Program-made: the position numbers and the translations under genes
Notes under the pieces: generated by a model
The model's input: the letters and a program-made list of their open reading frames with translations, nothing else
Databases searched by the model: none
Told to the model about the DNA's origin: nothing
Part shown: piece by piece, positions 1 through 64,000 of the stretch
Numbering within the stretch: position 1 is the stretch's first letter
Layout of the letters: every line of letters begins with the position of its first letter
DNA from: Syntrophales bacterium
GTDB taxonomy: Bacteria > Desulfobacterota > Syntrophia > Syntrophales > PHBD01
Assembly: GCA_963668175.1 (NCBI GenBank)
Contig: OY764159.1
Coordinates: forward strand, 2,560,001-2,624,000
Reading direction: 5' to 3'
DNA: 64,000 nt

Positions 1-2
1 GC

Positions 3-197
3 CGGGATGTCCTGGCTGCGGATACCGTCGCGGCCAGGGCCATGAGTCATCAGGTCCCGAAAATCAAGCAGCTGACTATGGGATACGATATGGGGCTCGG
101 TCAAATCGACGAGTTATCCATCGAGATAATCGGGGAAAGGCTCGCCGATATTCAAATGGATTGGGCGCCGGCGGTTCTCGCGAACTCCTATGCCTGA
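3..197 (+). CDS. C-terminal fragment of a probable DUF362-family protein (runs off window start)
   Basis: Manual translation RDVLAADTVAARAMSHQVPKIKQLTMGYDMGLGQIDELSIEIIGE...YA* resembles the DUF362 C-terminus (D-x-VA-x-D...GLG...I-x-G); not in the ORF track. Confidence 0.6.
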   Translation, partial: RDVLAADTVAARAMSHQVPKIKQLTMGYDMGLGQIDELSIEIIGERLADIQMDWAPAVLANSYA

Positions 198-254
198 ACG
201 GGCCGCCGGGATTCAGGGCGCATTTTATCGGACAAATACAAAAAGAATGGGGGG

Positions 255-1271
255 ATGGTCATGATCAGAAATGGATTGTTTGCGGTTGCAGTCATACTGA
301 TATCGATGTGTTTGGTTCATTGTGCGCGAAACGGCGGGCCTCCGTCGGCAATCCAAAGTTACGCCCAGAAAACACCGGTGAAAAGGACCGTAACGTGGGT
401 ATCCTCCGCCAAACCGGCTTCCGGCGGCAGTCTGCGCATCGCGCGGACGACAAGCGACGGGACCACTTCCAGGATCGCCTACCTCACCGATTCGCCGCAT
501 AACGACTACAAACCGGTGATCAGCCCGGACGGCACCAAGATCGCTTTTTTCCGCTCCTACAGCGAGGGAAACGATTTCTTCCTCTGGAAGAGTTCCATCT
601 GCGTGATGAACGCGGACGGCAGCGGCTTTCGCGAGTTGACGGACCATCAATACATGAACACCGAACCCTACTGGACGCGCGACGGCTCCAACCGGATCAC
701 CTGGTCGCGGATGATCCATTCTTCGGAAGGGAAATACGGAACGTATGTTTACCGGACCGCTTGGGATGCCAAGCCCGGCGACGAACGGCAAATCTCGGCG
801 ACCAACTGGGAGTGGGGAAACAGCAGCCTGAAAGACGGCCGCATGTTCGTCAGCCGGGGGAAGGCGCACCATCTGATGAAACCGGACCCTTCCGGCAAAC
901 CCGCCTACCGGGAAATACGCTACCCGGACACGTATCATTATCTGCACAAGGCGACGATTTCCAACGACGAGACCAGGATCGCCTATATGAAAAAGATCGT
1001 CACAAACGGCGACGATTATCGCGGCTCTCAAATCGTCCTGGCCGACTTCGACGCATCCGTTCCGGCTATCGCCAATGAAGTGGTGGTTTCTCCCCTGGAC
1101 CCGTCGAAGTTTACCTGGTACGTCAGCATCTCGCCCGACAATCAATATCTGCTCTACGCCCAGAACGGCAGGATCATGATGTACGATGTCGAGACCCGCA
1201 CAAACAGCCGGATATCGACGATGAATACCGTCGAATACCGATATCCCTGCATCGAAGGCGCTGTGAAGTAG
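255..1271 (+). CDS. Exported TolB-like/PD40-repeat beta-propeller protein
   Basis: N-terminal signal/lipoprotein-like segment; PVISPDGTKIAF, PYWTRDG and SISPDNQYLLY PD40-type repeats. Confidence 0.75.
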   Translation: MVMIRNGLFAVAVILISMCLVHCARNGGPPSAIQSYAQKTPVKRTVTWVSSAKPASGGSLRIARTTSDGTTSRIAYLTDSPHNDYKPVISPDGTKIAFFRSYSEGNDFFLWKSSICVMNADGSGFRELTDHQYMNTEPYWTRDGSNRITWSRMIHSSEGKYGTYVYRTAWDAKPGDERQISATNWEWGNSSLKDGRMFVSRGKAHHLMKPDPSGKPAYREIRYPDTYHYLHKATISNDETRIAYMKKIVTNGDDYRGSQIVLADFDASVPAIANEVVVSPLDPSKFTWYVSISPDNQYLLYAQNGRIMMYDVETRTNSRISTMNTVEYRYPCIEGAVK

Positions 1272-1502
1272 ATATTGCGCAGGCGGTCGAATGGTTCCAT
1301 GGCCATGCCCGGATTGACCGCGCATGCGATCCTGCCGCGGACTCCCGCGGAAGCGGGCGCGGCCTGGCGGCCGGGAAGAACGCCGCCGCCTGAACGAAGC
1401 GGAAGCGATACCCGTATCGGGTCGGAACCCGGATACGGCGGCCGTTCCGCCTGGATATAAAAAGGAGACCCGCACGGGTCCCCTTTCCGTTTTCTCAGGG
1501 AA

Positions 1503-2036
1503 TCATCTTGCGGAAGACATTCCCGGCTTCAGAATGAATGTGGTGTCTTTGCGGAAAAGATCGCTGCCGTCGATACGATGGAGATAAAGGCGAAAATTCT
1601 GATGGCGTATGTAATATTCAGGATAATTGACGGCTTCGAAAGAAAAAGCGCCGCTTCCGTCAAGGCCGGGAACGATTCTGAATGTGGCGTCTTTTCGGAA
1701 GAGATCGCTGCCGTCGGGACGATGCAATTTCAATTCGAAGTTCTGATGCCTCAGATAATGATCCGGATAATTCACCGAACGAAAAGAGAAGAGCTTCCCG
1801 TCCGCCAGGCCCGGGACAAGGACGAAACTCGCATCCTGTCGATCCAGATCGGAGTGAACAGGATCGATGTAACCCAGAAATCCCTTGTGGCGAATGTATC
1901 TGTCCGGGTAATTGACGGATTGAAAGGACGACTCTGCGGATTGGGCCTGAACAACGGTGACATCCACCCATGCCGTAATTGCCATCATGATGCATAACAG
2001 ACGGAATGACGTGCGGAAACAATCCTGATATTTCAC
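1503..2036 (-). CDS. Secreted stand-alone AbfB (CBM42-like) beta-trefoil carbohydrate-binding protein
   Basis: Signal peptide followed by three repeats of SF-x-(S/A)VNYP-x-x-Y(I/L)RH...DA(S/T)F. Confidence 0.8.
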   Translation of the reverse strand: MKYQDCFRTSFRLLCIMMAITAWVDVTVVQAQSAESSFQSVNYPDRYIRHKGFLGYIDPVHSDLDRQDASFVLVPGLADGKLFSFRSVNYPDHYLRHQNFELKLHRPDGSDLFRKDATFRIVPGLDGSGAFSFEAVNYPEYYIRHQNFRLYLHRIDGSDLFRKDTTFILKPGMSSAR

Positions 2037-2405
2037 AATCTGTACCCCCTTAACATGTATTTTTCATTATGACCGCGCGCGCAACGATTACCATATTCAA
2101 AGTCAATAATCAGCCGTTTTGAGCGTCGGATTTTCCTCCGTCTCCGCAGCAGCCATGCCGCGTGCATCCGGCGGCCGCCATCAAGAAGATCGACAGCCTG
2201 ACGTAGTGTGGACGACCCGTGGCAAGGACGGATCGTCATCCGCGACAGGGCCGCGTCGAATGCGGCAATCCGCTCTTCTTCACCAACTCCGACGTCTGGA
2301 ACCGGGCGCAGAAGATAAGAGGCAGTTCATCCAACGGGCCGGGTGATCTTTATGCCGTTTCCCTGAAGCGGATATCGGGGACGCCGGTTGAAAGAACGAA
2401 ACGGC

Positions 2406-2434
2406 TTGACACGTGTCACGTGACACGTTATAAA
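2406..2434 (+). promoter_or_regulatory. sigma70 promoter of higBA with a palindromic operator in the spacer
   Basis: TTGACA (2406-2411), 17-bp spacer, TATAAA (2429-2434); perfect 18-bp palindrome ACGTGTCACGTGACACGT at 2411-2428. Confidence 0.85.
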
Positions 2435-2440
2435 GGAAGC

Positions 2441-2725
2441 ATGATAAAGACCTTTTTCGACAAGCATACGAAGGATCTTTATGAAACCGGAAAATCGAAA
2501 AAGTTTCCGCCCGATCTTCTCAGAAGGGCCATACGCAGGCTTGAATATATCGATCTCGCCGCCGGTGTCGACGATCTTAAAATACCGCCGAGCAACCGCC
2601 TGCATCCTTTGAAGGGCGGCAGGGAAGGACAATTCGCGATTTCAATAAACGATCAATGGCGCATATGTTTCCGGTTCGTTGACGGCGATGCCTATGACGT
2701 CGAAATAACCGATTATCATTCGTGA
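2441..2725 (+). CDS. higB: HigB (RelE/ParE-family) toxin
   Basis: MIKTFFDK...DLKIPPSNRLHPLKGGREGQFAISINDQWRICFRF...VEITDYH; start moved to ATG 2441, just downstream of the promoter. Confidence 0.9.
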   Translation: MIKTFFDKHTKDLYETGKSKKFPPDLLRRAIRRLEYIDLAAGVDDLKIPPSNRLHPLKGGREGQFAISINDQWRICFRFVDGDAYDVEITDYHS

Positions 2726-2733
2726 GGTTAACT

Positions 2734-3048
2734 ATGAGCACGACAAATAGAATAAATCGCAGAATCAGACCGACCCACCCGGGGGAAATGCTGCGGGAGG
2801 ATTTTATGCCCGATTACGGGTTGAATGTGTCGGGCCTTGCCGAGGCGCTTGGGGTTTCCCGTCAGACAATCAACGAGTTGTTGCGGGAGCACAGGGCGCT
2901 TACGCCTTTAACGGCATTGCGCCTGAGCCGGCTGTTTGGAAACTCGCCGGAATTTTGGCTCAACGCGCAAAGAGCCGTCGATCTGTGGGATGCGCAAAAC
3001 AGTTACGGCAAAGAGATAAAGCGCATCCGGCCGCTGAAAGCCGCATAG
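2734..3048 (+). CDS. higA: HigA antitoxin (XRE HTH)
   Basis: PTHPGEMLREDF...ALRLSRLFGNSPEFWLNAQ signature; directly follows higB; GAGG RBS. Confidence 0.92.
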   Translation: MSTTNRINRRIRPTHPGEMLREDFMPDYGLNVSGLAEALGVSRQTINELLREHRALTPLTALRLSRLFGNSPEFWLNAQRAVDLWDAQNSYGKEIKRIRPLKAA

Positions 3049-3053
3049 GTGTT

Positions 3054-3251
3054 TAAGCAGGCTGTTGAAAAACGCCCATCTGTCGCGTTGCGCTGCAAGC
3101 CTCGTCAATCGACATACTTCTTGTATGACTCATTCCTCGGCTTTTGCGCGCCTTACATCTGGACATTTTTGAACACCCCCTATGCAGGGGGCATGGCCTG
3201 CGCGCCCCCTGCATAGGGGGTTCAAAATCGAGTTTTTCAAAAAGCTGTTAA
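3054..3251. mobile_element. MITE-like inverted-repeat element, copy 1
   Basis: Left end AGCAGGCTGTTGAAAAACGCCCATCTG, right end ATCGAGTTTTTCAAAAAGCTGTTA; homologous to 15956-16085, 46570-46802 and 57314-57488. Confidence 0.8.
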
Positions 3252-3286
3252 AGTTTGTAAGCTTCCCGGATTCCGACGCCTGAATG

Positions 3287-3333
3287 ATTCGGGGGCCGCC
3301 ATCTCCTGACTAGGGGATGGTAACACTGGAATT
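3287..3333. repeat. Degenerate copy of the GGGGACAC/CCCCTGACTAGGGG palindromic repeat family
   Basis: ATTCGGGGGCCGCCATCTCCTGACTAGGGGATGGTAACACTGGAATT, immediately upstream of an AT-rich gene. Confidence 0.6.
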
Positions 3334-3366
3334 GAATAGAATATGAGATAATAAGCTTTATGATCT

Positions 3367-4380
3367 ATGATTGATAAAAAGAAAAGAAGGAATATGAAGA
3401 AAGTATCCAAGCAGTTTCCAGAACTGTTTCATTATACGAATCTGACTGCTTTTAAGAAGATTTATGAAACAAATATTTTCAGAGCGACACATTATAAGGA
3501 CCTGAATGATAGTTCCGAGTTTTCACAGTTCAGACTGAAAGTACATGAATTTATCCGACCGAAAATCCAGACATACTTGGCAAGAATACGGAGGCAAGAT
3601 GTTGAGATTGAGAGACAAATCTCTGAGCGAGGCGGCATCGATTCGGTGGCTGAAGAAAATGCAATAAGACATGTCGATACAATGCACGAACATACATTCA
3701 ATGAGCGAATGTATAAACAAACATTTGTTTGTTCTTTTTGCGGACATCTTATGCCGTCGTATGAAGCAAGTCACGGATTGTTAAGTCAATGGCGAGCGTA
3801 TGGAGTGAGCGACGGTGTCGTCATTGTGCTTGACACGGAGCGTGTTGAGAAAATGTTAGAGCGTGATTATTATGCCTTCCAAATTCAGATAAGTATGATG
3901 GGCGATGTTGTTTATGATGATAACAACAAGAGAATTAAAAAGGATTATGGAAACGTCTTTAAACATTTACCTAAGATAATCGAAATTGAATTTAACAAGC
4001 TCTGGTTTAGTAGAAGATCGGAAGTCGAAGAGCTATATGCAGACATGCATGATCATTTCCTTTTAGGTTCGGTTTTAGTTAAACATCGCGCATTTAAGGA
4101 AGAAAATGAACTCCGAATTGTTGTGGCTCCTAACACTGCGGAATCCTTCACTGCATACGACCCCAATAGTTCCAAAAAGAAGAAGGAAATAAGTTGGATA
4201 CCTAAAGATAATCGTGAAATCAGATACATTGAGATGTTTGGTAATGAACCTCTTCCAATCAAGCGTATAATCGTCGGACCTTCAAAGATACAAAACTTCA
4301 ATTATCAGACAGTCAGAGATATCGTTGGTGAAAATACGGACATCGAAATCTTAAAATCCGAAATTCCCTTCTTAGGCTGA
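3367..4380 (+). CDS. DUF2971-like protein, AT-rich (alternative start 3394)
   Basis: LFHYT, LNDSSE, SFC...LLSQWRAYG, KH-x-x-F-x-EENELR and IIVGP motifs. Confidence 0.75.
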   Translation: MIDKKKRRNMKKVSKQFPELFHYTNLTAFKKIYETNIFRATHYKDLNDSSEFSQFRLKVHEFIRPKIQTYLARIRRQDVEIERQISERGGIDSVAEENAIRHVDTMHEHTFNERMYKQTFVCSFCGHLMPSYEASHGLLSQWRAYGVSDGVVIVLDTERVEKMLERDYYAFQIQISMMGDVVYDDNNKRIKKDYGNVFKHLPKIIEIEFNKLWFSRRSEVEELYADMHDHFLLGSVLVKHRAFKEENELRIVVAPNTAESFTAYDPNSSKKKKEISWIPKDNREIRYIEMFGNEPLPIKRIIVGPSKIQNFNYQTVRDIVGENTDIEILKSEIPFLG

Positions 4381-4404
4381 AAAAGACAATTTGCCACAAT
4401 TCGG

Positions 4405-4445
4405 GGGCCGGTCCCACACCATGCCATGCGTGGAACCGGCCCTTT
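4405..4445. terminator. Hairpin between convergent genes
   Basis: GGGCCGGTCCCAC...GTGGAACCGGCCC followed by TTT. Confidence 0.5.
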
Positions 4446-4483
4446 CGATTTTTTACGTTCAATATGCTTTCCTGCCCCGGTTA

Positions 4484-6226
4484 TCAGGCGCCGTTGATGA
4501 CGGCGGTCAGTTCGCCTACGTAAGTCTGCATGCGCTGGGACTGGCCGCTCATCTCCGCGGCGCTCCCCGACGATTCCTCCGCGTTGGCCGCCGTCCTCTG
4601 GACGACCTTGTCCATTTCCACCACGGCCTTGCCGATCTGGTCGATGCCCCGCGCCTGCTCGTCGGAGGCGACGGCGATCTCCGACACAAGGCTCTCTACC
4701 TTGCCGGTGATGGCGACGTTTTCCCGGAAGGCCTCCTGGGTCTGGAGGGTCAGCCCGTGGCTCTTCTTCACGACGGCGATCGTGTTCTCGATCAGCGAAG
4801 ACGTGTTTTTGGCCGCTTCCGCCGCCCGCATGGCGAGATTCCTCACCTCGTCGGCGACGACGGCGAACCCCGCCCCCGCCTCGCCCGCACGCGCCGCCTC
4901 CACCGCGGCGTTCAGGGCCAGGAGGTTCGTCTGGAAGGCGATTTCGTCGATCGTCTTGACGATCTTGCCCGTCTCCTCGCTGGAGCGCGACACCTCCCCG
5001 ATGGACTCCGTCATGTTGTTGATATGCCCCTCGACCTGCTCCACGACCTTTCCCGCCTGCGATGTCAGGCTCCGGGCCTGGGCGGCATTGTCGGCGTTGG
5101 TCTTCGTCATGGCCGTCAATTCCTCCAGGGAGGCCGAAGTCTGTTCGATGGCCGCCGCCTGCTCGGTGGAGCCTTCCGCGAGGGACTGGCTGGCCGAGGC
5201 CACGGTGCCGGCAGCACCTTCCACGAAGGAGGACGTCTCCGCCAGGCCGGCGATGACGTTTTCAATCGGCTTCGTGATGGAACGGGAGAAGAAGTAGATG
5301 GCGACGCACGATACGGCCAGGAAAACGACGCCCAGGATCAAAAGGAGATTGCGGATCCTGTGGGCCGCGGCCATGAGCTCGTCTACATCCTGCGCCACGC
5401 CCACGCTCCAGCCCGTGAGCGGCACGGGCGCAAAACCGGCCAGCTTCTTCACCCCCTGCATCGCGTAGTTGACCGATCCCGTCTGCTGCTGCGTCATTTT
5501 GCCGATCAGGTCCTTCAAATCCGCCTGTTCGGAAAAGTTGGTCTTGAGCACCACATCCTGCTTGGGATGGGCGATGGCGAATCCCTGCTTGTTGATCATA
5601 TAGGCGTAGCCCGTCTTTCCGAGCTTGAGGGATGTGATCTTGTCGCAGAGGTACTCGATGTTGACGCCGATGACGACGGCGCCGACGAATTCCCCCGATT
5701 TCGAATAGAGGGGGCCGGCCAGCGGCATGTAAGGCTTGCCCGATACCCGGGAGATGGTCACGTTTCCCACATTGACGTTGCCCGCCTTGGCCGCCAGGAA
5801 ATAGTCGCGGTCGCCGGTTTTCGTGCCGACGACCCGGCCGTCGTTGTCGGTGAAGCAGACGCCGTTCTTGTCCGTGAGGAAGATGGACGAGTAGTCCTTG
5901 CCGATCTTCTTATGGATGGCGACGATCTCCTTGTGCACGCGTTCGATGTCCGCCGCCGCCGCGGCCCCCACAGAGGCTTTGGCCGCCGCGTCGGAGAACG
6001 CCTCGTTGACCGACAGGGTGCCGACGACTTTCATCTCCTCCATCAACACCATCTGGACCATGGTGGACATGCTCTTGGCATGCTGTTCCGCCTGCATGGC
6101 GGCGATCTCGTTCAGGGCGCCGGATACGGAAAAGAAAGAATAGATACCGACGATCAGGAGAGCGGTAACGGCGATGACGGCCCCCCCGGAAATCAACTTG
6201 AACCGCAACGATCTTTTTCCGAACAT
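4484..6226 (-). CDS. Methyl-accepting chemotaxis protein with a periplasmic dCache-type sensor
   Basis: Two TM segments; RDYF and YAYMIN...IAHP Cache motifs; IAFQTNLLALNAAVEAARAGEAGAGFAVVADEVRNLA hairpin tip. Confidence 0.95.
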   Translation of the reverse strand: MFGKRSLRFKLISGGAVIAVTALLIVGIYSFFSVSGALNEIAAMQAEQHAKSMSTMVQMVLMEEMKVVGTLSVNEAFSDAAAKASVGAAAAADIERVHKEIVAIHKKIGKDYSSIFLTDKNGVCFTDNDGRVVGTKTGDRDYFLAAKAGNVNVGNVTISRVSGKPYMPLAGPLYSKSGEFVGAVVIGVNIEYLCDKITSLKLGKTGYAYMINKQGFAIAHPKQDVVLKTNFSEQADLKDLIGKMTQQQTGSVNYAMQGVKKLAGFAPVPLTGWSVGVAQDVDELMAAAHRIRNLLLILGVVFLAVSCVAIYFFSRSITKPIENVIAGLAETSSFVEGAAGTVASASQSLAEGSTEQAAAIEQTSASLEELTAMTKTNADNAAQARSLTSQAGKVVEQVEGHINNMTESIGEVSRSSEETGKIVKTIDEIAFQTNLLALNAAVEAARAGEAGAGFAVVADEVRNLAMRAAEAAKNTSSLIENTIAVVKKSHGLTLQTQEAFRENVAITGKVESLVSEIAVASDEQARGIDQIGKAVVEMDKVVQRTAANAEESSGSAAEMSGQSQRMQTYVGELTAVINGA

Positions 6227-6308
6227 AATCTTCTCCTTGAAAAATAATCATTCGTGACGACCGGTTGTGATCCGGCTGCGAAGGGCCTTTCAGTTTATTT
6301 AGGTCCTC

Positions 6309-6322
6309 GCACAAATCGTGCC
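6309..6322 (-). promoter_or_regulatory. sigma54 -24/-12 promoter upstream of the MCP
   Basis: Minus strand GGCACGATTTGTGC = GG-N10-GC, about 80 bp upstream of the start codon. Confidence 0.6.
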
Positions 6323-6463
6323 CCGATCCGAATGTTCGTAATTTATCATTATATCACAGGGATATTGAGCAGGCGAGTATTTGTTCGCAAGGAAGGTCAA
6401 CCGGCGGTGTCCTGTATCGCGTGAAGGGTGTCTGGATGGGCCGGACATGAACGGGCAGGCGGT

Positions 6464-6579
6464 TCACGCTCCCCGCTTTTCTATGCATTTGAGATACTGC
6501 CGGGTCAGGAGATCGCAACTGCGCTCGAAGACGTGGCCGGGGAGGAAGGTCTTGCAGCCGGTGTCGGCGAGGATGCGCC
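6464..6579 (-). pseudogene. Duplicated 3' fragment of the MBL-fold hydrolase gene
   Basis: 6493-6579 matches 7603-7689 at 83 of 87 nt; reads RILADTGCKTFLPGHVFERSCDLLTRQYLKCIEKRGA*. Confidence 0.85.
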
Positions 6580-6686
6580 GAACCGCTGATTCAGCGACTC
6601 TTGTGGTTTATCGGAAGGCATTCAGATGTTCAAGCCGCCATGTAGGTGCGGTGCTTGCAATGTGCAAGCCTGCGGCATCGTGTGAA

Positions 6687-7280
6687 CTACAGCAAAAGAT
6701 TGTCTTTCTGCAGGTCGTTCAAAAAAGCCAGCAGCATACCGTCGATCACTTCCTTTCCCATGTCGACAGGCGAATGGGTCGGGGTCAGAAAAATCATGAA
6801 GAGCTGTATCCATGTGTCCATATAGTTCTCGTATCGATATTGCTTCAGTAATTGATCGCCTTTCTTGACATCTACAATGAGCGTGAAATTGTCTCTCGCA
6901 AAGCCCGGAAGCACGGTAAATGTGAATCCGGAAACAAATCCGCTTATGAACGCAGCAGCTATGTTCCCATCGTTCTTGAGCACCAGCGATAAGTGATATT
7001 TTTCTCTGCCTGTCCCCGGACTGAATTTCGAAAAGACGTTACTCTTAGCGAAGACTTTTTCTATTTCTCCCTGGAAGTGGCTTACGCTGCCGGCATTTTC
7101 TCTGTCCAGTGAAAAACATTTGACATCGTAATCAACGGCCGGCTTCGGTTCGCGGACGAGGACTTGTTCGTACGTATATTTCGGCAGATTGTTACCCGGA
7201 AAACTTGCACACCCCACAGCCAGAAAGCAGAGAATGCCCACTACGAAATACTTCATGCCGGCAAATCGTTTCCGTCTCAT
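6687..7280 (-). CDS. Hypothetical lipoprotein, lower GC than its flanks
   Basis: Lipobox LAVGC; GGAG RBS before ATG 7280. Confidence 0.75.
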   Translation of the reverse strand: MRRKRFAGMKYFVVGILCFLAVGCASFPGNNLPKYTYEQVLVREPKPAVDYDVKCFSLDRENAGSVSHFQGEIEKVFAKSNVFSKFSPGTGREKYHLSLVLKNDGNIAAAFISGFVSGFTFTVLPGFARDNFTLIVDVKKGDQLLKQYRYENYMDTWIQLFMIFLTPTHSPVDMGKEVIDGMLLAFLNDLQKDNLLL

Positions 7281-7573
7281 AGTCTCCCTTCTTTCATACG
7301 GTTCCAATGAAATCGTTATTAGGCGTGTTCTCAACATGATCGAAGGCTTTTGATCAAGTGAACCCTGCAGCCGTTATAATGCGGCGCGGCACAAGGTAAA
7401 TTCAGGCCCAAGGTACAGTCGGATGCGGGAATATGAAATAAAATGGTGATTTTGTCAAGACGATATATCAGTATAATATATATAATGACAACCGCTGAAA
7501 GGCAATTGGTATCTATGGGTTGCAGATAGAGAAAAGCGGAACTCCGGGCAAGATAGTTATGCAGACGCGTGAG

Positions 7574-8281
7574 TCATTCCCTCGACCGCTCCGTGAATAT
7601 CCGATACTGCCGGGCCAGGAGATCGCGGCTGCGCTCGAAGCCGTGGCCGGGGAGGAAGGTCTTGCAGCCGGTGTCGGCGAGGATGCGCCAGCTTTCGACC
7701 ATCCGGGGGATGTCCTGCCCGAAGGGGGGGAAGACGGAGCCCGGCACGACGCCGAAAATGGCATCGCCCGCGAGCGCAATGCCGCCCGCGACGACGCTCA
7801 CGGAGCCTTCCGTGTGGCCGGGTGTGGGGAGGATGGTCGCATCGATACCGAAGGGGGCGAGGTGCAAGATCCCGTCTACGAGAAAGTCGGGCTTCGCGGC
7901 CGGGTAGGCCAGTAATTGCTGCATCCGGCTCCTGACGAGAGCGATCAGGAGCCGCGTCGGTGCGACGGTGCCGGCGATCGCGGAATTCCCGCCCATCTCA
8001 AGGAACGGCGCCTCGCTCCGGTGAATGAATATCTTCAGCCCGAAATGTTTTTTCAGGTAGGCCGCGTTTTCGGCGTGGTCGTAATGGGCATGGGTAAGGA
8101 CGAGGTAATCGACGGTGCCGACGCCGACTTTACGAAGCCGCGCCAGGAGCGTATTCAGGCTCGATGCCCTGCCCGTATCGACCATGCACGTGCGGTCTCC
8201 CGAGACGATAAGGTAGGCGTTGGCCCGACCTCCCAGCAATCGACGGACGACTGCGCCGTTTCCTGCCTGCCAGGTTTTCAT
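7574..8281 (-). CDS. MBL-fold metallo-hydrolase
   Basis: VDTG, THAHYDHA (HxHxDH), TPGHT, AGD and PGHG motifs. Confidence 0.93.
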   Translation of the reverse strand: MKTWQAGNGAVVRRLLGGRANAYLIVSGDRTCMVDTGRASSLNTLLARLRKVGVGTVDYLVLTHAHYDHAENAAYLKKHFGLKIFIHRSEAPFLEMGGNSAIAGTVAPTRLLIALVRSRMQQLLAYPAAKPDFLVDGILHLAPFGIDATILPTPGHTEGSVSVVAGGIALAGDAIFGVVPGSVFPPFGQDIPRMVESWRILADTGCKTFLPGHGFERSRDLLARQYRIFTERSRE

Positions 8282-8313
8282 AGGGGCTGACTCGCGACCG
8301 TTTCAGTTGTGAA

Positions 8314-8541
8314 TCACAGTTTGTATCCGGGTTTTATGTACAGCGTTTCCGCCTTGCTCACGATGTCCGGCCCGTAGACCTTCTCTTTCCAGTCGCGCGG
8401 GTTGTATTCCTCGATGGCGACCGAAACCGCCTTTTCTTCGTTTCCCGTGCAGGCGACGACGTCCCTCACGATGGCGTCCGCCAGGTCTTTCTTCTGCTGT
8501 TCCGTTTTTCCGGCCAGGAGTTTCACGATAACATGAGGCAT
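8314..8541 (-). CDS. 4-oxalocrotonate tautomerase family protein (PptA/YdcE-like)
   Basis: Catalytic Pro1 (MPHV), 75 aa, VSVAIEE...W...VY...LYIKPGY. Confidence 0.88.
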   Translation of the reverse strand: MPHVIVKLLAGKTEQQKKDLADAIVRDVVACTGNEEKAVSVAIEEYNPRDWKEKVYGPDIVSKAETLYIKPGYKL

Positions 8542-8836
8542 TGTTTTCTCCTTCGTTTATCCGACACGGCAGGAGACGCCCAATCTGTATGCGGTTGAGG
8601 CTTCCCGCGCTGCGCGTCTTTTTTTACCGTCGACAAGCGGCTGCGTCCGGGCATCGGCCGCCGGTACGCCCACGCCCCGCCGGGCCTGTCTGCGGGCTTT
8701 GCCCGTATCCTTGCCCGGGCTCGAGGCGGTGCGATCGACCCGCATTATACGTTCCGGCGCGGAAAAATGCGCGCAAAAAAAGCGGGAACGTGGAAAGGGC
8801 AGGACGCAGGGCGCCCCCTATTCGAAGTCGTTCATT

Positions 8837-9841
8837 CTAACGCCGCCCTTTGCCGGACAGCCGGTCGACCATGGCCTTCACCGCCTTCATCTGCAGGCCG
8901 GATTTCTGCGCAAAGTCGTAACGAAAAGTGTAGCCCCACCAGTCCCAGCATCCATTGACGGCCATGCTGCCCGTTTGCGGATACAGGACGACGATGTTGT
9001 TGGTATCCGCCCAACGGTTATAGCCGGTCTTTTCCGCAAACTCCTTGCCGACCGCGATCGCGTTCTGAAAACAGCCGTGGAGGGCGACGTGCAGCCTGCA
9101 GCGCGCCCGTGCCGTGCACGATTTCGGGATATAAAGCCATCCCGTTGCCGCCATGTCGAACCAGGAGACAAAGGGCGTCTGGTCGAATTCCATCAGCTTT
9201 CCGGCCGGCGTGCCGTCGTTGCGCCCGGCCAGATTGCCATACAGGTGCTTGAGTATGGCCCCGGCGAGGTCAAAGCCGCAATTGTTTATGTAAGGCGAGG
9301 CGGTGACGGCGCATTCCCCGCCGAAATCGTCGGTGATCATGGCGTGTCCGGCGGGTATATCGTTCTTGTAGACGATGTTCCCGGCCGGGACGAAGTTCCT
9401 GTAATAATCAAACAGGGCGTTCACGACGTAGGGCATGACGGTTGTGTCTTCCGTGCCGGAGAACAGGTAGACTTTCGACGATCTGAGATTGCCTACGGCG
9501 TCGATGGATTTGCGGGCAGCCCATTGTCTGGTTACATCCACGAGTGACTGCACCGGTATGACGTTGCTGCCGTCTTTCATGCAGCGTGTGACATTCAGAG
9601 GGTTGCCGTCGATGCAATAATACGGCCCGCCGGCGACGATCCCGGCGCCGCGCTTGAACGTGGACGAGTAGGCCACGTGAAGCTGCACGGCCATGAAGCC
9701 GCCGGAGGACAGGCCGGAGACGGTGACCCCGGAAGGATCGATGGCAAGCCTCGGCAACGGATCGGCCGACTGCGCCGTTGCACTCGCGGCGATAAACAGA
9801 AACGTAACGAACACACCGATCTTTTTAAAAGTGTTACGCAT
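8837..9841 (-). CDS. phaZ: Secreted poly(3-hydroxybutyrate) depolymerase-like esterase (catalytic domain only)
   Basis: Signal peptide; VSGLSSGGFMA lipase box; AGGPYYC, G-x-x-D-x-x-V, LHVALHGC, VLYPQ and CWDWWGY motifs. Confidence 0.82.
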   Translation of the reverse strand: MRNTFKKIGVFVTFLFIAASATAQSADPLPRLAIDPSGVTVSGLSSGGFMAVQLHVAYSSTFKRGAGIVAGGPYYCIDGNPLNVTRCMKDGSNVIPVQSLVDVTRQWAARKSIDAVGNLRSSKVYLFSGTEDTTVMPYVVNALFDYYRNFVPAGNIVYKNDIPAGHAMITDDFGGECAVTASPYINNCGFDLAGAILKHLYGNLAGRNDGTPAGKLMEFDQTPFVSWFDMAATGWLYIPKSCTARARCRLHVALHGCFQNAIAVGKEFAEKTGYNRWADTNNIVVLYPQTGSMAVNGCWDWWGYTFRYDFAQKSGLQMKAVKAMVDRLSGKGRR

Positions 9842-10223
9842 CTTGGCCTCCTCACCTGTTCTGTAGCGGAGGAAGTTCGGACTAAAAACGACGGCGACCG
9901 CCTTTAAAACCTCGGTTCGGTACAGGTCGATTTTCGCGGCGATGCAAGCGGATTTACGGGCGGATGAGCTGGAGGAGGAGATTGTGAATTCTGACTTTAA
10001 ATAGGATCTTTGTCAAGACGAAATATGAGCAAAATAAGTCGAAAAATACATGATTGTTCGCTAAAGGTTTGCGAAGGTGTGACGGGGTCGGGTCCGGGCT
10101 CGAATTTACGGATGAGGCCGGCAGAGCGCCGCCGCGGGGGCAGTGTGCCCGCCGGACGTTCGCAAGGCGGGAAAAAGGGACGGCCCTTACTGCGTCGCCG
10201 CGCGGAGAACCGTCCCGCCGGTG

Positions 10224-10700
10224 TTACAGGACGCAGTGCCTCAGGTTCGTGAGCTGGACATAGTGTCTTCGCTCCTCGGCGATGAGGTCGTCGATGGCCT
10301 TGTGGCGCGATTCGGGCACGAGGCGCTTGATGCTTTCGTAGTACTGGATCGAATCGAGCTCCCGCCGGGCGGCGAAGTCGATGGCCGAGCAGGCGTCCCT
10401 GACGGCCGCGAGGTCGGAGTCGATGGCGTTCTTGGTGAAGACGACGTTGTTGTCGATGTAGTTGCGCAGATACTGGGCGTACTCGCCCTGGTAGGACTCC
10501 TGCGGGATGTACTGCTCCATGCCGGCAAAGATCTTGTCGAGCTTTTCCTTATGCTTCATCTCTTCGTCGGCCAGTTCGAAGAAGAGGTCTTTCGCCTCGC
10601 TGTTCTGAACAAGCTGGATGGCGTATTTGTAGAAATGGGCGCCGTTTTCATGGATTCTCGCCGCAAAGGCGACGATTTCGCTCGCAGTAAAGGCGTTCAT
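10224..10700 (-). CDS. Ferritin-like/rubrerythrin-family protein
   Basis: Two ExxH motifs (LADEEMKH, IAEERRH) in a four-helix pattern. Confidence 0.88.
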   Translation of the reverse strand: MNAFTASEIVAFAARIHENGAHFYKYAIQLVQNSEAKDLFFELADEEMKHKEKLDKIFAGMEQYIPQESYQGEYAQYLRNYIDNNVVFTKNAIDSDLAAVRDACSAIDFAARRELDSIQYYESIKRLVPESRHKAIDDLIAEERRHYVQLTNLRHCVL

Positions 10701-10806
10701 GGCGTGCCTCCTTTGTACCGTCGATCGGTCGGGCCATGTCCGGTTACATGTTCCCTGAACCGTTATTTCCGTTTATCTGTTCCGCCCGGGTTTATCCGGG
10801 GGCTTC

Positions 10807-11010
10807 CTATTTTTTCCTGTCCTTCTTTTTCCAGGCCTGGACGGCGAAATAGACGATCAGGCAGACGACGATGAGGATGACGGTCCCCATGTACGGCGGG
10901 CCGGAACCGGCCGCGTCTGTTTTCCCGGACCAAAGGCTGCCGGGGCCGCAGCCCATGGCCGAAAGAGAAAGAACGGAAACGGTCAGTGCGCGCGCAAAGA
11001 GTCTCTTCAT
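10807..11010 (-). CDS. Small lipoprotein with a C-terminal TM helix (67 aa)
   Basis: GAGGTG RBS; MKRLF...SAMGC lipobox; hydrophobic helix and basic tail; true start lies inside ORF 10807..11649. Confidence 0.65.
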   Translation of the reverse strand: MKRLFARALTVSVLSLSAMGCGPGSLWSGKTDAAGSGPPYMGTVILIVVCLIVYFAVQAWKKKDRKK

Positions 11011-11054
11011 AGCTTTCACCTCGCCGAATGAGATATCAGTAACGTATGATTCTA

Positions 11055-11603
11055 TCATCTTTTCGGGTAATTCGTGAAGATGAAATCTCTGGCCTTCACG
11101 ATGGTGTGGCATTGGTGGCACTGCTGCGCAAAGTCCGGATTGTCGGCCGCCCATGGCGAAAAGGCGGATACTTTGGGGTCGTAGACGAAGCGCGCGTATC
11201 CCCAGCCGTTTGTGGCGGGAAAGCGCTTCGCATCCTTGATGATGTACTCGACCCGCCTCAACTCCCCCGGCTCCCACGCGGCGGGGAAGACGGGGCTCTG
11301 TATTTCGGCCCAGGCGATCTTCACGATCTTGACGCCGTCGGGGAAGGGCCGGCCGTTGCCTGGTATCCCGGATTTGTAGGCCGCGATCATCTCCGGGTTG
11401 CCGAGGATGGTCCGAAGCTCGCCGACATCCGTCCGGCGGCTGACGGCGATCACCTGCCAGGTCTCGTAACCCCGGATTTCGGAGAAGGCGAGCCCGTTCG
11501 GTTCCTTCAGTTCGTAACGGTCCTGCGCCGGGATGGCATTCCTGATCCACATGGCAAGAATGGCGACAAACACGACCGCGGCAAAGAATCCTGCTTTTCT
11601 CAT
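11055..11603 (-). CDS. Cytochrome P460/c'-beta family protein
   Basis: Signal peptide; PFPDGVKIVK, GWGYARF and C-terminal CHQCH...DFIFT. Confidence 0.85.
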   Translation of the reverse strand: MRKAGFFAAVVFVAILAMWIRNAIPAQDRYELKEPNGLAFSEIRGYETWQVIAVSRRTDVGELRTILGNPEMIAAYKSGIPGNGRPFPDGVKIVKIAWAEIQSPVFPAAWEPGELRRVEYIIKDAKRFPATNGWGYARFVYDPKVSAFSPWAADNPDFAQQCHQCHTIVKARDFIFTNYPKR

Positions 11604-11652
11604 GGTCCCGAGTTCCTTTCGTTGTCGATAAGGGTTGATGACCGTCCATCTC

Positions 11653-13821
11653 TCAATCCCGCAGGGCCTTGCCGATCCTTGCCAGGACCGTCTTCTGACG
11701 CTGCGACAGGGGCGCTTCCGCGGAAACGATGCGCCTGGCGACCGCCAGGGCGGTCCTGCGCTCTTCCGGCGTCGTAATCAGGCTCCCGAGCGACCGGAAG
11801 GCCGTGTCCGCATCCGCCTGTAATAAGCGCGACTGATCCCTGGCCATGTCGATAAAGGTCTGCTTGTCCAGTTTGCCGAAGCCCGCCCCCGCTTCCAGAA
11901 GCCTCTCGTCGCGCCAGAGGGCGTCGCGGTCGATGACATGGTCCGAATCCTCCAGGGCCATAACGATGCGCACGAGTCCTTCTTCAAACCCTCCCCGGGT
12001 CATGGCCTGGAGCCGGTAACGCTTGTCGAACGGGGTATCGATGCGTGCCTCCTCCCCTTTCGTTTTCTTTTGCGCCAGAGCCGGCCGCTCGATCCCGGGC
12101 GACAGGCCGGCGAGGGCCCGCTTCGTCCAGGGATTTTCGTAGAGGGCGAAGAAAAGGGCCTCCTCGGCGTGATCCCGGACGTCCTGATAGACGCCGCAGA
12201 GGGCGGCGATATTGTCCGAAGCGAATTTCTCCAGGGCGGAAAAGTAGTTATCCGCCGAAGCGGGGCGTCGGTTATGCTTCACCGCCGGAGCCAGGGCGGC
12301 GAAGACCGTCATGAAGGGATTGACGGTATCCGCAAAGACGTACTTGCTCACCCGGAGGGGATGGATCTGTTTCAGGAATGCCGCCGACGACTCGGTGGCA
12401 AACGTCCGGACCCAGGGGCCGACGAACGTGTTGTAGAGCCTGTCGTTGATCTCGGAGACGGCCGCAACCCGGGCGAAGTCCGCGTCCTCCTCCGCCATCT
12501 CCGTCTTGTCCTCGTTCAGGGCCATGAGATCGCTGATATCGCGTTCGACGAAGCGGACGTCGTAATCGCTCAATCCTTCCTTCTTCCCCTTGTCGACGAT
12601 CTCCATCTCAAAAAGGCCGGGCGGCAGGGCCTCGACCATGTCGATGCTCCTGATGATCTCCATGTGCTCCTTCTGCGCCGTCTTGGCCCCGACGAAGATG
12701 CCCAGGTGGCCGACGGTGGGATGCAGCATGTAGACGATTACCCTGCCTGCACGCCTGATCTCGTCGGTCGTGCGGTAGGCCTTGATGATCCAGTCCAGGG
12801 CCTGCTGGGGCGGTGTGATGTTGTCGCCCTCGGAGGCGAAGAGGATCATGGGCCGCTCGATATTCCTGAGGTCTAGGATCTTCTTCCTGTCGAGCGAAAG
12901 CTTCCCTCTCTCCAGCTTGTTGCCGATAAAGAGATTCTCCACGATGGCGTGCATCTCTTCCCGTGTCATTTCGGAATAGCCGTCCCACCATTTCTCGAAA
13001 GTGAGGTAGCGTTCCTCCTCGGTGTCCACGTGTGCATAGAGATCGTACTGCTTCGTCCAGAACGTGTTGCCGGGGTTGAGGCTTTCGAAGTTCTCCTCCA
13101 GCCAGGCGCCGTCGAAGCGGCCGTGGCCGAGGTCCGACAGAAACGAGACGAGCCAGGCGCCGCCGAGGAGCCCTCCGGCGTAACGCATGGGGTTCCTGCC
13201 CTGGACGCCGGCCCAGTAGGAGAGGGGCGAACCGTTCAGGACGAGCGGACCGGTCAGGTCGGGACGGTCGGCGCCGAGGAGTGCCACGGCCCAGCCGGCC
13301 TGGCAGTTGCCGATCACCGCCGGCTTTTCCGCATGGGGATGGCGCCTGGCGACCTCCTCGACGAAGCGGACCTCTGCCTGCTCGACATCCGCCACCGTCT
13401 GCCCCGGCACCGGCTCAGGATGGAAAAGGACGAAGTAAACCGGGTGGCCCTGCGCCAGGGCGTCGCCGATCTCAGAATCGCGCTTGGAGCCGCCGATGCC
13501 CGGTCCGTTTCCCGCCCGGGGGTCGATGACGACGATGGGCCGCCGGTTGGGATCGAGAGCGTCCGTGTTCCTCGGCAGGATGCGGGCCAGGTCGTGGTTC
13601 ACGGGACGCGGGAGGGTCCGGCCGTCCATGACGACTTCGTAGTCGAAGACAAGGACCGGCGGTTCTCCCTTCCTTATCGTGTCGAAATAGTTGTTCCCTC
13701 GCCTGCGTAGGATGTCGAGGAAAAGTATCCAGCGTTGCGAGGCATCGAACAGATAGGCGCACCCATCGGCCAGCGGATTTGCGGCGGCAGGCGTCTCCTG
13801 CGATTTCTCTTTTACGTTCAC
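11653..13821 (-). CDS. DUF3141 family alpha/beta-hydrolase (PHA synthase/depolymerase-related)
   Basis: VIDPRAG-x-GPGIGG, IGNCQAGW nucleophile elbow, GDNITPPQQAL, GHLGIFV. Confidence 0.88.
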   Translation of the reverse strand: MNVKEKSQETPAAANPLADGCAYLFDASQRWILFLDILRRRGNNYFDTIRKGEPPVLVFDYEVVMDGRTLPRPVNHDLARILPRNTDALDPNRRPIVVIDPRAGNGPGIGGSKRDSEIGDALAQGHPVYFVLFHPEPVPGQTVADVEQAEVRFVEEVARRHPHAEKPAVIGNCQAGWAVALLGADRPDLTGPLVLNGSPLSYWAGVQGRNPMRYAGGLLGGAWLVSFLSDLGHGRFDGAWLEENFESLNPGNTFWTKQYDLYAHVDTEEERYLTFEKWWDGYSEMTREEMHAIVENLFIGNKLERGKLSLDRKKILDLRNIERPMILFASEGDNITPPQQALDWIIKAYRTTDEIRRAGRVIVYMLHPTVGHLGIFVGAKTAQKEHMEIIRSIDMVEALPPGLFEMEIVDKGKKEGLSDYDVRFVERDISDLMALNEDKTEMAEEDADFARVAAVSEINDRLYNTFVGPWVRTFATESSAAFLKQIHPLRVSKYVFADTVNPFMTVFAALAPAVKHNRRPASADNYFSALEKFASDNIAALCGVYQDVRDHAEEALFFALYENPWTKRALAGLSPGIERPALAQKKTKGEEARIDTPFDKRYRLQAMTRGGFEEGLVRIVMALEDSDHVIDRDALWRDERLLEAGAGFGKLDKQTFIDMARDQSRLLQADADTAFRSLGSLITTPEERRTALAVARRIVSAEAPLSQRQKTVLARIGKALRD

Positions 13822-13870
13822 GGTATCCTCCCGCTACAGCGTCATGCCGTCAGGCGCGCCTTCCGCGCGT

Positions 13871-14215
13871 CTACCCTTCCAGGTCTTTCTTCATACGCTC
13901 GAATTCTTCCCGGGTGATTTCCCCCTTGGCGTAACGGCGCTTCAGGATGTCCATGGGACGTTCCTGCTGCGTCGACAGCGGGCTCTTTCCCGTCCGGGAC
14001 TGCACGATGAAGTAGATCAGAAGTCCAAGGACAACCAGGAATACGATCCACATGAACATTCCTCCATATCCGTAACCGAACCCGTAATGCATCATCGGCC
14101 CCCAGCCGCCGGGACCGCCCGGGCCCGGCGGACCGTAAGCGCCCGGGCCGCAGGACGCAATCAGTCCGCTCATCGGCAGGAACGACAGCGCAATCGATTT
14201 CTTCATTTGTCTCAT
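13871..14215 (-). CDS. SHOCT-domain membrane lipoprotein
   Basis: LIASC lipobox; Gly/Met-rich linker; TM helix; ILKRRYAKGEITREEFERMK SHOCT motif. Confidence 0.85.
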   Translation of the reverse strand: MRQMKKSIALSFLPMSGLIASCGPGAYGPPGPGGPGGWGPMMHYGFGYGYGGMFMWIVFLVVLGLLIYFIVQSRTGKSPLSTQQERPMDILKRRYAKGEITREEFERMKKDLEG

Positions 14216-14219
14216 GTCC

Positions 14220-14369
14220 TTATCCGCGGCCGCCGCCGCCCGTCATACCGGGCCCCATGCCGCAGCCGCAGTCGTAATCTCCCCCGGCGGATTGATCTTG
14301 CGCCGCCGCGGGCAGGAAGAAGAACGCCGAGGCCATCGCCACGGAAACGACGATAACGAGCTTTTTCAT
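14220..14369 (-). CDS. Small exported Gly/Met/Cys-rich peptide (49 aa)
   Basis: AGGAAG RBS; MKKLVIVVSVAMASAFFFLPAAA signal then QDQSAGGDYDCGCGMGPGMTGGGGRG; stop overlaps the RBS of the SHOCT gene; below the ORF-track cutoff. Confidence 0.6.
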   Translation of the reverse strand: MKKLVIVVSVAMASAFFFLPAAAQDQSAGGDYDCGCGMGPGMTGGGGRG

Positions 14370-14510
14370 GTGCACTTCCTTGTCTGCGGGCCTCCGCGTG
14401 CATCCTTTCTCCGTCCGTGCCCTGCGGGCCGCGGCCGCCGTCTCCGCATCAGACGACGACCGCAGCGGACAGGGTGAGGAAGAAAGAATTCCTGCAACGG
14501 CCGGCTCCTC

Positions 14511-14900
14511 TCACCATACGGCTTCGAATACGTGCTTCAGTTTGCGTTCGACCTCTGTCGCGACCCGCCTTAGTTCCATATTGTCTATCGCCCCCATGGT
14601 TCTGGTAGGCCTGATGATGGACAGAATCGTTTTTCCGCCGTTTTCATAGAGGATGACATTGCATGGAAACAGGAGGCCTGCGTTCTCGTCCGCCTGGAGC
14701 GCCCGGTAGGCGAAGGGCGGGTTGCACGTACCGAGGATGAGGTATTTCCTGAAGCCGATCTCCAGCTTTTCCCTGAAAATCTCCCTGACGTCGAGCTTTG
14801 ACAGTATCTCAAACCCTTCCTTATGAAGGGCTTCCCGTACCATGGTTCCCGCCTTCTCATACGGGAGATTCAATTCCTTGGTATATCCGTAGTCGCTCAC
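14511..14900 (-). CDS. DUF302 family protein
   Basis: EGF-x-IL...Y-x-ILGTCNP-x-x-A...GLLFPCNV motif. Confidence 0.88.
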   Translation of the reverse strand: MSDYGYTKELNLPYEKAGTMVREALHKEGFEILSKLDVREIFREKLEIGFRKYLILGTCNPPFAYRALQADENAGLLFPCNVILYENGGKTILSIIRPTRTMGAIDNMELRRVATEVERKLKHVFEAVW

Positions 14901-15244
14901 CGTTCCCCCTTAGCGACCGTTTTCGCTCCGCCCAAAGCTGGGCATGGCTTCGATCATACTTCATAAATATGATGCCTGGTGCCAGCGATGGCAATGAGGG
15001 TTTATTGGCTGAATAGCAGTAGCGAGAAACAACCACTGCCGCCGGACGAAAAACAGGGAGATACAGTACAAGTTGCCGGACTTCCCGCCGAATAAACCGC
15101 CGATCTGGTCCTCTGTTGATTTCCGGGACATTTGGGCGTATGGATAAATGGCTGCTTCCCGGGCGATGAGCCGCCCCGGGAAAGGACTTCATGCTAAGAA
15201 CACCCCGGGTGTTCCTCCGGGAAGGATCGACAGACGAGGTTGAG

Positions 15245-15958
15245 ATGAAAACGGAAAAAAAGAAGATGATGTCGACAAAGGATGTGCCGCCCCAATGCGC
15301 TTTTTGCGGCATCGATGTGAAGCTTTGCCGGTCTGAAGAGGGGACGGGACCCGGGTTCTGCCCGACGAGAAACAAGGGGGAGATCGTCGAGGCGTCCCTG
15401 GCCAAGTACAGGAAGCGAGGCACCATGCGCTTCGCCAGATCCGCCTCCCTCCAGGAGGCCGAGTGCTACGACCGCCGGGACGAAAAGCCCTTCGTGATGC
15501 GCCCGGTCAGGACCCGCGTGGAAGAGATCGTCGAGTTCGCCGGGAGGATGGAATACAAGAAGCTGGGAGTGGCGTTCTGCATCGGACTCATGCAGGAGGC
15601 CAACACCTTTGTCCGAATACTCAGAAAGAACGGCTTCGAGACCGTCTCCGTCTGCTGCAAGGCGGGCGGCGTGCCCAAAGAATTCCTGGGCCTTGGCGAG
15701 GACGAGAAGGTGAGGATAGGCGCTTACGAGACGATGTGCAACCCCATCGCCCAGGCGGATATCCTGAACGACGCCGGGACCGATTTCAACATCCTGATCG
15801 GGCTCTGCGTAGGGCACGACTCCCTTTTCTTCAGGCACGCCAAGGCCATGACGACCGTCCTTATCGCCAAGGACCGGGTGCTGGGCCATAATCCCGCCGC
15901 GGCGCTCTACGGGGCAACGGGGTACTTCCAGCGACTGATGCATCCGGACAAGGACTAG
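15245..15958 (+). CDS. DUF1847 family Cys-rich metal-binding protein
   Basis: TRVEE, KKLGVAFCIGL, SVCCK, MCNPIAQA, GLCVGHDSLF and KDRVLGHNP motifs. Confidence 0.88.
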   Translation: MKTEKKKMMSTKDVPPQCAFCGIDVKLCRSEEGTGPGFCPTRNKGEIVEASLAKYRKRGTMRFARSASLQEAECYDRRDEKPFVMRPVRTRVEEIVEFAGRMEYKKLGVAFCIGLMQEANTFVRILRKNGFETVSVCCKAGGVPKEFLGLGEDEKVRIGAYETMCNPIAQADILNDAGTDFNILIGLCVGHDSLFFRHAKAMTTVLIAKDRVLGHNPAAALYGATGYFQRLMHPDKD

Positions 15959-16085
15959 CAGTCTGTTGAAAAACGCCCATCTGTCGCTTGCCCCCTTCAG
16001 GGGGCATGGCCTGTGCGCCCCCTGCATAGGGGGCCGCGCCCCCCGAATGGGGGGTTCAAAATCGAGTTTTTCAACAAGTCGTTAG
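15956..16085. mobile_element. MITE-like element, copy 2 (internally deleted, three hairpin inserts)
   Basis: TAGCAGTCTGTTGAAAAACGCCCATCTGTCGC...AATCGAGTTTTTCAACAAGTCGTTAG; its first TAG is the DUF1847 stop codon. Confidence 0.78.
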
Positions 16086-16137
16086 AAGGTATAGGGGTGT
16101 CTCCGGATATCCGGGCGGTTATAGATAGGGACGGATG

Positions 16138-16986
16138 TCAGGAACGGCGGGCGACGGCGGCGAATTCGCTTGCCCGCGGGTCGTAAGGGGCCCCGGCGAC
16201 GTCGGCGTACCGCTCCGCTACGGTCAGGCCGCAGGCCGCGAATTCCCTTTCCATGTCCTCCGGGGCGAAATACTGAAGCCAGTTGTACACGGTGCGCGTG
16301 CGTTCCCGTTCGAAAATGGTATATCGATCGAGCACGACCCTGACGTCGTCGTACTTGAAAGTGTGAAGGAAGCCGTAATACGGCTCGGGCGACCAGAAAC
16401 CGTCCAGGAGGTTCGGCTCGAAACCGGTTGCCTCTTTGCGCTCGCCGAAGGCCGCCAGGGAATAGGCGTCGAGAAGGACGGCCCCCGACGGCTTGAGAAG
16501 TTTTCGGAACTTGGCGAGCATCGTTCGTCTCCGGTCCGGACCGAGGGCGCAGAAGTCGCACATGATCATGACGATCAGGTCGAAGCGGCTTTCCGTGTCG
16601 AATTCGAGATAGTCTTCGTTTATGTAGCGGATGTCCAGGCCTTCCTTCGCGGCGGTCTCCCGGGCGTAGGCGATGGAACGGGGCGAGAAGTCGATGCCTG
16701 TCACGCGCGCCCCTTTCCGGGCCAGCCTCGTCGTGTAAAGCCCCGGCCCGCAGCCGAAGTCGGCGATGTCCGTCCCCGGGCCGATGCGGAAACGGGAGGC
16801 GATCCAGGCGGCCGATGCGTCGATGAATGCGCCGTTTCGAGACGACATGTCGCACGTTTCGTCCAGGTGGAAGGCGAGCATCTTCTGCGACGTGTATTCG
16901 TCCGTCCAGAGGTCCTTCGTCGTATAAAATTCAAACGGCTTCGGCCGCCGGTTCATTTCGTCAAGTGCCTCAAAAATATCGGTCAT
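16138..16986 (-). CDS. Class I SAM-dependent methyltransferase
   Basis: ADFGCGPG motif I; VTGIDFS motif. Confidence 0.9.
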   Translation of the reverse strand: MTDIFEALDEMNRRPKPFEFYTTKDLWTDEYTSQKMLAFHLDETCDMSSRNGAFIDASAAWIASRFRIGPGTDIADFGCGPGLYTTRLARKGARVTGIDFSPRSIAYARETAAKEGLDIRYINEDYLEFDTESRFDLIVMIMCDFCALGPDRRRTMLAKFRKLLKPSGAVLLDAYSLAAFGERKEATGFEPNLLDGFWSPEPYYGFLHTFKYDDVRVVLDRYTIFERERTRTVYNWLQYFAPEDMEREFAACGLTVAERYADVAGAPYDPRASEFAAVARRS

Positions 16987-17461
16987 CGTTTTTTCATCCT
17001 GTCGTGTCGTTGCGGTGTGTCTGATGCCCCCAATACCGGGGTTTGCCCGCCTTTTGCGTTCCGTTTTTCCATCTGCAATCCGTATCAGAAAAAGGCGGTT
17101 CCCGCCACCGATATCCGTTCACGATATCCGTTCACGACACATGGCCGCGCCTGCGTTCCGCCGGACTATTTAGGGATTTTCCCTGCGTTGCGGGTTCGCC
17201 GCATCGACCGAACATCCCGCAGGCGCGGGGTTGATCTTACGGCCGGAATGGTGTATCGGAAGGCCCGTGCCGTGCCGCCGCTGCCGGACAGGATTTCACA
17301 GTGACATAACGGGCGATTTATGTTAAATAAGACATAGCGATTGTCCTGCGGCGGTGGGAGGACTTGATACAATGATTTCTTGCCGGGTGCGCTGCGGCCT
17401 GAACGGGCCGTTGCTGCATCGGGTATTCATAGAAGAAACAAGGATATCAAGGAGGTTCATC

Positions 17462-18310
17462 ATGAAGAAAGCGGGAGTGGTGGGCGCAGGCACCATGGGT
17501 TCGCAGATAGCCATCGTCTTTGCGGACGGCGGCCTGGATACCTATCTCTACGACCTCACGGTCGACCGGCTCGATCAGGCCCGGCAGAGCATCAGCCATC
17601 ACCTGGAACGCCGGGTTTCCAAGGGCAAGCGCACATCCGCCAACCGGAGGGACATCATGTCCCGGATCCGGACGACGGCATCCCTCTCCGATCTGGCCGA
17701 CGCGGACATCGTTGTCGAGGCCGTCTTCGAGGACCTGGACACGAAGCAGGCGGTGTTCGGCGACCTCGACCGCGTGTGCGCACCCAAGACCATCTTCGCC
17801 ACGAACACGACCGCCCTCAGCGTCAGCGAAATCGCGTCGGCGACGAAACGCGCGGACCGCTGCATCGGGACCCATTTTCTCATCCCGGCGCCGCAATGCT
17901 CCCTCGTCGAGGTGAGCCGCGGATTGGACACGTCGGACGAAACCCACAACGCCGTGGTCGAGATTCTCAAGACCTGCGGGAAGGAGACGGTGACGTTCGT
18001 CGACGAGCCGGCCTTCGTCATCAACCGCCTTTATATGCCGTTCCTCAACGAGGCGTTTCTCCTGCTCCAGGAGGGCGTGGGGACGGCGGAGGAGATCGAC
18101 AAGGCCTGCGAACAGGGTTTGGGGCTTCCCGTCGGCCCGTTCAAGGCGGCCGACGCGTCGGGGCTCGACTACGTCTACAAATGCCTCAAGAGTCTCCAGT
18201 ACCAGCTGGGCGACAAGTACCGCCCGGCCCCGCTGCTCTCGAAGCTCGTGAAAGTCGGCAGGCTCGGTGAGAAGGCCGGCCGGGGCGTCTACGACTACCG
18301 GAAATCGTGA
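17462..18310 (+). CDS. 3-hydroxyacyl-CoA (3-hydroxybutyryl-CoA-like) dehydrogenase
   Basis: GVVGAGTMG Rossmann motif; VVEAVFE, ATNT, GTHF, FVINR and G-x-LG-x-KAG-x-G-x-Y motifs; AGGAGG RBS. Confidence 0.92.
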   Translation: MKKAGVVGAGTMGSQIAIVFADGGLDTYLYDLTVDRLDQARQSISHHLERRVSKGKRTSANRRDIMSRIRTTASLSDLADADIVVEAVFEDLDTKQAVFGDLDRVCAPKTIFATNTTALSVSEIASATKRADRCIGTHFLIPAPQCSLVEVSRGLDTSDETHNAVVEILKTCGKETVTFVDEPAFVINRLYMPFLNEAFLLLQEGVGTAEEIDKACEQGLGLPVGPFKAADASGLDYVYKCLKSLQYQLGDKYRPAPLLSKLVKVGRLGEKAGRGVYDYRKS

Positions 18311-18407
18311 CGCCGGGCGGGATCGTTCGTCGATCGTATGCCGATGCACGCGGGCAGCCGTATTCAGGCGACCGGCGGAAAATCGGAAACATATAAAGAC
18401 TTTTGAG

Positions 18408-18433
18408 AAGGCCGCCTTCCCGGGCGGCTTTTT
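18408..18433 (+). terminator. Rho-independent terminator
   Basis: GCCGCC-TTCCCG-GGCGGC followed by TTTTT. Confidence 0.7.
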
Positions 18434-18738
18434 CGTTTCCTCCTTGCGTCCCGCCTGCGGCCATCCCGCCGGAAATCAGCACAAGCCGCGTCTCTGCGGG
18501 TGCCTTTCGAAGATTGTGATGAAGCGGTCCGCCGCATTGCCTTCCGTTGGCTGGATATGAAGTATCCGACTGGGTATTAAAACTGGATACGAAGTATCCG
18601 GATTGGCGCGGCCGAAATACCTCCTCCCGAGATTCCCGATAGCTAATAGTCACTATAAACGGCGAGATAGCTCTCCCGGAAAAATGTGGCATGTTCTTTG
18701 TAATTTGTCGGCGCAAGGATATGACAGGAGGTGTCGTT

Positions 18739-19248
18739 ATGAATTATAAACAGATTAAAGAGTGGGCAACTCCACTGGCAATAGGAAGTTTCGTGTTATC
18801 GGCGGCTACCGGCATCCCGCTTTTCTTCCATCTGGAGATCGGCTGGGTCAAGTCAGCGCATACATGGTTCAGTTGGATTTTCCTCGCCGGGGCGATCGGC
18901 CATGCCGTCGCCAACCGGAAATCCGTCATGCTGCATTTGAATAAACCTATCGGCAGGGCCATTGTCGGTCTGTGCCTGGTCGCGACGCTGGCGTCCTTCG
19001 TACCTCTGGGCGGCGGCGCAAAGGGAGGCAACCCGTTCATGGGTATGTCGAGGACGCTGGCAGGCATGCCCCTGACGGAAATCGCCCAGGTCGTGAAGAA
19101 GAGCCCGGATGTCCTGATAGCCGATTTGCGGGCGAAGAACATCGCCGTCGCTGAGGAAAAGCAGACCGTCCTGGAAATAGCGAAACAGAACAACAGGAAA
19201 GACATCGAAGTCCTGTTCACGATATTCGGTCAGGACAGACGGCCGTAA
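18739..19248 (+). CDS. DUF4405-like membrane protein
   Basis: WATPL-x-IG-x-F...TG...FH...HTW...H...N pattern of heme-b-like TM histidines; AGGAGG RBS. Confidence 0.7.
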   Translation: MNYKQIKEWATPLAIGSFVLSAATGIPLFFHLEIGWVKSAHTWFSWIFLAGAIGHAVANRKSVMLHLNKPIGRAIVGLCLVATLASFVPLGGGAKGGNPFMGMSRTLAGMPLTEIAQVVKKSPDVLIADLRAKNIAVAEEKQTVLEIAKQNNRKDIEVLFTIFGQDRRP

Positions 19249-19288
19249 ACGGCACTCCCGCTGCATCGGTGACGGGAATGGTAAGGAT

Positions 19289-20149
19289 TTACAGGCGGGC
19301 CAGTTCAACGCTGCGCTCGATGCCACGCACGAGGGCGTCGGGAAGCGGCAGGCCTTCGGCGATGGCCTTCACGATGGCCTCGGTGACGCCGCCCGGTGTG
19401 GCGGCCTGCGCGAGGTAACGGTCGCGCTCGGAGGCGGAGAGGTTCCGGGGGCGGACGGCGTCGGCCCACTCCAGGATCTGCCGGTACGACGGCAGGCCGT
19501 ACCGCGCGGCCGTCTCCATAAGCCCGTCCTCGTCGCAGACCTTCCCGAGACTTTCCCAATACGCGAGCGCAATCGGCAGGCAGGGCCCCAGGGCCGTGAA
19601 GGCGTGGATGTCCGTCTCGCTTCGCAGGGGAAAGACGCTGAGCCCCAGCGCCGCGACGATCTCCCGCGCGATGTCGTCGTCCGCCGGGTAGACGGCGGCG
19701 ATGCCGTTCTTTTTTGCGATAGTGTCCGGGGCGCTCGTCATGATCCGCACACGCCGGACCAAGGCCGGTTGGACCGGGATGCGGTCGAGGAAAACCCCCG
19801 CCATGAACGAAACCAGGATCGCATCGGGAAGAAGCGTGTAGTCCGCAAGCGCGGCGCAGTCCTGCGGACGGACCGTGCAGAGAAGGATTTTCGAGCCGCC
19901 CGCGACATCCGCGGCAGGCGCGACGCGGTCTGTCAGACCAGCCGATGCAATCTCGCGCGCCGTCTCCGCCGAGCCCCGGTGGCAGAGGGTGAGCTTCTCC
20001 CGGGGGAGCCCCGCCGCGATCAGGCCGCGCGCCATCGTGCGGCCGAGATATCCCGCGCCGAATACTCCCAGGGACGACGTCCCGATAAATGTCTCGATGC
20101 GCCCCGTATTGCGGACCGGCGGACACGGGGTTTCTGTTTCTCTTGTCAC
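19289..20149 (-). CDS. Pyrroline-5-carboxylate reductase-like protein (divergent)
   Basis: GAGYLG Rossmann motif; VRPQ, VSFMAG and ATPGGVT motifs; probable GTG start after AGGA. Confidence 0.75.
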   Translation of the reverse strand: MTRETETPCPPVRNTGRIETFIGTSSLGVFGAGYLGRTMARGLIAAGLPREKLTLCHRGSAETAREIASAGLTDRVAPAADVAGGSKILLCTVRPQDCAALADYTLLPDAILVSFMAGVFLDRIPVQPALVRRVRIMTSAPDTIAKKNGIAAVYPADDDIAREIVAALGLSVFPLRSETDIHAFTALGPCLPIALAYWESLGKVCDEDGLMETAARYGLPSYRQILEWADAVRPRNLSASERDRYLAQAATPGGVTEAIVKAIAEGLPLPDALVRGIERSVELARL

Positions 20150-20162
20150 AGGATTCCTTTCG

Positions 20163-20567
20163 TTACCGATGGACACGGACGGTAAGCTTGTAGGGTATGG
20201 GCTCCGTCTCGAAGGTCGAGACGGCGATACGGTAGTCGCCCGCCTTCTCCAGCGTGCCCGTGAGATGCTGGTTGAAGTCGAATTCCTCTTCCGGGAGCGC
20301 CCGGCCTTCCGCGCCGGTGACGGCGAACCCGGCCTTGTTGGCCTTGGAGGTAATGCGCCCGATGAAGGTGAGCCCCGCGGCGGCGCTGAAGATATAGACG
20401 ATGTCGCCGCCCCTGGCGACCTTGCCTTCGAGGACGAGGGCGGCACCGCCGGGGACGACGCGGATGCGCTCGGGAGGTTGCTCCGCGAAGGCGGGCGCGG
20501 CGAACAGAAGCATCAGGATGAACGGGAAAATGTACCGGGAGAGAAGGTTGTCGGCGGATCGTTTCAT
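20163..20567 (-). CDS. Exported hypothetical protein (small beta-sandwich/PPC-like)
   Basis: Signal peptide ending AFA; L-x-x-AGDY-x-I-x-V...Y-x-L-x-V pattern. Confidence 0.6.
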   Translation of the reverse strand: MKRSADNLLSRYIFPFILMLLFAAPAFAEQPPERIRVVPGGAALVLEGKVARGGDIVYIFSAAAGLTFIGRITSKANKAGFAVTGAEGRALPEEEFDFNQHLTGTLEKAGDYRIAVSTFETEPIPYKLTVRVHR

Positions 20568-20589
20568 GGTCTGCCTCGTACGGTATGTC

Positions 20590-21009
20590 TCAATTGGGGC
20601 CGACGGCCAGGCCTTCGCAAAGGAAGCCGCGGCCTGCGGCGCGGGTGAAGTGGATCGCGAATTCCCCGGTCTTCATGCGCCAGGAGATGTAGTAGCTGTC
20701 GTCGTCCACCCGGATGGGGACCGACCGCTCGATCCTTCTTTTGACCTCCGTCGTGAACATCCTGCCGTAGTTCGCGAGGAAGGCATCTTTCCCCTTCACC
20801 TCGCGGAAGCGCTCGTCCGACTCCCAGGTAAAGCGCTCGAAGTCGATCATGGCGGCCACCTTTCCGCGGTCTCCGGCGGCGACGGCCTTTTTGAAATGCT
20901 TATAGAACGGCCCGAATGCCCCGTCTGTCGCTGCGGTACGGTCCGCCGCCGCGCCGATGCACAGGGCGGCGCATATCAGAATCGCGAGCAAGGGCAATCG
21001 CTTCGTCAT
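20590..21009 (-). CDS. Exported hypothetical protein
   Basis: Signal peptide MTKRLPLLAILICAALCIGAAA; F-x-x-F-x-x-x-F-x-x-AV...VA-x-MI-x-F pattern. Confidence 0.65.
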   Translation of the reverse strand: MTKRLPLLAILICAALCIGAAADRTAATDGAFGPFYKHFKKAVAAGDRGKVAAMIDFERFTWESDERFREVKGKDAFLANYGRMFTTEVKRRIERSVPIRVDDDSYYISWRMKTGEFAIHFTRAAGRGFLCEGLAVGPN

Positions 21010-21244
21010 GGTCTCTTTTTCCTTTTCGGTTTGATTCGTTTTTACGGCCGGGACGCGGAGGCGGAAACCGCCTGCCTCTCCGGCCCCGTTACGGACGCAT
21101 CCTATACACCCATTCGCGGCATTGCGCAAGCGGGGTTGAGCCTATGAACTTGTCGGGCGGAGAGGGCGCAGTCCATTCCGGACTGCCTGCCTGGAGAGAA
21201 TTCCGTGGCGTTTCGCCAGCCGATCCAGTATAGATAAAGGCCGT

Positions 21245-22069
21245 ATGATGACTTTCAAATCGACGATCGTCGGTCTTCTGACCGCCGCCATGCTTCTCGG
21301 CATTCCCCGGGTGCTGCCCGCGGAGACGGTCTATCTCTTCGGCCGGATCGGCGGGTTTCCCGTTATCGCCGCCGTGGAGAAGTTCGAGAGCAAGCTCGAC
21401 GGCTGGTATTTCTATCCGTCGCGGGCACAAAAGATCCACCTCACGGGAACCATGGAGAAGGACGGGACCTTCCGCCTGGACGAGGAGACGCAGGCCGGGG
21501 CGAAGACGGGGATATTCGCCGGGAAGGCCGCCCAGGGAAAATGGACGGGGACATGGCGCAAATCCGAGAAGGCCGTGGCCCTTACGTTCGACCTTGCCGA
21601 AAACCGCGACCCGCTCAAGGGCCTGAGCGGGGAGTTCGCCTGCGCCTTCAAGGAGAAGGACGCCCGGTTCGGCTTTACCTACGAGCGGAGCCTGAAGCTT
21701 GACGTGGCGGCCGGCGCCGTCCGGAAGCTCGACATCGCCCAGGGGGCCTACACGGCCGCGAAAGGCGACGAACAGTGGTGCACCTTCGGCCTCGGCGGGA
21801 AGAATGAGCCGGACAGCCTGAAGCAGGTGCCGTCGGAGGCGGGCATCCTCTTCGCCGCCGGGAAGCCTGACGAGGAGGGCGATTACGCGGGATGTACGAT
21901 CCGCATCGTCGCCGACAGAGATTTCATCTGGATCGCCATCGGCGGCGGCTCGGGCGGGGAGGGCGGCGACTGCCGCTCGATAGGCGAGACGATGCTTTGT
22001 AGCCCCCGCGCCTTCTGGAACGATATAATATACGACCGCCGCACGGGGAAATGCAAGGCCCCGCGATGA
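21245..22069 (+). CDS. Exported hypothetical protein
   Basis: Signal peptide; G-x-Y-x-Y...F-x-L-x-E...G-x-F-x-G...GTW beta-barrel-like segment; several Cys. Confidence 0.65.
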   Translation: MMTFKSTIVGLLTAAMLLGIPRVLPAETVYLFGRIGGFPVIAAVEKFESKLDGWYFYPSRAQKIHLTGTMEKDGTFRLDEETQAGAKTGIFAGKAAQGKWTGTWRKSEKAVALTFDLAENRDPLKGLSGEFACAFKEKDARFGFTYERSLKLDVAAGAVRKLDIAQGAYTAAKGDEQWCTFGLGGKNEPDSLKQVPSEAGILFAAGKPDEEGDYAGCTIRIVADRDFIWIAIGGGSGGEGGDCRSIGETMLCSPRAFWNDIIYDRRTGKCKAPR

Positions 22070-22138
22070 ATCGGAAATGAAAACGGCGGCGGACCGGGAC
22101 AGCCCGCCGCTAAACCGCTGCGATAAAGGAGAAACGCC

Positions 22139-22477
22139 ATGACCTGGAAGCCTGTTTGCCTTGTGTTCGCAACCCTTATCCTGTTCAGCCCCACCATTGC
22201 CTCCGGCAACGTCATGTGCGAGGACGCCGACGGGAACTACACCGTCGCCCTGACGACGGCCGACGACGGCGGCGTGCTCGATCTCGCGATCGTGAACGGG
22301 GACAGGATCGCGCGCTTTCCCGATGCCAACCGTACAAAAGTGTCCGTGAAGAACGAGACCTACAAATTTTCCGCCGGGAAGAAGAAGGGCCAGGACGCCC
22401 TGGCGCTGGACATCGCGGGGAAGGCCGGGAAGATGACGTACGGCGGCAAGACCGTCGTCCTCGAATGCACGTGGTGA
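22139..22477 (+). CDS. Small exported hypothetical protein
   Basis: AGGAG RBS; signal peptide; two Cys in the mature part. Confidence 0.65.
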   Translation: MTWKPVCLVFATLILFSPTIASGNVMCEDADGNYTVALTTADDGGVLDLAIVNGDRIARFPDANRTKVSVKNETYKFSAGKKKGQDALALDIAGKAGKMTYGGKTVVLECTW

Positions 22478-22565
22478 CGGCAACGACCGGAGGCGGGGGA
22501 TCGCCGTTCGCATCCGGATGGATGGCTCCGGCGGCCCGCATGAAGCTTCCGCAGGGGGGATCGGT

Positions 22566-23024
22566 ATGGCGTATTGGATGGTTTTGGCGGCATGGCTTTG
22601 CGCAGCCTGTTTAACCGGGACCGCCTGGGGCGCGGCCGTGGAGACGGGGCCGTTGACGGCCGCCGAAAAGAAGCTCTGCCGGGCCGTCGAGAAGGCCGAT
22701 GCCTTCTTCCACTGCGGCGGCCGCGTGAAGCGCCATTACGAGATCGCCTCCGATACCGGGGCGAAACTCCCCGTTCTCGTCGAGTTCGTCTACGAAAAGG
22801 AAGGCCCCCTCTATTTCGGCGAATATATTTCCTACGCGGCCTCCGTCGATCCGCTGACGTCCGTCGTCTCGTATACGTTCGACGCCGGGACGGCGCTTCG
22901 TGGCCGCGGGACAGCCATGGAAACGGAAAAGGGCGTCATCGTCGTGAGGGAAACGTGCGGCACATCGGGCTGTTCCGTGGAGGTTCTGCGGGACGGTAAA
23001 AGGCTTTACGGCGGGCAGAAATAA
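22566..23024 (+). CDS. Exported hypothetical protein
   Basis: Signal peptide ending AWG; CGTSGC motif. Confidence 0.55.
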   Translation: MAYWMVLAAWLCAACLTGTAWGAAVETGPLTAAEKKLCRAVEKADAFFHCGGRVKRHYEIASDTGAKLPVLVEFVYEKEGPLYFGEYISYAASVDPLTSVVSYTFDAGTALRGRGTAMETEKGVIVVRETCGTSGCSVEVLRDGKRLYGGQK

Positions 23025-23123
23025 GGCGCGCGCAAACAGAAAAAGCGCCTCTCCGGCGCCTGTCTTGAAATGCGTGTCGATCTTAAGTCTGTATCCGGAC
23101 TGCCCCCGGATGCATGAAGGACA

Positions 23124-23426
23124 TTATCCGTTCCCGGCCTCTCGCAGGGCGGACAGTTTCTTTTCCCTGGGCAATCGCTTGATCCTGTATTCCAGGCGGA
23201 AGGCCTCCGCCTTCGGCATCGGCCGGCTGGTGTCGATCAGGGTGACGGGCAGGCGGGCCCGCGTGAACCGGGAGGCGTCGCCGCGGTTGTGGGCAGCGAT
23301 CCTTTTCGGGAGGTCGTTCGTTACGCCCGTGTAGATTTTCCCGTCGGAACAGCGGAGGAGGTATACAAGCCAGGAGCCGCTCGCGGACAAGGCATCCCGG
23401 CCGCCGGCCATTTTAATGCCTGACAC
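23124..23426 (-). CDS. GIY-YIG nuclease family protein (UPF0213-like)
   Basis: VYLLRCSDGKIYTGVT...R...HN-x-G...FTR-x-R-x-P...A-x-x-LE-x-x-IK; start may be 23408. Confidence 0.88.
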   Translation of the reverse strand: MSGIKMAGGRDALSASGSWLVYLLRCSDGKIYTGVTNDLPKRIAAHNRGDASRFTRARLPVTLIDTSRPMPKAEAFRLEYRIKRLPREKKLSALREAGNG

Positions 23427-23688
23427 GCAGCGAGTTGGAGGGTTTGAAGGTCACGACCTTCCTGGCCGTGATGGTCATCGCTTCCCCCGTGCGCGGATTC
23501 CGGCCCCTTCTGGCCCGCTTCTCCCTCACCGACCACCTGCCGAATCCCGAAATCATGACCTTCTCTCCCTTGGCAAGCTCTTCCTTGACGATGGCAAAGA
23601 GGCTCTCGACAATGGCGGCGCATTCCTTCTTGGGGATGTCCAGTTCCGTGTAGAGCGAGTCAATTAGATCTATTTTGGTCAGCGGCAT
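23413..23688 (-). CDS. IHF-alpha/HU family DNA-binding protein
   Basis: LTKIDL...ISGFG-x-W-x-V...R-x-GRNPRTGE...I-x-ARKVVTFKPS; AGGAG RBS. Confidence 0.92.
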   Translation of the reverse strand: MPLTKIDLIDSLYTELDIPKKECAAIVESLFAIVKEELAKGEKVMISGFGRWSVREKRARRGRNPRTGEAMTITARKVVTFKPSNSLRVRH

Positions 23689-24890
23689 CGATATTCTCCT
23701 TCGTTTGTTTTCCTTTTAGTATTTTTTGCCCCTGCAGTGTTACGGGGCTTTGCATCTCTTTTACGCGCGCAAGGACACTCCTTCGGCGGATGGCGCCCGT
23801 CTTTCTACTATTCGGAAAAACGCGGCCGAAACTTGAGGCTAAAAATAGAGCCGCAAGCGGATGGACCGGATGCCCCGACAGTGTGGACATGTCATCCGAT
23901 TGTACTTCGATTCTGGCAATTGGAAACCTACGACTTCTTGCTTTCTTGCACCGCAGGCTTGACTGCGGCCTAAAGTGCCCGCGGCCGAACGAGAGTGAGC
24001 AGGAGATCAATTTATAAGAACGCGATATTTAAATATTCTTTTGAACTGATTTGCCGTCCTTGTCAAGAAAAATCAAAACGGAATGTTATACGAATGATGG
24101 CAACCGCCGCCGACCCCATGATGTTGTGTCCGCTAATATTTATACAACAATATTTTGTTATGCTCACCGGGGCGGTTCGGCAGGGGATGGAACGCCCGAC
24201 GGCGCCTCCGGGCGGGAAAAGCGTCGCGGCGCGGCGAATTTCCCGTGTTGCTCCCCTGCGCGGCGCGCAGAATGCGGATATCGCGATATCGAACCGTGTA
24301 AAATCAAAACGGTATTGCCATGGCGCAGGGATTCATTCGAAATTCAGCGCGGGCTGCGGCCTCCATGGCGGCGTGAACGTGTTCAATCCTGCCGGTGCGC
24401 GAAAAGGGCCGTTCGTTTCCCCGGCGTCCGCTGCCGCTCTGCTTGGCGGATTACAGCCGCCGGCAAGTCCGGCTTCCGGAATATCCCGAATATGCTTATA
24501 CCGGGGGCACGGAGCATCGGCGATTTGTTGGCCGGCGTCGTCCCCGGCTGATGCCCTGTTCCGCTTGCGGCTTTTGCGTTACGGCGGCAATGGACCCGCA
24601 TACGGGAGTGTCCTTCCGTACCATCCATCCGGTCCGCGCATGAAACGGTCCTGTTTCCGGGAAGGCCCTTTGCCGTTATGTTCCTTCCGGCCGATTCGGG
24701 CAGTCGCGGCGGTCACACGGCGCGTTAAGTCCTTTAAACAGCGATGTTATTGCGATGCATAACAAGGGCGGCAGGAACGCCTCGCGACGGGTTTCAGCCG
24801 CCGGGGTTCGCCGTCCGGCCGCGGCCGAAGACGAAGATAACGATTTGAAAAATGCTCATCCGGCACCCATCGCTCCGTTTTTGCGTGACC

Positions 24891-27773
24891 CTAATGTGCC
24901 GCAGGCAGCGCAAAGAAGAAGGACGCCCCTTCTCCCTCCTTGCCTTCCGCCCAAACGCGGCCGCCGTGGCGGTGAACGATGCGCTGGACGATTGCCAGCC
25001 CGACCCCCGTCCCCTCGTATTCCTCGGCATGATGAAGACGCTGGAACACATCGAACAGTTTGTCATGATAAGACATATCGAAGCCGATGCCGTTATCCCT
25101 GACGTAATAAACGATTTCATTCCGATCGGAGTAGCACCCCGCTTCGATCCGCGCGTCGGCTCTGTCCCTTGTGAATTTCACGGCGTTTTCGAGCAGGTTG
25201 ACATATACCTGTTTGATGAGCGCCCGGTCGCCGTAAGCGCCGTCGAGGTTATGGACCGTCAGGTGGAGGGACCTGGCGGGATTGGCTTCCTGAATTTCTT
25301 TCCACGAATCCTGTATCAGGGAATTCATGTCGAGCATCGTCCTGGCAATATCCTTACGGCTCAGCCGCGAAAATGCTAGGAGGTCTTCGATGAGCTGTCC
25401 CATCATCCGTACGCTGTCCCTGATGACGTTGAATTTTCTGACGGTGTCTTCATCGAGCGTGTCGCCGTGCTTCTTGACGATCATGCGCGAGAAACCGTCG
25501 ATGGCGCGCAGCGGGGCGCGCAGATCGTGGGAGACGGAGTAGCTGAAGCTCTCGAGCTCCCTGTTGGCCTCTTCGAGCTGGGCCTTTCGTCCCATCAGTT
25601 CCCCGAGGAGGGAAGCGTTTTGAAGGGCAAGGGAAACCGTCGAGGCAAGTTTCTGTGCAAAATCTTTGTGATAATCGCGAAAGGCGTAGATATGGCTGTG
25701 ATGGTTGAGGAAAATGACGCCGACGGTCTGATCTCCGTCGAAAAGGGGGATGACCGCCTCGGATCGTATTCCCCATTTCTTCATGTAATCCCTGTTGACC
25801 CTGTCGTCGTTCGCCGCATCGTCTATGAAGACGGGCTGCCTTGTTTCGATGGCCAGCAAGGCATGCGGCTCCTCTCTGTCTTCCATCCGCATGCCGACGA
25901 CGCTCTCGGGAAAACCCAACGCGTAACTGACTATCCATTGGTCGTCCTTCTTCAGGGAGACGGCCGCGGTCTGGCATTCCATGGCCAGGGCGGCGCTGGA
26001 TAGCGCTCTTTTCAATACCTCTCCGGCTTCGGAGGTCGAATGGACAAGTTTGTTGATGTCGTTTAATGCCTCGCTCAGAATTTCCGTCTGCTTGCGTTCG
26101 GTGATGTCGCGCGCGGCACCGAACCATTCGGCGATGTCGCCTTTCGCGTCGAGAATCGGTATGGCGCGCGAGAAAGTCCAGCCCAAGGTACTGTCCGCCA
26201 TCACGACGCGGTGTTCGAGTTCGAAGATGGTCTTGCCCCGGATGGCGGTTTCGATGGCCGCCGTCACGCGCGGCCGGTCCTCCGGGTGGATGTATTTCTC
26301 CAGCCACGTCCTGTCGGGCTCCTCCGTGTCGGCAAGGAAGTCCCGCCCGCGCAGCCGCCGCATTTCCTTCCAATCGGGGCTCATCTGATACACGACGTCC
26401 GAGGTCGCTGTCACGAAGGCTCGGAAGCGCTCTTCGCTTTTCCAGAGCTTTTCCTCTGCCCGCTTGCGCTCCGTGATGTCGAAAAAAGTGAAAATGATGT
26501 GGGGTGTGTCGTCGATATCGATCAACTCCGCCGAATGATTACACAAAAGCACGTCGCCCGTCTTGGTGCGAAGCCGGAACTCCTGGTTCTCGCTTCTTCC
26601 CTCGGTCGTCACCTTTTGCAGCATGCGCTCCCGGTCCGCGAGGTCGTTCCACACGCCTAATTCCACTACCGAACGTCCGATGAATTCGTCCCGGCCGAAG
26701 CCGAGGCACTTGAGCATCGCCTCGTTCGCTTCAATGACGAGGCCGTCGGCCAGGCGGCTCAATCCCACGCAGGCTGGATTGGATTGGAACGTCTTGATAT
26801 ATTTTTCCTCCGCCTTCCGAAGTTCCTGGGTTTTCCGGAACTCGTACTCTCGCCTGAAAAACAGCAGGCCCAGGGAAAGAAGGAGGAATATACCGAGGCC
26901 GGTAATCCCGCTCAGGATGAAATAACCGTATAAAGGCTTCAGGACGGCGCTTCTTTTCTGCCCCACGATGACGGACCAGCCGATTTCCCTGATCGGCGCA
27001 ATGGATATATAGGATAGGCCCTGGGTCTCCATATCCGTCATTTCCGTGTCTGCCGTTTCTCCTGCGAGCGCTTTCTTGAGGCTGCCGCTGTCGGGCCATG
27101 TCGTGATTTTTTTCTCGTAAGGGAATGCGCTGCTGAATAAGATGTTTCCTTCCTGGTCGAGGAGGCTGATCGTCTTCCCCGGTTCTATCGGGTTCGATCG
27201 AATGAGGGATGCAAAGAACGAGGCGCGCTGGGCTGCGCCGAGGATGCCGACGATGTTGCCCCGGCCGTCGGTCACAGGAATGACGATTGCGAAGGCAGGA
27301 CCCTTTCTCAAAACAACCGGTCGGCATAAGGATGAAACGTGACGTTTCCAATCCCGGCTCAGCCCTTTGTACCAGTCGCTGGAAGCCAGGTTCTTCCCGT
27401 AGGTGCTCCTGTCCATGGGGTAGATTGCCCAAAGTATCCCGCGCTTGTCGGTAATAAAGAGAGCATCCAGTTCGGGATGATCCCTTCTCAATGTCTGCAG
27501 GTGGCCGACAACTTCATCAAAATCTCTCTCCTTCATGGCAATCTTAAGGAGGGGGCGCTGAGCGTAGGATTCGAGGATACCGATCGTTGCCCTCTGGTGT
27601 TCGTCGATGAGCGAAGAGACAAGCTTCGCACTCAATCGGTTATCCCGGACTGTATTGGTTATTTCATGGCGGTAATGGCTGTGCATGAAGCCGAGCGTAA
27701 CGAGAACGGCAATGACGAACATGGCGGCGATGACCGCTGCATAGAATTTCCTTCCTTCGAACAAACGGTGCAT
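24891..27773 (-). CDS. Membrane sensor histidine kinase (Cache-PAS-PAS-GAF-HisKA-HATPase)
   Basis: Two TM helices; DITERK PAS ends; FSYSVSHDLRAPLR H-box; NAVKF, DNGIGF and GTGVGL boxes; start uncertain (27773 or 27902). Confidence 0.92.
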   Translation of the reverse strand: MHRLFEGRKFYAAVIAAMFVIAVLVTLGFMHSHYRHEITNTVRDNRLSAKLVSSLIDEHQRATIGILESYAQRPLLKIAMKERDFDEVVGHLQTLRRDHPELDALFITDKRGILWAIYPMDRSTYGKNLASSDWYKGLSRDWKRHVSSLCRPVVLRKGPAFAIVIPVTDGRGNIVGILGAAQRASFFASLIRSNPIEPGKTISLLDQEGNILFSSAFPYEKKITTWPDSGSLKKALAGETADTEMTDMETQGLSYISIAPIREIGWSVIVGQKRSAVLKPLYGYFILSGITGLGIFLLLSLGLLFFRREYEFRKTQELRKAEEKYIKTFQSNPACVGLSRLADGLVIEANEAMLKCLGFGRDEFIGRSVVELGVWNDLADRERMLQKVTTEGRSENQEFRLRTKTGDVLLCNHSAELIDIDDTPHIIFTFFDITERKRAEEKLWKSEERFRAFVTATSDVVYQMSPDWKEMRRLRGRDFLADTEEPDRTWLEKYIHPEDRPRVTAAIETAIRGKTIFELEHRVVMADSTLGWTFSRAIPILDAKGDIAEWFGAARDITERKQTEILSEALNDINKLVHSTSEAGEVLKRALSSAALAMECQTAAVSLKKDDQWIVSYALGFPESVVGMRMEDREEPHALLAIETRQPVFIDDAANDDRVNRDYMKKWGIRSEAVIPLFDGDQTVGVIFLNHHSHIYAFRDYHKDFAQKLASTVSLALQNASLLGELMGRKAQLEEANRELESFSYSVSHDLRAPLRAIDGFSRMIVKKHGDTLDEDTVRKFNVIRDSVRMMGQLIEDLLAFSRLSRKDIARTMLDMNSLIQDSWKEIQEANPARSLHLTVHNLDGAYGDRALIKQVYVNLLENAVKFTRDRADARIEAGCYSDRNEIVYYVRDNGIGFDMSYHDKLFDVFQRLHHAEEYEGTGVGLAIVQRIVHRHGGRVWAEGKEGEGASFFFALPAAH

Positions 27774-28114
27774 TCGTTCACCTTTACCCGCTCTTCGTTG
27801 GCGGCTGCTTGGCGGAAGGGGATGCCTGAAAAAGGGAACCCCGAATGAAAGGTATCCGTTTGCGTTCTTACGAACACCGGAGAACGATCCCCGCCTCCGC
27901 ATGAAGACGCGCCGCGACGGCTTCTTCCTGGAGGACGACCGGTCGTCTTCTCAAGCAAAAAAAGGACTGAAGCTTAAATTATTTTACATAAAGGAAAAGG
28001 CACACGAAGACCATAAGGTTTTGCCTGAATTGCCTGTTCGAAATACCTTAGATGCTTTTTGTCGGCCGACGTAGTGGATACAGCGGGCCGGGCCTGTCCG
28101 GACCGGAAGCTGTT

Positions 28115-28696
28115 CTACGGCTGCGAATCGTCCGCCCGGGTGTTCATCCGGCGCTCGTCGAGCAGCTGCTTCAGCAGCTTGACCTGCTCCTCCTGGATGG
28201 CGAGAAGCTCACGCCATTGCTCTTCCCTGAGCATATCCACTTTTTCGTGAAGCCCCATGATCTCCAACTCCGCCTTCAGGTTGACCTCGTAGTCGTGCTC
28301 CGCGGAGAGCCGGTCCTTGAAGGCCTGCCGGTTCTGGGACATCATGATGATCGGCGCCTGGATGGCCGCCAGCATCGACAGGACCAGGTTGAGGAGGATG
28401 TAAGGATAGGGGTCGAACGAGCTTCCGAGCCTGACCAGGATCAGCGAATTCAGGATGATCCAGGATACCATGACGCCCCCAAAGATGCCGATGAAGGTCC
28501 AGGAGCCGCCGAAGGAAGCGACGGCGTCGGCCGTCTTCTGGCCGAGGGTCAGGCGCTCGGGCAGGACCCGGTTGACGTTTTCGGAGATGGGGGTCCTGTG
28601 CGTGATATGGTGGGCTACGTGCTTCTGCTGATCCGTCAGGGTATCGAACTTGGAGCGGAAGAGCTTCTCCGCCTTTTCGCGGGCCTTCTGATCCAC
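28115..28696 (-). CDS. DUF1003 family membrane protein
   Basis: AD-x-VA-x-FGGSW-x-FI, FDPYPYILLNL-x-LS and QAPIIMMSQNRQ motifs. Confidence 0.92.
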   Translation of the reverse strand: MDQKAREKAEKLFRSKFDTLTDQQKHVAHHITHRTPISENVNRVLPERLTLGQKTADAVASFGGSWTFIGIFGGVMVSWIILNSLILVRLGSSFDPYPYILLNLVLSMLAAIQAPIIMMSQNRQAFKDRLSAEHDYEVNLKAELEIMGLHEKVDMLREEQWRELLAIQEEQVKLLKQLLDERRMNTRADDSQP

Positions 28697-29004
28697 GGTG
28701 CCGTCCTCCTTGCTGTCGGCATTGCCGGGGCCGCCGTTTCACTCGCGACCGTTACGGAATGCCTTCTTCCTGGAACCAGTCTATCACAGTGTCCGCGGCT
28801 TTGTCACCCCCGCCGTACGGTTCCGGTCCGCAAAGGATTCCGCACTATCCGCCGGGAAATCAATGCCGGGGCTGGTTCCTCCTGCAGATTTACGGATATG
28901 CCCGGCAACCGGACTTCCGGACCGAACCGAGACGGCAGACGCATCCCGCCCATAACGCGATGCGGCAGACGGCCGATGCAGCCGCGATCCCGGGCGGCCG
29001 GACG

Positions 29005-29301
29005 TTACGCCTTGGGCGTTTCGGGGCTCAACCTTTTCTTCAGCTTGGCCGAGGATTTGAAGGTGACGACTTTCCTGGCCCCGATGGCGATGGATTCGAG
29101 CGTCTTTAAGTTCCGGCCCGTTTTCGCCCTCCGGGTGCGGACGGACCATTTACCGAAGCCCGAGATGAGGACAATGTTGCCCTGGACCAGTTCGTCCTTG
29201 ATGGTTTCAAGAAGGCTTTCCAGGATGGCCGAACATTTTTCCTTGGGAAGGCCGACTTCCGTGTTGATCGTTTCGATAAGGTCTTTCTTTGTCAGCGCCA
29301 T
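29005..29301 (-). CDS. IHF-alpha/HU family DNA-binding protein, second paralog
   Basis: MALTKKDL...ISGFGKW...GRNLKT...ARKVVTFKSS; AGGA RBS. Confidence 0.88.
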   Translation of the reverse strand: MALTKKDLIETINTEVGLPKEKCSAILESLLETIKDELVQGNIVLISGFGKWSVRTRRAKTGRNLKTLESIAIGARKVVTFKSSAKLKKRLSPETPKA

Positions 29302-29637
29302 GATCGTTTTCCTTGAATGAATGGTTTGTTGTACGGGGAAACCGCCGCCTCCCGCCCATGTCCCTGCGGACAGCGTCCGCGATCGCAGATACCGCGCCGG
29401 GAAAGGCCTCATCGTGTCGATGTCATGCCGGGTTCGGCGTCTTCCATGAGGGAATCTTTCTGTCTGAAACGGCCGGGAATGACCCCGGCGGGAATTCCGA
29501 AAAAAGAGAGAGACGGCGCGCGATTCGGTGCAGGCGGCGTTCCCTCCGGTTATTGTTTCTTGAAGCTGCGGCATCGGCCCGCATCCTTCGATGAGGCGTC
29601 CGCGTCGCTCAATACTTTCGGGTTGCCGGTTAGTGAT

Positions 29638-29967
29638 TTACGAGAAAGAGGGGGGTGCTCGTTTGCGGGATACGCGGCGATTGGTGAAGTCTGCCTGCCT
29701 TTTGATCTCGTCCGGGCAAGCGCGTATAAAGAAAGGCTGCCGGCCGTAAGCGGCGGCATCGTGCGATATGCCCTGGTGGCACACGGTCTTGGGGCTGTGT
29801 TCCCCGCCGTCGTCTTCCTGTCCGCCGCTGCTCTGCATGACGGCGACGCCGATGTTCATGGGACGCCAGAAATCAGGAACGTCGTCCATCCCTGCGATCA
29901 GGCACAGAAACAGGATAGCGACGCATAAGAACCCTTTACGGAAAACGGCGCTTTTCAGGCTAAACAT
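29638..29967 (-). CDS. Small exported/membrane protein ending in a RAPP motif
   Basis: Hydrophobic N-terminus (FLCVAILFLCLIAG), low-complexity linker, C-terminal SRKRAPPSFS*. Confidence 0.45.
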   Translation of the reverse strand: MFSLKSAVFRKGFLCVAILFLCLIAGMDDVPDFWRPMNIGVAVMQSSGGQEDDGGEHSPKTVCHQGISHDAAAYGRQPFFIRACPDEIKRQADFTNRRVSRKRAPPSFS

Positions 29968-30168
29968 AAAGACGGTGTAACCCCTTTGGAACCTTAAACT
30001 TGTGTAACTTCCTATAACGCAGTCCGTGGGGCGTGTCAACGGATTTGTGTTCCTTCCTTTCCTCCATGCGGCGGTTCAAAACGGGTAAGGCGGAGACGTT
30101 GGGAGGTGCCGCCTGTTTCGTCGATGCCGCAAACCGGAACGACCGGCCCCGCCGTAAGTCCGGACCGG

Positions 30169-31587
30169 CTAGAGCCAGATGAATTTATTCTGTCCCGTGG
30201 CGCATTCGCTGCACATCCTGACGGGCGCAGGGTATCCGTAATTGGGCGCCTTGGCGCGTACCTGGCTGCAAGTGTCGCAGAAGATCCTCCCACAGACACG
30301 GCAGTGATGGCGCCTTGTCACGATCCCGAAGGTTGTCTTGCATTTATGGCAGGCCTTGGCGGCTTCATCCGGCACCCAGTGGGGGTTGTCGATCTCTTTC
30401 GAGCTTTTGACGGCCTGGGCCGGGGGGATTTTGACCGGCCCGGCGATATGGACCCACGGGACGGTGCCCGGCAGGAAGCAGGTGTTGAACTCCGTCATGC
30501 TCATGCCCGTCGTGCCGCCGTGGGCGTGGAACGACTGGACGAACCCCCGCGTTTCCGGCTGATGCGCGAAGGCGATATAATTCAGGGCGGGATAACCCGT
30601 CTTGGGATCGACGTTCTTCTGCACCTGCGTGATGAAGGCGTGGTTGCTTCCCCCGCCGCCGTCGCAGTTGAAGACGTAACCGTCGGGCATGGCCACGACC
30701 GATTCGCTCTTGATGCTCATGCCCGCCGACGGGACGAGATGGATCTGGACCCTCGGCTGCCCGACCGCCGGCGGGGAACGCCACAGCCGCCGCATGGCGT
30801 GATCGAGGCAGACCTCCATCCCGAAACGGATGCCGTCGACGGAGAACATGCCCAGCCCCTCGTAGCGCAGGCGCTGCGCCTCCTTTCCGCTGCCGCGGTT
30901 AAGGTTGCCTCCCTTGCCGGCCTTCAGGTGTTCGACGTCTTCGTGCATGAGCTTGTCGCCCACCTTGTCCCGCGGCTCGATCAGGATCTCCGTCACCTTG
31001 CCGGTATTGTCCTTGTTTTCCGAGCTTTTGCTCAGGAAGTCGATGCCGGACTTGAACTCCTTCATGACGATGCACGATCCGGACTCGCCCGTGTTGCCCT
31101 TCTGCACGACGACGATGTTGTAAACTTCAAGGCCGCGGTCGCGGGCGATGGACGGTCCCTGCGGGCGGTCCATGGCGTGCTTCTCGGAGGATGCGATGCA
31201 GCTCCCGAAGACGAAGAGCCAGTCCTTGAAAATGCTTGGGCTGACGAAGCTCCTAAGGCGCTCGACGATATTCAAGTAGGTTTCGAGGGAGTATGCGCCC
31301 TTCGTGCCGCGGAAGTAGAACTCGGGCGCCATGAAGAGCTTGAGGCAGTTGGCGCTCTTCTGGACGGCCAGCGATTCGTAGGCTCGGCGGATGGCGTCTT
31401 CCATGAGGGAACAGCGAAGCTGGATGTCCTTATCGTCGTCGGCGATGCCCGTGTATTGCTGCAGGCGCTCGTAGACGGGAAGGAGGGTGTTTAAGTCCGC
31501 GATTTCGAAGCCCTTGAGCGCACCCTTCACCTGCTTCGGAAACGTATCCAGCCTGTAGGCGATGAATTGGATATTTTGGTAGGCCAT
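30169..31587 (-). CDS. Nitrilase-like domain fused to a C-terminal FYVE zinc finger
   Basis: FMAPEFYF / VMKE / EVCLDH (E-K-C-like triad); WVPD...CHKC...RRHHCRVCG-x-x-FC-x-x-C...VRMC-x-x-C; GGAGG RBS. Confidence 0.85.
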   Translation of the reverse strand: MAYQNIQFIAYRLDTFPKQVKGALKGFEIADLNTLLPVYERLQQYTGIADDDKDIQLRCSLMEDAIRRAYESLAVQKSANCLKLFMAPEFYFRGTKGAYSLETYLNIVERLRSFVSPSIFKDWLFVFGSCIASSEKHAMDRPQGPSIARDRGLEVYNIVVVQKGNTGESGSCIVMKEFKSGIDFLSKSSENKDNTGKVTEILIEPRDKVGDKLMHEDVEHLKAGKGGNLNRGSGKEAQRLRYEGLGMFSVDGIRFGMEVCLDHAMRRLWRSPPAVGQPRVQIHLVPSAGMSIKSESVVAMPDGYVFNCDGGGGSNHAFITQVQKNVDPKTGYPALNYIAFAHQPETRGFVQSFHAHGGTTGMSMTEFNTCFLPGTVPWVHIAGPVKIPPAQAVKSSKEIDNPHWVPDEAAKACHKCKTTFGIVTRRHHCRVCGRIFCDTCSQVRAKAPNYGYPAPVRMCSECATGQNKFIWL

Positions 31588-31767
31588 GGTATCCTCCGGA
31601 AACGGTTTTTCGTGCGGGACCCGCCGCCGGCGTTGCGGCCCGGGGCCGGGAAAGGGAGTCGGCGCGTAACGTCCTGCCGTTATTCGTTAAAAACGGTACA
31701 AGTATAAGGCAAGGCCGTCACGGCTGTCAAAGGAAATCTTGCAGCGTTGCCGGCGGCCGGCCACCGG

Positions 31768-32907
31768 TTACGCCTTCCGGACGAGGTCGATGACGGCGAT
31801 TTCCGGCGGGGCCAGGATGCGTACTGGCGGCCCCCACGTCCCCGCGCCCCGGCTGACGTAGAGGTGCGACCGGGGCGGAAGCGCGAAATAGCCGGCATTG
31901 AACGGGTAGACCAGGCGGGTGACCAGGCCGAAGGGGAAAAGCTGTCCCTTGTGGGTATGGCCGGAAAGCTGGAGGTCGAAAAGACCCTCTGCGCCCCGCT
32001 CGACGACCGGCTGGTGCTTGAGGAAAAGCGTAAAGCCTTCGGGCCGGAGGCGGGACAGGAGTTCGCGGTCCGTCAGTTTCCCGCCTGGGCCGGAGCGCCT
32101 CCCCATGGGATCGTCGACGCCCGCGACCTGGATAACGCCCCGGACAGCCGCCGTTGCCCCCCGGAGGATCGTGAAGCCCGACGCCGTAAGGAACGCAACG
32201 GAGGCCTCGACGCCGGCGAAGAATTCGTGGTTTCCCAGGACGGCGAACTTGCCGTACCGGGGCTTGACGCCCTGGAGTAGTCTTACTGCCTCGGCCGTAT
32301 CGGTCGTCTCGCCGTCCAGCAGGTCGCCCGTGGCCGCGAGGACGTCGGGCTTCTCGTTTGCGGCGGCGGCGACGATCCGTTCCAGGCGCTTCTTGCGGAC
32401 GATGAGGCCGATGTGGACGTCGGATATCTGGACGATTCTGAGGCGACCGACATTTGCGGGAATCCGGTCCGAAACGATCGTGATCCGCTCCGTGCGGAGG
32501 CGCACCGCCTCGACGGCGCCCCAGATGTTGGCGGCGAGCGATACCGCCGCGGGGACGGCGAACGAGACAAAGGGCGACGGAACGAGTGACGGCGGGAGAG
32601 TCGTAAAGACAAGACCGGCCGCATGGACGGAGAGGGCATAGAGATCGAGACAGAGGGTGCCGGCGCAATAGACGAAGAGAAATCCCATCCAGAAGTAGCC
32701 CGTGTAGGCGACCGCGCGGGCCTGACTCTCCCGGCCGCGGCTCTCGAGCATCCGTTCGCCGACGGGGGCGACGACCATCAGGGCGAGGAAAAGGGCAAGA
32801 CCTGCGGCGGCCGCCGGAGCAAGCGGGTAAGCACCCGTTAGGCCGGTATAGAAGTAGAGGTGCATGCCGCCGTAGATGATGAAGAAGGTCGTGAGAAAAA
32901 GAGTCAT
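31768..32907 (-). CDS. Membrane-anchored metallophosphoesterase (YkuE/YaeI-like)
   Basis: N-terminal TM helices; SDVH, GDLLD, GNHE and SGHTH motifs. Confidence 0.92.
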   Translation of the reverse strand: MTLFLTTFFIIYGGMHLYFYTGLTGAYPLAPAAAAGLALFLALMVVAPVGERMLESRGRESQARAVAYTGYFWMGFLFVYCAGTLCLDLYALSVHAAGLVFTTLPPSLVPSPFVSFAVPAAVSLAANIWGAVEAVRLRTERITIVSDRIPANVGRLRIVQISDVHIGLIVRKKRLERIVAAAANEKPDVLAATGDLLDGETTDTAEAVRLLQGVKPRYGKFAVLGNHEFFAGVEASVAFLTASGFTILRGATAAVRGVIQVAGVDDPMGRRSGPGGKLTDRELLSRLRPEGFTLFLKHQPVVERGAEGLFDLQLSGHTHKGQLFPFGLVTRLVYPFNAGYFALPPRSHLYVSRGAGTWGPPVRILAPPEIAVIDLVRKA

Positions 32908-32962
32908 CGTCGAGAATGAACGGGTATTCCTTTCATGAATTTTTCAGGGCCGTTACGGCTCG

Positions 32963-34549
32963 TTATCCGGGCAGGGGCGAAAGCGAGGCCGCATGCCTTC
33001 CGGCGATCCGGCCGGAGGCCCAGGCCTCGGGATAATTGGATCCCACCTGGTAGAGGAAGCCGAAGAAGGAACCGAGTTCGCCCGCGGCGTAAAGCCTGGG
33101 GACGGGCCTGCCGTCGGGGTCCAGGACCTGGCCGTGGCGGTTCCGCTTCGGGCCCCCCTGCGTGTTTACGAGGGCGAGGCCCAGTTCCAGGGCATAGAAG
33201 GGCGGCGCCGCCAACGGTTCCATGGATTGGGGGGCGCGGCCGAATTCGGTGTCTTTTCCGGCCTCGGCGTCCCGGTTGAAACGGCCGACGGTCTCTTCCA
33301 GCCCATTCGCGTCGATGCCGCACCTGCCGGCCAGTTCGGCAATCGTATCCCCCTTGACGATCCAGCCCTTTGCCACTTCCGCCGCGTTGTCGCGGCTCCA
33401 GTCGTAGACCTGGTGGACCTCCGCGTAGCCGACGGGTTCCGACGGCTTCCGGGAGACGGGACCGGCCCGCCGGTGGGCCTCGTCGAAGACGAGATAGGCC
33501 GGCAGATGGGGGTACTCGGCCCGGTCGTGATCGAACCGGAGGATTTCCAGGGGGTCCCTGGTGTGATAGATGCGCTTCGTCTCCCGCATGAACCGCCTGC
33601 CGTACCTGTCGGCGAAAAGGAAACGCCCCGTCGCCGGGTTCCAGGGGATGCGCTCGGCGACGGCGACGCCGAAATGCCTGCTCGGCGCCTTCGCGCAGAA
33701 GCTTGCCCATTGCAGCGGCGCCGTATGCCAAAGGCAGGCGCCGGCCGCGGCGGCCATCTTCAGGCCGTCCCCCGTATTGCCCGGGGTCCCCAGGGGAAAG
33801 ACGTATCCGCTCACGCCCGGGTGGTTATAGTATCCGAACATTTCCGGGTTGTTTTCATAGCCGCCGCAGGCGAGGACGATGCCCCGGCGCGCCCTGATGT
33901 ATATCTCGCGGCCTTCGCTCAACGCCCTCACGCCCGCGACCTCGCCGGTCTCCGGGACCGTGACGAGATTCGCGGCGGCCGTCTTCACCATGACCCTGAT
34001 GTTCCTTTTCCCGACGAGGCGGGCGAGGAAGGCGAAGCCGTCTCTCCCCGTCGGATTGAAACGGAAGGCGGGGATCTTGGCTTTTCTGAGGGACGGGAAG
34101 TCGGGCGTTCTCGCGCCGATGTTCGGTCTTGCGCCCAGCCGCCGGAGGAGGTCGGGGACGCCGACCATCGCCTCGGCGAAACCGGCCAGCATGTCTTCGT
34201 CGACGGTGCCGAACGAGAGCCTGCGGTAATAGTCGGCCGCCTCGGAGACGTCGGCCGGGATGACCATGCCGCCGTGGCAGACGCCGCTGTTTCCCCCCGG
34301 AACGTCCATCTTTTCGAGAATGACGACGCGGGCGCCGTCGTCGTGGGCGGCGAGGGCGGCGCTCCCGCCCGCGGCGCCGTATCCGACGATCACGACGTCC
34401 GCCGTGTCGTCCCATTGCCGAACCTGTTTATAAGGAACGGACGCCGCCTCCGCGGGACGCAGGCCCGCAAGGCCCGTCGCGGCAATGCCCGCCGCCCCCC
34501 TGAGGAACGCTCTGCGGCTTACGCCATGGCCCGATTTCGTTCGATCCAT
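32963..34549 (-). CDS. Tat-exported FAD-dependent oxidoreductase (FAD_binding_2 family)
   Basis: SRRAFL Tat motif; VVIVGYGAAG, LACGGY, NTGDG and LYAAGE motifs. Confidence 0.9.
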   Translation of the reverse strand: MDRTKSGHGVSRRAFLRGAAGIAATGLAGLRPAEAASVPYKQVRQWDDTADVVIVGYGAAGGSAALAAHDDGARVVILEKMDVPGGNSGVCHGGMVIPADVSEAADYYRRLSFGTVDEDMLAGFAEAMVGVPDLLRRLGARPNIGARTPDFPSLRKAKIPAFRFNPTGRDGFAFLARLVGKRNIRVMVKTAAANLVTVPETGEVAGVRALSEGREIYIRARRGIVLACGGYENNPEMFGYYNHPGVSGYVFPLGTPGNTGDGLKMAAAAGACLWHTAPLQWASFCAKAPSRHFGVAVAERIPWNPATGRFLFADRYGRRFMRETKRIYHTRDPLEILRFDHDRAEYPHLPAYLVFDEAHRRAGPVSRKPSEPVGYAEVHQVYDWSRDNAAEVAKGWIVKGDTIAELAGRCGIDANGLEETVGRFNRDAEAGKDTEFGRAPQSMEPLAAPPFYALELGLALVNTQGGPKRNRHGQVLDPDGRPVPRLYAAGELGSFFGFLYQVGSNYPEAWASGRIAGRHAASLSPLPG

Positions 34550-34594
34550 GTTCGAGGAATCTTTCGTGCGGCGCATCGCCGTCCGGTCGGCCCG

Positions 34595-35095
34595 TCAGTC
34601 GGTTTCGTAGCAGGCGACGATTTCGCCGAAATAGAGGGTATGGTAATCTTTCTTGGGATAGAAGGACGCATCGACGGCCCCATCGAGGTTTGCCTGGTCC
34701 ATGGCCGTCTTGTAAACGATCCGGCATTCGTAATGACGCCCCGGAACCTTGATGATCGGGGATTCGACTTGCCGGGATGCCGCTGTGGTAAGTCCACAGC
34801 CTTGGAACTTGTCCATCACGCGGCCCGATTGCGAACCGCAGAAGGCCAGTTCCCTGGCGAAGCCCCCTGCCGGGATGGTAACGGTAAAGTCCTTCGCCGC
34901 CTCGATAATCCCGAAGGTATGCCGGCTCGGCCTTACGGCCACCATCATGATCCGCTTGCCCCAGACCACGCCCAGGGTGGCCCAGCCGATGGTCATGGTA
35001 TTGAGCCCCTTGTCCGACCTGACGGTCAGGAAGGCGCCTTCGCTCATTTTCCTGATGCTGTCTTGGGCGGCCGCCATATAGTGTACGTCTTGCAT
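34595..35095 (-). CDS. Flavin reductase-like (flavoredoxin) family protein
   Basis: NTMTIGW, VRPSRHT, CGSQSGR-x-x-DK and DYHTLYFGEI motifs. Confidence 0.88.
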   Translation of the reverse strand: MQDVHYMAAAQDSIRKMSEGAFLTVRSDKGLNTMTIGWATLGVVWGKRIMMVAVRPSRHTFGIIEAAKDFTVTIPAGGFARELAFCGSQSGRVMDKFQGCGLTTAASRQVESPIIKVPGRHYECRIVYKTAMDQANLDGAVDASFYPKKDYHTLYFGEIVACYETD

Positions 35096-35216
35096 GGCTT
35101 CTCCTCGTAAGAAATTTCGGATGCCACCGTCTTACCACTGCGGCGGCGAAAGCGCAACGGCCGGATCGAGCGGGACCGGCCGCGAGAAAGGCATGCCGGG
35201 TAATGCAGGCCCGTTC

Positions 35217-36179
35217 CTATTCGAGCCAGCCCAGCTTCACGCCCGCCCACACGCCGGCGAACACGCTGGTCATGAAGATGAAGCTGCTGACCGCAAAGAT
35301 CGGCACGCCGCTCAGGCCGTGGAGAACGTTGTCCCCCATGGCGACAGCGGCCGCGATGCCCATGACAAACCCGCCCGCAAGCGATGCGGGGATGCGTTTG
35401 TTGCTGTAAGGCTTGCCCGGGGACTTCCCCTTCGTCTTGCTCGCAATCAACGCCCCGATGGGCACGCCGAGCACCATGAAGACGCTCCCGTCGAACCCGG
35501 ACCAGTCGCCCTGGAGGAGGAGTGAAACGAGCCCGTCGCTGCCCTGCGTCATGCCGAGGCCGTAGGGCTTCCCGGCGAGGTTGCGGACCTCCCAGGCGGC
35601 GATGCCGATAAGCCCGATGGCGACGCCGGTGATCTGCCAGTTCCATCCGCCCTGGTAGGAATAGCTGCGGACACGGAGCACCCAGACAATGACGACGATG
35701 ATGAATACCGACACGAAGAGGATGCGGTTGATGTCGAAGACATGGTGAAAGGTCGTCGAGAGGGACCGGCTGTAAAAGAACTGGTGGACGGCCGGGGCGA
35801 TCCAGTCGTTGCTGAACCACACCCCGACGGCGAAAGCGCCGATGGTCCAGAGGTAATCGAGTTTGCCCTCGCCGGCGCGGTAGAAGACGGCCCCCGCGCA
35901 GCCCACGGCCAGGACCATGCCGAGGCCGTACACGAATCCCGCCGCCATGGTGATGAAGCCGAAACTCAGGGGCACCGTTACGCGCAGATACCCGAATTCG
36001 GTGAGCAAGTTGACCGCGAGCATCTGGACCAGGACGGCCAGGAGATAAGTTCGGAGCATGTACGGCTCACGGCCGGTTACAACCTCGTAGGAGGCTGAGA
36101 GCATTCAGAAACGCCCCCGTTGGGAGACGTAACCGAAGGCCAGGCCGACGGCGAGTCCGAGTAGGATCGAGGTTATCAT
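35217..36179 (-). CDS. YeeE/YedE-family sulfur/selenium-compound transporter with an in-frame TGA (probable selenocysteine at codon 25)
   Basis: MITSILLGLAVGLAFGYVSQRGRF-TGA(36105-36107)-MLSAS continues in frame into ORF 35217..36104; the family motif is QRGRFC; GMVLAVGCAG follows. Confidence 0.82.
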
Positions 36180-36241
36180 GTTTAAAGACCCGTTGCTATA
36201 GACTGGCGCTGAGTAAATATTCGGCAGGCGGAGCCGTCCGT

Positions 36242-36766
36242 TTACGGCCGCTTCCGGGACTGCCTGCCGTCGCATCCCATCCTGCGGCAGAGCCGCTTGT
36301 GTTCGGCGGCGGTGATCCACGGGACGTTGAGGTAATCGCGGAGCATGCCGTCCTTCATGCCGATGCGGCGTCCCTCCCTGACCGTCACTTCGTAGGCCTC
36401 GATTTCCGTATCGCGGTCCACGTACGACTTCTGCCTTTCGAAAAGGTCCCGGCCGTCCAGGTGCTGCTTCACGTGACAGAGTTCGTGGATGATATCCAGG
36501 TAGAGGAACCTAAGCGACGCGCTTTTCAGGTAATTGAGGCCGATGTTGATCGAGCCGTCGTCGTTGTCGACGGACATCACGTGGGGCGAATCCAGGATGA
36601 AGACTTCCGTTCTTTCCATGACATCGTCGAATTCACGCTTGTCGGTGAAGATCGTGCGCAGGATATCGTAGGAGCGGATATCGGGAAAAATCTCCGCCAG
36701 GCGGTATTGACCCGGCCCGACTGACCGGTTGATATGGAAGGTGTTCTCTCTTGCGTTCGCCGTCAT
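36242..36766 (-). CDS. Hypothetical protein with a zinc-peptidase-like HExxH motif
   Basis: DIIHELCHVKQ followed by EIEAY. Confidence 0.65.
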   Translation of the reverse strand: MTANARENTFHINRSVGPGQYRLAEIFPDIRSYDILRTIFTDKREFDDVMERTEVFILDSPHVMSVDNDDGSINIGLNYLKSASLRFLYLDIIHELCHVKQHLDGRDLFERQKSYVDRDTEIEAYEVTVREGRRIGMKDGMLRDYLNVPWITAAEHKRLCRRMGCDGRQSRKRP

Positions 36767-37085
36767 ACCTGTTCACCGTCATGCCTGTCCGCAATCGTGC
36801 CGCGGTGGAATGCGCCCGTCGGCGAACTGTCCGGCCGCCTTTGCGGCTTCCGGAGCAATCCATTCCGAGACGTTCTAACTTATATTAATATAGGGTATGG
36901 GAAGTCAAAATGCAAAAAAATGGACGGAAAATTTTTTGCCGCCGCCGGGGGCGGAGAAATCAATTTGTATGAAACAAGTACTTAAATCCCGGGGCAGTCA
37001 TGTATCTTGTATCGACGGAGCCGGATGCCACAAGCAGTAGTAGTATGGAAAGGTGCAGGCGTAACGAGGCCGGACCGCTTTTACC

Positions 37086-37270
37086 TGTCGAAATTCTTTA
37101 CAATTTTCCGGCGTATTACTATGTTAGTGATATTGGGCGGTTGGCGTGAAGGCTGCCGGGCGGGTCGACGGAAAAGTAAAGATTCTTTACAGGTTAAGTC
37201 CGTTCCCGGCAGGCGTATATATAAAAACATTAACTAAATCAGCTAATTGAATAGTTGGTATAGATTATGC
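37086..37270 (+). promoter_or_regulatory. sigma54 promoter with TTTACA-type enhancer boxes upstream of a PEP-CTERM gene
   Basis: TGGTATAGATTATGC (GG-N10-GC, 37257-37270); TGTCG-N6-TTTACA (37086-37102); AGTAA-N6-TTTACA (37175-37191). Confidence 0.7.
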
Positions 37271-37315
37271 TTATAATATGTCAAGAATAACGTCTGAAAA
37301 GTGGGAGGAATCGTC

Positions 37316-38002
37316 ATGAAAAAAATCGTACTCATTATCGCTGCTTTTTTTGCCCTGACGACGGGGGTTGCTTTTGCAGGCACTATTTACGACAACGGGT
37401 TACCTAATCTTTCAGATGCTGTGTTCAGTGATCCCAGTGCTACTGACTCAAATGGATTGACGCAAACAGCGGCGGGCAGTTTCTGGGTGTCGGGGTCCAG
37501 TAATCTTACAGATATCCATTGGTGGGGCATATACGGCAATGCGGTGCAGTCTCTGAATAACTTTACGATCAATATCTATGAAACGGCCGCAGCGGCCAAC
37601 CTGCCCGGATCTTTATATAAAAATGTCACGATAACAAACCTAACCGTCACCAATACCGGTACAAGAATAACGGATACTACTTACGGTGTTTACAAATATG
37701 ACATCACGATCAATCCGATTGCATTGTCTGCCGGAGTGATCTACTGGCTGGAAATCGTGAACACGACTGAGAATGGCGAGTGGGCTTGGGCAACTGCTGA
37801 TGGAAAAGATACAACTGCTTTTTTTAAGGACGGCAATTGGAATCTCTTAATTTTTGAAGATGGATCGACGGAGCAGCTTGCATTCTATTTAACCGACGAC
37901 GTCGAGGAGCCGCCGACGGGCGTTCCCGAACCCGGTACGATGATGCTTCTGGGCCTCGGCCTCGCGGGCGCTGCGGCCGCCAGGAAGCATTTCCGCAGAT
38001 AA
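37316..38002 (+). CDS. PEP-CTERM sorting-domain protein
   Basis: Signal peptide ending AFA; Thr/Asn-rich body; VPEPGTMMLLGLGLAG...RKHFRR tail. Confidence 0.92.
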   Translation: MKKIVLIIAAFFALTTGVAFAGTIYDNGLPNLSDAVFSDPSATDSNGLTQTAAGSFWVSGSSNLTDIHWWGIYGNAVQSLNNFTINIYETAAAANLPGSLYKNVTITNLTVTNTGTRITDTTYGVYKYDITINPIALSAGVIYWLEIVNTTENGEWAWATADGKDTTAFFKDGNWNLLIFEDGSTEQLAFYLTDDVEEPPTGVPEPGTMMLLGLGLAGAAAARKHFRR

Positions 38003-38026
38003 TCTCCCACAAGATATAGAACAGGC

Positions 38027-38060
38027 AAGGCAGGGTTCGTAAAAAACCCTGCCTTTTTTT
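38027..38060 (+). terminator. Rho-independent terminator
   Basis: AAGGCAGGGTT-loop-AACCCTGCCTT followed by a T tract. Confidence 0.8.
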
Positions 38061-38377
38061 GTTGGCGATAATCAGCCGCCGCGCCTTCTGTTTGATGCTT
38101 TTCCCATCGTATCATCCATGAAATGATTCGTCCCCGATGCAAACCGGACGGCCCTGTTTCGAGACCAGGCGGTTTCCCTCCATCTTTCGTCAACACCTCG
38201 CCCGGCGCTTCCGTCAAGGATGAAGGGTCCCGTACATCTCCCTCCTTCCCGGTTGCGTTATTTATTAAACCGGTCCGGAAGGGATGCGGCAAAGAATATC
38301 CTTCCCGACGGGTCTTTGTGTGCTATAGGAATGCCGTCGCTCCGGCGGCGACGTGTCCGGAAGGCGGTCTGATATAA

Positions 38378-39439
38378 ATGGATGTTGAAGGAAAACGAAA
38401 AACAGCGGCGATGGCGAAGACCCTGGCGGCGGCGGTGCCGGGAGGCATCCTGTTTTATCTCCTGCACGTGCCGCTTCCCTGGATGCTCGGGCCCTTGGCC
38501 GCCGTGCTGGCCTACAACGCCCTGAGCGGCGGAAAGGCCTGCTGGCCGGTGGGCATCCGCAACGTCGGCATGATCGTCATGGGGTATTCGATGGGCCGGG
38601 TGGTGACGGCGGACGCCTTGCGGCAGATCGCAGGCGACCTGCCCGCCATGTTCGCGGTCACGCTCCTCACGCTCCTCTTCAGCGCCGCGACGGGGTACGT
38701 CACCCACCGGCGGACGGGCGTGAGCCTCGCGAGCGGCGTCGTGGGCAGCATGCCCGGGGGACTCATGCAGATGGTCGTCCTCGGCGAGGAGATCAGGGAC
38801 GCGGACATGACCGTCGTGGCCTTCATGCAGACGCTGCGCGTTCTTGCCGTCGTCTTCATCGTGCCGGTCATTGCCACATTCGGCCTGGCCCATGCGGCCG
38901 GAGGCGCACCCCTGCCGCCCGTTCCGGCGGAGTCGGGCGATTTTGTCCGGGCTTTACCGGCGATAGCGGCGTCCGTTGCGGGCGCTTGGTTCGCCGTCCG
39001 GACGAAGCTCTCGACGCCTTATCTCCTCGGTCCCATCTTCGGCGCGGCGGCCGCGGTCCTCGCGGGTTTCCCCGCGCCTCCCGTGCCCCGGAGCGTTCTC
39101 AATATCGCCCAGCTCTTCTTCGGCGCTTACATGGGGCTCGCCATCACGACGGCGGCACTCAGGCAGCTCGGCAGGGTCTTCCCCTGGGCGCTCGGAGGCG
39201 CGGTGGTCCTGGTGGCGTTCACCTTCCTCCTGGGGGCGGGGCTGACCGTCTTCATGCCGGCGACGCTCCTGACCGCCTTCCTCAGCACGGCCCCGGGCGG
39301 CATGGCCGAGATGGGCATGACCGCCATCGTCCTCCACGCCGATATTGCGACCGTTCTCGTCTTCCAGCTCTTCAGGCTCTTTTGCCTGCTGATGGCTGTC
39401 CCGCCGTTCCTGAAGTGGTGGCTGAACAAGCCGCATTGA
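38378..39439 (+). CDS. AbrB-family (AidB-regulator-like) membrane protein
   Basis: PLPWMLGP; duplicated PGG-x-x-(Q/E)M and Q-x-x-R motifs; polytopic. Confidence 0.85.
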   Translation: MDVEGKRKTAAMAKTLAAAVPGGILFYLLHVPLPWMLGPLAAVLAYNALSGGKACWPVGIRNVGMIVMGYSMGRVVTADALRQIAGDLPAMFAVTLLTLLFSAATGYVTHRRTGVSLASGVVGSMPGGLMQMVVLGEEIRDADMTVVAFMQTLRVLAVVFIVPVIATFGLAHAAGGAPLPPVPAESGDFVRALPAIAASVAGAWFAVRTKLSTPYLLGPIFGAAAAVLAGFPAPPVPRSVLNIAQLFFGAYMGLAITTAALRQLGRVFPWALGGAVVLVAFTFLLGAGLTVFMPATLLTAFLSTAPGGMAEMGMTAIVLHADIATVLVFQLFRLFCLLMAVPPFLKWWLNKPH

Positions 39440-39498
39440 CCGGTCCAAAGTCGGTGCGTCGAATCGCGACAACGCCGCCGGCGTCTTTAAAGGTCGTT

Positions 39499-41553
39499 TC
39501 AGGGTTTTTTCCTGACGACGACGGCCTGCCTGGCGTTGATCGTCACGAGGTCGTCGGCCGCACCCGCCACTTCGATATAGCTACCCCTGGCCGCGTAAGC
39601 CTCGCCGCTGTCGATGGCGCTGTCGTAGGCGACGGTGTCGTTGGCGTTGAAGACGATCACCCGTCCCTGTTTCGGCTTGGTATAGTTCATGATCAGGTCT
39701 TCCGCCGCCAGGAGCCATTCGCTGTAGCCTTCGTCCCCGATCTTCACGGATGTCTCCCCGGGCTTCAGGGCAGCGGCGGCGCTGTCCGCCGGGCTGTAGA
39801 GCATGTCCGAGGTCCAGGCCCACATGGCGCCGTTCCTTTCGAAGATGAAGAGCTCCGTCTGATCGCGGACGGCGTCGAAGGGCATGGCGGCGTATTCGGG
39901 GGAATCGATCCTCTTGACGCCCCGGAAGGCGACGTATCCCGGCAGGTCCTTGTAGAGGTGCGACATTTCCAGGTGCGAATCCGTCGCCGCGACCGACTCG
40001 AAGGGCGCGACGTTCCTTCGCAGCCAGACCTTGCCGTCCATGCCGATCCTCAGGTTTTGCGGCTTGGCTAAAGGATTGACCTTCTGCATGGCGATCGCGT
40101 CGACTTTAAGCGTGGGGTTCGACTGGACAAAATAGGTTTCGGGGCCGATGGAGGCAAAGTAGAAGTCGTTTCCCTTGCCGTCATGATAGAAACCGCCGGA
40201 ATAGGCGAGGGCGACGACCGGCTTCTTTTCCTGTCCCTCGAAACTGAAGACGGCGACGCTCTTCCTGTCGGCGGCGAAGACGATCTGGGCGAGGCCGCCC
40301 TGGCTGCCGTAGTAGCCGCCGAACTGCACATCCTCCTGCGGAATGAGCGCCGCTGCGGGCGGTGCCGTGACGCCTTTTTCTTCCTTAGGGATCATTTTTT
40401 TCCCGACGAGGACCGCGTCCAGCAGATCGAGGGCGATCAGCATCGCGCCGCTCTGCGGCCCGGTCGCAATGACCGCGACGGAGATCTTCCTGTCGGGCGC
40501 CGTATAGACCATCGACGAGTAATTGCCGGTGCCGCCGCTCTTGCCCAGGACCTTGATCCCGGCGGCGTCGTACCGCGCCAGGCCCGTGAGGTCCCAGCCG
40601 AGGCCGAAGGAAAGTTCCGGCTGGCGGAGTTTGCCCGCAAATGCCGACGGCTGCGCCTTCTTCATTTCTGCAAGGGAGGCCTTCTTCAAAAGCCTGTTTT
40701 CCGCGGCGAAGGCGTCGGCGAAGCGGCAAAGCTCCACGGCGGTCGAGGACAGGCCGCCCGCGCCGAGCACCGACAGGGCTTCCGGCGGATGCTTCTTGCC
40801 CGTCGTCGGATCGTAGTAGGCCGCAACGGGTTTTCCCCTAATCCCGCCCACGCTTACGCCCGTGTTTTTCAGGCCCAGCGGTTTGAAGATGCGCCGGTTG
40901 AGGAAGTCGAGGTACGTCATGCCGCTCATGCGCTCCACGATCATTTCCGCCAGGGTGAAGCCGTCGTTGCAGTAGACGGCCATCGCCCCCGGCGCATGCT
41001 TGAGATGGCTGCGGGTCAGGGTTTCGATGGTGTCCTGCTTCACCTTGTCGTTGTATTTGAATCCGAAGGCGTTCGCGTATTCGGTGCCGGGGAGGCCGGA
41101 CGTGTGGTTCAGGAGCATGCGGACGGTGATCGCCCGGTAGCGGCTGTCGGCCATCCGGAACTGCGGGAGATAATACGAAGCGGGCTTGTCGAGGTCGATC
41201 CTGCCGTCGTCCGCGAGGAGCATGACCGCCGCCGCCACATAGACCTTGCTGACGGAGCCGATGTTGAAGAGGGTGGAGGCGTCGACGGGGACGGATTTCT
41301 CCCTGTCGGCCATGCCGAAGCCCTCGGCGTAGACGGTCTTGCCGTCGACGGTGATCGCGGCGGAGGCGCTCCCGCATTTGCCGCTGTTAATGGCCTTCCA
41401 TATGTCGCCGCGGACTTTCTCTATGGCGGTTTCGTAAGGATTGGGTCCGGTATTGGGGGCGGGTTTTGCTTTGCCGGCCGCGTGGGCGGCGGTGAGCGAG
41501 ACAACCAGGAGAAAACAGAGACAAACGGCGCCGATGGCGCGGATATTCTTCAT
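39499..41553 (-). CDS. Secreted serine hydrolase, beta-lactamase/PBP-like family, with a C-terminal extension
   Basis: Signal peptide; FNIGSVSK (SxxK), LLNHTSG, YCN and KSGGT motifs. Confidence 0.9.
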   Translation of the reverse strand: MKNIRAIGAVCLCFLLVVSLTAAHAAGKAKPAPNTGPNPYETAIEKVRGDIWKAINSGKCGSASAAITVDGKTVYAEGFGMADREKSVPVDASTLFNIGSVSKVYVAAAVMLLADDGRIDLDKPASYYLPQFRMADSRYRAITVRMLLNHTSGLPGTEYANAFGFKYNDKVKQDTIETLTRSHLKHAPGAMAVYCNDGFTLAEMIVERMSGMTYLDFLNRRIFKPLGLKNTGVSVGGIRGKPVAAYYDPTTGKKHPPEALSVLGAGGLSSTAVELCRFADAFAAENRLLKKASLAEMKKAQPSAFAGKLRQPELSFGLGWDLTGLARYDAAGIKVLGKSGGTGNYSSMVYTAPDRKISVAVIATGPQSGAMLIALDLLDAVLVGKKMIPKEEKGVTAPPAAALIPQEDVQFGGYYGSQGGLAQIVFAADRKSVAVFSFEGQEKKPVVALAYSGGFYHDGKGNDFYFASIGPETYFVQSNPTLKVDAIAMQKVNPLAKPQNLRIGMDGKVWLRRNVAPFESVAATDSHLEMSHLYKDLPGYVAFRGVKRIDSPEYAAMPFDAVRDQTELFIFERNGAMWAWTSDMLYSPADSAAAALKPGETSVKIGDEGYSEWLLAAEDLIMNYTKPKQGRVIVFNANDTVAYDSAIDSGEAYAARGSYIEVAGAADDLVTINARQAVVVRKKP

Positions 41554-41731
41554 GGAACGGCCTCCTTTTCGTTTCGGGGTCTGGGCGTTTCTTCAGACGG
41601 GAGTATAGGGAATGCGGCGCGGCAAGTCAAACGAATAGGGCAGGGCGCCCGGGGCGGCGGGAACGGACCCCGGCCCTGCGGCGAAGAAACTTACCATTTA
41701 CGGGGATGGCGCGTCGCCTCGGAAAACCGGC

Positions 41732-42226
41732 TCATGCCCCTTCTTTCTTTCCGTATCGCGCGTAGGCCAGGCGCTTGCCCGTTTCCGTGCGGAAGGTCTT
41801 CCCGATGACGTGGAGCTTCTTTTCCGTGGGCCAGTCGTTGTACATGGCCCCCAGGTTGACGATCCAGTCGGCGTCCCAGATGCAGCGGAATTCGGGCGTG
41901 TCGATCCTGTTGCCGCTGTGATGGCTGGCGACGATGTCGGAGACGTGTTTCACGGTCGCGCCGTCGATGGCAAGCGACGCCATGATGGCCTCCGCAATGG
42001 GCGGGCCTTCGACCTCCTGGTGGTGGCCGGCGGTCGATCCGTATTTCCGGAAGGCCTCCGGGATGCCGATGTCGTGGAGGATGGCCGCGGCCTCGACCGT
42101 CAGGGGGTCGCCGCCTTCTGCGTCCCGTATCTCCTCGGCCAGGGCGAGAACCGTCAGGGCGTGGTTGATTCTTCTCACGTCTTCGCCGAAATAGGCCTTC
42201 ATTCTGTCGATGAGTTTTTCCCGCAT
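41732..42226 (-). CDS. HD-domain phosphohydrolase
   Basis: INH...AAILHDIG...HH...DAD. Confidence 0.88.
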   Translation of the reverse strand: MREKLIDRMKAYFGEDVRRINHALTVLALAEEIRDAEGGDPLTVEAAAILHDIGIPEAFRKYGSTAGHHQEVEGPPIAEAIMASLAIDGATVKHVSDIVASHHSGNRIDTPEFRCIWDADWIVNLGAMYNDWPTEKKLHVIGKTFRTETGKRLAYARYGKKEGA

Positions 42227-42355
42227 AGGCGCTCCTTGTGTCCGGACCGTGAGTCCGGTGTGATCTGTACGATGCTTAAGTAAATTTATCGGAATCGGAC
42301 GGCCCTGTCCACGTTTTCTTTCAGGGATTCTTTGGGAGGCTTTCGGTTGCGCGGT

Positions 42356-42423
42356 AAAGAAACGGCCCCCGTTGCCGGTTCGTCGCCCGGCTGCGGGAGC
42401 CGCATCCCAAAAGGTGTTGCGAA
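42356..42423 (-). terminator. Terminator-like repeat, copy 1 of 3
   Basis: AGAAACGGCCCCCG..CCGGTTCGTCGCCCGGC.GCGGG.GCCGC; near-identical to 51591-51645 and 53577-53648; hairpin plus T-rich tail on the minus strand. Confidence 0.7.
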
Positions 42424-42527
42424 GCTATGTCGGGTACCGGCCGTCGGCCGGTACGGCTTGTCTTTGCTCGGGCCTCGCGCCGGACGATTGCCCGGAAGCC
42501 GCCCGTACTGTCCGGCGAATCCCGCTC

Positions 42528-43202
42528 TCAGGGGAAGCCGACCCAGGTCGTGACGCCGGCGGCGGGCAGGCGGCCCGGGGCGATGGTGTTCACGGTTTCT
42601 CCCTCCTTGGGCCAGCCGATGGAAATGGCGATGACGAGGCGCTTCGATTCGGGGATGCCCGCATGCTGACGGACCACGTCGGGATACATGATGCCCTGGT
42701 CGTGGATGCAGGTGCCGAGGCCGTAGCTCATCGCGACGAGGCAGATGTTCTGCATGAGGCCGCCGCAGTCGAGGAGCGGCCCGACGGCGGAGAGCGATTT
42801 ATCGACGGAGACGACGATTGCGGCCGGGGCGTTGAAGAAGCTGAAACCGCGCTCCATCCAGGCGGCCCGCTTCGCCTTGTCCGTCCGCTGGATGTCCATG
42901 ATCTCGAAAATATACTTGGCGAGGTCCACCTGCCGGGTCCGGTAGACGCTGTCGTTCGTCCAGCCGATGACGTCGATCTCCGCGTACGGCGCGATGCCGT
43001 CACGGACCTTCTTCACGTTCCCCTCGATGATCTTCCGGAGGGGTTCCCCGGCAAGGATGGTGAACTCCCACGGCTGCGTGTTCATGGCCGACGGCGCCCG
43101 GACGGCGATCTCCAGGATCTCCGCGATGGTCTCCCTCGGGACCGGGTCGGTCTTGTAGCCCCTTGTGCTCCTGCGCGTCTTGATGGCATCGACAATGTCC
43201 AT
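42528..43202 (-). CDS. Nitroreductase family protein
   Basis: RRSTR, RAPSAMNTQPW, FFNAP, GLGTC and IG(W)P motifs. Confidence 0.92.
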   Translation of the reverse strand: MDIVDAIKTRRSTRGYKTDPVPRETIAEILEIAVRAPSAMNTQPWEFTILAGEPLRKIIEGNVKKVRDGIAPYAEIDVIGWTNDSVYRTRQVDLAKYIFEIMDIQRTDKAKRAAWMERGFSFFNAPAAIVVSVDKSLSAVGPLLDCGGLMQNICLVAMSYGLGTCIHDQGIMYPDVVRQHAGIPESKRLVIAISIGWPKEGETVNTIAPGRLPAAGVTTWVGFP

Positions 43203-43560
43203 TCCTGCTCCCCCTTTCGGTATTCTGTATGCGGTGTTGCGATTCGGCGAGTGTGTAGATTGGAAAGCCTTAGCACGAATTCAATGCCGATTACCATCAA
43301 GAAGATGCACGGGGAAAATATTTCTGCGCGGCATCGGCGGCGCGGCGCAGTTGACGGCCGCGGGAAAGTGACGATAATTTCCGGACGATCAGCCGCGGAA
43401 TATCTTTTTAGGAAACTTGTGGGGAGAGAAATGAAAGCGGGAGCAAGTTTTCGTCAGTTTAACCCATAATATTTGGGCAACGTAAACTCCGCAGGAATTT
43501 AGCACATTCTGGTCATTATTAGATAAACCGAACAGTCTAAATATCGAGTCAAGTTGATTT

Positions 43561-44106
43561 TTAGGGTAATTCTATAAAGTGAACAATCTCAGATACCGAA
43601 GACAGACTTCCATCGAAGCTTCCTTCTTGCCGGTACATATCAATCATTATATTCCAGAATTCAATTGTCATCTTTCGAAAACGATTGACTTCATCTAAGG
43701 TCAATCTGTCAAGATCATGATAATTTTGATCAAATTTATTTTTTCCGAAATGCCTTATGATTGCGTAATATTTTAGGAATTCACGAAATGTCTTATTCAA
43801 TTGCTTTTGTTTTGTGCGGTCCGTGCGTGTACGGTGCAATAGATATGAAAACATTTCATGAGGTCGTCCCATATTTTCCTTTTCAGGTGATGGGTTATTC
43901 TGCCCAAGTAATTGCATAAGAGACAATCCTAAAGTTGCAATGATGAATGAGCATCGCTCGGTAAAATGGTCAACGTCATCTATTCCAACTTTTGAAATTA
44001 TATTGGCAAGCTCGTTCCAGGCTTCAGACGCCTTAATTAGTGAATATAATTGTAGGTTGGTATCCGATGAAGTAGTAGGTGAAGACAAATGACAGTAATA
44101 TCTCAT
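43561..44106 (-). CDS. AT-rich hypothetical protein
   Basis: 181-aa ORF in an AT-rich patch; repeat arm AATTCCGGGGACACCAT just upstream (44163-44179). Confidence 0.6.
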   Translation of the reverse strand: MRYYCHLSSPTTSSDTNLQLYSLIKASEAWNELANIISKVGIDDVDHFTERCSFIIATLGLSLMQLLGQNNPSPEKENMGRPHEMFSYLLHRTRTDRTKQKQLNKTFREFLKYYAIIRHFGKNKFDQNYHDLDRLTLDEVNRFRKMTIEFWNIMIDMYRQEGSFDGSLSSVSEIVHFIELP

Positions 44107-44162
44107 TGCCTAATATGTCTCCATTCTTGATTAAGTATCATGACCTATACGAATAATTCCGT

Positions 44163-44179
44163 AATTCCGGGGACACCAT
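44163..44179. repeat. Single arm of the GGGGACAC palindromic repeat family
   Basis: AATTCCGGGGACACCAT, reverse complement of the arm ending at 49824. Confidence 0.7.
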
Positions 44180-44228
44180 TTGATACTGCCGCTGCGTTCG
44201 TTTGCGGAAGAGCGGCGCACTGGACGGG

Positions 44229-45368
44229 TCAGGGCTTCAGATTGGTGTGAATGATCCTCGCGCCGTCGAAGCCGTTGAAGCGGGTGGACGAGGCCGTGCT
44301 GTAGGCGCCGATGTTGTCCGTCAGGAGGTAATCCCCGATTTCCAGGTTTCCCGGAAGCTGCACCGAGAGCGATATCTTGTCGAAGCTGTCGCAGGTCGGC
44401 CCGACCACGGCGCACACCTCTTTTTTCCCGCGCTTGAACGAACTGAAATTGGGCAGCCAGTGGTCGTAGATCACGCCGGAGAAGGTGTGATAGACGCCGT
44501 CGTTGATATAATAGAACAGCTTGCCGTCCCTCCGGGACTTGCCGATGATTTCGGTGATCAGCGTCGCCGCGGTCGCCGCGATGAATCTGCCCGGCTCCGC
44601 GATGATTTCGATATCCTTGGGGAAGAGCCGGTTGCATTCGTCGTCGATGAGGTTCGCCAGCTTCCCGAATTCCGGAACCTGCGAGTCGTAGGGCACGGGA
44701 AATCCCCCGCCGATGTCCAGGATCTTGAGGGAATGCCCCTTCTGCCTGGCGTCTTTCAGGATCGTCGAGGCGATGGCGAGCGCTTCGGTATAATTGTTGA
44801 AGTTCGTGCACTGGCTTCCCACGTGGAAGCTCACCCCTTCGACATCGAGCCCCTCCTCGCTCGCCTTTTGGATCAGATGGTCGGCTTCCGCCGGTTCGGC
44901 CCCGAATTTCGTGCTCATTTCGACCTGCGAGCCGGTATCGGGCACCTTCAGCCTGAGGACCAGGCCGGCCGTGTCGCAGCATTCCTTGATTTTCTTCAAC
45001 TCTTCGATATTGTCGAAGGTGACCAGGGGCCGGTACTGCCTGATTCTGCGGAGCGTCTCCTTGTCCTTGATGGTGTTGGAAAAAATGATCTTGTCCCAGA
45101 TATACGAATGCTGGTCTTCTTCCTCGAAGTGCTTGATGTATTCGTAGATCTGCATGAATTCGTTGTAGGAGGCGACGTCGAAGCTGGACCCCTCGCGGAA
45201 GAGGGTCCCGATGATCTCCGGGTGGGAATTGGCCTTCACCGCGTAATAGCATTGAACCCGGGGCAGGTTCTTCTTGAAGGTCCGGTAATTCTCCCGCAGC
45301 TTCGCGTGGTCCAGGATGAAGAGGGGCGTTCCGTGCGTCTTGATCAGGTCGGTGAGTTGTTTATTCAT
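44229..45368 (-). CDS. Ornithine/lysine decarboxylase, fold-type III PLP enzyme
   Basis: YAVKAN, FDVAS, KFG, SFHVGSQ, LDIGGGF, EPGRF, GPTCDSFD and GAY motifs. Confidence 0.93.
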   Translation of the reverse strand: MNKQLTDLIKTHGTPLFILDHAKLRENYRTFKKNLPRVQCYYAVKANSHPEIIGTLFREGSSFDVASYNEFMQIYEYIKHFEEEDQHSYIWDKIIFSNTIKDKETLRRIRQYRPLVTFDNIEELKKIKECCDTAGLVLRLKVPDTGSQVEMSTKFGAEPAEADHLIQKASEEGLDVEGVSFHVGSQCTNFNNYTEALAIASTILKDARQKGHSLKILDIGGGFPVPYDSQVPEFGKLANLIDDECNRLFPKDIEIIAEPGRFIAATAATLITEIIGKSRRDGKLFYYINDGVYHTFSGVIYDHWLPNFSSFKRGKKEVCAVVGPTCDSFDKISLSVQLPGNLEIGDYLLTDNIGAYSTASSTRFNGFDGARIIHTNLKP

Positions 45369-46558
45369 TTTCGCTTCTTCGCCGCGAGATTTTTCATGAG
45401 CCGTGTGAGCTCACCGACCTCTTTGTTGTTTTCCAGGTAGGACTCGGCCAGCTTTTCGCGCAGCTCCTCCCCGCGGTCGTAAAGCCTTTTCTGCTTCCTG
45501 GGCTTGGTCGCATGCAGGACGTAGGCGACCATCAGCGGCAGGGCCACCGTGACGTCGAGATAGGCGGTGACCGCCTCTTCCAGCATCGTCGGGTCGATCT
45601 TGCCCCAGCTCGCCGCCTCGCTGGGCGGGGCCCCGGACAATCCGCCCGTATCGGGCCTCGCGTCGGTGACGTTGATGTCGTAATCCTGCCCCACCTCGGG
45701 GATCATGAGGACTTCCTGGATCTGCGGCTCCGTCTGGAGCATGAAATTCTTCGGGCTGCCGCCGCCGATGAGGATCACGCCGGTCTTCCCCTTCTCGTAA
45801 CGCTTGGCGTTCAGGATGATGGCGGTCGAATCGTTGACGTCGATGCTCGGGTTGATCTTCAGTTTGAAGGCGTTCTGCATGCCGGCCGTTTCCGCCAGGA
45901 GTTCCAGGCCGGCGACGTTCATGCCGATGGTGGAGTCGCCGGGCGACGACGTGAACACGGGGATGCCGTTCCGGTAGGCGGCGGCGAGGATGCTCACCTC
46001 TCCGAGTTTGTGTTTCTTTTCGTAGTCGTTCATCGCCTTGCCCAGGTGGTGGTAATATTCGCGGGTTCCCATCTCTTTCTGGAACTCCGGCTGGAGCATG
46101 ATCTTTCTCAAACGGCGGTCCGTCTCCATCAGCACGTCTTCGTAATCGAACAGGATGTCGTAAATCCGGGTCACGCCTTTGTCCCGCAGGTCGGCGTCGC
46201 TCACGGTATGGGAGCCGCGGTGCATGGGCAGGTTGAAGGCGAAGTGCAGGTCGTGGTACATGTTCGCGCCGGTGGCCGTCATCCAGTCGACAAAGCCGTG
46301 ATTCATGAGGGGGATGATCGCCGAAGGCCCCAGCCCCGCCGGGGTCAGCGCACCCGCCAGGCTCAAGCCCACGGTGACGTCGTTCCGGGAATACCTGTCC
46401 CGGAGCAGATGGCAGGCGGCCCGCAGCCGCCCGCCGTTGTAGGCATCCATATTGTCGATCAGTCTGACGATATCCGTCTTCTTCGAGATCGGTTCGGGGA
46501 GGATTCTCTTGCCGCAGAGATATTTCGATTTTCCGGGACATTCGGCTTTTTTCTTCAT
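45365..46558 (-). CDS. Deoxyhypusine-synthase-like protein (probable homospermidine synthase, SpeY-type)
   Basis: AGALTPAGLG, TGANMYHD, GGGSPKNF and DTGGLSGAPPSEAASWGK motifs; overlaps the decarboxylase start. Confidence 0.88.
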   Translation of the reverse strand: MKKKAECPGKSKYLCGKRILPEPISKKTDIVRLIDNMDAYNGGRLRAACHLLRDRYSRNDVTVGLSLAGALTPAGLGPSAIIPLMNHGFVDWMTATGANMYHDLHFAFNLPMHRGSHTVSDADLRDKGVTRIYDILFDYEDVLMETDRRLRKIMLQPEFQKEMGTREYYHHLGKAMNDYEKKHKLGEVSILAAAYRNGIPVFTSSPGDSTIGMNVAGLELLAETAGMQNAFKLKINPSIDVNDSTAIILNAKRYEKGKTGVILIGGGSPKNFMLQTEPQIQEVLMIPEVGQDYDINVTDARPDTGGLSGAPPSEAASWGKIDPTMLEEAVTAYLDVTVALPLMVAYVLHATKPRKQKRLYDRGEELREKLAESYLENNKEVGELTRLMKNLAAKKRK

Positions 46559-46569
46559 GATCGCCTTTC

Positions 46570-46802
46570 TGACAGGCCACGCCCCCCGCATGGGGGGTGT
46601 TGAAAAACGCCCATCTGCTGCTTGTCACCTTCAGGTGATGTTGCACTTCTTCCCTCGGATGCTCACGTACCCTTATGTATGCTCCGCTCCTCGGGCCTCG
46701 CGCGCCTTGCATCCGGACATTTTTGAACCCCCTGAAGGGGGCAAGCAGCCTGCGCGCCCCCTGCATAGGGGGTTCAATATCGAGTTTTTCACAAGCTGCC
46801 AG
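46570..46802. mobile_element. MITE-like element, copy 3
   Basis: CAGGC[hairpin insert]TGTTGAAAAACGCCCATCTG...ATCGAGTTTTTCACAAGCTG. Confidence 0.78.
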
Positions 46803-47389
46803 AGATATCTGTTCGCTCCTAAATATCGTCCTTTCGGGCAGCACGGGGAAGAATAACAGTCTGCAAAATTGCCATTTCCTATATCGCATTTTGCCGGAAA
46901 ATAAAACCCGTGGAATGCGAAATCTTTCTCTTTGATGTGCGAATCCCGGGGGGATCGCCCGATGCGGCGCCTTATCTCGTCAGGGCCGGGCGGGAAAAAT
47001 GCGGGCGGAAATGTGCGTTGCGTCACAGCCGGTTGCACGGAAATATGGCACCATCGTTTCCAACGGGGATAATCAGGGCTTTGCGGCGGACAATTAAGGC
47101 ATCCCCCGATGGAGAAGCGGTTACGGATCGGACCATAATAGAGAGGCGGCGAGCAATCGCAACATGAACCCAGGCCTGGGAAGGCAAGGGGGGGCGCCAA
47201 AGGGGGGCATACACATGGACGGGCAGAAGAGAATGGAACCGAAGCGGGAGACGAAACAGGATACCAAGCGGCGTCTGACGAGGGTGCATGCCTATCCGGG
47301 GCCGGTTTTCCTGGCCGCGGCCAAACAGGTATCGGAAGCCCTGTACAGGGACCTGGGACGATTCACCCGAACCGCCAGGTAGCCGAACC

Positions 47390-47432
47390 ATTCCGGGGAT
47401 GCCATCCCCCCTGGTCAGGGGACGCGGTACAC
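47390..47432. repeat. GGGGACAC-family arm carrying a CCCCTGGTCAGGGG hairpin
   Basis: ATTCCGGGGATGCCATCCCCCCTGGTCAGGGGACGCGG, nearly the same as 59441-59478. Confidence 0.7.
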
Positions 47433-47513
47433 AATGATTTATCCTTCCCGGAAGTCAATCATTAAATAAGTGCGATGTCCCGAGAATTCTTTCGGCAAAG
47501 GACGGAAAATAGA

Positions 47514-47543
47514 AAAGGCAGCACCGGGAACGGTGCTGCCTTT
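47514..47543 (-). terminator. Rho-independent terminator of the PEP-CTERM gene
   Basis: AAAGGCAGCACCG-GGAA-CGGTGCTGCCTTT. Confidence 0.8.
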
Positions 47544-47571
47544 GTGTTTGAACCGGACCAAAGGGAGTGTG

Positions 47572-48183
47572 CTATTTATGAAACTTCTTTCCGGCTGCCG
47601 TTGCGCCGAGCAGGCCGAGGCCCAAAAGCAGGACCGTAGACGGTTCGGGAACGGCCTGCGTGGTCTCCATGATCGCCGGGCCCGATAAGCACTCTACCGT
47701 TTCCATGGTATACTCATAGGCGCCGACATAAGTGATCGCCATGGCGCTGTTCGTGCCCAGGCTAACGCCGTCGGCCCGGAAACTGAAAGTGGCGGCAGAG
47801 CCCGTCTGGTAGACGGAACTCGGGTCCACGCCCCACCAGTACAACCATTCATACCCCGACGCGAGCGTTACAGGCACAAAGTAGGACGAAGCGCTCGGCG
47901 ACCAGTCGGCCGGGGCAATAATGGCCGTCCAGTACCCGCCGCCGGCCGGATTGTAAGCCGCCGGACTGGTGACATTCGCCAGGCTGACCGACCCCGTGGG
48001 CACCATGACGAAGAAGCCGTCCAACCCTTGGGACGCGCCGTTATTGGTCACCGTATAGGTGAAGTTATAGGAATCGCTGTCAATTTGAGTAATGGTTTCC
48101 TGGACGGTATAGGAACCCGCCGAAACCGTACTGCCGATCAGGAGCAATCCCGCGATTAAAAAGAACATGAATCTCTTCTTCAT
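47572..48183 (-). CDS. PEP-CTERM sorting-domain protein
   Basis: Signal peptide; VPEPSTVLLLGLGLLG...KKFHK tail; GGAGG RBS. Confidence 0.92.
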   Translation of the reverse strand: MKKRFMFFLIAGLLLIGSTVSAGSYTVQETITQIDSDSYNFTYTVTNNGASQGLDGFFVMVPTGSVSLANVTSPAAYNPAGGGYWTAIIAPADWSPSASSYFVPVTLASGYEWLYWWGVDPSSVYQTGSAATFSFRADGVSLGTNSAMAITYVGAYEYTMETVECLSGPAIMETTQAVPEPSTVLLLGLGLLGATAAGKKFHK

Positions 48184-48246
48184 TTGAATACCCCTCCTCC
48201 GCTGTAATATGATGGCTCACCTGATTTAACTCCCGTGGCGACATGT

Positions 48247-48343
48247 AGCAAATAAGGTGCCATGCGCATAAGTGATGAATATTTTAACTTATCGCGAAAT
48301 GTCGGCCGAGCCGGTCCGTCCGACGGTGTAAAAAAAGCCGACA
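48247..48343 (-). promoter_or_regulatory. sigma54 promoter with a TTTACA-type enhancer
   Basis: Minus strand TGGCACCTTATTTGCT (48247-48262) and TGTCG-N6-TTTACA (48327-48343). Confidence 0.78.
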
Positions 48344-48618
48344 GCAGCGACAGGGCGGGGCTGACGCCGATGCGGCGATTATCGAATCGGCACAAGGAGT
48401 AGGGCGGATGGAGGCGACTGTAAAATAAAAGGGCGCCGTGTTGGATTCCTTTACAGGTGGGGCATGGGAAGATCGGTATTATTTTGTGAAGAATTGTAAA
48501 CGCTGTCCGGGCGCGGGTTGAGAGAACGGGGTACGGTCCTGGAAGGCATGCGAAGGGGTGCGGGACGGCGCGATCAACCATTGTTTCCCGTTTGTTTTCG
48601 CAGGCTTCATGATCTTCG

Positions 48619-48921
48619 TCAGGGCCGCGTGTTTCCGCAGTTCCAGCACTCTGTGAATTGCCCCTCGATATCCTCGCCGCACGAATTGCATGTCCAGCCG
48701 GCTATTTCTTTTTCTGTAAGCGCTTCGTCCACAATGCGCATCGCTTCCGGGAAATCGTCGTCAATTACACATAGCCGAGGCCAGCACTCTATCGGCGGAA
48801 GCTCGCCGATCCCCGCGGAGAGAAATTCATTTTTTATCCAGCATTTGATCCCGTTTGCTTCCAGGATGTTCTGAAATATACTGACAAGCGGGAGGGTCGG
48901 TGCGCTGTAAACGGTCTTCAT
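48619..48921 (-). CDS. DUF2007-like protein with a C-terminal zinc ribbon
   Basis: LEANGI-x-C-x-IKNE...GELP...WP-x-L; WTCNSCGE-x-IEGQF-x-x-CWNCG. Confidence 0.85.
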   Translation of the reverse strand: MKTVYSAPTLPLVSIFQNILEANGIKCWIKNEFLSAGIGELPPIECWPRLCVIDDDFPEAMRIVDEALTEKEIAGWTCNSCGEDIEGQFTECWNCGNTRP

Positions 48922-48955
48922 TTTCTCTCTCCGGTTTGCCTTCTTGATGCATCCG

Positions 48956-49026
48956 AATAATTCCGGGAACAAGCATACTAAATTGAGGAAAAATCGGAAT
49001 ACCGGAACGATGTCACCAGAATTATT
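48956..49026. repeat. Cassette-spacer palindromic repeat R1
   Basis: AATAATTCCGGGAACAAGCATACTAAATTGAGGAAAAATCG...TGTCACCAGAATTATT. Confidence 0.75.
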
Positions 49027-49053
49027 GTGGAAAACATGATAGTGAACCAGTTT

Positions 49054-49338
49054 TCATGCCGCTGTTTTCAGCGTAACATGCATGCCGGCCCTCGTGGCAA
49101 GAGTGACAAGCATTTCAAGACTGAATCGCTCCCATTTGCCTCTAATCAGATCCGATATCCTGGACTGACTAACACATAGCATTTTCGCAGCATTGGTCTG
49201 TGTAAGTTTCCGGGTTTCGATGAACTTGCGAAGCTTGTCCATAAGATCGGCACGCATCTGAAGAATAGCGGCCTCTTCCTGAGAATATCCAAGATCGATA
49301 AATACATTGCCGGAAGACTTGATAATCGCGTTCTTCAT
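49054..49338 (-). CDS. XRE/HTH antitoxin (HigA-like)
   Basis: SSGNVF-x-DLG...LTQ-x-x-AA-x-x-L-x-VSQ-x-RIS-x-L-x-RGK...FSLE-x-L. Confidence 0.88.
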   Translation of the reverse strand: MKNAIIKSSGNVFIDLGYSQEEAAILQMRADLMDKLRKFIETRKLTQTNAAKMLCVSQSRISDLIRGKWERFSLEMLVTLATRAGMHVTLKTAA

Positions 49339-49341
49339 AAA

Positions 49342-49662
49342 TTATCCTCCCATTTGCCTGTAGCGCTGGCGAGTCAAATCGATATCCTGCCGCCTTGTTT
49401 TTCTTGTTTTCTTTTGAAATGCGTGAAGCACATAAACGGCATCGCGAAGATTGGCTATATAGATAACCCGCCACTCCCCAAGAAAATGAATACGAATTTC
49501 TTTAACGCCGGAGCCGACAGCCTGTATTGGCTTCCAGTCGCTTGGTTCAAGTCCCGACTGAATGGCGTGGAGTTCAAAACCGGCAGCCCGTCTTGCTTCA
49601 TCGGGGAAGTTCCGGAGATCTTCCAGACTCGATCACACGAATTTCAACGGTTTCATCTTCAT
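49342..49662 (-). pseudogene. RelE/Gp49-like toxin with a premature stop at codon 10
   Basis: Manual translation MKMKPLKFV*SSLEDLRNFPDEARRAAGFEL...DWKP...GVKEIRI...RVIY...VYVLHAFQKKT...; TGA at 49633-49635. Confidence 0.85.
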
Positions 49663-49727
49663 GGCGCCATTATATAAGTTTTTGTATATTTGGCAAGAAT
49701 AAATTCCCGGTCAATGAATACCCGGGG

Positions 49728-49825
49728 TTCCGGGGACGCAATCCCCCCTGGTCCGGGGACACGTTTCCTAGTCAGGGGGCAGTGTTCCCGGAAATTCTCG
49801 AATTAAGTATGGTGTCCCCGGAATC
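49728..49825. repeat. Cassette-spacer palindromic repeat R2 (composite)
   Basis: TTCCGGGGACGC...CCGGGGACAC...CCTAGTCAGGGG...GTGTTCCCGGAA...AATTAAGTATGGTGTCCCCGGAAT. Confidence 0.8.
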
Positions 49826-49876
49826 GTTAATAGGAATTGCCGTGAATTATGGTTTGAAGGAAAGTTATGCGGCCGA

Positions 49877-50713
49877 TTAATCTGACGGCTTGGCATTCGG
49901 CTGTATGGGTTTGTTAGAAGTGCCATATGGTTCTTGACGGCACAACTTGAACCACTCGCACGCTATCCCTCGAAACGGCTTATAAGGTTTATTGTTCTGA
50001 ATTGCGTGAACCTGATTCCATGGTATGAAGTGATATGAATTTCTGTCGTCGAGGATCAGTACCCCCTTTTCAAAAGTTCTCAGAATATTTCCCGAAACTG
50101 AGGCAGATGGTGCACTTCGTTCTATGGTTACCTTGGAAGGTTTACGGACGGTCGCATCTAACGCAGCATTGTATCCACTAAAAAATGCGACAATTACGAT
50201 AATAGGTAAGAATGTGAATCCAAACTGAACTTGTCTACTACGACGAATTTTAATGAGGGGAGCCGCGTAACACCACTCCGCAAATCCCATCCACACAATC
50301 GATAACATCAAAGGTAGTATAGACGCAAAAACATCCCCAATCAACACATAGATAATCACATAAAGTGGTGCCGTCCAGGCCATTAATTTCCATGGGCCTT
50401 CTCGAAACTTTCGCATCCGTTCCGGATTAGAAGCAGACTCAATAATTTCCTTTTCATTTAGCCCTCGTTCTATTCTCTTGAACTGGAATTCAATAGCAAC
50501 ACTACCAAGAAGAAAGAATAGAAGGTATGGAAACCATAGTAGGCCACTCCGAAAATGATCAGTGGTCGTTGTATGCAATTTCGCAAAATCTAAGCCCAAA
50601 GCGTAAAAGAAGCCCCAATCGTAAATGACAGAAACGACAAATCCGGCGGCAACTGCAACGGCAACGCCTTCTGCAAGGGTGCCCAAAGATATAGCTTTAT
50701 ATTCACTTAGCAT
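49877..50713 (-). CDS. AT-rich hypothetical membrane protein
   Basis: 278-aa ORF with about five hydrophobic helices, flanked by R2 and R3. Confidence 0.7.
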   Translation of the reverse strand: MLSEYKAISLGTLAEGVAVAVAAGFVVSVIYDWGFFYALGLDFAKLHTTTTDHFRSGLLWFPYLLFFLLGSVAIEFQFKRIERGLNEKEIIESASNPERMRKFREGPWKLMAWTAPLYVIIYVLIGDVFASILPLMLSIVWMGFAEWCYAAPLIKIRRSRQVQFGFTFLPIIVIVAFFSGYNAALDATVRKPSKVTIERSAPSASVSGNILRTFEKGVLILDDRNSYHFIPWNQVHAIQNNKPYKPFRGIACEWFKLCRQEPYGTSNKPIQPNAKPSD

Positions 50714-50723
50714 AAAAAATCAC

Positions 50724-50812
50724 ATAACTCTGGAGACATCCATACTAAATAAAGGGAAAAATCGATCAATAAGTCCGCGTCCCCTGACTAGGGGGTGGTG
50801 TCTCCGGAATTC
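50724..50812. repeat. Cassette-spacer palindromic repeat R3
   Basis: ATAACTCTGGAGACATCCATACTAAATAAAGGGAAAAATCGATCAATAAGT[CCGCGTCCCCTGACTAGGGGG]TGGTGTCTCCGGAATTC. Confidence 0.85.
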
Positions 50813-51153
50813 TTTTGACACGAATCCAAGTTCCTCTTTTCGATTTTAGTTGCTGAAAGAATATCTTTTAATAGACCTAATACGTATGTGTAAAAGAGAA
50901 TTGCCGCCGCAAGAAAAAAACCCGATTTGCCTGTCGCGTAATAATGACTACCAATAATCATAAGAACAGCTATTAATTTTAAGAATTCAATTTGAAAATA
51001 ACCATATTTTTCATGAAATTTAAAGTATTTATTATCTATTGAATGATGATGCTTTTTCGCATAGTAGAGTAAAATTGCATCTAGAAAATAAAATACTATC
51101 AATGAATATTCGATAAATGAATCAAGTATCGATATATACTCTGTTAATTTCAT
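50788..51153 (-). CDS. Very AT-rich hypothetical membrane protein; stop codon lies inside repeat R3
   Basis: 121-aa ORF with three hydrophobic segments; its tail NSGDTTP* is translated repeat sequence. Confidence 0.55.
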   Translation of the reverse strand: MKLTEYISILDSFIEYSLIVFYFLDAILLYYAKKHHHSIDNKYFKFHEKYGYFQIEFLKLIAVLMIIGSHYYATGKSGFFLAAAILFYTYVLGLLKDILSATKIEKRNLDSCQKNSGDTTP

Positions 51154-51164
51154 GAGGCCTCATT

Positions 51165-51430
51165 AATAATTCTGGAAACACCATACTCAATAGAGGCAAA
51201 AATCGATCAATAAGTACCGCGCGCGCCCCCGGACTAGGGGGTGGTATGCCCGAGATTGTTGACATATCGTTAGCCGATAAGTATCAAAGTATGAAAATAC
51301 ACATATATTTTATATAATCCATTGCCCTTGTCAAGCGTCTAATTCGCGGCAACGGACTTATACGCGGTTCCTGGCGGTGCATTGCGCGGGTGAGCCTGCG
51401 GGAGTGTTAACGGCAAAATGAATGAGCCCC
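51165..51430. repeat. Repeat R4 plus conserved leader (homologous to 59483-59735)
   Basis: AATAATTCTGGAAACACCATACTCAATAGAGGCAAAAATCGATCAATAAGTA...; leader TATATAATCCATT.C.CTTGTCAAGCG...CTTAT...CGGTTC..GGCGGTGC. Confidence 0.8.
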
Positions 51431-51590
51431 CCCCGGAGTGCGGCGCGTTTGATTCGCGTAATCCGGGGCGGCGTCTGCGGCGGGAATTAGGGGAGGATAG
51501 AAAGATAACGCCCGTTCTGCCGGGGCGGCTTCGCGGCGTGGGCGTGGACTTCGAGGGAGCTTTGGGGATTCCGGCCGACGCTCGATGCGC

Positions 51591-51645
51591 CAAATAGAAA
51601 CGGCCCCCGTACCGGTTCGTCGCCCGGCGGCGGGGGCCGCATCCA
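51591..51645 (-). terminator. Terminator-like repeat, copy 2 of 3
   Basis: CAAATAGAAACGGCCCCCGTACCGGTTCGTCGCCCGGCGGCGGGGGCCGC. Confidence 0.75.
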
Positions 51646-51661
51646 GGAATTGTATCGCACA

Positions 51662-53143
51662 TCAGCCGATCAGCCTAGTTACTTGGCCGCACTCCCTGCA
51701 AATGCGAGTTCGGGACATATGAGAACTTCTCCGGAGCAGGTAGCCATGCGCGGCGCAATAGCGCTTTCCGCAAAACGTGCACTCGTGCCATCTGGTTCCC
51801 ACCGTCGTGCCCCCTGCGCGATAGACAGCGCCGCATCCTTTCTCGCAACATGCGTTCGCCGGCGAGGCAACGCCGTGCTTGTCTTCGGGTTTGGGTAGCA
51901 GCGTGCGCCAGATCCTTTTCCAGTCCGCCTCATGGACGGTAAGGGCATCCAGAAACAGGTTGCCGCCTATGGCCAGATTCTGAGGCGTGTTCTGGAGCCG
52001 CGGGTGCTTTTGCAGACGGTTGAACGCGGCCTTGTGTCCCACGTCCATCGTGTTCACGGATGTCTGGAGAAGCGAAACTCCGTATTTGAGGTAATGATAG
52101 CAATCCAGGTGCCAGCGCGTATTGAGGGCTTTCGCGATTTTAATGTAATCGGGGGCCTCTCCCGTATCGGGGAGGGGGTGCCACGATTCCCCCCGGCCGA
52201 GATGAATCGAAGAGGGCGGATAGTTTGCGGCATACATATAGGTGGTGCAAGGGAAGCAGGAGGCCATTTTCGTCGTGTCCTTACCCACGGCCATTTCGTA
52301 CGGCGTGCACCAGGGGCCGCATTTGATGGATTCCCGTATCGCCCAGCTCATCCCGTGAACATATCCGACGACGCCTTTATGACGCAGGCGAGATTCCTCG
52401 TCAGATGATAACGGGCCCATTCCCTTGGACGGATCGGGACTCAGATTCATCTCCGGATTCTTCGGCGGACTGATGAGCCCGTGTTCGCGTTGCCCGAAGC
52501 CGCCTTCCTTGTGCCACCGGTTCTCGTGCGGCACGACGATGCGTTTTGTGGGCTGCACGAGCGTGTTGTGATAGACGGGATCGTCGATCATGCCCGTGTA
52601 GGCGCCCCTGCCATAATAGCCCCCCGGCTGGTACATCTCCTGTTTTCCCCGGGTTATTCCCCCTGGATCAGCAGGGGGCTTGACTCTCGCGGGGCCGGTA
52701 ACCATCGCGCCCCCCGCGCGGCCGGTGATTCGTTCACCGATGTCCCATTGCGGCGATTGCGCATCCTTGATCAATGGGCTGTGCAAATGGTTCTTATTGA
52801 GCACCTGGGTCATCGCCTCGACGACGACGAGGAAGGACTGCATTTCTTCCAGATGCTCGATATATTCCTGCTTCGCCTTTTTCCATTTCTCTTGATCCGC
52901 TGGTTTACCTTCTAGCATCGTAAGATCATGATCGAATTGCGGATTGTCCATTCTTTCGAAGAGGAGCGTCGTTTCGGGGTCCTTCGTTTCGATATCGAAG
53001 CTGAACGGCTGTTCGAGATGTATCCGCGTGGCGCTGAATCCCAGCACGGTCGCAGTGACAATAACATCGGCTTCATGATTGCAGCGCTCTTGATATGTTC
53101 TGTGATCCAAGTGAATGTTATCACCGAGTATTGTTTTCATCAT
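51662..53143 (-). CDS. Hypothetical protein with a C-terminal FYVE-like zinc finger
   Basis: GGAGG RBS before ATG 53143; central ASCFPC...HLGRGESW; C-terminal CEKGC...RWHECTFCGKRYCAAH...RICREC. Confidence 0.72.
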   Translation of the reverse strand: MMKTILGDNIHLDHRTYQERCNHEADVIVTATVLGFSATRIHLEQPFSFDIETKDPETTLLFERMDNPQFDHDLTMLEGKPADQEKWKKAKQEYIEHLEEMQSFLVVVEAMTQVLNKNHLHSPLIKDAQSPQWDIGERITGRAGGAMVTGPARVKPPADPGGITRGKQEMYQPGGYYGRGAYTGMIDDPVYHNTLVQPTKRIVVPHENRWHKEGGFGQREHGLISPPKNPEMNLSPDPSKGMGPLSSDEESRLRHKGVVGYVHGMSWAIRESIKCGPWCTPYEMAVGKDTTKMASCFPCTTYMYAANYPPSSIHLGRGESWHPLPDTGEAPDYIKIAKALNTRWHLDCYHYLKYGVSLLQTSVNTMDVGHKAAFNRLQKHPRLQNTPQNLAIGGNLFLDALTVHEADWKRIWRTLLPKPEDKHGVASPANACCEKGCGAVYRAGGTTVGTRWHECTFCGKRYCAAHGYLLRRSSHMSRTRICRECGQVTRLIG

Positions 53144-53576
53144 GGCCTCCTTTGCCCGTGATGCTACAACAGGGTCCAGAACCCGGAGGTGATAAAAGCG
53201 AAAAAGGAAAGATAAGGGAATGATCTCCACCGTCCGGCGTTAAATCCGGCCGCACCTGGGGTCAGGGCGGCTTCCGGCATGCTTCAGCAGGAGCAGGTCG
53301 AGCGCAGCGCTGGCTTCTTCGTCGAAAATCCGCTGAAAAAAATGCCTTTTCATCAGCGCATTTCTGATTAGGAACTTGCTATAAAAAAATCGTACGCAAA
53401 ACGGAATTGCCTGTCAAGGAATAAATGAATAACTTGAAATAATATTAGTAACATATGCGTGTAGATAACCCCGGAGTGCCCGTGTCGCGGGGGTCAATAT
53501 ATAGATCGTTATGCTATTTCTTATACATATACTCTAGGGATATGCTTCTCGTGCGATCCGGGCGCTGATGCAGGCT

Positions 53577-53634
53577 CAAATAGAAACGGCCCCCGGCACC
53601 GGTTCGTCGCCCGGCGGCGGGGGCCGCGTCCACA

Positions 53635-53648
<14 letters not shown>
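53577..53648 (-). terminator. Terminator-like repeat, copy 3 of 3
   Basis: CAAATAGAAACGGCCCCCGGCACCGGTTCGTCGCCCGGCGGCGGGGGCCGC...AAAGGTGTCGCGAA. Confidence 0.75.
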
Positions 53649-57312
<3,664 letters not shown>

Positions 57313-57313
57313 T

Positions 57314-57488
57314 TAGCAGGCTGTTGAAAAACGCCCATCTGTCGTTTATCACCTTCAGGTGACGTCGCGCCGCAAGCCTCGTCAATCGACATACCTCTAT
57401 GTATGCCTCATTCCTCAGCTTTTGCGCGTCTTACATCTGGACATTTTTGAACAGCCTGTTTGTAATCGAGTTTTTCAAAAAGCTGTTA
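57314..57488. mobile_element. MITE-like element, copy 4 (no C-run/G-run hairpin inserts)
   Basis: TAGCAGGCTGTTGAAAAACGCCCATCTG...CATCTGGACATTTTTGAACAGCCTG...ATCGAGTTTTTCAAAAAGCTGTTA; abuts the nifJ RBS. Confidence 0.82.
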
Positions 57489-57815
57489 ATATGAACCTAT
57501 AAGCTATAGGTCGAATGACACAAACAGCAATCCAACAGCACGTGCCTTCTTAGGGTGTAGCCTCGGAATTGGAAGCAGCCTCGGAATGGGTGGACATCCG
57601 GTAACCGGGGATAGACTTAAGATGTGACAGAACTATACTGGACGATAGCCGCTGTAACACAAAAATGTAAGATTATCAAAAGAAAATTGAAACGCCCGAA
57701 GGCGGCGATAACAGGGCGAAATTCCCTGTCCCCGGCGGCTTCGGCGGGGGTGATAACGTTACCTGAACCGGTAGGTCAGGGGAAATATCCGTTTTCTCCT
57801 TGAGAAAACTTATCA

Positions 57816-57874
57816 CCGCGTCCCCTGAACAGGGGATGGACGTCCCCTGACCAGGGGCGCGTGGCCCGGAATTG
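57816..57874. repeat. Repeat R5 (right half with two hairpins)
   Basis: CCGCGTCCCCTGAACAGGGGATGGACGTCCCCTGACCAGGGGCGCGTGGCCCGGAATTG. Confidence 0.75.
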
Positions 57875-57895
57875 CGGAACTTGTATATTGCAAAT

Positions 57896-58414
57896 TCATT
57901 CAAATCGAGAAATGAATTCTCCAATTTGGTCAAATCTATTTAATTGAATCAGATATAAAATTCCCACAGTGAATAATATAAATGGTATCGAAAGCATAAT
58001 AAAATAAGAGCCATGATATAAACCCAACGTTGCGAAAAAAATAAATACTAAGGCTACAATAAGAGAGCTATAATTAACAATTCCTTTAATTTGAAGAATC
58101 TGATCGTTGTACTTAATAAAAATGAATCCCCTCATTATGGGTGTATATACGAGAAAGCTTGCAGATAGCATTGATTCCCTGAAGCCAATTTCGCTACTGC
58201 TAAATTCATGAAAAATTATCGGTTGAAACCATTTACTTCTATTTTGCGCATTCAATTCTTCTATGGGCGGTATTTTCCTGAAATTATATTCTTTGGAATA
58301 AATCACTAACCCTCTGGTGAAAAGGGTTCTGGACCAAGTCGATTCTAAAGACGCTTCCAGCACAATAATTGCGATGACTGTTAGTACCCCGATAATAATC
58401 ATGGTCTCGTTCAT
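57896..58414 (-). CDS. AT-rich hypothetical membrane protein
   Basis: One N-terminal and two C-terminal TM helices; flanked by R5 and R6; start uncertain. Confidence 0.65.
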   Translation of the reverse strand: MNETMIIIGVLTVIAIIVLEASLESTWSRTLFTRGLVIYSKEYNFRKIPPIEELNAQNRSKWFQPIIFHEFSSSEIGFRESMLSASFLVYTPIMRGFIFIKYNDQILQIKGIVNYSSLIVALVFIFFATLGLYHGSYFIMLSIPFILFTVGILYLIQLNRFDQIGEFISRFE

Positions 58415-58449
58415 CTTTCTTAACCCATGATATGTTTCACAACAATCGG

Positions 58450-58555
58450 TAATTCTTGGGACCCTTATTATATAGAGGAAAAAATCGGCGAATAAGTGCC
58501 GCGTCACCTGACCAGGGGAGCGTGCTCACTGACTCGGGGAGGTGTTCCCGGCATT
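58450..58555. repeat. Repeat R6
   Basis: TAATTCTTGGGACCC...TAGAGGAAAAAATCGGCGAATAAGT[GCCGCGTCACCTGACCAGGGG]...GGTGTTCCCGGCATT. Confidence 0.75.
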
Positions 58556-58805
58556 AGGCTACTGATTAAGAGTCGGTTGTTCTTCTCGCAGTCTTTGCCG
58601 CCATCGGAGCAAATGCCGTCCGACAAGAAAACATGTATATTTTTGTATTGAAATACAATATTATTAGGCGTATTTAATATAGTCATATAGAGATTTCACG
58701 AATCATTTCTACTCCTGCACCCCCCGGAGGGTCGCACTTCCATGTCTGCAACAAAGAAGAGCAATATATCAAGATCGTTATTTCTTTGAAAGGAGCATAT
58801 CGCAT

Positions 58806-59420
58806 ATGATTCATCCCGTTAGATTATATCAATCCGTTTATCGCATCATAACCGCTTTCACAATTTTTGTAATTTTGACAGGGTGTGCAGGGGGACGCGA
58901 TTTCACACGTCCTGATCCCGGAAGCCTTCAGCTTGGCAAAACAACATATGAAGAAGTCATTCAGAAATATGGAGATCCGCTTCGCCCGACAACAAAAATT
59001 ATAGATGGAGAAACGGTAAACGAAATTTCTTATTCATATGCGTATGCTGTGCCTTACACGACTACGGTACGCTCTCGCTCGTCTTCATTTTCTTTCTGGA
59101 AGGGCGCGTTGATTGGCTATCGATACACGAGCTCCTTCCCTGAGGATAATGCCAAATTTGACGATGGAAAAGTTTCCGCAATTACACGTGGTGTAACAAA
59201 GAAACAACAAGTCATCGATTTGCTGGGTGTGCCGGCAGGTTATTCTCAATATCCGCTTATTAAAGAAAAGAATACCCTGGGTTTGGTTTACACAGCCTAC
59301 GAAACGTGGCGCATACCGTTCACACCCACTCTGCGTTATATCACTAAGACCTTGATCGTTACCTGCGGGCCGGATGATATCGTCATTTCTACGGAACTTT
59401 CATCCTCTGAGTCGAAATAA
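58806..59420 (+). CDS. Hypothetical lipoprotein with two BamE/SmpA-like repeats
   Basis: Lipobox LTGC; LGKTTYEEVIQKYGDP and RGVTKKQQVIDLLGVP; AGGAG upstream. Confidence 0.75.
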   Translation: MIHPVRLYQSVYRIITAFTIFVILTGCAGGRDFTRPDPGSLQLGKTTYEEVIQKYGDPLRPTTKIIDGETVNEISYSYAYAVPYTTTVRSRSSSFSFWKGALIGYRYTSSFPEDNAKFDDGKVSAITRGVTKKQQVIDLLGVPAGYSQYPLIKEKNTLGLVYTAYETWRIPFTPTLRYITKTLIVTCGPDDIVISTELSSSESK

Positions 59421-59440
59421 TGCCTTGATGCGAGCAGATT

Positions 59441-59735
59441 AATTCCAGGGACGCCATCCCCCCTAGTCAGGGGACGCGCCCATTTCCGGGGACACGGTGC
59501 TGAATAGATGGAAAAATCGATATATAAGTAACGCCTCCCCTGACGGGGAGATCGTGTGCCCGGAATTGCGGATATATCGTGGATCAATGAGTATCCAAGT
59601 ATAAGAATTCAAATATACTTTATATAATCCATTCCTCTTGTCAAGCGGGTATTATGTCGCAATAGGCTTATGCCCGGTTCTCGGCGGTGCGGGGTGCTGA
59701 CTGCTGCGGGGAGTCTTTCAAATGAATAAAAAACC
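59441..59735. repeat. Repeat R7 plus conserved leader (homologous to 51165-51430)
   Basis: AATTCCAGGGACGCCATCCCCCCTAGTCAGGGGACGCG...TTTCCGGGGACAC...GAAAAATCGAT..ATAAGTA...GTGCCCGGAATT, then the leader. Confidence 0.8.
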
Positions 59736-59768
59736 CCCTCCCTCCCCATGGATAGGGGAAAGAGGGGG
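59728..59768 (-). terminator. Rho-independent terminator of the flavocytochrome operon
   Basis: AAAAAA-CCCCCTC.CTCCCC...GGGGAAAGAGGGGG (hairpin plus T tract on the minus strand). Confidence 0.65.
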
Positions 59769-59807
59769 CGGATGAATTGGTTATTTCCTCAGAGTCCTAT
59801 GCGTCTA

Positions 59808-61376
59808 TTACGCCCAGGGTTTCAGCCCGGCGATCCTCGCGCCGGCGAGGCGGCCGAAGGTAACGGCGTTCGTGAGGTGCCAGCCGCTCCGGTAGCCCAC
59901 GCTGTTCGTGTAGCCGCCCGCAACGTGGCCCGCCGCATAGAGGCGGGGGATGATCTGCATGTCGGGGTCGAGGACGTGGGACTCGTCGTCGATCCGGAGT
60001 CCCCCCATCGTCATGACGATGCCCACGAGGCCCTTCCATCCGTAGAAGGGAGGCGTCTTCAGTTCGATCAGGTACTTGGGGTTGCGGCGGAACTGGGCGT
60101 CTTCCTTCTTCGCCACGGCCTGGTTGTAGGCCTCCACGGTCTTCTTGAGGCCCGCGGGGTCGATGGAAAGCTTTCCCGCCAGCTCTTCCAGGGTGTCGGC
60201 CTTCTTGATGATGTAGCCGTCGCCCTTGATCCCCTTGAGGAAAAGCTCCTGCTGTCCGCGGAAGTTCGTGGAGAGGCGGGGATTCGCCGCGATGTCCTTC
60301 GCCGCCGTTTCGTCGAAGACGCAGACGAACTGGTTGTTCACCTTCTGGACCTCGGGCATCAGCGGCGTGTAGTGGCCCTGGACGATCTCGTCGCAGAAGC
60401 GCCTGCCGCCCTTGTCGACGAGGATGAGGCCGCTCCTCGCCAGGAGGTCGTAGCGGCACCAGAGGGTGTACTTGCCCGGGGCGACCTCGACGCAGTGGGG
60501 ATGGCCCTCGGGGGAGAAGCCCGTGATGTCCGCGCCCAGTTTCTGGGCCATGCGGATGCCGTCGCCGGTGTTGCCCGGGTGGCCGACGAAGATCGAGCCC
60601 TTGAGTTCCGGGAAGTGGCCCTCGATGTAGGGCTGGTTGGCGGCGAAGTCGCCCGTCGCGATGAGGACGGCCTTCTTCACCTTGATGTTCATGACCTTGC
60701 CTTTTTCGCCCACGCACTCGACGCCGGCCACCTCGCCCAGGGGCGTGGACAGGCCGCAGTTGTCCAGATAGAGCCTCGTGGCCTTCGTTTCGAGGAGGAT
60801 GGGCACCTTGCGCTTACGCACCTCGCCCGTGAGGGCCTTCATGAGCTTCGCGCCGCCGTTGGCCTCGCGGTAGCAGCGGTCCACCGTGTAACCGGGCAGG
60901 GGATCGACGTTGGTCCACTTCAGGCCCGCGGCCTGGAGGAACTTGTACGTGTCGAGGGCGTTCTCGATGAGCTTGCGGGCCAGCTTCGGGTTGACGCCGT
61001 TGTTCGACGTCTTCATCGTGTCCTGGTACCACTTTTCGTTGGAATCGTTGGTGATCCCGGCGGCCTTCTGGAGGTCCGTCCCTGCCGCCATGACCGTTCC
61101 CGAGGATAGGAGGCCCGCCCCGCCGGGGAAGGGCATCTTTTCCAGGACGAGGACCGATTTGTCCCCGGCGTCGGCGGCGGCGATGGCCGCGGAGCAGCCC
61201 GCCACGCCCGCGCCGATGATGAGAATGTTGACCTCGCGATCCCACTTCTTAGGCGGCTGCGCCGCCTGCGCATCTTTGCCGCTTAAATTGACGAGGGCAA
61301 GCGAACCCAGGCCCGCGGCCGTAGCCTTCATGAATCCCCGTCTCGAAAAAGACGTCTTTTTGCGTTCTTCCGACAT
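59808..61376 (-). CDS. Tat-exported flavoprotein subunit of a flavocytochrome c-type reductase
   Basis: SRRGFM Tat motif; IIGAGVAG, ATGDF, NTGDG, TMGGL and LYAAG motifs. Confidence 0.92.
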   Translation of the reverse strand: MSEERKKTSFSRRGFMKATAAGLGSLALVNLSGKDAQAAQPPKKWDREVNILIIGAGVAGCSAAIAAADAGDKSVLVLEKMPFPGGAGLLSSGTVMAAGTDLQKAAGITNDSNEKWYQDTMKTSNNGVNPKLARKLIENALDTYKFLQAAGLKWTNVDPLPGYTVDRCYREANGGAKLMKALTGEVRKRKVPILLETKATRLYLDNCGLSTPLGEVAGVECVGEKGKVMNIKVKKAVLIATGDFAANQPYIEGHFPELKGSIFVGHPGNTGDGIRMAQKLGADITGFSPEGHPHCVEVAPGKYTLWCRYDLLARSGLILVDKGGRRFCDEIVQGHYTPLMPEVQKVNNQFVCVFDETAAKDIAANPRLSTNFRGQQELFLKGIKGDGYIIKKADTLEELAGKLSIDPAGLKKTVEAYNQAVAKKEDAQFRRNPKYLIELKTPPFYGWKGLVGIVMTMGGLRIDDESHVLDPDMQIIPRLYAAGHVAGGYTNSVGYRSGWHLTNAVTFGRLAGARIAGLKPWA

Positions 61377-61426
61377 TTTTTTATTCCCTTTCTTTCATAT
61401 GTTGTTTCTTAACACCGATTCAGGCA

Positions 61427-62098
61427 TTACTTCTTTTTGGAGAAATAGCCGAAGTTGTGGCACTTCGCGCAGTAGTCCTCGGAAGCGGCGTGGGCCTTGT
61501 GGCAGAGGGTGCAGCGGATCTCGCCCAGGTGGCTTTCGTGGGGGTTGGGTTTGACCTTCGCCGTCTTGGCGGCCACGGCGGCATAGCCCTTGTGGCACTC
61601 CAGGCAGCGCTCCTCGGAGGCCCTCTCCTCGGGGAAGAACGAGTCGTGGCACCCTGTGCAGGAGAGTTTCTTCAAGGCGTGCGTATGGTCCAGGTAGGAC
61701 GATTTCGCCCAGGTCTTGAAATACGGGAGCATGGCGTCGGCCTTCTCTTTGGCGGCGGCAACGCCCTTGCCGTCGGCGCCGGAAAGAACGAACTGCCCGC
61801 CGGGCCCCTGTTCGTGGCACACGCCGCAGGTGCCGGCGAATTTATCCCGGGAAAAATGGCCGTAATGGACGGGCCGCTCCAGGGGCTTGGCTGCGCCGTT
61901 GACCGAGTGGCACCCCAGGCACTGCTTGACGCCTGCGCCGGGAACCGGCGGGTGGGCCTTGGGGAGTGTGGCGGAAAGCTGCGGGTGGCAGCTTGTACAG
62001 CCTTTGGACGCGGTTGCCGTCCGGGCGGTGCCGGAAAAGAGCAATACGGCGGCCGCAAGGGCGATTACCGTTGTCGTTAAAAAGAGTTTCTGTTTCAT
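61427..62098 (-). CDS. Periplasmic multiheme cytochrome c (7 CxxCH)
   Basis: Signal peptide; CTSCH, CLGCH, CGVCH, CTGCH, CLECH, CTLCH, CAKCH; NPHESH. Confidence 0.93.
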   Translation of the reverse strand: MKQKLFLTTTVIALAAAVLLFSGTARTATASKGCTSCHPQLSATLPKAHPPVPGAGVKQCLGCHSVNGAAKPLERPVHYGHFSRDKFAGTCGVCHEQGPGGQFVLSGADGKGVAAAKEKADAMLPYFKTWAKSSYLDHTHALKKLSCTGCHDSFFPEERASEERCLECHKGYAAVAAKTAKVKPNPHESHLGEIRCTLCHKAHAASEDYCAKCHNFGYFSKKK

Positions 62099-62947
62099 GG
62101 GTGTTTGAACAGGCCTTTCTTTAAAATATCCCCAAGTATAAAACCGGGCCGCCGGTCTGTCAAATACAAAATCCGGCCTTTCCTCATGAAAATATTCATG
62201 AATGTTGAATTGTATGAATATAGTGTATGCACGAATCTGTTATCGGGAGAGCGACTTTCAGGTAACCGACGGCGGGGACCTCATGGCGTATTCCATGAGG
62301 CGTATGGCGTTTGTGGTTTCCGCCCGCCGGGATATGCACTTGCCGCCGGAAAATGCAACGGCCTGTTCGCGTGAACGGACCGAAAAAAAGGCCGGTTCCT
62401 GCCGCAGCGTCCGGATAACGTGACAATATTGTGCATCCGTTTTTTCGCAATGGACCAATTCGGAATAACCGGAAACGCCCCCTGATAACGGCAGGCGGAA
62501 GGCGTTTTCGTATTGTAGTAATGAAATCGAATAGATGTGTCATGGCGTGGCTCCCGCCGACACGGCCGTGCGTCGCGAATCCCCTTTGACGGCCCGGGAA
62601 TGCCTAACGTCCGCCGACGGGCGAACGGACAATAATGGAACATGGCAAGGAAGGACGGCGCCCCGGAACTTCCGGGCCGTTATTCCCGCGGTTGAAAACG
62701 TGCTTTTCCTTGCGGAATGTGCTAAGCACGCGGTCGGGCCAGCCGGACGGCAGGCGTCGGCACGGCCGCCGGACCGGGAAATACGCTCGCGAATGTTCCG
62801 CCACGATGCCGTTTTGTTTCGTAAATGTCCCTGCCTTTTTGGAACAAAATTGTCCACAATTTATCTTGATGGAACGAAAATGTAACTCATGGCACCGGTC
62901 CGCCTTGTGTAACATGTTGAATATGCTGATATTATAGAATGAAAGAG

Positions 62948-62963
62948 TGGCAAGAAAATTGCA
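62948..62963 (+). promoter_or_regulatory. sigma54 promoter upstream of glutamine synthetase
   Basis: TGGCAAGAAAATTGCA = GG-N10-GC. Confidence 0.8.
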
Positions 62964-63124
62964 ATTAGCGTGGATCATTACAGTCGTATAGGCTGCCGCG
63001 CCGCGCCGTAAACCCGGAGTGGCGAGGCTTGTTTGCAAGGCCGAGCGGCGCTCTTCCCGTCGAAGGCGCTTAAGGCAATAGAAATGCTTACTTACATACA
63101 AAATACACCATACAAGGAGAGCGC

Positions 63125-64000
63125 ATGAAAAGAACGGTCCCAATCGCAGCATCGGAAAGAAGTTACGCGGTCAAGAAGGAGAAGTGCCAGTCCGTCTCAG
63201 GCTATTACGGCGAGGATACCTTCAATTGCAGGGTCATGAAGGACCGGCTGTCCACCGAGACATTCAAGAAACTCATGGCCATCATCGACGAGAACAAGAC
63301 CCTCGATATCGAGACCGCCAATGTCGTCGCCCATGCCATGATGCAGTGGGCCATCGAGAAGGGCGCCACCCATTTCGCCCACTGGTTCCAGCCCATGACC
63401 GGCTACACGGCGGAAAAGCACGACGCCTTCATCGACCCGATCGGCGTCGGCAGCGTCATCGAGCGTTTCTCGGGCAAGCAGCTTGTCCAGGGCGAACCGG
63501 ACGCGTCGAGCTTCCCGAGCGGCGGCATCCGGTCGACCTTCGAAGCCCGCGGCTACACGGCCTGGGACATGTCTTCCCCCGCGTTCATCCGCCGCAACGG
63601 CATTTCCACGACGCTGTGCATCCCGACGGCCTTCATCTCCTACACGGGCGAAGCCCTCGACAAGAAGACCCCGCTTCTGCGATCGAACAAGGCCGTCAGC
63701 AAGAGCGCCGTCGCCATCCTGAATCTCCTCGGCGCCAAGGACATCAAGAGGGTCTATTCGACGCTGGGTCCCGAGCAGGAATACTTCCTGATCGATGCGG
63801 ACTACTACTACAAGCGCCAGGACCTCGTCCTCGGCGGCCGGACCGTCGTCGGCGCAGCGCCCGCGAAAGGCCAGGAGCTGGAAGACCAGTATTTCGGCAG
63901 CATCAAGGAGAGAATCTCCTCCTACATGCACGACATGGAAGAGCAGCTCTTCAAGCTGGGCGTTCCCGCCAAGACCCGACACAACGAAGTGGCCCCCAGC
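63125..64000 (+). CDS. glnA: Glutamine synthetase type III, N-terminal part (runs off window end)
   Basis: Manual translation: [71 protein letters not shown] and HNEVAP; absent from the ORF track because there is no stop. Confidence 0.95.

What the first reader, a model, noticed from the sequence alone, without database searches (positions are those of the whole stretch)
30169..31587. Bacterial protein with a canonical eukaryote-type FYVE finger fused to a nitrilase-like domain
Seen: the C-terminus (about 30196-30378) has WVPD, eight Cys in FYVE spacing, an intact RRHHCRVCG and VRMC. The N-terminus has APEFYF, a candidate Lys and EVCLDH, matching the Glu-Lys-Cys triad order of carbon-nitrogen hydrolases. 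There is no signal peptide, and the GC-rich codon style looks like the host's. Known: WxxD, R(R/K)HHCR and RVC form the PI3P-binding pocket that targets FYVE proteins to endosomes and phagosomes; the domain is essentially eukaryotic and bacteria are not known to make PI3P. Inference: an effector aimed at a eukaryotic grazer or host (e.g. an anaerobic protist), delivered by a Sec-independent route, or a repurposed lipid-binding module.
Basis: partly seen in the sequence, partly recalled or inferred. Interest (0 to 1): 0.82.

Follow-up and report, generated by a model that had tools for sequence, protein, structure and literature searches.

The report
Bacterial amidase-like enzyme with FYVE finger
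A free-living anaerobic bacterium encodes a native, intact protein joining a very divergent nitrilase-fold enzyme to a textbook eukaryote-type FYVE lipid-binding finger, which suggests an enzyme steered to a PI3P-bearing membrane, a targeting device not described for bacteria in the papers searched.

Summary
ORF 30169-31587 (-) encodes 472 aa. Residues 403-464 match Pfam FYVE at 73.7 bits (cutoff 27.8), with eight Cys, WVPD, RRHHCR and RMC. About half the residues match human Lst2, and 43% match Hrs in the fold search.

Residues 1-~382 match no Pfam or NCBIfam model. A confident model (pLDDT 90-92) hits only nitrilase-superfamily enzymes among the listed top matches (E 1e-6 to 1e-4, TM 0.3-0.5, 9-14% identity). 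E89, K176 and C260 are invariant or nearly so.

The core belongs to a large bacterial family with no matching model in the Pfam copy used: 2148 representatives. Of 230 sampled members, 169 have almost no C-terminal tail and 13 carry FYVE.

The fusion recurs in independent assemblies, clusters in the core tree and uses host codons. It is neither a chimera nor a recent import. The pocket motifs are each kept in 11 of 12 bacterial fingers. One relative adds an ADP-ribosyltransferase toxin-like domain.

Most likely this is a membrane-recruited thiol amidase aimed at PI3P. Whether that membrane is eukaryotic or the bacterium's own is open. No secretion-system family matched among the 57 window ORFs scanned.

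The parts
31701..31730 (-). sigma-70-type promoter-like site, TTGACA-18 nt-TATACT
   Evidence: 11 of 12 consensus matches and the only site in 29500-32000. Shuffles give a mean of 0.7 sites, so the count alone is weak evidence. Sequence seen.
31593..31597 (-). GGAGG ribosome-binding site, 5 nt upstream of the ATG
   Evidence: Read directly.
30169..31587 (-). Coding sequence, 472 aa plus stop (P0001)
   Evidence: GC3 is 0.85 and the codon cosine to host genes is 0.954.
30442..31587 (-). Divergent nitrilase-superfamily (CN-hydrolase-fold) module, residues 1-~382
   Evidence: AF2 models: pLDDT 89.9 / pTM 0.91 and pLDDT 92.0 / pTM 0.92. Apart from one FYVE match (Hrs), every listed Foldseek PDB hit is a nitrilase-superfamily enzyme. 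No Pfam or NCBIfam match.
31321..31323 (-). Glu89 (PEF motif), candidate catalytic base
   Evidence: Invariant in alignments A1 (60 sequences) and A2 (49 sequences). Sits just after strand 81-86 in the model.
31060..31062 (-). Lys176, candidate catalytic lysine
   Evidence: Invariant in A1 and A2. Directly follows strand 171-175.
30808..30810 (-). Cys260 (EVCLDH), candidate nucleophile
   Evidence: Invariant in A1 and at least 90% conserved in A2. Lies between strand 253-257 and helix 261-264.
30196..30381 (-). FYVE zinc finger, residues 403-464
   Evidence: Pfam PF01363 at 73.7 bits. PDB phmmer: Lst2 1.6e-16, Hrs 7e-15, RUFY1, WDFY3, EEA1. Foldseek: Hrs 4avx, 43% identity, rmsd 2.4 over 60 columns.
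30367..30378 (-). WVPD (WxxD pocket motif), residues 404-407
   Evidence: W-x-x-D is kept in 11 of 12 aligned bacterial fingers.
30298..30315 (-). RRHHCR basic pocket motif, residues 425-430, preceded by the FGIVT loop
   Evidence: Aligns to FGVMTRKHHCR of Hrs. (R/K)RHHCR is kept in 11 of 12 bacterial fingers.
30211..30219 (-). RMC (RVC-type motif), residues 457-459
   Evidence: R-[V/M/I]-C is kept in 11 of 12 bacterial fingers.

Best explanation
The gene encodes a soluble two-module enzyme.

Module 1 (residues 1-~382) is a strongly diverged, embellished member of the nitrilase (carbon-nitrogen hydrolase) superfamily. Using a Cys260 thiol, with Glu89 and Lys176, it would cleave or transfer an amide or acyl bond through a thioester intermediate.

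Module 2 (residues 403-464) is a canonical FYVE zinc finger. Its basic pocket (WVPD, RRHHCR, RMC) and its hydrophobic FGIVT loop would dock the protein on a membrane that displays phosphatidylinositol 3-phosphate. The active site would then work at that membrane surface.

Shown: both modules exist, the fusion is native and inherited, and the pocket residues are under conservation.

Inferred: catalysis by the triad, PI3P binding, and which membrane is the target. I think the target is most likely the endosomal or phagosomal membrane of a eukaryotic cell, such as a grazing or host protist, which would make this an enzyme toxin or effector delivered by a route not yet seen. The substrate is unknown.
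For: - FYVE at 73.7 bits with all signature motifs. About half of 65 aligned residues are identical to human Lst2, and the membrane-insertion loop plus basic motif align to Hrs. The fold matches Hrs FYVE.
- The bacterial FYVE profile retrieves eukaryotic FYVE proteins (ZFYVE1-like, RhoGEF-PH-FYVE, myotubularin-FYVE) at 35-50% identity. All hits that carry an organism name are eukaryotic.
- WxxD, (R/K)RHHCR and R[VMI]C are each kept in 11 of 12 bacterial fingers, although the hydrolase cores of the more distant FYVE-bearing relatives are only 31-40% identical to P0001. That argues for an unchanged ligand.
- Nitrilase fold: apart from one FYVE match (Hrs), every listed Foldseek hit is a nitrilase-superfamily enzyme, in two independent models. 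E89 and K176 are invariant and C260 invariant or nearly so, each at a strand end as in this fold.
- An Atlas lead points to clusters auto-named CN hydrolase (score 0.94).
- The family is modular. Among 60 aligned members the cores are fused to FYVE (10), Lipase_3, fucose lectin/DUF346, and C1-like or Prok-RING-like fingers (1 each).
- P0167 carries core + FYVE + an Enterotoxin_a/Scabin-like ADP-ribosyltransferase domain: 28.8 bits against cutoff 21, and 24.4 against 27.
- The gene is native and has expression signals: codon cosine 0.954, a promoter-like site and an RBS.
- FYVE-bearing members cluster in the core tree: 3 changes against 9.8 in shuffles, 0 of 500 shuffles as low.
Against: - No sequence model links module 1 to CN_hydrolase: 0 of 60 members at E <= 0.01, 1 of 49 at E 0.13, and no nitrilase in PDB profile searches.
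- TM-scores are only 0.3-0.5, and the triad was not superposed in 3D.
- No signal peptide.
- Among the 57 window ORFs scanned against Pfam, none matched a T3SS, T4SS, T6SS or eCIS family.
- There is no conserved neighbour or immunity-like gene. None of 6 flanking window genes has a homologue in the 80 loci, and the FYVE loci L001, L009 and L013 have different neighbours.
- No PADLOC match.
- The hosts named in the loci (Desulfobacula, Syntrophaceae) are, as far as I recall, free-living anaerobes not known as pathogens.
- PI3P lies on the cytosolic leaflet of eukaryotic membranes, so the protein would have to be translocated.
- Two bacterial copies have degenerate pockets: P0006, and L001 with WVPY and RDRVHCS.
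Confidence: 0.4

Rival explanations
1. Same enzyme, endogenous target. The FYVE finger binds the bacterium's own inositol phospholipid at the inner face of the cytoplasmic membrane. The ligand would be the phosphatidylinositol-phosphate intermediate of the prokaryotic PI pathway. This would place the amidase or acyl-transferase next to a lipid or lipoprotein substrate, in the way the nitrilase-fold enzyme Lnt works at the membrane (Lnt is recalled, from no call).
For: [quoted passage not shown] By inositol numbering this is the 3-phosphate (recalled).
- Inositol lipids are reported in Myxococcus and Bacteroidetes (PMC9246714, passages).
- The gene has a housekeeping-like context, its own promoter-like site, host codon usage, no signal peptide and no secretion genes nearby.
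- Most family members (169 of 230) are plain single-domain enzymes.
Against: - No Pfam match to inositol-phosphate synthase or CDP-alcohol phosphatidyltransferase among the 57 window ORFs scanned. The rest of the genome could not be examined.
- The PIP intermediate is expected to be transient and scarce (inference).
- The finger sits within eukaryotic FYVE sequence space.
- A relative couples FYVE to an ADP-ribosyltransferase toxin-like domain.
Confidence: 0.3
2. The finger has been repurposed. It keeps the FYVE scaffold but serves as a generic zinc-stabilised module for protein contacts or for unspecific anionic-lipid binding (phosphatidylglycerol phosphate, cardiolipin and the like), with no PI3P specificity.
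For: - Some copies have lost the pocket while keeping the eight Cys: L001 (WVPY, RDRVHCS), which Pfam also scores weakly as C1 or Prok-RING, and P0006 (EKKHCH, GMC).
- pTM of 0.91 for the whole chain suggests that the finger packs in a fixed way against the core.
Against: The three pocket motifs are each kept in 11 of 12 bacterial fingers, across deep divergence of the core. That is hard to explain without the eukaryote-type ligand. The turret loop is hydrophobic, as in Hrs.
Confidence: 0.15
3. The hydrolase-like module is catalytically dead or is not an amidase, and acts as a binding scaffold.
For: No CN_hydrolase HMM match. TM-scores are low and there are large insertions: residues 1-45 and about 205-245.
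Against: E89, K176, C260, D262 and H263 and many glycines are invariant in the 60-sequence alignment A1. Pseudoenzymes usually lose such residues (established knowledge).
Confidence: 0.08
4. Assembly chimera, or eukaryotic contamination joined to a bacterial gene.
For: None found. The FYVE part has a somewhat lower GC3 (0.75 against 0.87), which fits its Cys/Lys/Arg-rich composition.
Against: The same architecture occurs in 13 cluster representatives from several sources, on contigs up to 49.7 kb, and in GTDB contigs L001, L009 and L013. It is a single open frame with host codon usage. FYVE members cluster in the core tree.
Confidence: 0.01

Closest known systems
Eukaryotic FYVE fingers (Hrs/HGS, EEA1, Lst2/ZFYVE28, RUFY1, WDFY3, ZFYVE1/DFCP1)
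   Same: Eight-Cys binuclear zinc finger, WxxD, R(R/K)HHCR, an RVC-type motif and a hydrophobic loop before the basic motif. Identity is 35-50%.
   Different: The host is a bacterium. The finger is the C-terminal tail of a bacterial enzyme family that was not seen in eukaryotes here. RVC reads RMC. No coiled coil or second finger for avidity is seen in this copy, although P0019 has two fingers.
Nitrilase / carbon-nitrogen hydrolase superfamily (Nesterenkonia AN1 amidase, Nit2, vanin-1, AmiF, glutaminase domain of NAD+ synthetase)
   Same: Predicted fold, and a conserved Glu, Lys and Cys in that order at strand ends.
   Different: Only 9-14% identity. No Pfam PF00795 match. About 100 extra residues: an N-terminal beta-hairpin region (5-44) and a loop at about 205-245 holding the family-conserved GxGKExQ...YxGxG stretch. 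The motif around the Cys is E-V-C-L-D-H.
Phosphoinositide-binding effectors of intracellular pathogens (Legionella Dot/Icm substrates and the like; recalled, from no call)
   Same: The idea of a bacterial enzyme anchored to a host PI3P or PI4P membrane.
   Different: As far as I recall, those use unrelated folds and carry a secretion signal next to a dedicated secretion system. Here the finger is a true FYVE and no secretion system is in view. A review of such effectors mentions FYVE only for host proteins, and only in its reference list (PMC5787570, passages).
Apolipoprotein N-acyltransferase Lnt (recalled, from no call)
   Same: A nitrilase-fold enzyme that works on lipids at a membrane surface through a thioester.
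   Different: Lnt is an integral membrane protein. It was not among the Foldseek hits listed. There is no sequence relationship to it shown here.

Membership tests
FYVE zinc finger (Pfam PF01363) | Match to the family HMM above the gathering score | tested here: met
   73.7 bits against 27.8, E 1.3e-20, profile positions 1-63 of 67.
FYVE zinc finger (Pfam PF01363) | Eight zinc-binding Cys in four CxxC pairs | tested here: met
   C413/416, C429/432, C437/440 and C459/462. All eight are invariant in the 7-sequence alignment A3.
FYVE zinc finger (Pfam PF01363) | PI3P-pocket motifs WxxD, R(R/K)HHCR and RVC (motif definitions recalled) | tested here: met
   WVPD, RRHHCR and RMC (V to M). Each is kept in 11 of 12 bacterial fingers.
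FYVE zinc finger (Pfam PF01363) | FYVE fold | tested here: met
   Foldseek hit to Hrs 4avx: 43% identity, rmsd 2.4 over 60 columns, E 3.3e-5. pLDDT in this region is 85-95.
FYVE zinc finger (Pfam PF01363) | Specific binding of PI3P | not testable with these tools
   Needs liposome or PIP-strip assays.
Nitrilase / CN-hydrolase superfamily (Pfam PF00795 and clan) | Match to a family sequence model | tested here: not met
   No PF00795 match for P0001. 0 of 60 relatives at E <= 0.01. 1 of 49 at E 0.13. No nitrilase chain in PDB profile searches.
Nitrilase / CN-hydrolase superfamily (Pfam PF00795 and clan) | Four-layer alpha-beta-beta-alpha fold | tested here: met
   Apart from one FYVE match (Hrs), every listed Foldseek hit belongs to the superfamily. 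Probability 1.00, E 9e-7 to 2e-4, TM 0.45-0.53 on the target side for the single-domain amidases, in two models. On the query side TM stays below 0.4, so the core is heavily embellished.
Nitrilase / CN-hydrolase superfamily (Pfam PF00795 and clan) | Conserved Glu-Lys-Cys catalytic triad | tested here: inconclusive
   E89 and K176 are invariant, and C260 is invariant in A1 and at least 90% conserved in A2. They occur in the right order and at strand ends.
Nitrilase / CN-hydrolase superfamily (Pfam PF00795 and clan) | Amidase, nitrilase or acyl-transfer activity | not testable with these tools
   Needs enzymology.
Secreted effector / polymorphic toxin | Secretion signal, trafficking domain or adjacent secretion system | tested here: not met
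   No N-terminal hydrophobic core, and no Pfam domain other than FYVE. Among the 57 window ORFs scanned against Pfam, none matched a secretion-system family. The remaining roughly 4.5 Mb of the genome was not available.
Secreted effector / polymorphic toxin | Conserved adjacent immunity or chaperone gene | tested here: not met
   None of 6 window flanking genes has a homologue in the 80 related loci. L009 and L013 share a downstream 598-aa gene of no known family. It is absent from the window and from all other loci except a weak match (26% identity) in L045.
Known anti-phage defence systems (PADLOC) | Match to a defence-system model | tested here: not met
   No match for any of the 12 proteins scanned, P0001 included.

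The most novel reading that the evidence does not exclude
Free-living sulfate-reducing and syntrophic Desulfobacterota maintain a true FYVE-guided enzyme toxin. After translocation it would home to PI3P on the endosomes or phagosomes of anaerobic protists. This would be the first bacterial effector to use the eukaryotic FYVE finger itself, carrying a previously undescribed nitrilase-fold toxin domain. The equally unconventional alternative is that these bacteria read out their own PI3P with a FYVE finger, which would amount to phosphoinositide-based protein targeting inside a bacterium.
Probability: 0.35. Interest if true: 0.85.

Novelty: new variant of a known kind. Interest (0 to 1): 0.62.

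Why it matters
FYVE fingers are treated as a hallmark of eukaryotic endomembrane sorting. Here a small clade of anaerobic bacteria has kept one, with its PI3P pocket intact, on the end of a bacterial enzyme. Either outcome of a binding test would be informative.

If the ligand is eukaryotic PI3P, this shows that environmental, non-pathogenic bacteria carry weapons or tools against eukaryotes that are built from the host's own targeting module.

If the ligand is bacterial, it shows phosphoinositide-based localisation in a prokaryote.

The finding also exposes a large family of nitrilase-fold enzymes (2148 representatives) that matches no model in the Pfam copy used. Its variable tails (FYVE, lipase, lectin, an unnamed tail of about 108 aa) suggest targeted action on membranes or glycans.

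Tried and rejected
- **Self-association.** The 2-copy job gave no verdict (score 0.00, mark 0.42). It is not used as evidence either way.
- **Sequence link to CN hydrolases.** These all failed: Pfam at E up to 10 on 49 members (1 hit at E 0.13); PDB profile searches with A2 and A1 (weak colicin E7 rows at E 0.2-0.4 taken as chance); phmmer of P0038, which one source names 'predicted amidohydrolase' (only repeat-protein noise); and a relaxed HMM plus motif hunt for genuine CN hydrolases among locus ORFs, to seed a profile-profile comparison (none found).
- **FYVE origin.** The region-restricted word search found only 3 candidates, all close relatives. A FYVE-domain tree with 239 rows and 76 columns had 122 of 236 forks open. 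The bacterial fingers cluster (5 changes against 14.7 in shuffles) but strongly supported branches force at least 2 groups, so single or multiple acquisition and its direction stay unresolved.
- **Gene neighbourhood.** One subclade (17 loci: Polaromonas and other Comamonadaceae, Nannocystis, sphingomonads) has a conserved operon with a phage-tail-collar protein, a multi-GT2 glycosyltransferase and unknown proteins of 955 and 205 aa. It does not extend to the FYVE clade.
- **Defence and Atlas.** PADLOC gave nothing. The second Atlas call, on P0013, did not reveal what PF28597 is.
- **Literature.** No paper holds the phrases 'bacterial FYVE' or 'prokaryotic FYVE'. Searches combining FYVE with nitrilase, horizontal transfer, Legionella, treble clef or bacterial genomes gave nothing relevant.
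- **Not checked.** No AlphaFold DB library was available. The genome outside the 64-kb window was not available.
Full report
**1. The observation**

It is preceded by a GGAGG box 5 nt upstream of the ATG. Further upstream lies the only sigma-70-like site in the 29500-32000 interval: TTGACA-18-TATACT, 11 of 12 matches. Shuffles of that interval give 0.7 sites on average, so the count alone proves little.

Pfam places a FYVE finger at residues 403-464 with 73.7 bits against a gathering score of 27.8. NCBIfam finds nothing.
- WVPD (404-407)
- RRHHCR (425-430)
- RMC (457-459)
- eight cysteines in four CxxC pairs
- APEFYF (87-92)
- EVCLDH (258-263)

Against solved structures the finger matches Lst2 (E 1.6e-16), Hrs, RUFY1, WDFY3, EEA1 and Vps27. 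In the printed alignments about half of 65 positions are identical to Lst2. The stretch FGIVTRRHHCRVCG aligns to FGVMTRKHHCRACG of Hrs, so the hydrophobic loop before the basic motif is kept as well.

**2. The N-terminal module**

No Pfam or NCBIfam model matches residues 1-400.

An AlphaFold2 model built on 60 relatives is confident (pLDDT 89.9, pTM 0.91). So is a model of residues 1-395 alone, built on 49 relatives (pLDDT 92.0, pTM 0.92).

Apart from one FYVE match (Hrs), every listed Foldseek hit in the PDB is a nitrilase-superfamily enzyme. The hits include the glutaminase domain of NAD+ synthetase, Nesterenkonia amidase, vanin-1, Nit2/Nit3, formamidase AmiF, D-carbamoylase, N-carbamoylputrescine amidase and beta-alanine synthase. 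Probability is 1.00 and E ranges from 9e-7 to 2e-4. Identity is only 9-14%, and TM is 0.3-0.4 on the query side and up to 0.53 on the target side.

In alignments of 60 and 49 relatives, E89 and K176 are invariant. C260 is invariant in the first alignment and at least 90% conserved in the second, and D262 and H263 behave likewise. In the model each of E89, K176 and C260 sits at the end of a strand, and C260 lies between a strand and a helix. This is the arrangement expected for the Glu-Lys-Cys triad.

I could not superpose coordinates, and no sequence method links the family to CN_hydrolase. I therefore file the module as 'nitrilase-superfamily fold, triad probable', not as a member of Pfam PF00795. 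An Atlas lead agrees: its nearest cluster is auto-named 'CN hydrolase domain-containing protein', score 0.94.

**3. The family and the fusion**

The core is a large bacterial family:
- 202 word-indexed hits.
- 2148 representatives at 50% identity with E <= 1e-3, of which 823 reach E <= 1e-30.
- 201 tblastn-confirmed places in GTDB species genomes, of which 80 were kept. They come from Myxococcota, Desulfobacterota, Comamonadaceae, methanotrophs, cyanobacteria, Acidobacteriota, Planctomycetota and others.

I sampled 230 members:

| C-terminal tail | Members |
|---|---|
| At most 20 residues | 169 |
| FYVE | 13 |
| A different unnamed tail of about 108 aa | 23 |
| A long shared tail; one of the three (P0059) matches Pfam Lipase_3 | 3 |

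Other fusions seen once each among 60 aligned members are a fungal-type fucose lectin with DUF346, and C1-like or Prok-RING-like fingers. Of 60 further long members scanned, 55 matched no Pfam family at all.

One relative, P0167 (886 aa), has the core, then FYVE, then a region matching Enterotoxin_a (28.8 bits, cutoff 21) and Scabin-like (24.4 bits, below its cutoff of 27) ADP-ribosyltransferases.

I built a FastTree of 154 cores. Three FYVE members with partial cores were dropped. The remaining 10 FYVE-bearing rows need 3 label changes against 9.8 in shuffles (0 of 500 as low), and nine of them sit together. A single origin is not excluded.

The FYVE architecture also occurs on GTDB contigs from an uncultured Desulfobacula (L001) and two Syntrophaceae (L009, L013).

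Both halves of the window's gene use the host's codons: cosine 0.954, GC3 0.87 and 0.75. The gene is therefore native, inherited and not a chimera.

**4. Is the pocket maintained?**

I aligned 12 bacterial fingers:
- W-x-x-D is present in 11. The first finger of P0019 lacks the Trp.
- (R/K)RHHCR is present in 11. P0006 reads EKKHCH.
- R-[V/M/I]-C is present in 11. P0006 reads GMC.

The Desulfobacula copy (L001; the same tail sequence appears in P0005) keeps the cysteines but reads WVPY and RDRVHCS. It scores only 31.4 bits.

Outside the four close relatives, and P0005 at 52%, the cores of these proteins are 31-40% identical to P0001. So the pocket is conserved across deep divergence, with occasional decay. 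That pattern fits a finger that still binds its classical ligand in most lineages.

A profile of seven bacterial fingers retrieved 2639 longer proteins at E <= 1e-5. Among the 120 listed, all that carry an organism name are eukaryotic (ZFYVE1-like, RhoGEF-PH-FYVE, myotubularin-FYVE, ArfGAP-FYVE), at 35-50% identity. That is as close as the bacterial subgroups are to each other.

A domain tree is too short to decide between one transfer and several, or to give a direction.

**5. Context**

Pfam scans of 57 window ORFs show an ordinary anaerobe chromosome:
- pyruvate:ferredoxin oxidoreductase and cytochrome c3
- flavocytochrome-type FAD enzymes
- a Cache-PAS-GAF histidine kinase and an MCP
- HU/IHF proteins
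- a membrane metallophosphoesterase directly upstream

No ORF matched a secretion-system, eCIS or inositol-lipid family.

None of six flanking genes has a homologue in the 80 related loci. The Syntrophaceae loci share a downstream 598-aa gene of no known family that the window lacks. PADLOC finds nothing.

**6. Mechanism**

Shown:
- a two-module protein
- a canonical FYVE finger
- a nitrilase-type fold with conserved Glu, Lys and Cys
- a native, inherited fusion

Inferred:
- The finger docks the enzyme on a PI3P-bearing membrane.
- There the Cys260 thiol cleaves or transfers an amide or acyl group of a membrane-proximal substrate.

Which membrane is the open point. I put the eukaryotic reading first (0.4). 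The finger is indistinguishable from eukaryotic ones, the pocket is conserved, the family swaps targeting-type tails, and one relative couples FYVE to a toxin-like ADP-ribosyltransferase.

Weighing against it: no export signal or machinery is in view, and PI3P faces the eukaryotic cytosol, so translocation would be needed.

The endogenous reading (0.3) rests on the documented prokaryotic route to PI through a phosphatidylinositol-phosphate made from L-myo-inositol-1-phosphate (PMC4634129, passages). Bacterial inositol lipids are reported in PMC9246714 (passages). That this PIP is the 3-phosphate follows from inositol numbering, which I recall and which comes from no call. Whether this host has the pathway could not be tested.

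**7. Comparison and novelty**

The finger passes every testable FYVE criterion. The core meets the fold criterion of the nitrilase superfamily, fails the sequence-model criterion, and leaves the triad geometry untested.

In 8.1 million PMC papers and 0.36 million preprints, no text holds 'bacterial FYVE' or 'prokaryotic FYVE'. Five further combined searches found no description of such a protein. A review of effectors that subvert trafficking mentions FYVE only for host proteins, and only in its reference list (PMC5787570, passages).

I rate it a new variant of known kinds: two known folds in a combination and a host not described, on a family that matches no model in the Pfam copy used. The precomputed label PF28597 on five relatives is absent from the local Pfam copy. 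It could not be named and may already cover part of this family.

**8. Verdict**

Interest is 0.62: a specialist in phosphoinositide biology or bacterial effectors would find a conserved, canonical FYVE finger in free-living Desulfobacterota surprising. A simple lipid-binding and localisation experiment would decide between two readings that are both of interest.

Noticed in passing
P0167 (886 aa): A family member with hydrolase core + FYVE + a C-terminal region matching Enterotoxin_a (28.8 bits, cutoff 21) and Scabin-like (24.4 bits, below cutoff 27) ADP-ribosyltransferase models.
   Followed up: partly
L005-L008, L010-L012, L014-L018, L020, L023, L025, L026, L036 (about 4 kb either side of position 8001): In 17 loci (Comamonadaceae, Nannocystis, sphingomonads and others) the homologue carries the unnamed tail of about 108 aa. 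It sits in a conserved cluster with a phage-tail-collar-domain protein, a roughly 810-aa multi-GT2 glycosyltransferase and unknown proteins of about 955 and 205 aa.
   Followed up: partly
L009:8937-10736 and L013:7595-9388: A conserved 597-599-aa gene of no Pfam or PADLOC family lies immediately downstream of the FYVE-bearing gene in two Syntrophaceae. Its only other match is a weak one in L045. A SpoIIE phosphatase lies upstream in both loci, and in L009 also a STAS protein and an anti-sigma-kinase-like protein, together a partner-switching set.
   Followed up: partly
P0019 (560 aa): Carries two tandem FYVE fingers behind the hydrolase core. This would give bivalent lipid binding.
   Followed up: no
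L045:6943-7983 and L045:7503-9155: A Planctomycetota contig has two adjacent ORFs that both match the family HMM over almost its full length. As called here the two ORFs overlap.
   Followed up: no
P0011, P0013, P0014, P0016, P0020: Five relatives carry the precomputed label PF28597, which is absent from the local Pfam copy. Its name and extent stayed unknown.
   Followed up: partly
window 2219-3048 (+): A HigB-like toxin ORF followed by an HTH_3 antitoxin-like ORF, that is, a type II toxin-antitoxin pair.
   Followed up: no
window 2001-4000, 48001-52000, 58001-60000: Low-GC stretches (0.455-0.49, against about 0.6 elsewhere). They hold a DUF2971 gene, an HTH_37 gene and several ORFs with no family. 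Of these only the DUF2971 gene was tested for codon usage, and it is far from the host's (cosine 0.60). The stretches are probably acquired islands.
   Followed up: no
window 37301-38002 (+) and 47572-48183 (-): Two PEP-CTERM proteins, one of them with DUF7901. These are exosortase-type sorting substrates.
   Followed up: no
window 44229-46591 (-): An adjacent Orn/DAP/Arg decarboxylase and a deoxyhypusine-synthase-like gene, a pair typical of polyamine (homospermidine-type) synthesis (the function is recalled).
   Followed up: no
window 31768-32907 (-): Directly upstream and on the same strand lies a 379-aa calcineurin-like metallophosphoesterase whose N-terminal third looks hydrophobic in the translation. 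It has no counterpart next to any relative.
   Followed up: partly

Follow-up and report, generated by a model that had tools for sequence, protein, structure and literature searches.

Modular palindromic repeats between AT-rich foreign genes: two small co-oriented arrays on a Syntrophales-type chromosome

Gene content of the two arrays

The window, i.e. the whole 64-kb stretch of DNA that was analysed, contains an array in which a DUF2007 gene is followed by the repeat R1, a toxin-antitoxin pair, R2, a membrane ORF, R3, a second membrane ORF, R4 and a leader (Table 1). A preceding sequence-only reading had given the same order, and its placement of R1 to R4 holds, as an nhmmer profile recovers all four at these sites. 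The cargo lies on the minus strand throughout and is richer in A+T than its surroundings, as that reading had also claimed: from the DUF2007 gene to the 121-aa ORF the GC content is 0.53, 0.47, 0.50, 0.43 and 0.30, compared to about 0.61-0.62 in the flanks. Followed away from leader 1, gene GC climbs from 0.30 through 0.43 and about 0.48 to 0.53.

Pfam searches and hydropathy support the proposed identities of the DUF2007, antitoxin and toxin genes and of the two hydrophobic ORFs. In the long ORF the PF09413 match begins with residue 18, the ATG at 48921. Translation reveals that the toxin frame is interrupted by an in-frame TGA at the 10th codon (49633-49635), and the promoter scan assigns to the toxin-antitoxin pair a promoter-like site of its own (TTGCCA-16-TATAAT, 49696->49669). 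The 278-aa protein has 68 relatives with 31-71% identity, for example in Desulfonauticus submarinus, and is the one member of its own 90% cluster. For the 121-aa ORF a search of 5.8 billion clusters found the ORF itself alone among 14 candidates, and Pfam, NCBIfam, PADLOC and PHROG returned no match.

Co-oriented cassettes predict a common promoter that reads into them. Such a putative promoter is present in leader 1, where it matches the consensus at 11 of 12 positions in the promoter scan, and has a paralogue in leader 2. The two leaders share 77% mean column identity, and the window holds no third copy; a supposed leader remnant next to R3 is not above chance, its scores being reached by 107 and 709 of 1000 shuffles.

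Leader 2 heads a second array spanning 57.8-59.7 kb. Its 172-aa ORF has no family match in Pfam, NCBIfam, PADLOC and PHROG searches, and its lipoprotein gene lies on the strand opposite to the rest of the array, in which the GC gradient is absent. Two further islets carry repeat fragments: in islet A one immediately precedes a DUF2971 gene (3367-4380, GC 0.38; Pfam), and in islet B a 181-aa ORF (43561-44106, GC 0.36) has an arm 56 nt upstream.

Table 1. Coordinates of genes, leaders and repeat elements in the window
Feature	Position	Strand	Description
Islet A border	3287..3336	+	Arm-like sequence, mini-hairpin, arm; partial copy 3300-3334, nhmmer E 0.002
Islet B border	44160..44180	+	Lone perfect arm (exact match); nhmmer E 0.035
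Extra copy	47387..47489	-	Full-length, different 45-nt middle module; nhmmer E 8.8e-9
DUF2007 gene	48619..48921	-	Pfam PF09413 E 8e-15; GC 0.53; last in array
R1	48955..49026	+	Arm, core (1-nt deletion, diverged 3' end), arm; without mini-hairpin
HTH_37 (HigA-like) antitoxin	49054..49338	-	Pfam PF13744 E 3.2e-19
Gp49/HigB-like toxin gene	49342..49662	-	Pfam PF05973 E 5.2e-24, matched downstream of internal stop
R2	49728..49825	-	Inverted composite; two or three arm/hairpin units; nhmmer E 6.5e-8
278-aa multi-pass membrane protein	49877..50713	-	Uncharacterised family; GC 0.43; hydropathy
R3	50722..50813	+	Full: arm, 33-nt core, mini-hairpin, arm; nhmmer E 1.7e-25
121-aa hydrophobic ORF	50788..51153	-	GC 0.30; hydropathy
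R4	51164..51261	+	Full, adjoins leader 1, decayed arms; nhmmer E 4.8e-25; DNA fold z -0.06
Leader 1	51262..51400	-	Conserved, ~140 nt; promoter-like TTGACA-16-TAAAAT, 51334->51307, aimed into array
Two mini-hairpins + right arm	57815..57877	+	Distal end of second array; DNA fold z -4.33
172-aa hydrophobic ORF	57896..58414	-	GC 0.33; hydropathy
R58	58448..58556	+	Full, doubled mini-hairpin, between divergent cargo genes; DNA fold z +1.19
204-aa lipoprotein	58806..59420	+	LTGC lipobox; GC 0.44; PHROG 3135 E 1.4e-11
Partial inverted unit + full copy	59440..59571	+	Abutting; DNA fold z -3.62
Leader 2	59569..59710	-	Promoter-like TTGACA-16-TAAAGT, 59644->59617

Architecture and location of the repeats

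Scanning the 64-kb window with an nhmmer profile built from five repeat copies confirms a modular family of 70-110 nt with seven full and five partial copies. Its arm, a 15-nt inverted AATTCCGGGGACACC, serves as terminal inverted repeat; the 33-nt core is asymmetric, conserved and optional; the third module is a C4-loop-G4 mini-hairpin. The core motif ATARAKGNAAAAATCGNNNNATAAGT occurs four times compared to 0.00 expected from 100 shuffles, and the core (AAAAATCG...ATAAGT) is the best-conserved portion (77-91%), whereas the arms decay. All five core-bearing copies share one orientation. Of the earlier description as inverted arms around an asymmetric spacer, the family and the spacer are real, but the arms pair imperfectly in most copies and several have decayed. 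With inverted ends, arms of 15-20 nt and a non-coding element of 70-110 nt, the repeats are built like MITEs (inverted ends, <300 nt).

Individual copies differ considerably. R1, R3 and R4 lie in one orientation and R2 is inverted, as originally noted. R1 (nhmmer match 48955-49022 +, E 4.4e-13) pairs at 16 of 24 arm positions, and R2 (DNA fold z -2.97) has lost the core beyond its first ~17 nt. R3 takes up all of the sequence that separates the 278-aa ORF from its 121-aa neighbour, whose stop and last ~8 codons it also provides, and carries GGAGAC in place of GGGGAC in both arms. R58 is matched at 58448-58539 + (E 1.4e-23) and has decayed arms. Of the copies that had been listed elsewhere, those at 58450 and 59441 are genuine, the latter comprising a partial (59440-59479, E 7e-4) and a full copy (59479-59571 +, E 4.3e-25); those at 3287 and 57816 turned out to be hairpin-plus-arm fragments, the second made up of partial copies at 57815-57839 and 57840-57877 (E 0.005 each), and 44163 consists of one arm. 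R2, 57815-57877 and 59440-59571 contain tandem or nested units. The full copy at 47387-47489 had been overlooked; neither of its flanking genes is AT-rich.

DNA fold z-scores of the repeats range from -3.6 to +1.2 and are lower still in the partial element at 57815-57877. Covariation in the mini-hairpin stem is not above chance, the observed score being reached by 286 of 500 shuffles. The lack of excess covariation is expected of an ageing selfish repeat and not of maintained recombination sites.

Related sequence extends beyond the arrays. The window has 21 C4-N4-8-G4 hairpins, 20 of which are intergenic while intergenic DNA makes up 24% of it, and the core-gene intergenic regions concerned include 15991-16039, 46582-46757 and 53712-53733. 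The 12-nt sub-motif ATCGRKTTTTTC (12 matches compared to 1.85 expected) is common to the repeats and to a second, unrelated-looking repeat family of ~190 nt. TA directly precedes 8 of 17 arms and stands at both ends only in R1 and R58; as TA is self-complementary and there is no empty site to compare, a TA duplication is indistinguishable from a longer inverted repeat. No Rfam family matches the repeats, and the core motif has only two chance matches among 185,579 species representatives, a set that does not include the source genome.

The repeats are concentrated beside low-GC genes, an enrichment that the sequence-only reading had put forward as a check: they occupy 8 of the 14 gaps adjoining such genes compared to 1 of the 44 others (Fisher p 1.3e-5, ~25-fold). 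Gaps are almost exactly one repeat long, with about one repeat per gene. The repeats do stand between single AT-rich foreign genes, which form two small co-oriented arrays on this GC-rich Syntrophales-type chromosome. Direct repeats of arm sequence also bracket cargo. The islet A 12-mer ATTCGGGGGCCG recurs at 4399-4410, beyond the DUF2971 gene (1 of 300 shuffles yields a direct repeat of 12 nt), and a 15-nt exact direct repeat between the 57815-57877 element and 59558-59572 encloses the second array (0 of 300 shuffles) and runs 5-6 nt past the family consensus.

An arm lies 11-70 nt upstream of seven cargo-unit starts (the 121-aa, 278-aa, DUF2007, 172-aa, 181-aa and DUF2971 genes and the toxin-antitoxin pair), all of which are transcribed away from it. 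This placement would suit cis-acting expression elements, i.e. repeats kept because foreign AT-rich genes become usable or harmless, be it as portable weak promoters, 5' UTRs, terminators, RNA-processing hairpins or nucleoid/regulatory-protein sites at the core, comparable to Neisseria Correia or REP2. A core that is conserved while arms decay is more in keeping with protein binding than with a stem, and RNA folds are stable for several copies (z -2.1, -2.1, -4.0). Correia repeat-enclosed elements, for which PMC2649163 gives functions involving promoters, IHF and RNase III, are likewise ~100 nt long with terminal inverted repeats, a conserved core and long and short forms; like other MITEs they lie just upstream of genes, are co-transcribed and may have a TA flank. 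Unlike in Correia, however, the promoter scan (threshold 9/12) flags nothing inside any repeat. The -35-like and -10-like hexamers read differently between copies, the IHF consensus is by eye not conserved, and core-less partial copies occupy the same positions. We regard a maintained role in expression as quite unlikely.

Comparison with integrons and other mobile elements

The integron-like architecture noted at first sight is present, namely a repeat for roughly every gene, a toxin-antitoxin unit embedded together with a promoter-like site of its own, and a leader promoter pointing into the array. As in the sedentary chromosomal integrons and the CALINs (attC clusters without an integron-integrase) defined in PMC4889954, compact co-oriented single-gene units are each bounded by an imperfect palindrome, one putative promoter stands at the array head, and the cargo is mainly of unknown function; as in a CALIN, no integrase is nearby in the 64-kb window. 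The differences are substantial. The R''/R' boxes of attC sites read RYYYAAC/GTTRRRY. A regular expression for RYYYAAC...GTTRRRY that required complementary boxes at a distance of 45-135 nt and paired inner arms had 0 candidates on either strand of the 64 kb, and the arms here read AATTCCGGGG... instead. Conservation resides in the 33-nt asymmetric core and not in stem geometry, one repeat is inverted, partial units stand in tandem, and each array has 2-4 units. Neither an integrase (PF00589) nor any recombinase, transposase, resolvase or RAYT domain is encoded in the 68 + 22 ORFs of the 64 kb, and 69 more stop-to-stop frames of at least 55 aa in 46.4-59.8 kb contain no recombinase or transposase remnant. 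The two arrays are not an integron, in line with the earlier statement that attC sites and integrase are missing.

In Acinetobacter plasmids, pdif modules are genes, including toxin-antitoxin pairs, bounded by XerC/XerD sites, and their recombinase is not module-encoded. The arrays share the small gene modules, the short bounding sites and the lack of a module-encoded recombinase. Unlike in pdif modules, neither the repeats nor their immediate surroundings contain a dif-like 28-mer (compared with the dif sequence of S. aciditrophicus from PMC2731167); ATAA-N6-TTATG has a single match in the window (3341-3368), which lies outside the first array, has poor outer arms and looks like chance.

The layout recalls E. 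coli BIME-1/RIP, in which two inverted units surround a conserved asymmetric motif. Like the REP, BIME and REPIN sequences (REPINs are described in PMC3337134 and PMC3116915), the repeats are short, GC-rich, imperfect palindromes that are extragenic, non-coding and lineage-specific and occur singly, in inverted pairs and in mosaic clusters. They differ from REP-RAYT systems, as no gene for a RAYT (Y1 HUH transposase) lies within the 64-kb window and no GTAG-type 5' tetranucleotide is obvious by eye in the repeat alignment. Their bias to AT-rich acquired genes and the common promoter leader are not described REP features.

It is very improbable that arm and core are a degenerate Tn3-family terminal inverted repeat, which would make the arrays relics of TIMEs or TIME-bounded composites with passenger genes and the Gp49/HTH_37 pair. 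Together they measure 40 nt, start with GGGG and end with TAAG, with GGAAAAATCG between, a layout also seen in the 38-bp ends of R100/Tn21 and of a TnAs1-type element. In pairwise comparison with TnAs1, 16 and 39 of 2000 shuffles match the top scores, but for the remaining copies this number is 102-401, and every copy scores worse with Tn21. Toxin-first Gp49/HTH_37 pairs are among the toxin-antitoxin types given for Tn3-family transposons in PMC7157771 (7 of 39); Tn4662a carries this type, though its ends are unlike the repeats. According to PMC4133298, TIMEs are non-autonomous, TIME-COMP mobilise the genes between two TIMEs, and the GC of such passenger DNA can be low. An nhmmer profile of four Tn3-family ends nevertheless fails to rank the repeats (best overlap E 210, about rank 40), the palindrome reaches 6 nt beyond the GGGG tip, the second arm lacks the inner domain, and the elements measure ~90 nt compared to ~260 in TIMEs. 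There are no 5-bp direct duplications, the flanks being inverted (AATTCC/GGAATT), and neither tnpA nor tnpR is present in the window. Many direct copies on one replicon are also atypical for the Tn3 family.

Origin of the arrays

Our best explanation, which we favour tentatively, is that the repeats are a mosaic of the REP/BIME or MITE kind, specific to the lineage, which built up in acquired AT-rich DNA and is co-transcribed from the leader promoter. An enzyme encoded elsewhere would spread, or would have spread, them in trans, and they would have a preference for dispensable AT-rich DNA, which tolerates insertions and offers many TA-rich targets, giving about one element per gap. Directly oriented copies could then act as portable homology through which recombination adds, deletes or reorders the bracketed genes, while the conserved leader promoter may transcribe both arrays through the repeats, whose hairpins would punctuate the mRNA. 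Under this explanation the arrays would resemble an integron only incidentally, and no dedicated capture machinery would be involved.

Tandem and nested units together with the differing middle module at 47387-47489 are typical of BIME-like mosaics and argue for such an origin, and the enrichment beside low-GC genes fits an AT-rich/TA target preference plus relaxed selection. We also counted in its favour the divergence of the copies and the arms that no longer pair, the C4-N4-8-G4 hairpins between core genes, the sharing of ATCGRKTTTTTC with a second repeat family, the TA preceding about half of the arms, and the absence of attC boxes, recombinases and an Rfam family. Conversely, an enrichment of this size is likely beyond simple TA/AT preference. 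One-repeat-long gaps and the stop codon supplied by R3 make the repeats resemble junctions and not later insertions into older spacers, and GC rising from leader 1 is as expected of serial leader-proximal insertion. The uniform orientation of the core, the ~140-nt promoter leader that heads both arrays, the exact 12-nt and 15-nt direct repeats and the lack of a demonstrable target-site duplication were also weighed against the mosaic origin. We know of no cognate transposase or parent insertion sequence for the repeats.

Much of this contrary evidence would suit a dedicated, attC-less cassette platform, in which site-specific recombination at the hairpin repeats places single foreign genes beside the promoter leader. 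The HUH/RAYT-like or tyrosine recombinase would be encoded elsewhere, each insertion would leave a repeat on either side, and the array would grow from the leader as in an integron. Compact gaps with about one repeat per gene, core co-orientation, a near-consensus promoter leader common to two arrays and aimed at the cargo, a toxin-antitoxin cassette with its own promoter-like site, cargo consisting of orphans and sporadic families, bracketing direct repeats, the GC gradient and the strong low-GC association are all compatible with it. The direct repeats are, however, partly expected from family homology alone, the arms of R4 and R58 are decayed and fold stability varies between copies, R2 runs the other way without most of the core, the second array has an inverted lipoprotein gene and no gradient, partial units stand in tandem, covariation is absent, and the supposed leader remnant beside R3 is at chance level. 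With no recombinase gene or remnant in the 64 kb, we consider this platform unlikely.

The sequence-only reading had cast the repeats as hairpin recombination sites for a RAYT-like or tyrosine enzyme encoded elsewhere. That proposal gained no positive support: the 64 kb contain no such enzyme or remnant, and uneven folds, stem covariation no higher than in shuffles, the inverted composite R2, the reversed gene of the second array and the hairpins between core genes speak against it. It is improbable that the arm-core-hairpin repeats and the promoter leader constitute an integron analogue without attC or a linked integrase, in which a host-encoded enzyme acting in trans recombines folded repeats and so captures single foreign genes beside the leader. 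In that case several such mini-arrays would follow core-gene terminators on this chromosome.

Modular plan of the arm-type repeat

The window, part of a chromosome, is GC-rich (~0.60 overall, core-gene GC3 0.8-0.9); functions encoded in it include PFOR, c-type cytochromes, PEP-CTERM proteins and deoxyhypusine synthase, and tRNA and tmRNA genes are absent. Among named relatives of its PFOR, those of Syntrophaceae bacterium PtaU1.Bin231 (89%), a Syntrophales MAG (85%) and Syntrophus aciditrophicus (83%) rank highest. The observation made in a sequence-only reading, that palindromic repeats delimit an array of genes at 48619..51430 (the first array), is confirmed and extended here. Its four repeats, R1 to R4, are recovered at their positions by an nhmmer profile, by alignment and by the de novo repeat families D1, D8 and D11, which correspond to parts of the arm-type repeats. 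Run over the window, the profile, built from 5 copies, matches seven full copies, four partial copies and one lone arm. Further members had been placed at 3287, 44163, 57816, 58450 and 59441; all five have matches, those at 3287 and 57816 (57815-57877) being partial and that at 44163 a lone arm.

Matches to the arm-type repeat profile in the window
Feature	Coordinates	Strand	Method
Full copy R1	48955-49022	+	nhmmer
Full copy R2	49728-49825	-	nhmmer
Full copy R3	50722-50813	+	nhmmer
Full copy R4	51164-51261	+	nhmmer
Full copy R58	58448-58539	+	nhmmer
Full copy R59	59479-59571	+	nhmmer
Full copy	47387-47489	-	nhmmer
Partial copy	3300-3334		nhmmer
Partial copy	57815-57839		nhmmer
Partial copy	57840-57877		nhmmer
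Partial copy	59440-59479		nhmmer
Lone arm	44160-44180		nhmmer

Alignment of six copies reveals a common plan in which an arm (AATTCCGGGGACACC) is followed by a core (ATACTAAATAGAGGAAAAATCGATCAATAAGT), a mini-hairpin ((CGCG)TCCCCTGACTAGGGG) and the inverted arm. The core motif occurs four times in the window against 0.00 expected. R2 runs in the inverted orientation, is missing most of the core and comprises two or three stacked units; at 47387-47489 the middle module, 45 nt long, is of another kind. The mini-hairpin is one form of a broader class of C4-N4-8-G4 hairpins, 20 of whose 21 members in the window are intergenic, including in gaps between core genes, and a separate foldback repeat family of ~190 nt holds a 12-nt sub-motif of the core. 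The wider hairpin class, the shared sub-motif and the variant modules show that the genome owns a toolbox of palindromic modules, of which the arm-type repeat is one assembly.

The best-conserved portion of the repeat is the asymmetric core, not the stems. Of nine stretches folded as DNA, four are clearly more stable than their shuffles (z -2.5 to -4.3), R3 is marginal (z -1.33), and R1, R4, 47383-47493 and 58446-58562 are not (z -0.39 to +1.19); RNA folds give a similarly mixed picture. In the better copies ~14-17 of 20-24 arm positions are paired; in R4 and R58 (58448-58556) pairing is poor. The single clear double change is GGAGAC, present in both R3 arms, and covariation among 11 mini-hairpins does not rise above shuffles (286/500).

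Two other repeat families occur in the window. A second family of ~120-210 nt with long foldback symmetry, starting with GCTGTTGAAAAACGCC, is found at 3053-3242, 15954-16076 (a shorter copy), 46588-46794 and 57312-57480. Every copy lies 20-600 nt from an arm-type repeat, with which the family has in common the motif ATCGAGTTTTTC and C5/G5 hairpins, and two directly adjoin core-gene start codons, those of PFOR (57300) and deoxyhypusine synthase (46591). The third family (D6; 42358-42412, 51595-51649 and 53582-53636; 75-85% identical) reads on the minus strand as an intrinsic-terminator-like hairpin followed by a T-run, and each of its copies lies downstream of a different gene.

Low-GC cargo, leaders and gene junctions

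The gene content reported for the first array holds: a DUF2007 gene, an HTH_37 antitoxin, a Gp49/HigB-like toxin and two hydrophobic ORFs. The toxin gene carries an in-frame TGA as its 10th codon (49633-49635) and is, judging from its sequence, probably inactivated; the antitoxin is intact. A second array at 57.8-59.7 kb, missed by the sequence-only reading, has the same plan: partial repeat, 172-aa membrane ORF, repeat, 204-aa lipoprotein gene (opposite strand), partial and full repeat, leader. The leaders of the two arrays (51262..51400 and 59569..59710, both minus strand) share 77% identity over ~270 nt, adjacent repeat included, and each has a predicted near-consensus minus-strand promoter directed at the cargo. 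The window has no third leader.

The proposed enrichment beside low-GC genes is borne out within the window. In a curated set of 59 genes, with repeats called at E < 0.01 and low GC defined as GC < 0.47, a repeat is present in 8 of 14 gaps adjoining a low-GC gene versus 1 of 44 others (Fisher p 1.3e-5, the gaps not being independent). Three of five low-GC islets have a match at this threshold, or four counting the lone arm at 44160; the fifth, devoid of arm-type repeats, is a lipoprotein gene (6687-7337). The cargo looks acquired, since the 68 relatives of the 278-aa protein of the first array are all just 31-71% identical to it, the 121-aa ORF has zero relatives in the same kind of search, and both the DUF2971 protein and the 204-aa lipoprotein have matches among phage protein families. 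In blastn searches of 48600-51450, the plasmid collection yields a single 91-nt match, to a RelE/ParE gene, and the phage collection none; a 49-nt arm-plus-core query finds one weak match.

There are signs that the repeats act as gene junctions. Gaps barely exceed the repeat length, R3 supplies the stop of the 121-aa ORF, seven cargo units have an arm 11-70 nt upstream of their start, and gene GC increases with distance from the first leader. An exact 12-mer (ATTCGGGGGCCG) lies on both sides of islet A, the DUF2971 gene at 3367-4380 (1/300 shuffles), and a 15-mer (GCCCGGAATTGCGGA) reaching 5-6 nt past the family consensus lies on both sides of the second array (0/300 shuffles). However, direct repeats between family members are partly expected, the intergenic repeat of a single-gene islet necessarily borders it, the ends of islet B (the 181-aa ORF at 43561-44106) and of array C share chance 8-mers only (83/300 and 128/300 shuffles), and apparent leader remnants beside R3 and 57878 are not above chance.

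Several neighbouring features are worth recording. The lipoprotein gene at 6687-7337 (GC 0.46) is bracketed by a 96-nt direct repeat (6484-6579 and 7594-7689, 92% identical), one copy of which is the 3' end of a metallo-beta-lactamase-fold gene (7574-8281); the islet looks like an insertion that duplicated or carried along the end of its target gene. A 72-nt direct repeat (53632-53703 and 53761-53832, 93%) is a duplicated PFOR 3' end, and the 57 nt between its copies hold just a C5/G5 hairpin doublet (53709-53748), making this a second instance of an inserted palindromic element flanked by a long target duplication. Another toxin-antitoxin pair (2450-3048; HigB-like toxin, HTH_3 antitoxin) adjoins islet A and a ~190-nt repeat.

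Known recombination systems and transposon ends

As the sequence-only reading stated, attC array and integrase are absent: a pattern search of the window finds no attC-type boxes, and 90 ORFs plus 69 further frames contain no integrase or other recombinase, transposase or remnant thereof. A pattern search for dif-like sites at the repeats is likewise negative, Rfam gives no match at the gathering threshold over the whole window, and in its E-value mode both arrays draw nothing but weak matches to unrelated families. On the evidence of the window, an integron or other known site-specific system is rejected. The 522-aa gene (51662-53230) directly upstream of the first leader was considered as a hidden recombinase and dismissed, having neither a family match nor a usable ESM Atlas match. 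It and a 472-aa protein (30169-31587) are large proteins of unknown function with a terminal FYVE-type zinc finger (Pfam E 1.3e-20 for the latter), to which their alignment is confined (E 0.003); FYVE domains occur mainly in eukaryotes. In a genome collection from which the source genome is absent, the core motif was found at two loci, in a Paludibacter and a Hermodarchaeota MAG, and nothing related was retrieved; lying in AT-rich coding DNA and lacking arms, both loci are attributed to chance.

Origin of the repeats from Tn3-family or TIME ends is very improbable. Arm plus core measures 40 nt, starts with GGGG, ends with TAAG and contains GGAAAAATCG, a layout similar to 38-bp Tn21/TnAs1-type ends, and the toxin-antitoxin pair is of a type that Tn3-family transposons include (PMC7157771). 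The ends fetched for comparison came from R100, pDK1, a Klebsiella plasmid and a Ralstonia plasmid. Against this origin, shuffle tests are marginal, a profile built from fetched ends fails to retrieve the repeats, 5-bp duplications are missing and neither tnpA nor tnpR is found in the window; neither shuffle nor profile test supports Tn3-family membership. A 14-nt exact identity (AAAAAATCGTACGC) with the inner part of a TnAs1-type end lies at 53384-53397, in AT-rich intergenic DNA upstream of the 522-aa gene, with no GGGG tip at the expected distance, and may be chance or a relic.

Interpretation of the locus

Most economically, the locus is explained by a mosaic repeat of REP/BIME- or MITE-like kind, specific to the lineage, a reading that we favour tentatively, at slightly short of even confidence. 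Such repeats would build up within acquired AT-rich DNA, where their homology may drive rearrangement, and would be transcribed from the conserved leader. That they form a dedicated attC-less cassette platform is unlikely, and a cis-regulatory role seems decidedly improbable; the mosaic repeat and the platform are not mutually exclusive.

To our knowledge, integrons are so far the sole bacterial device for stockpiling single genes at a promoter that is well understood. An attC-less cassette platform would be important if true: were the repeats recombination sites, they would represent a second solution, unrelated to integrons, in an understudied anaerobic lineage, and offer a way to study the entry of orphan genes into GC-rich genomes. 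If instead the repeats belong to the ordinary REP/MITE type, the locus remains useful as an example of how strongly repeats of this type can cluster at horizontally acquired DNA and mimic a cassette array, which is relevant to automated searches for new gene-capture systems.
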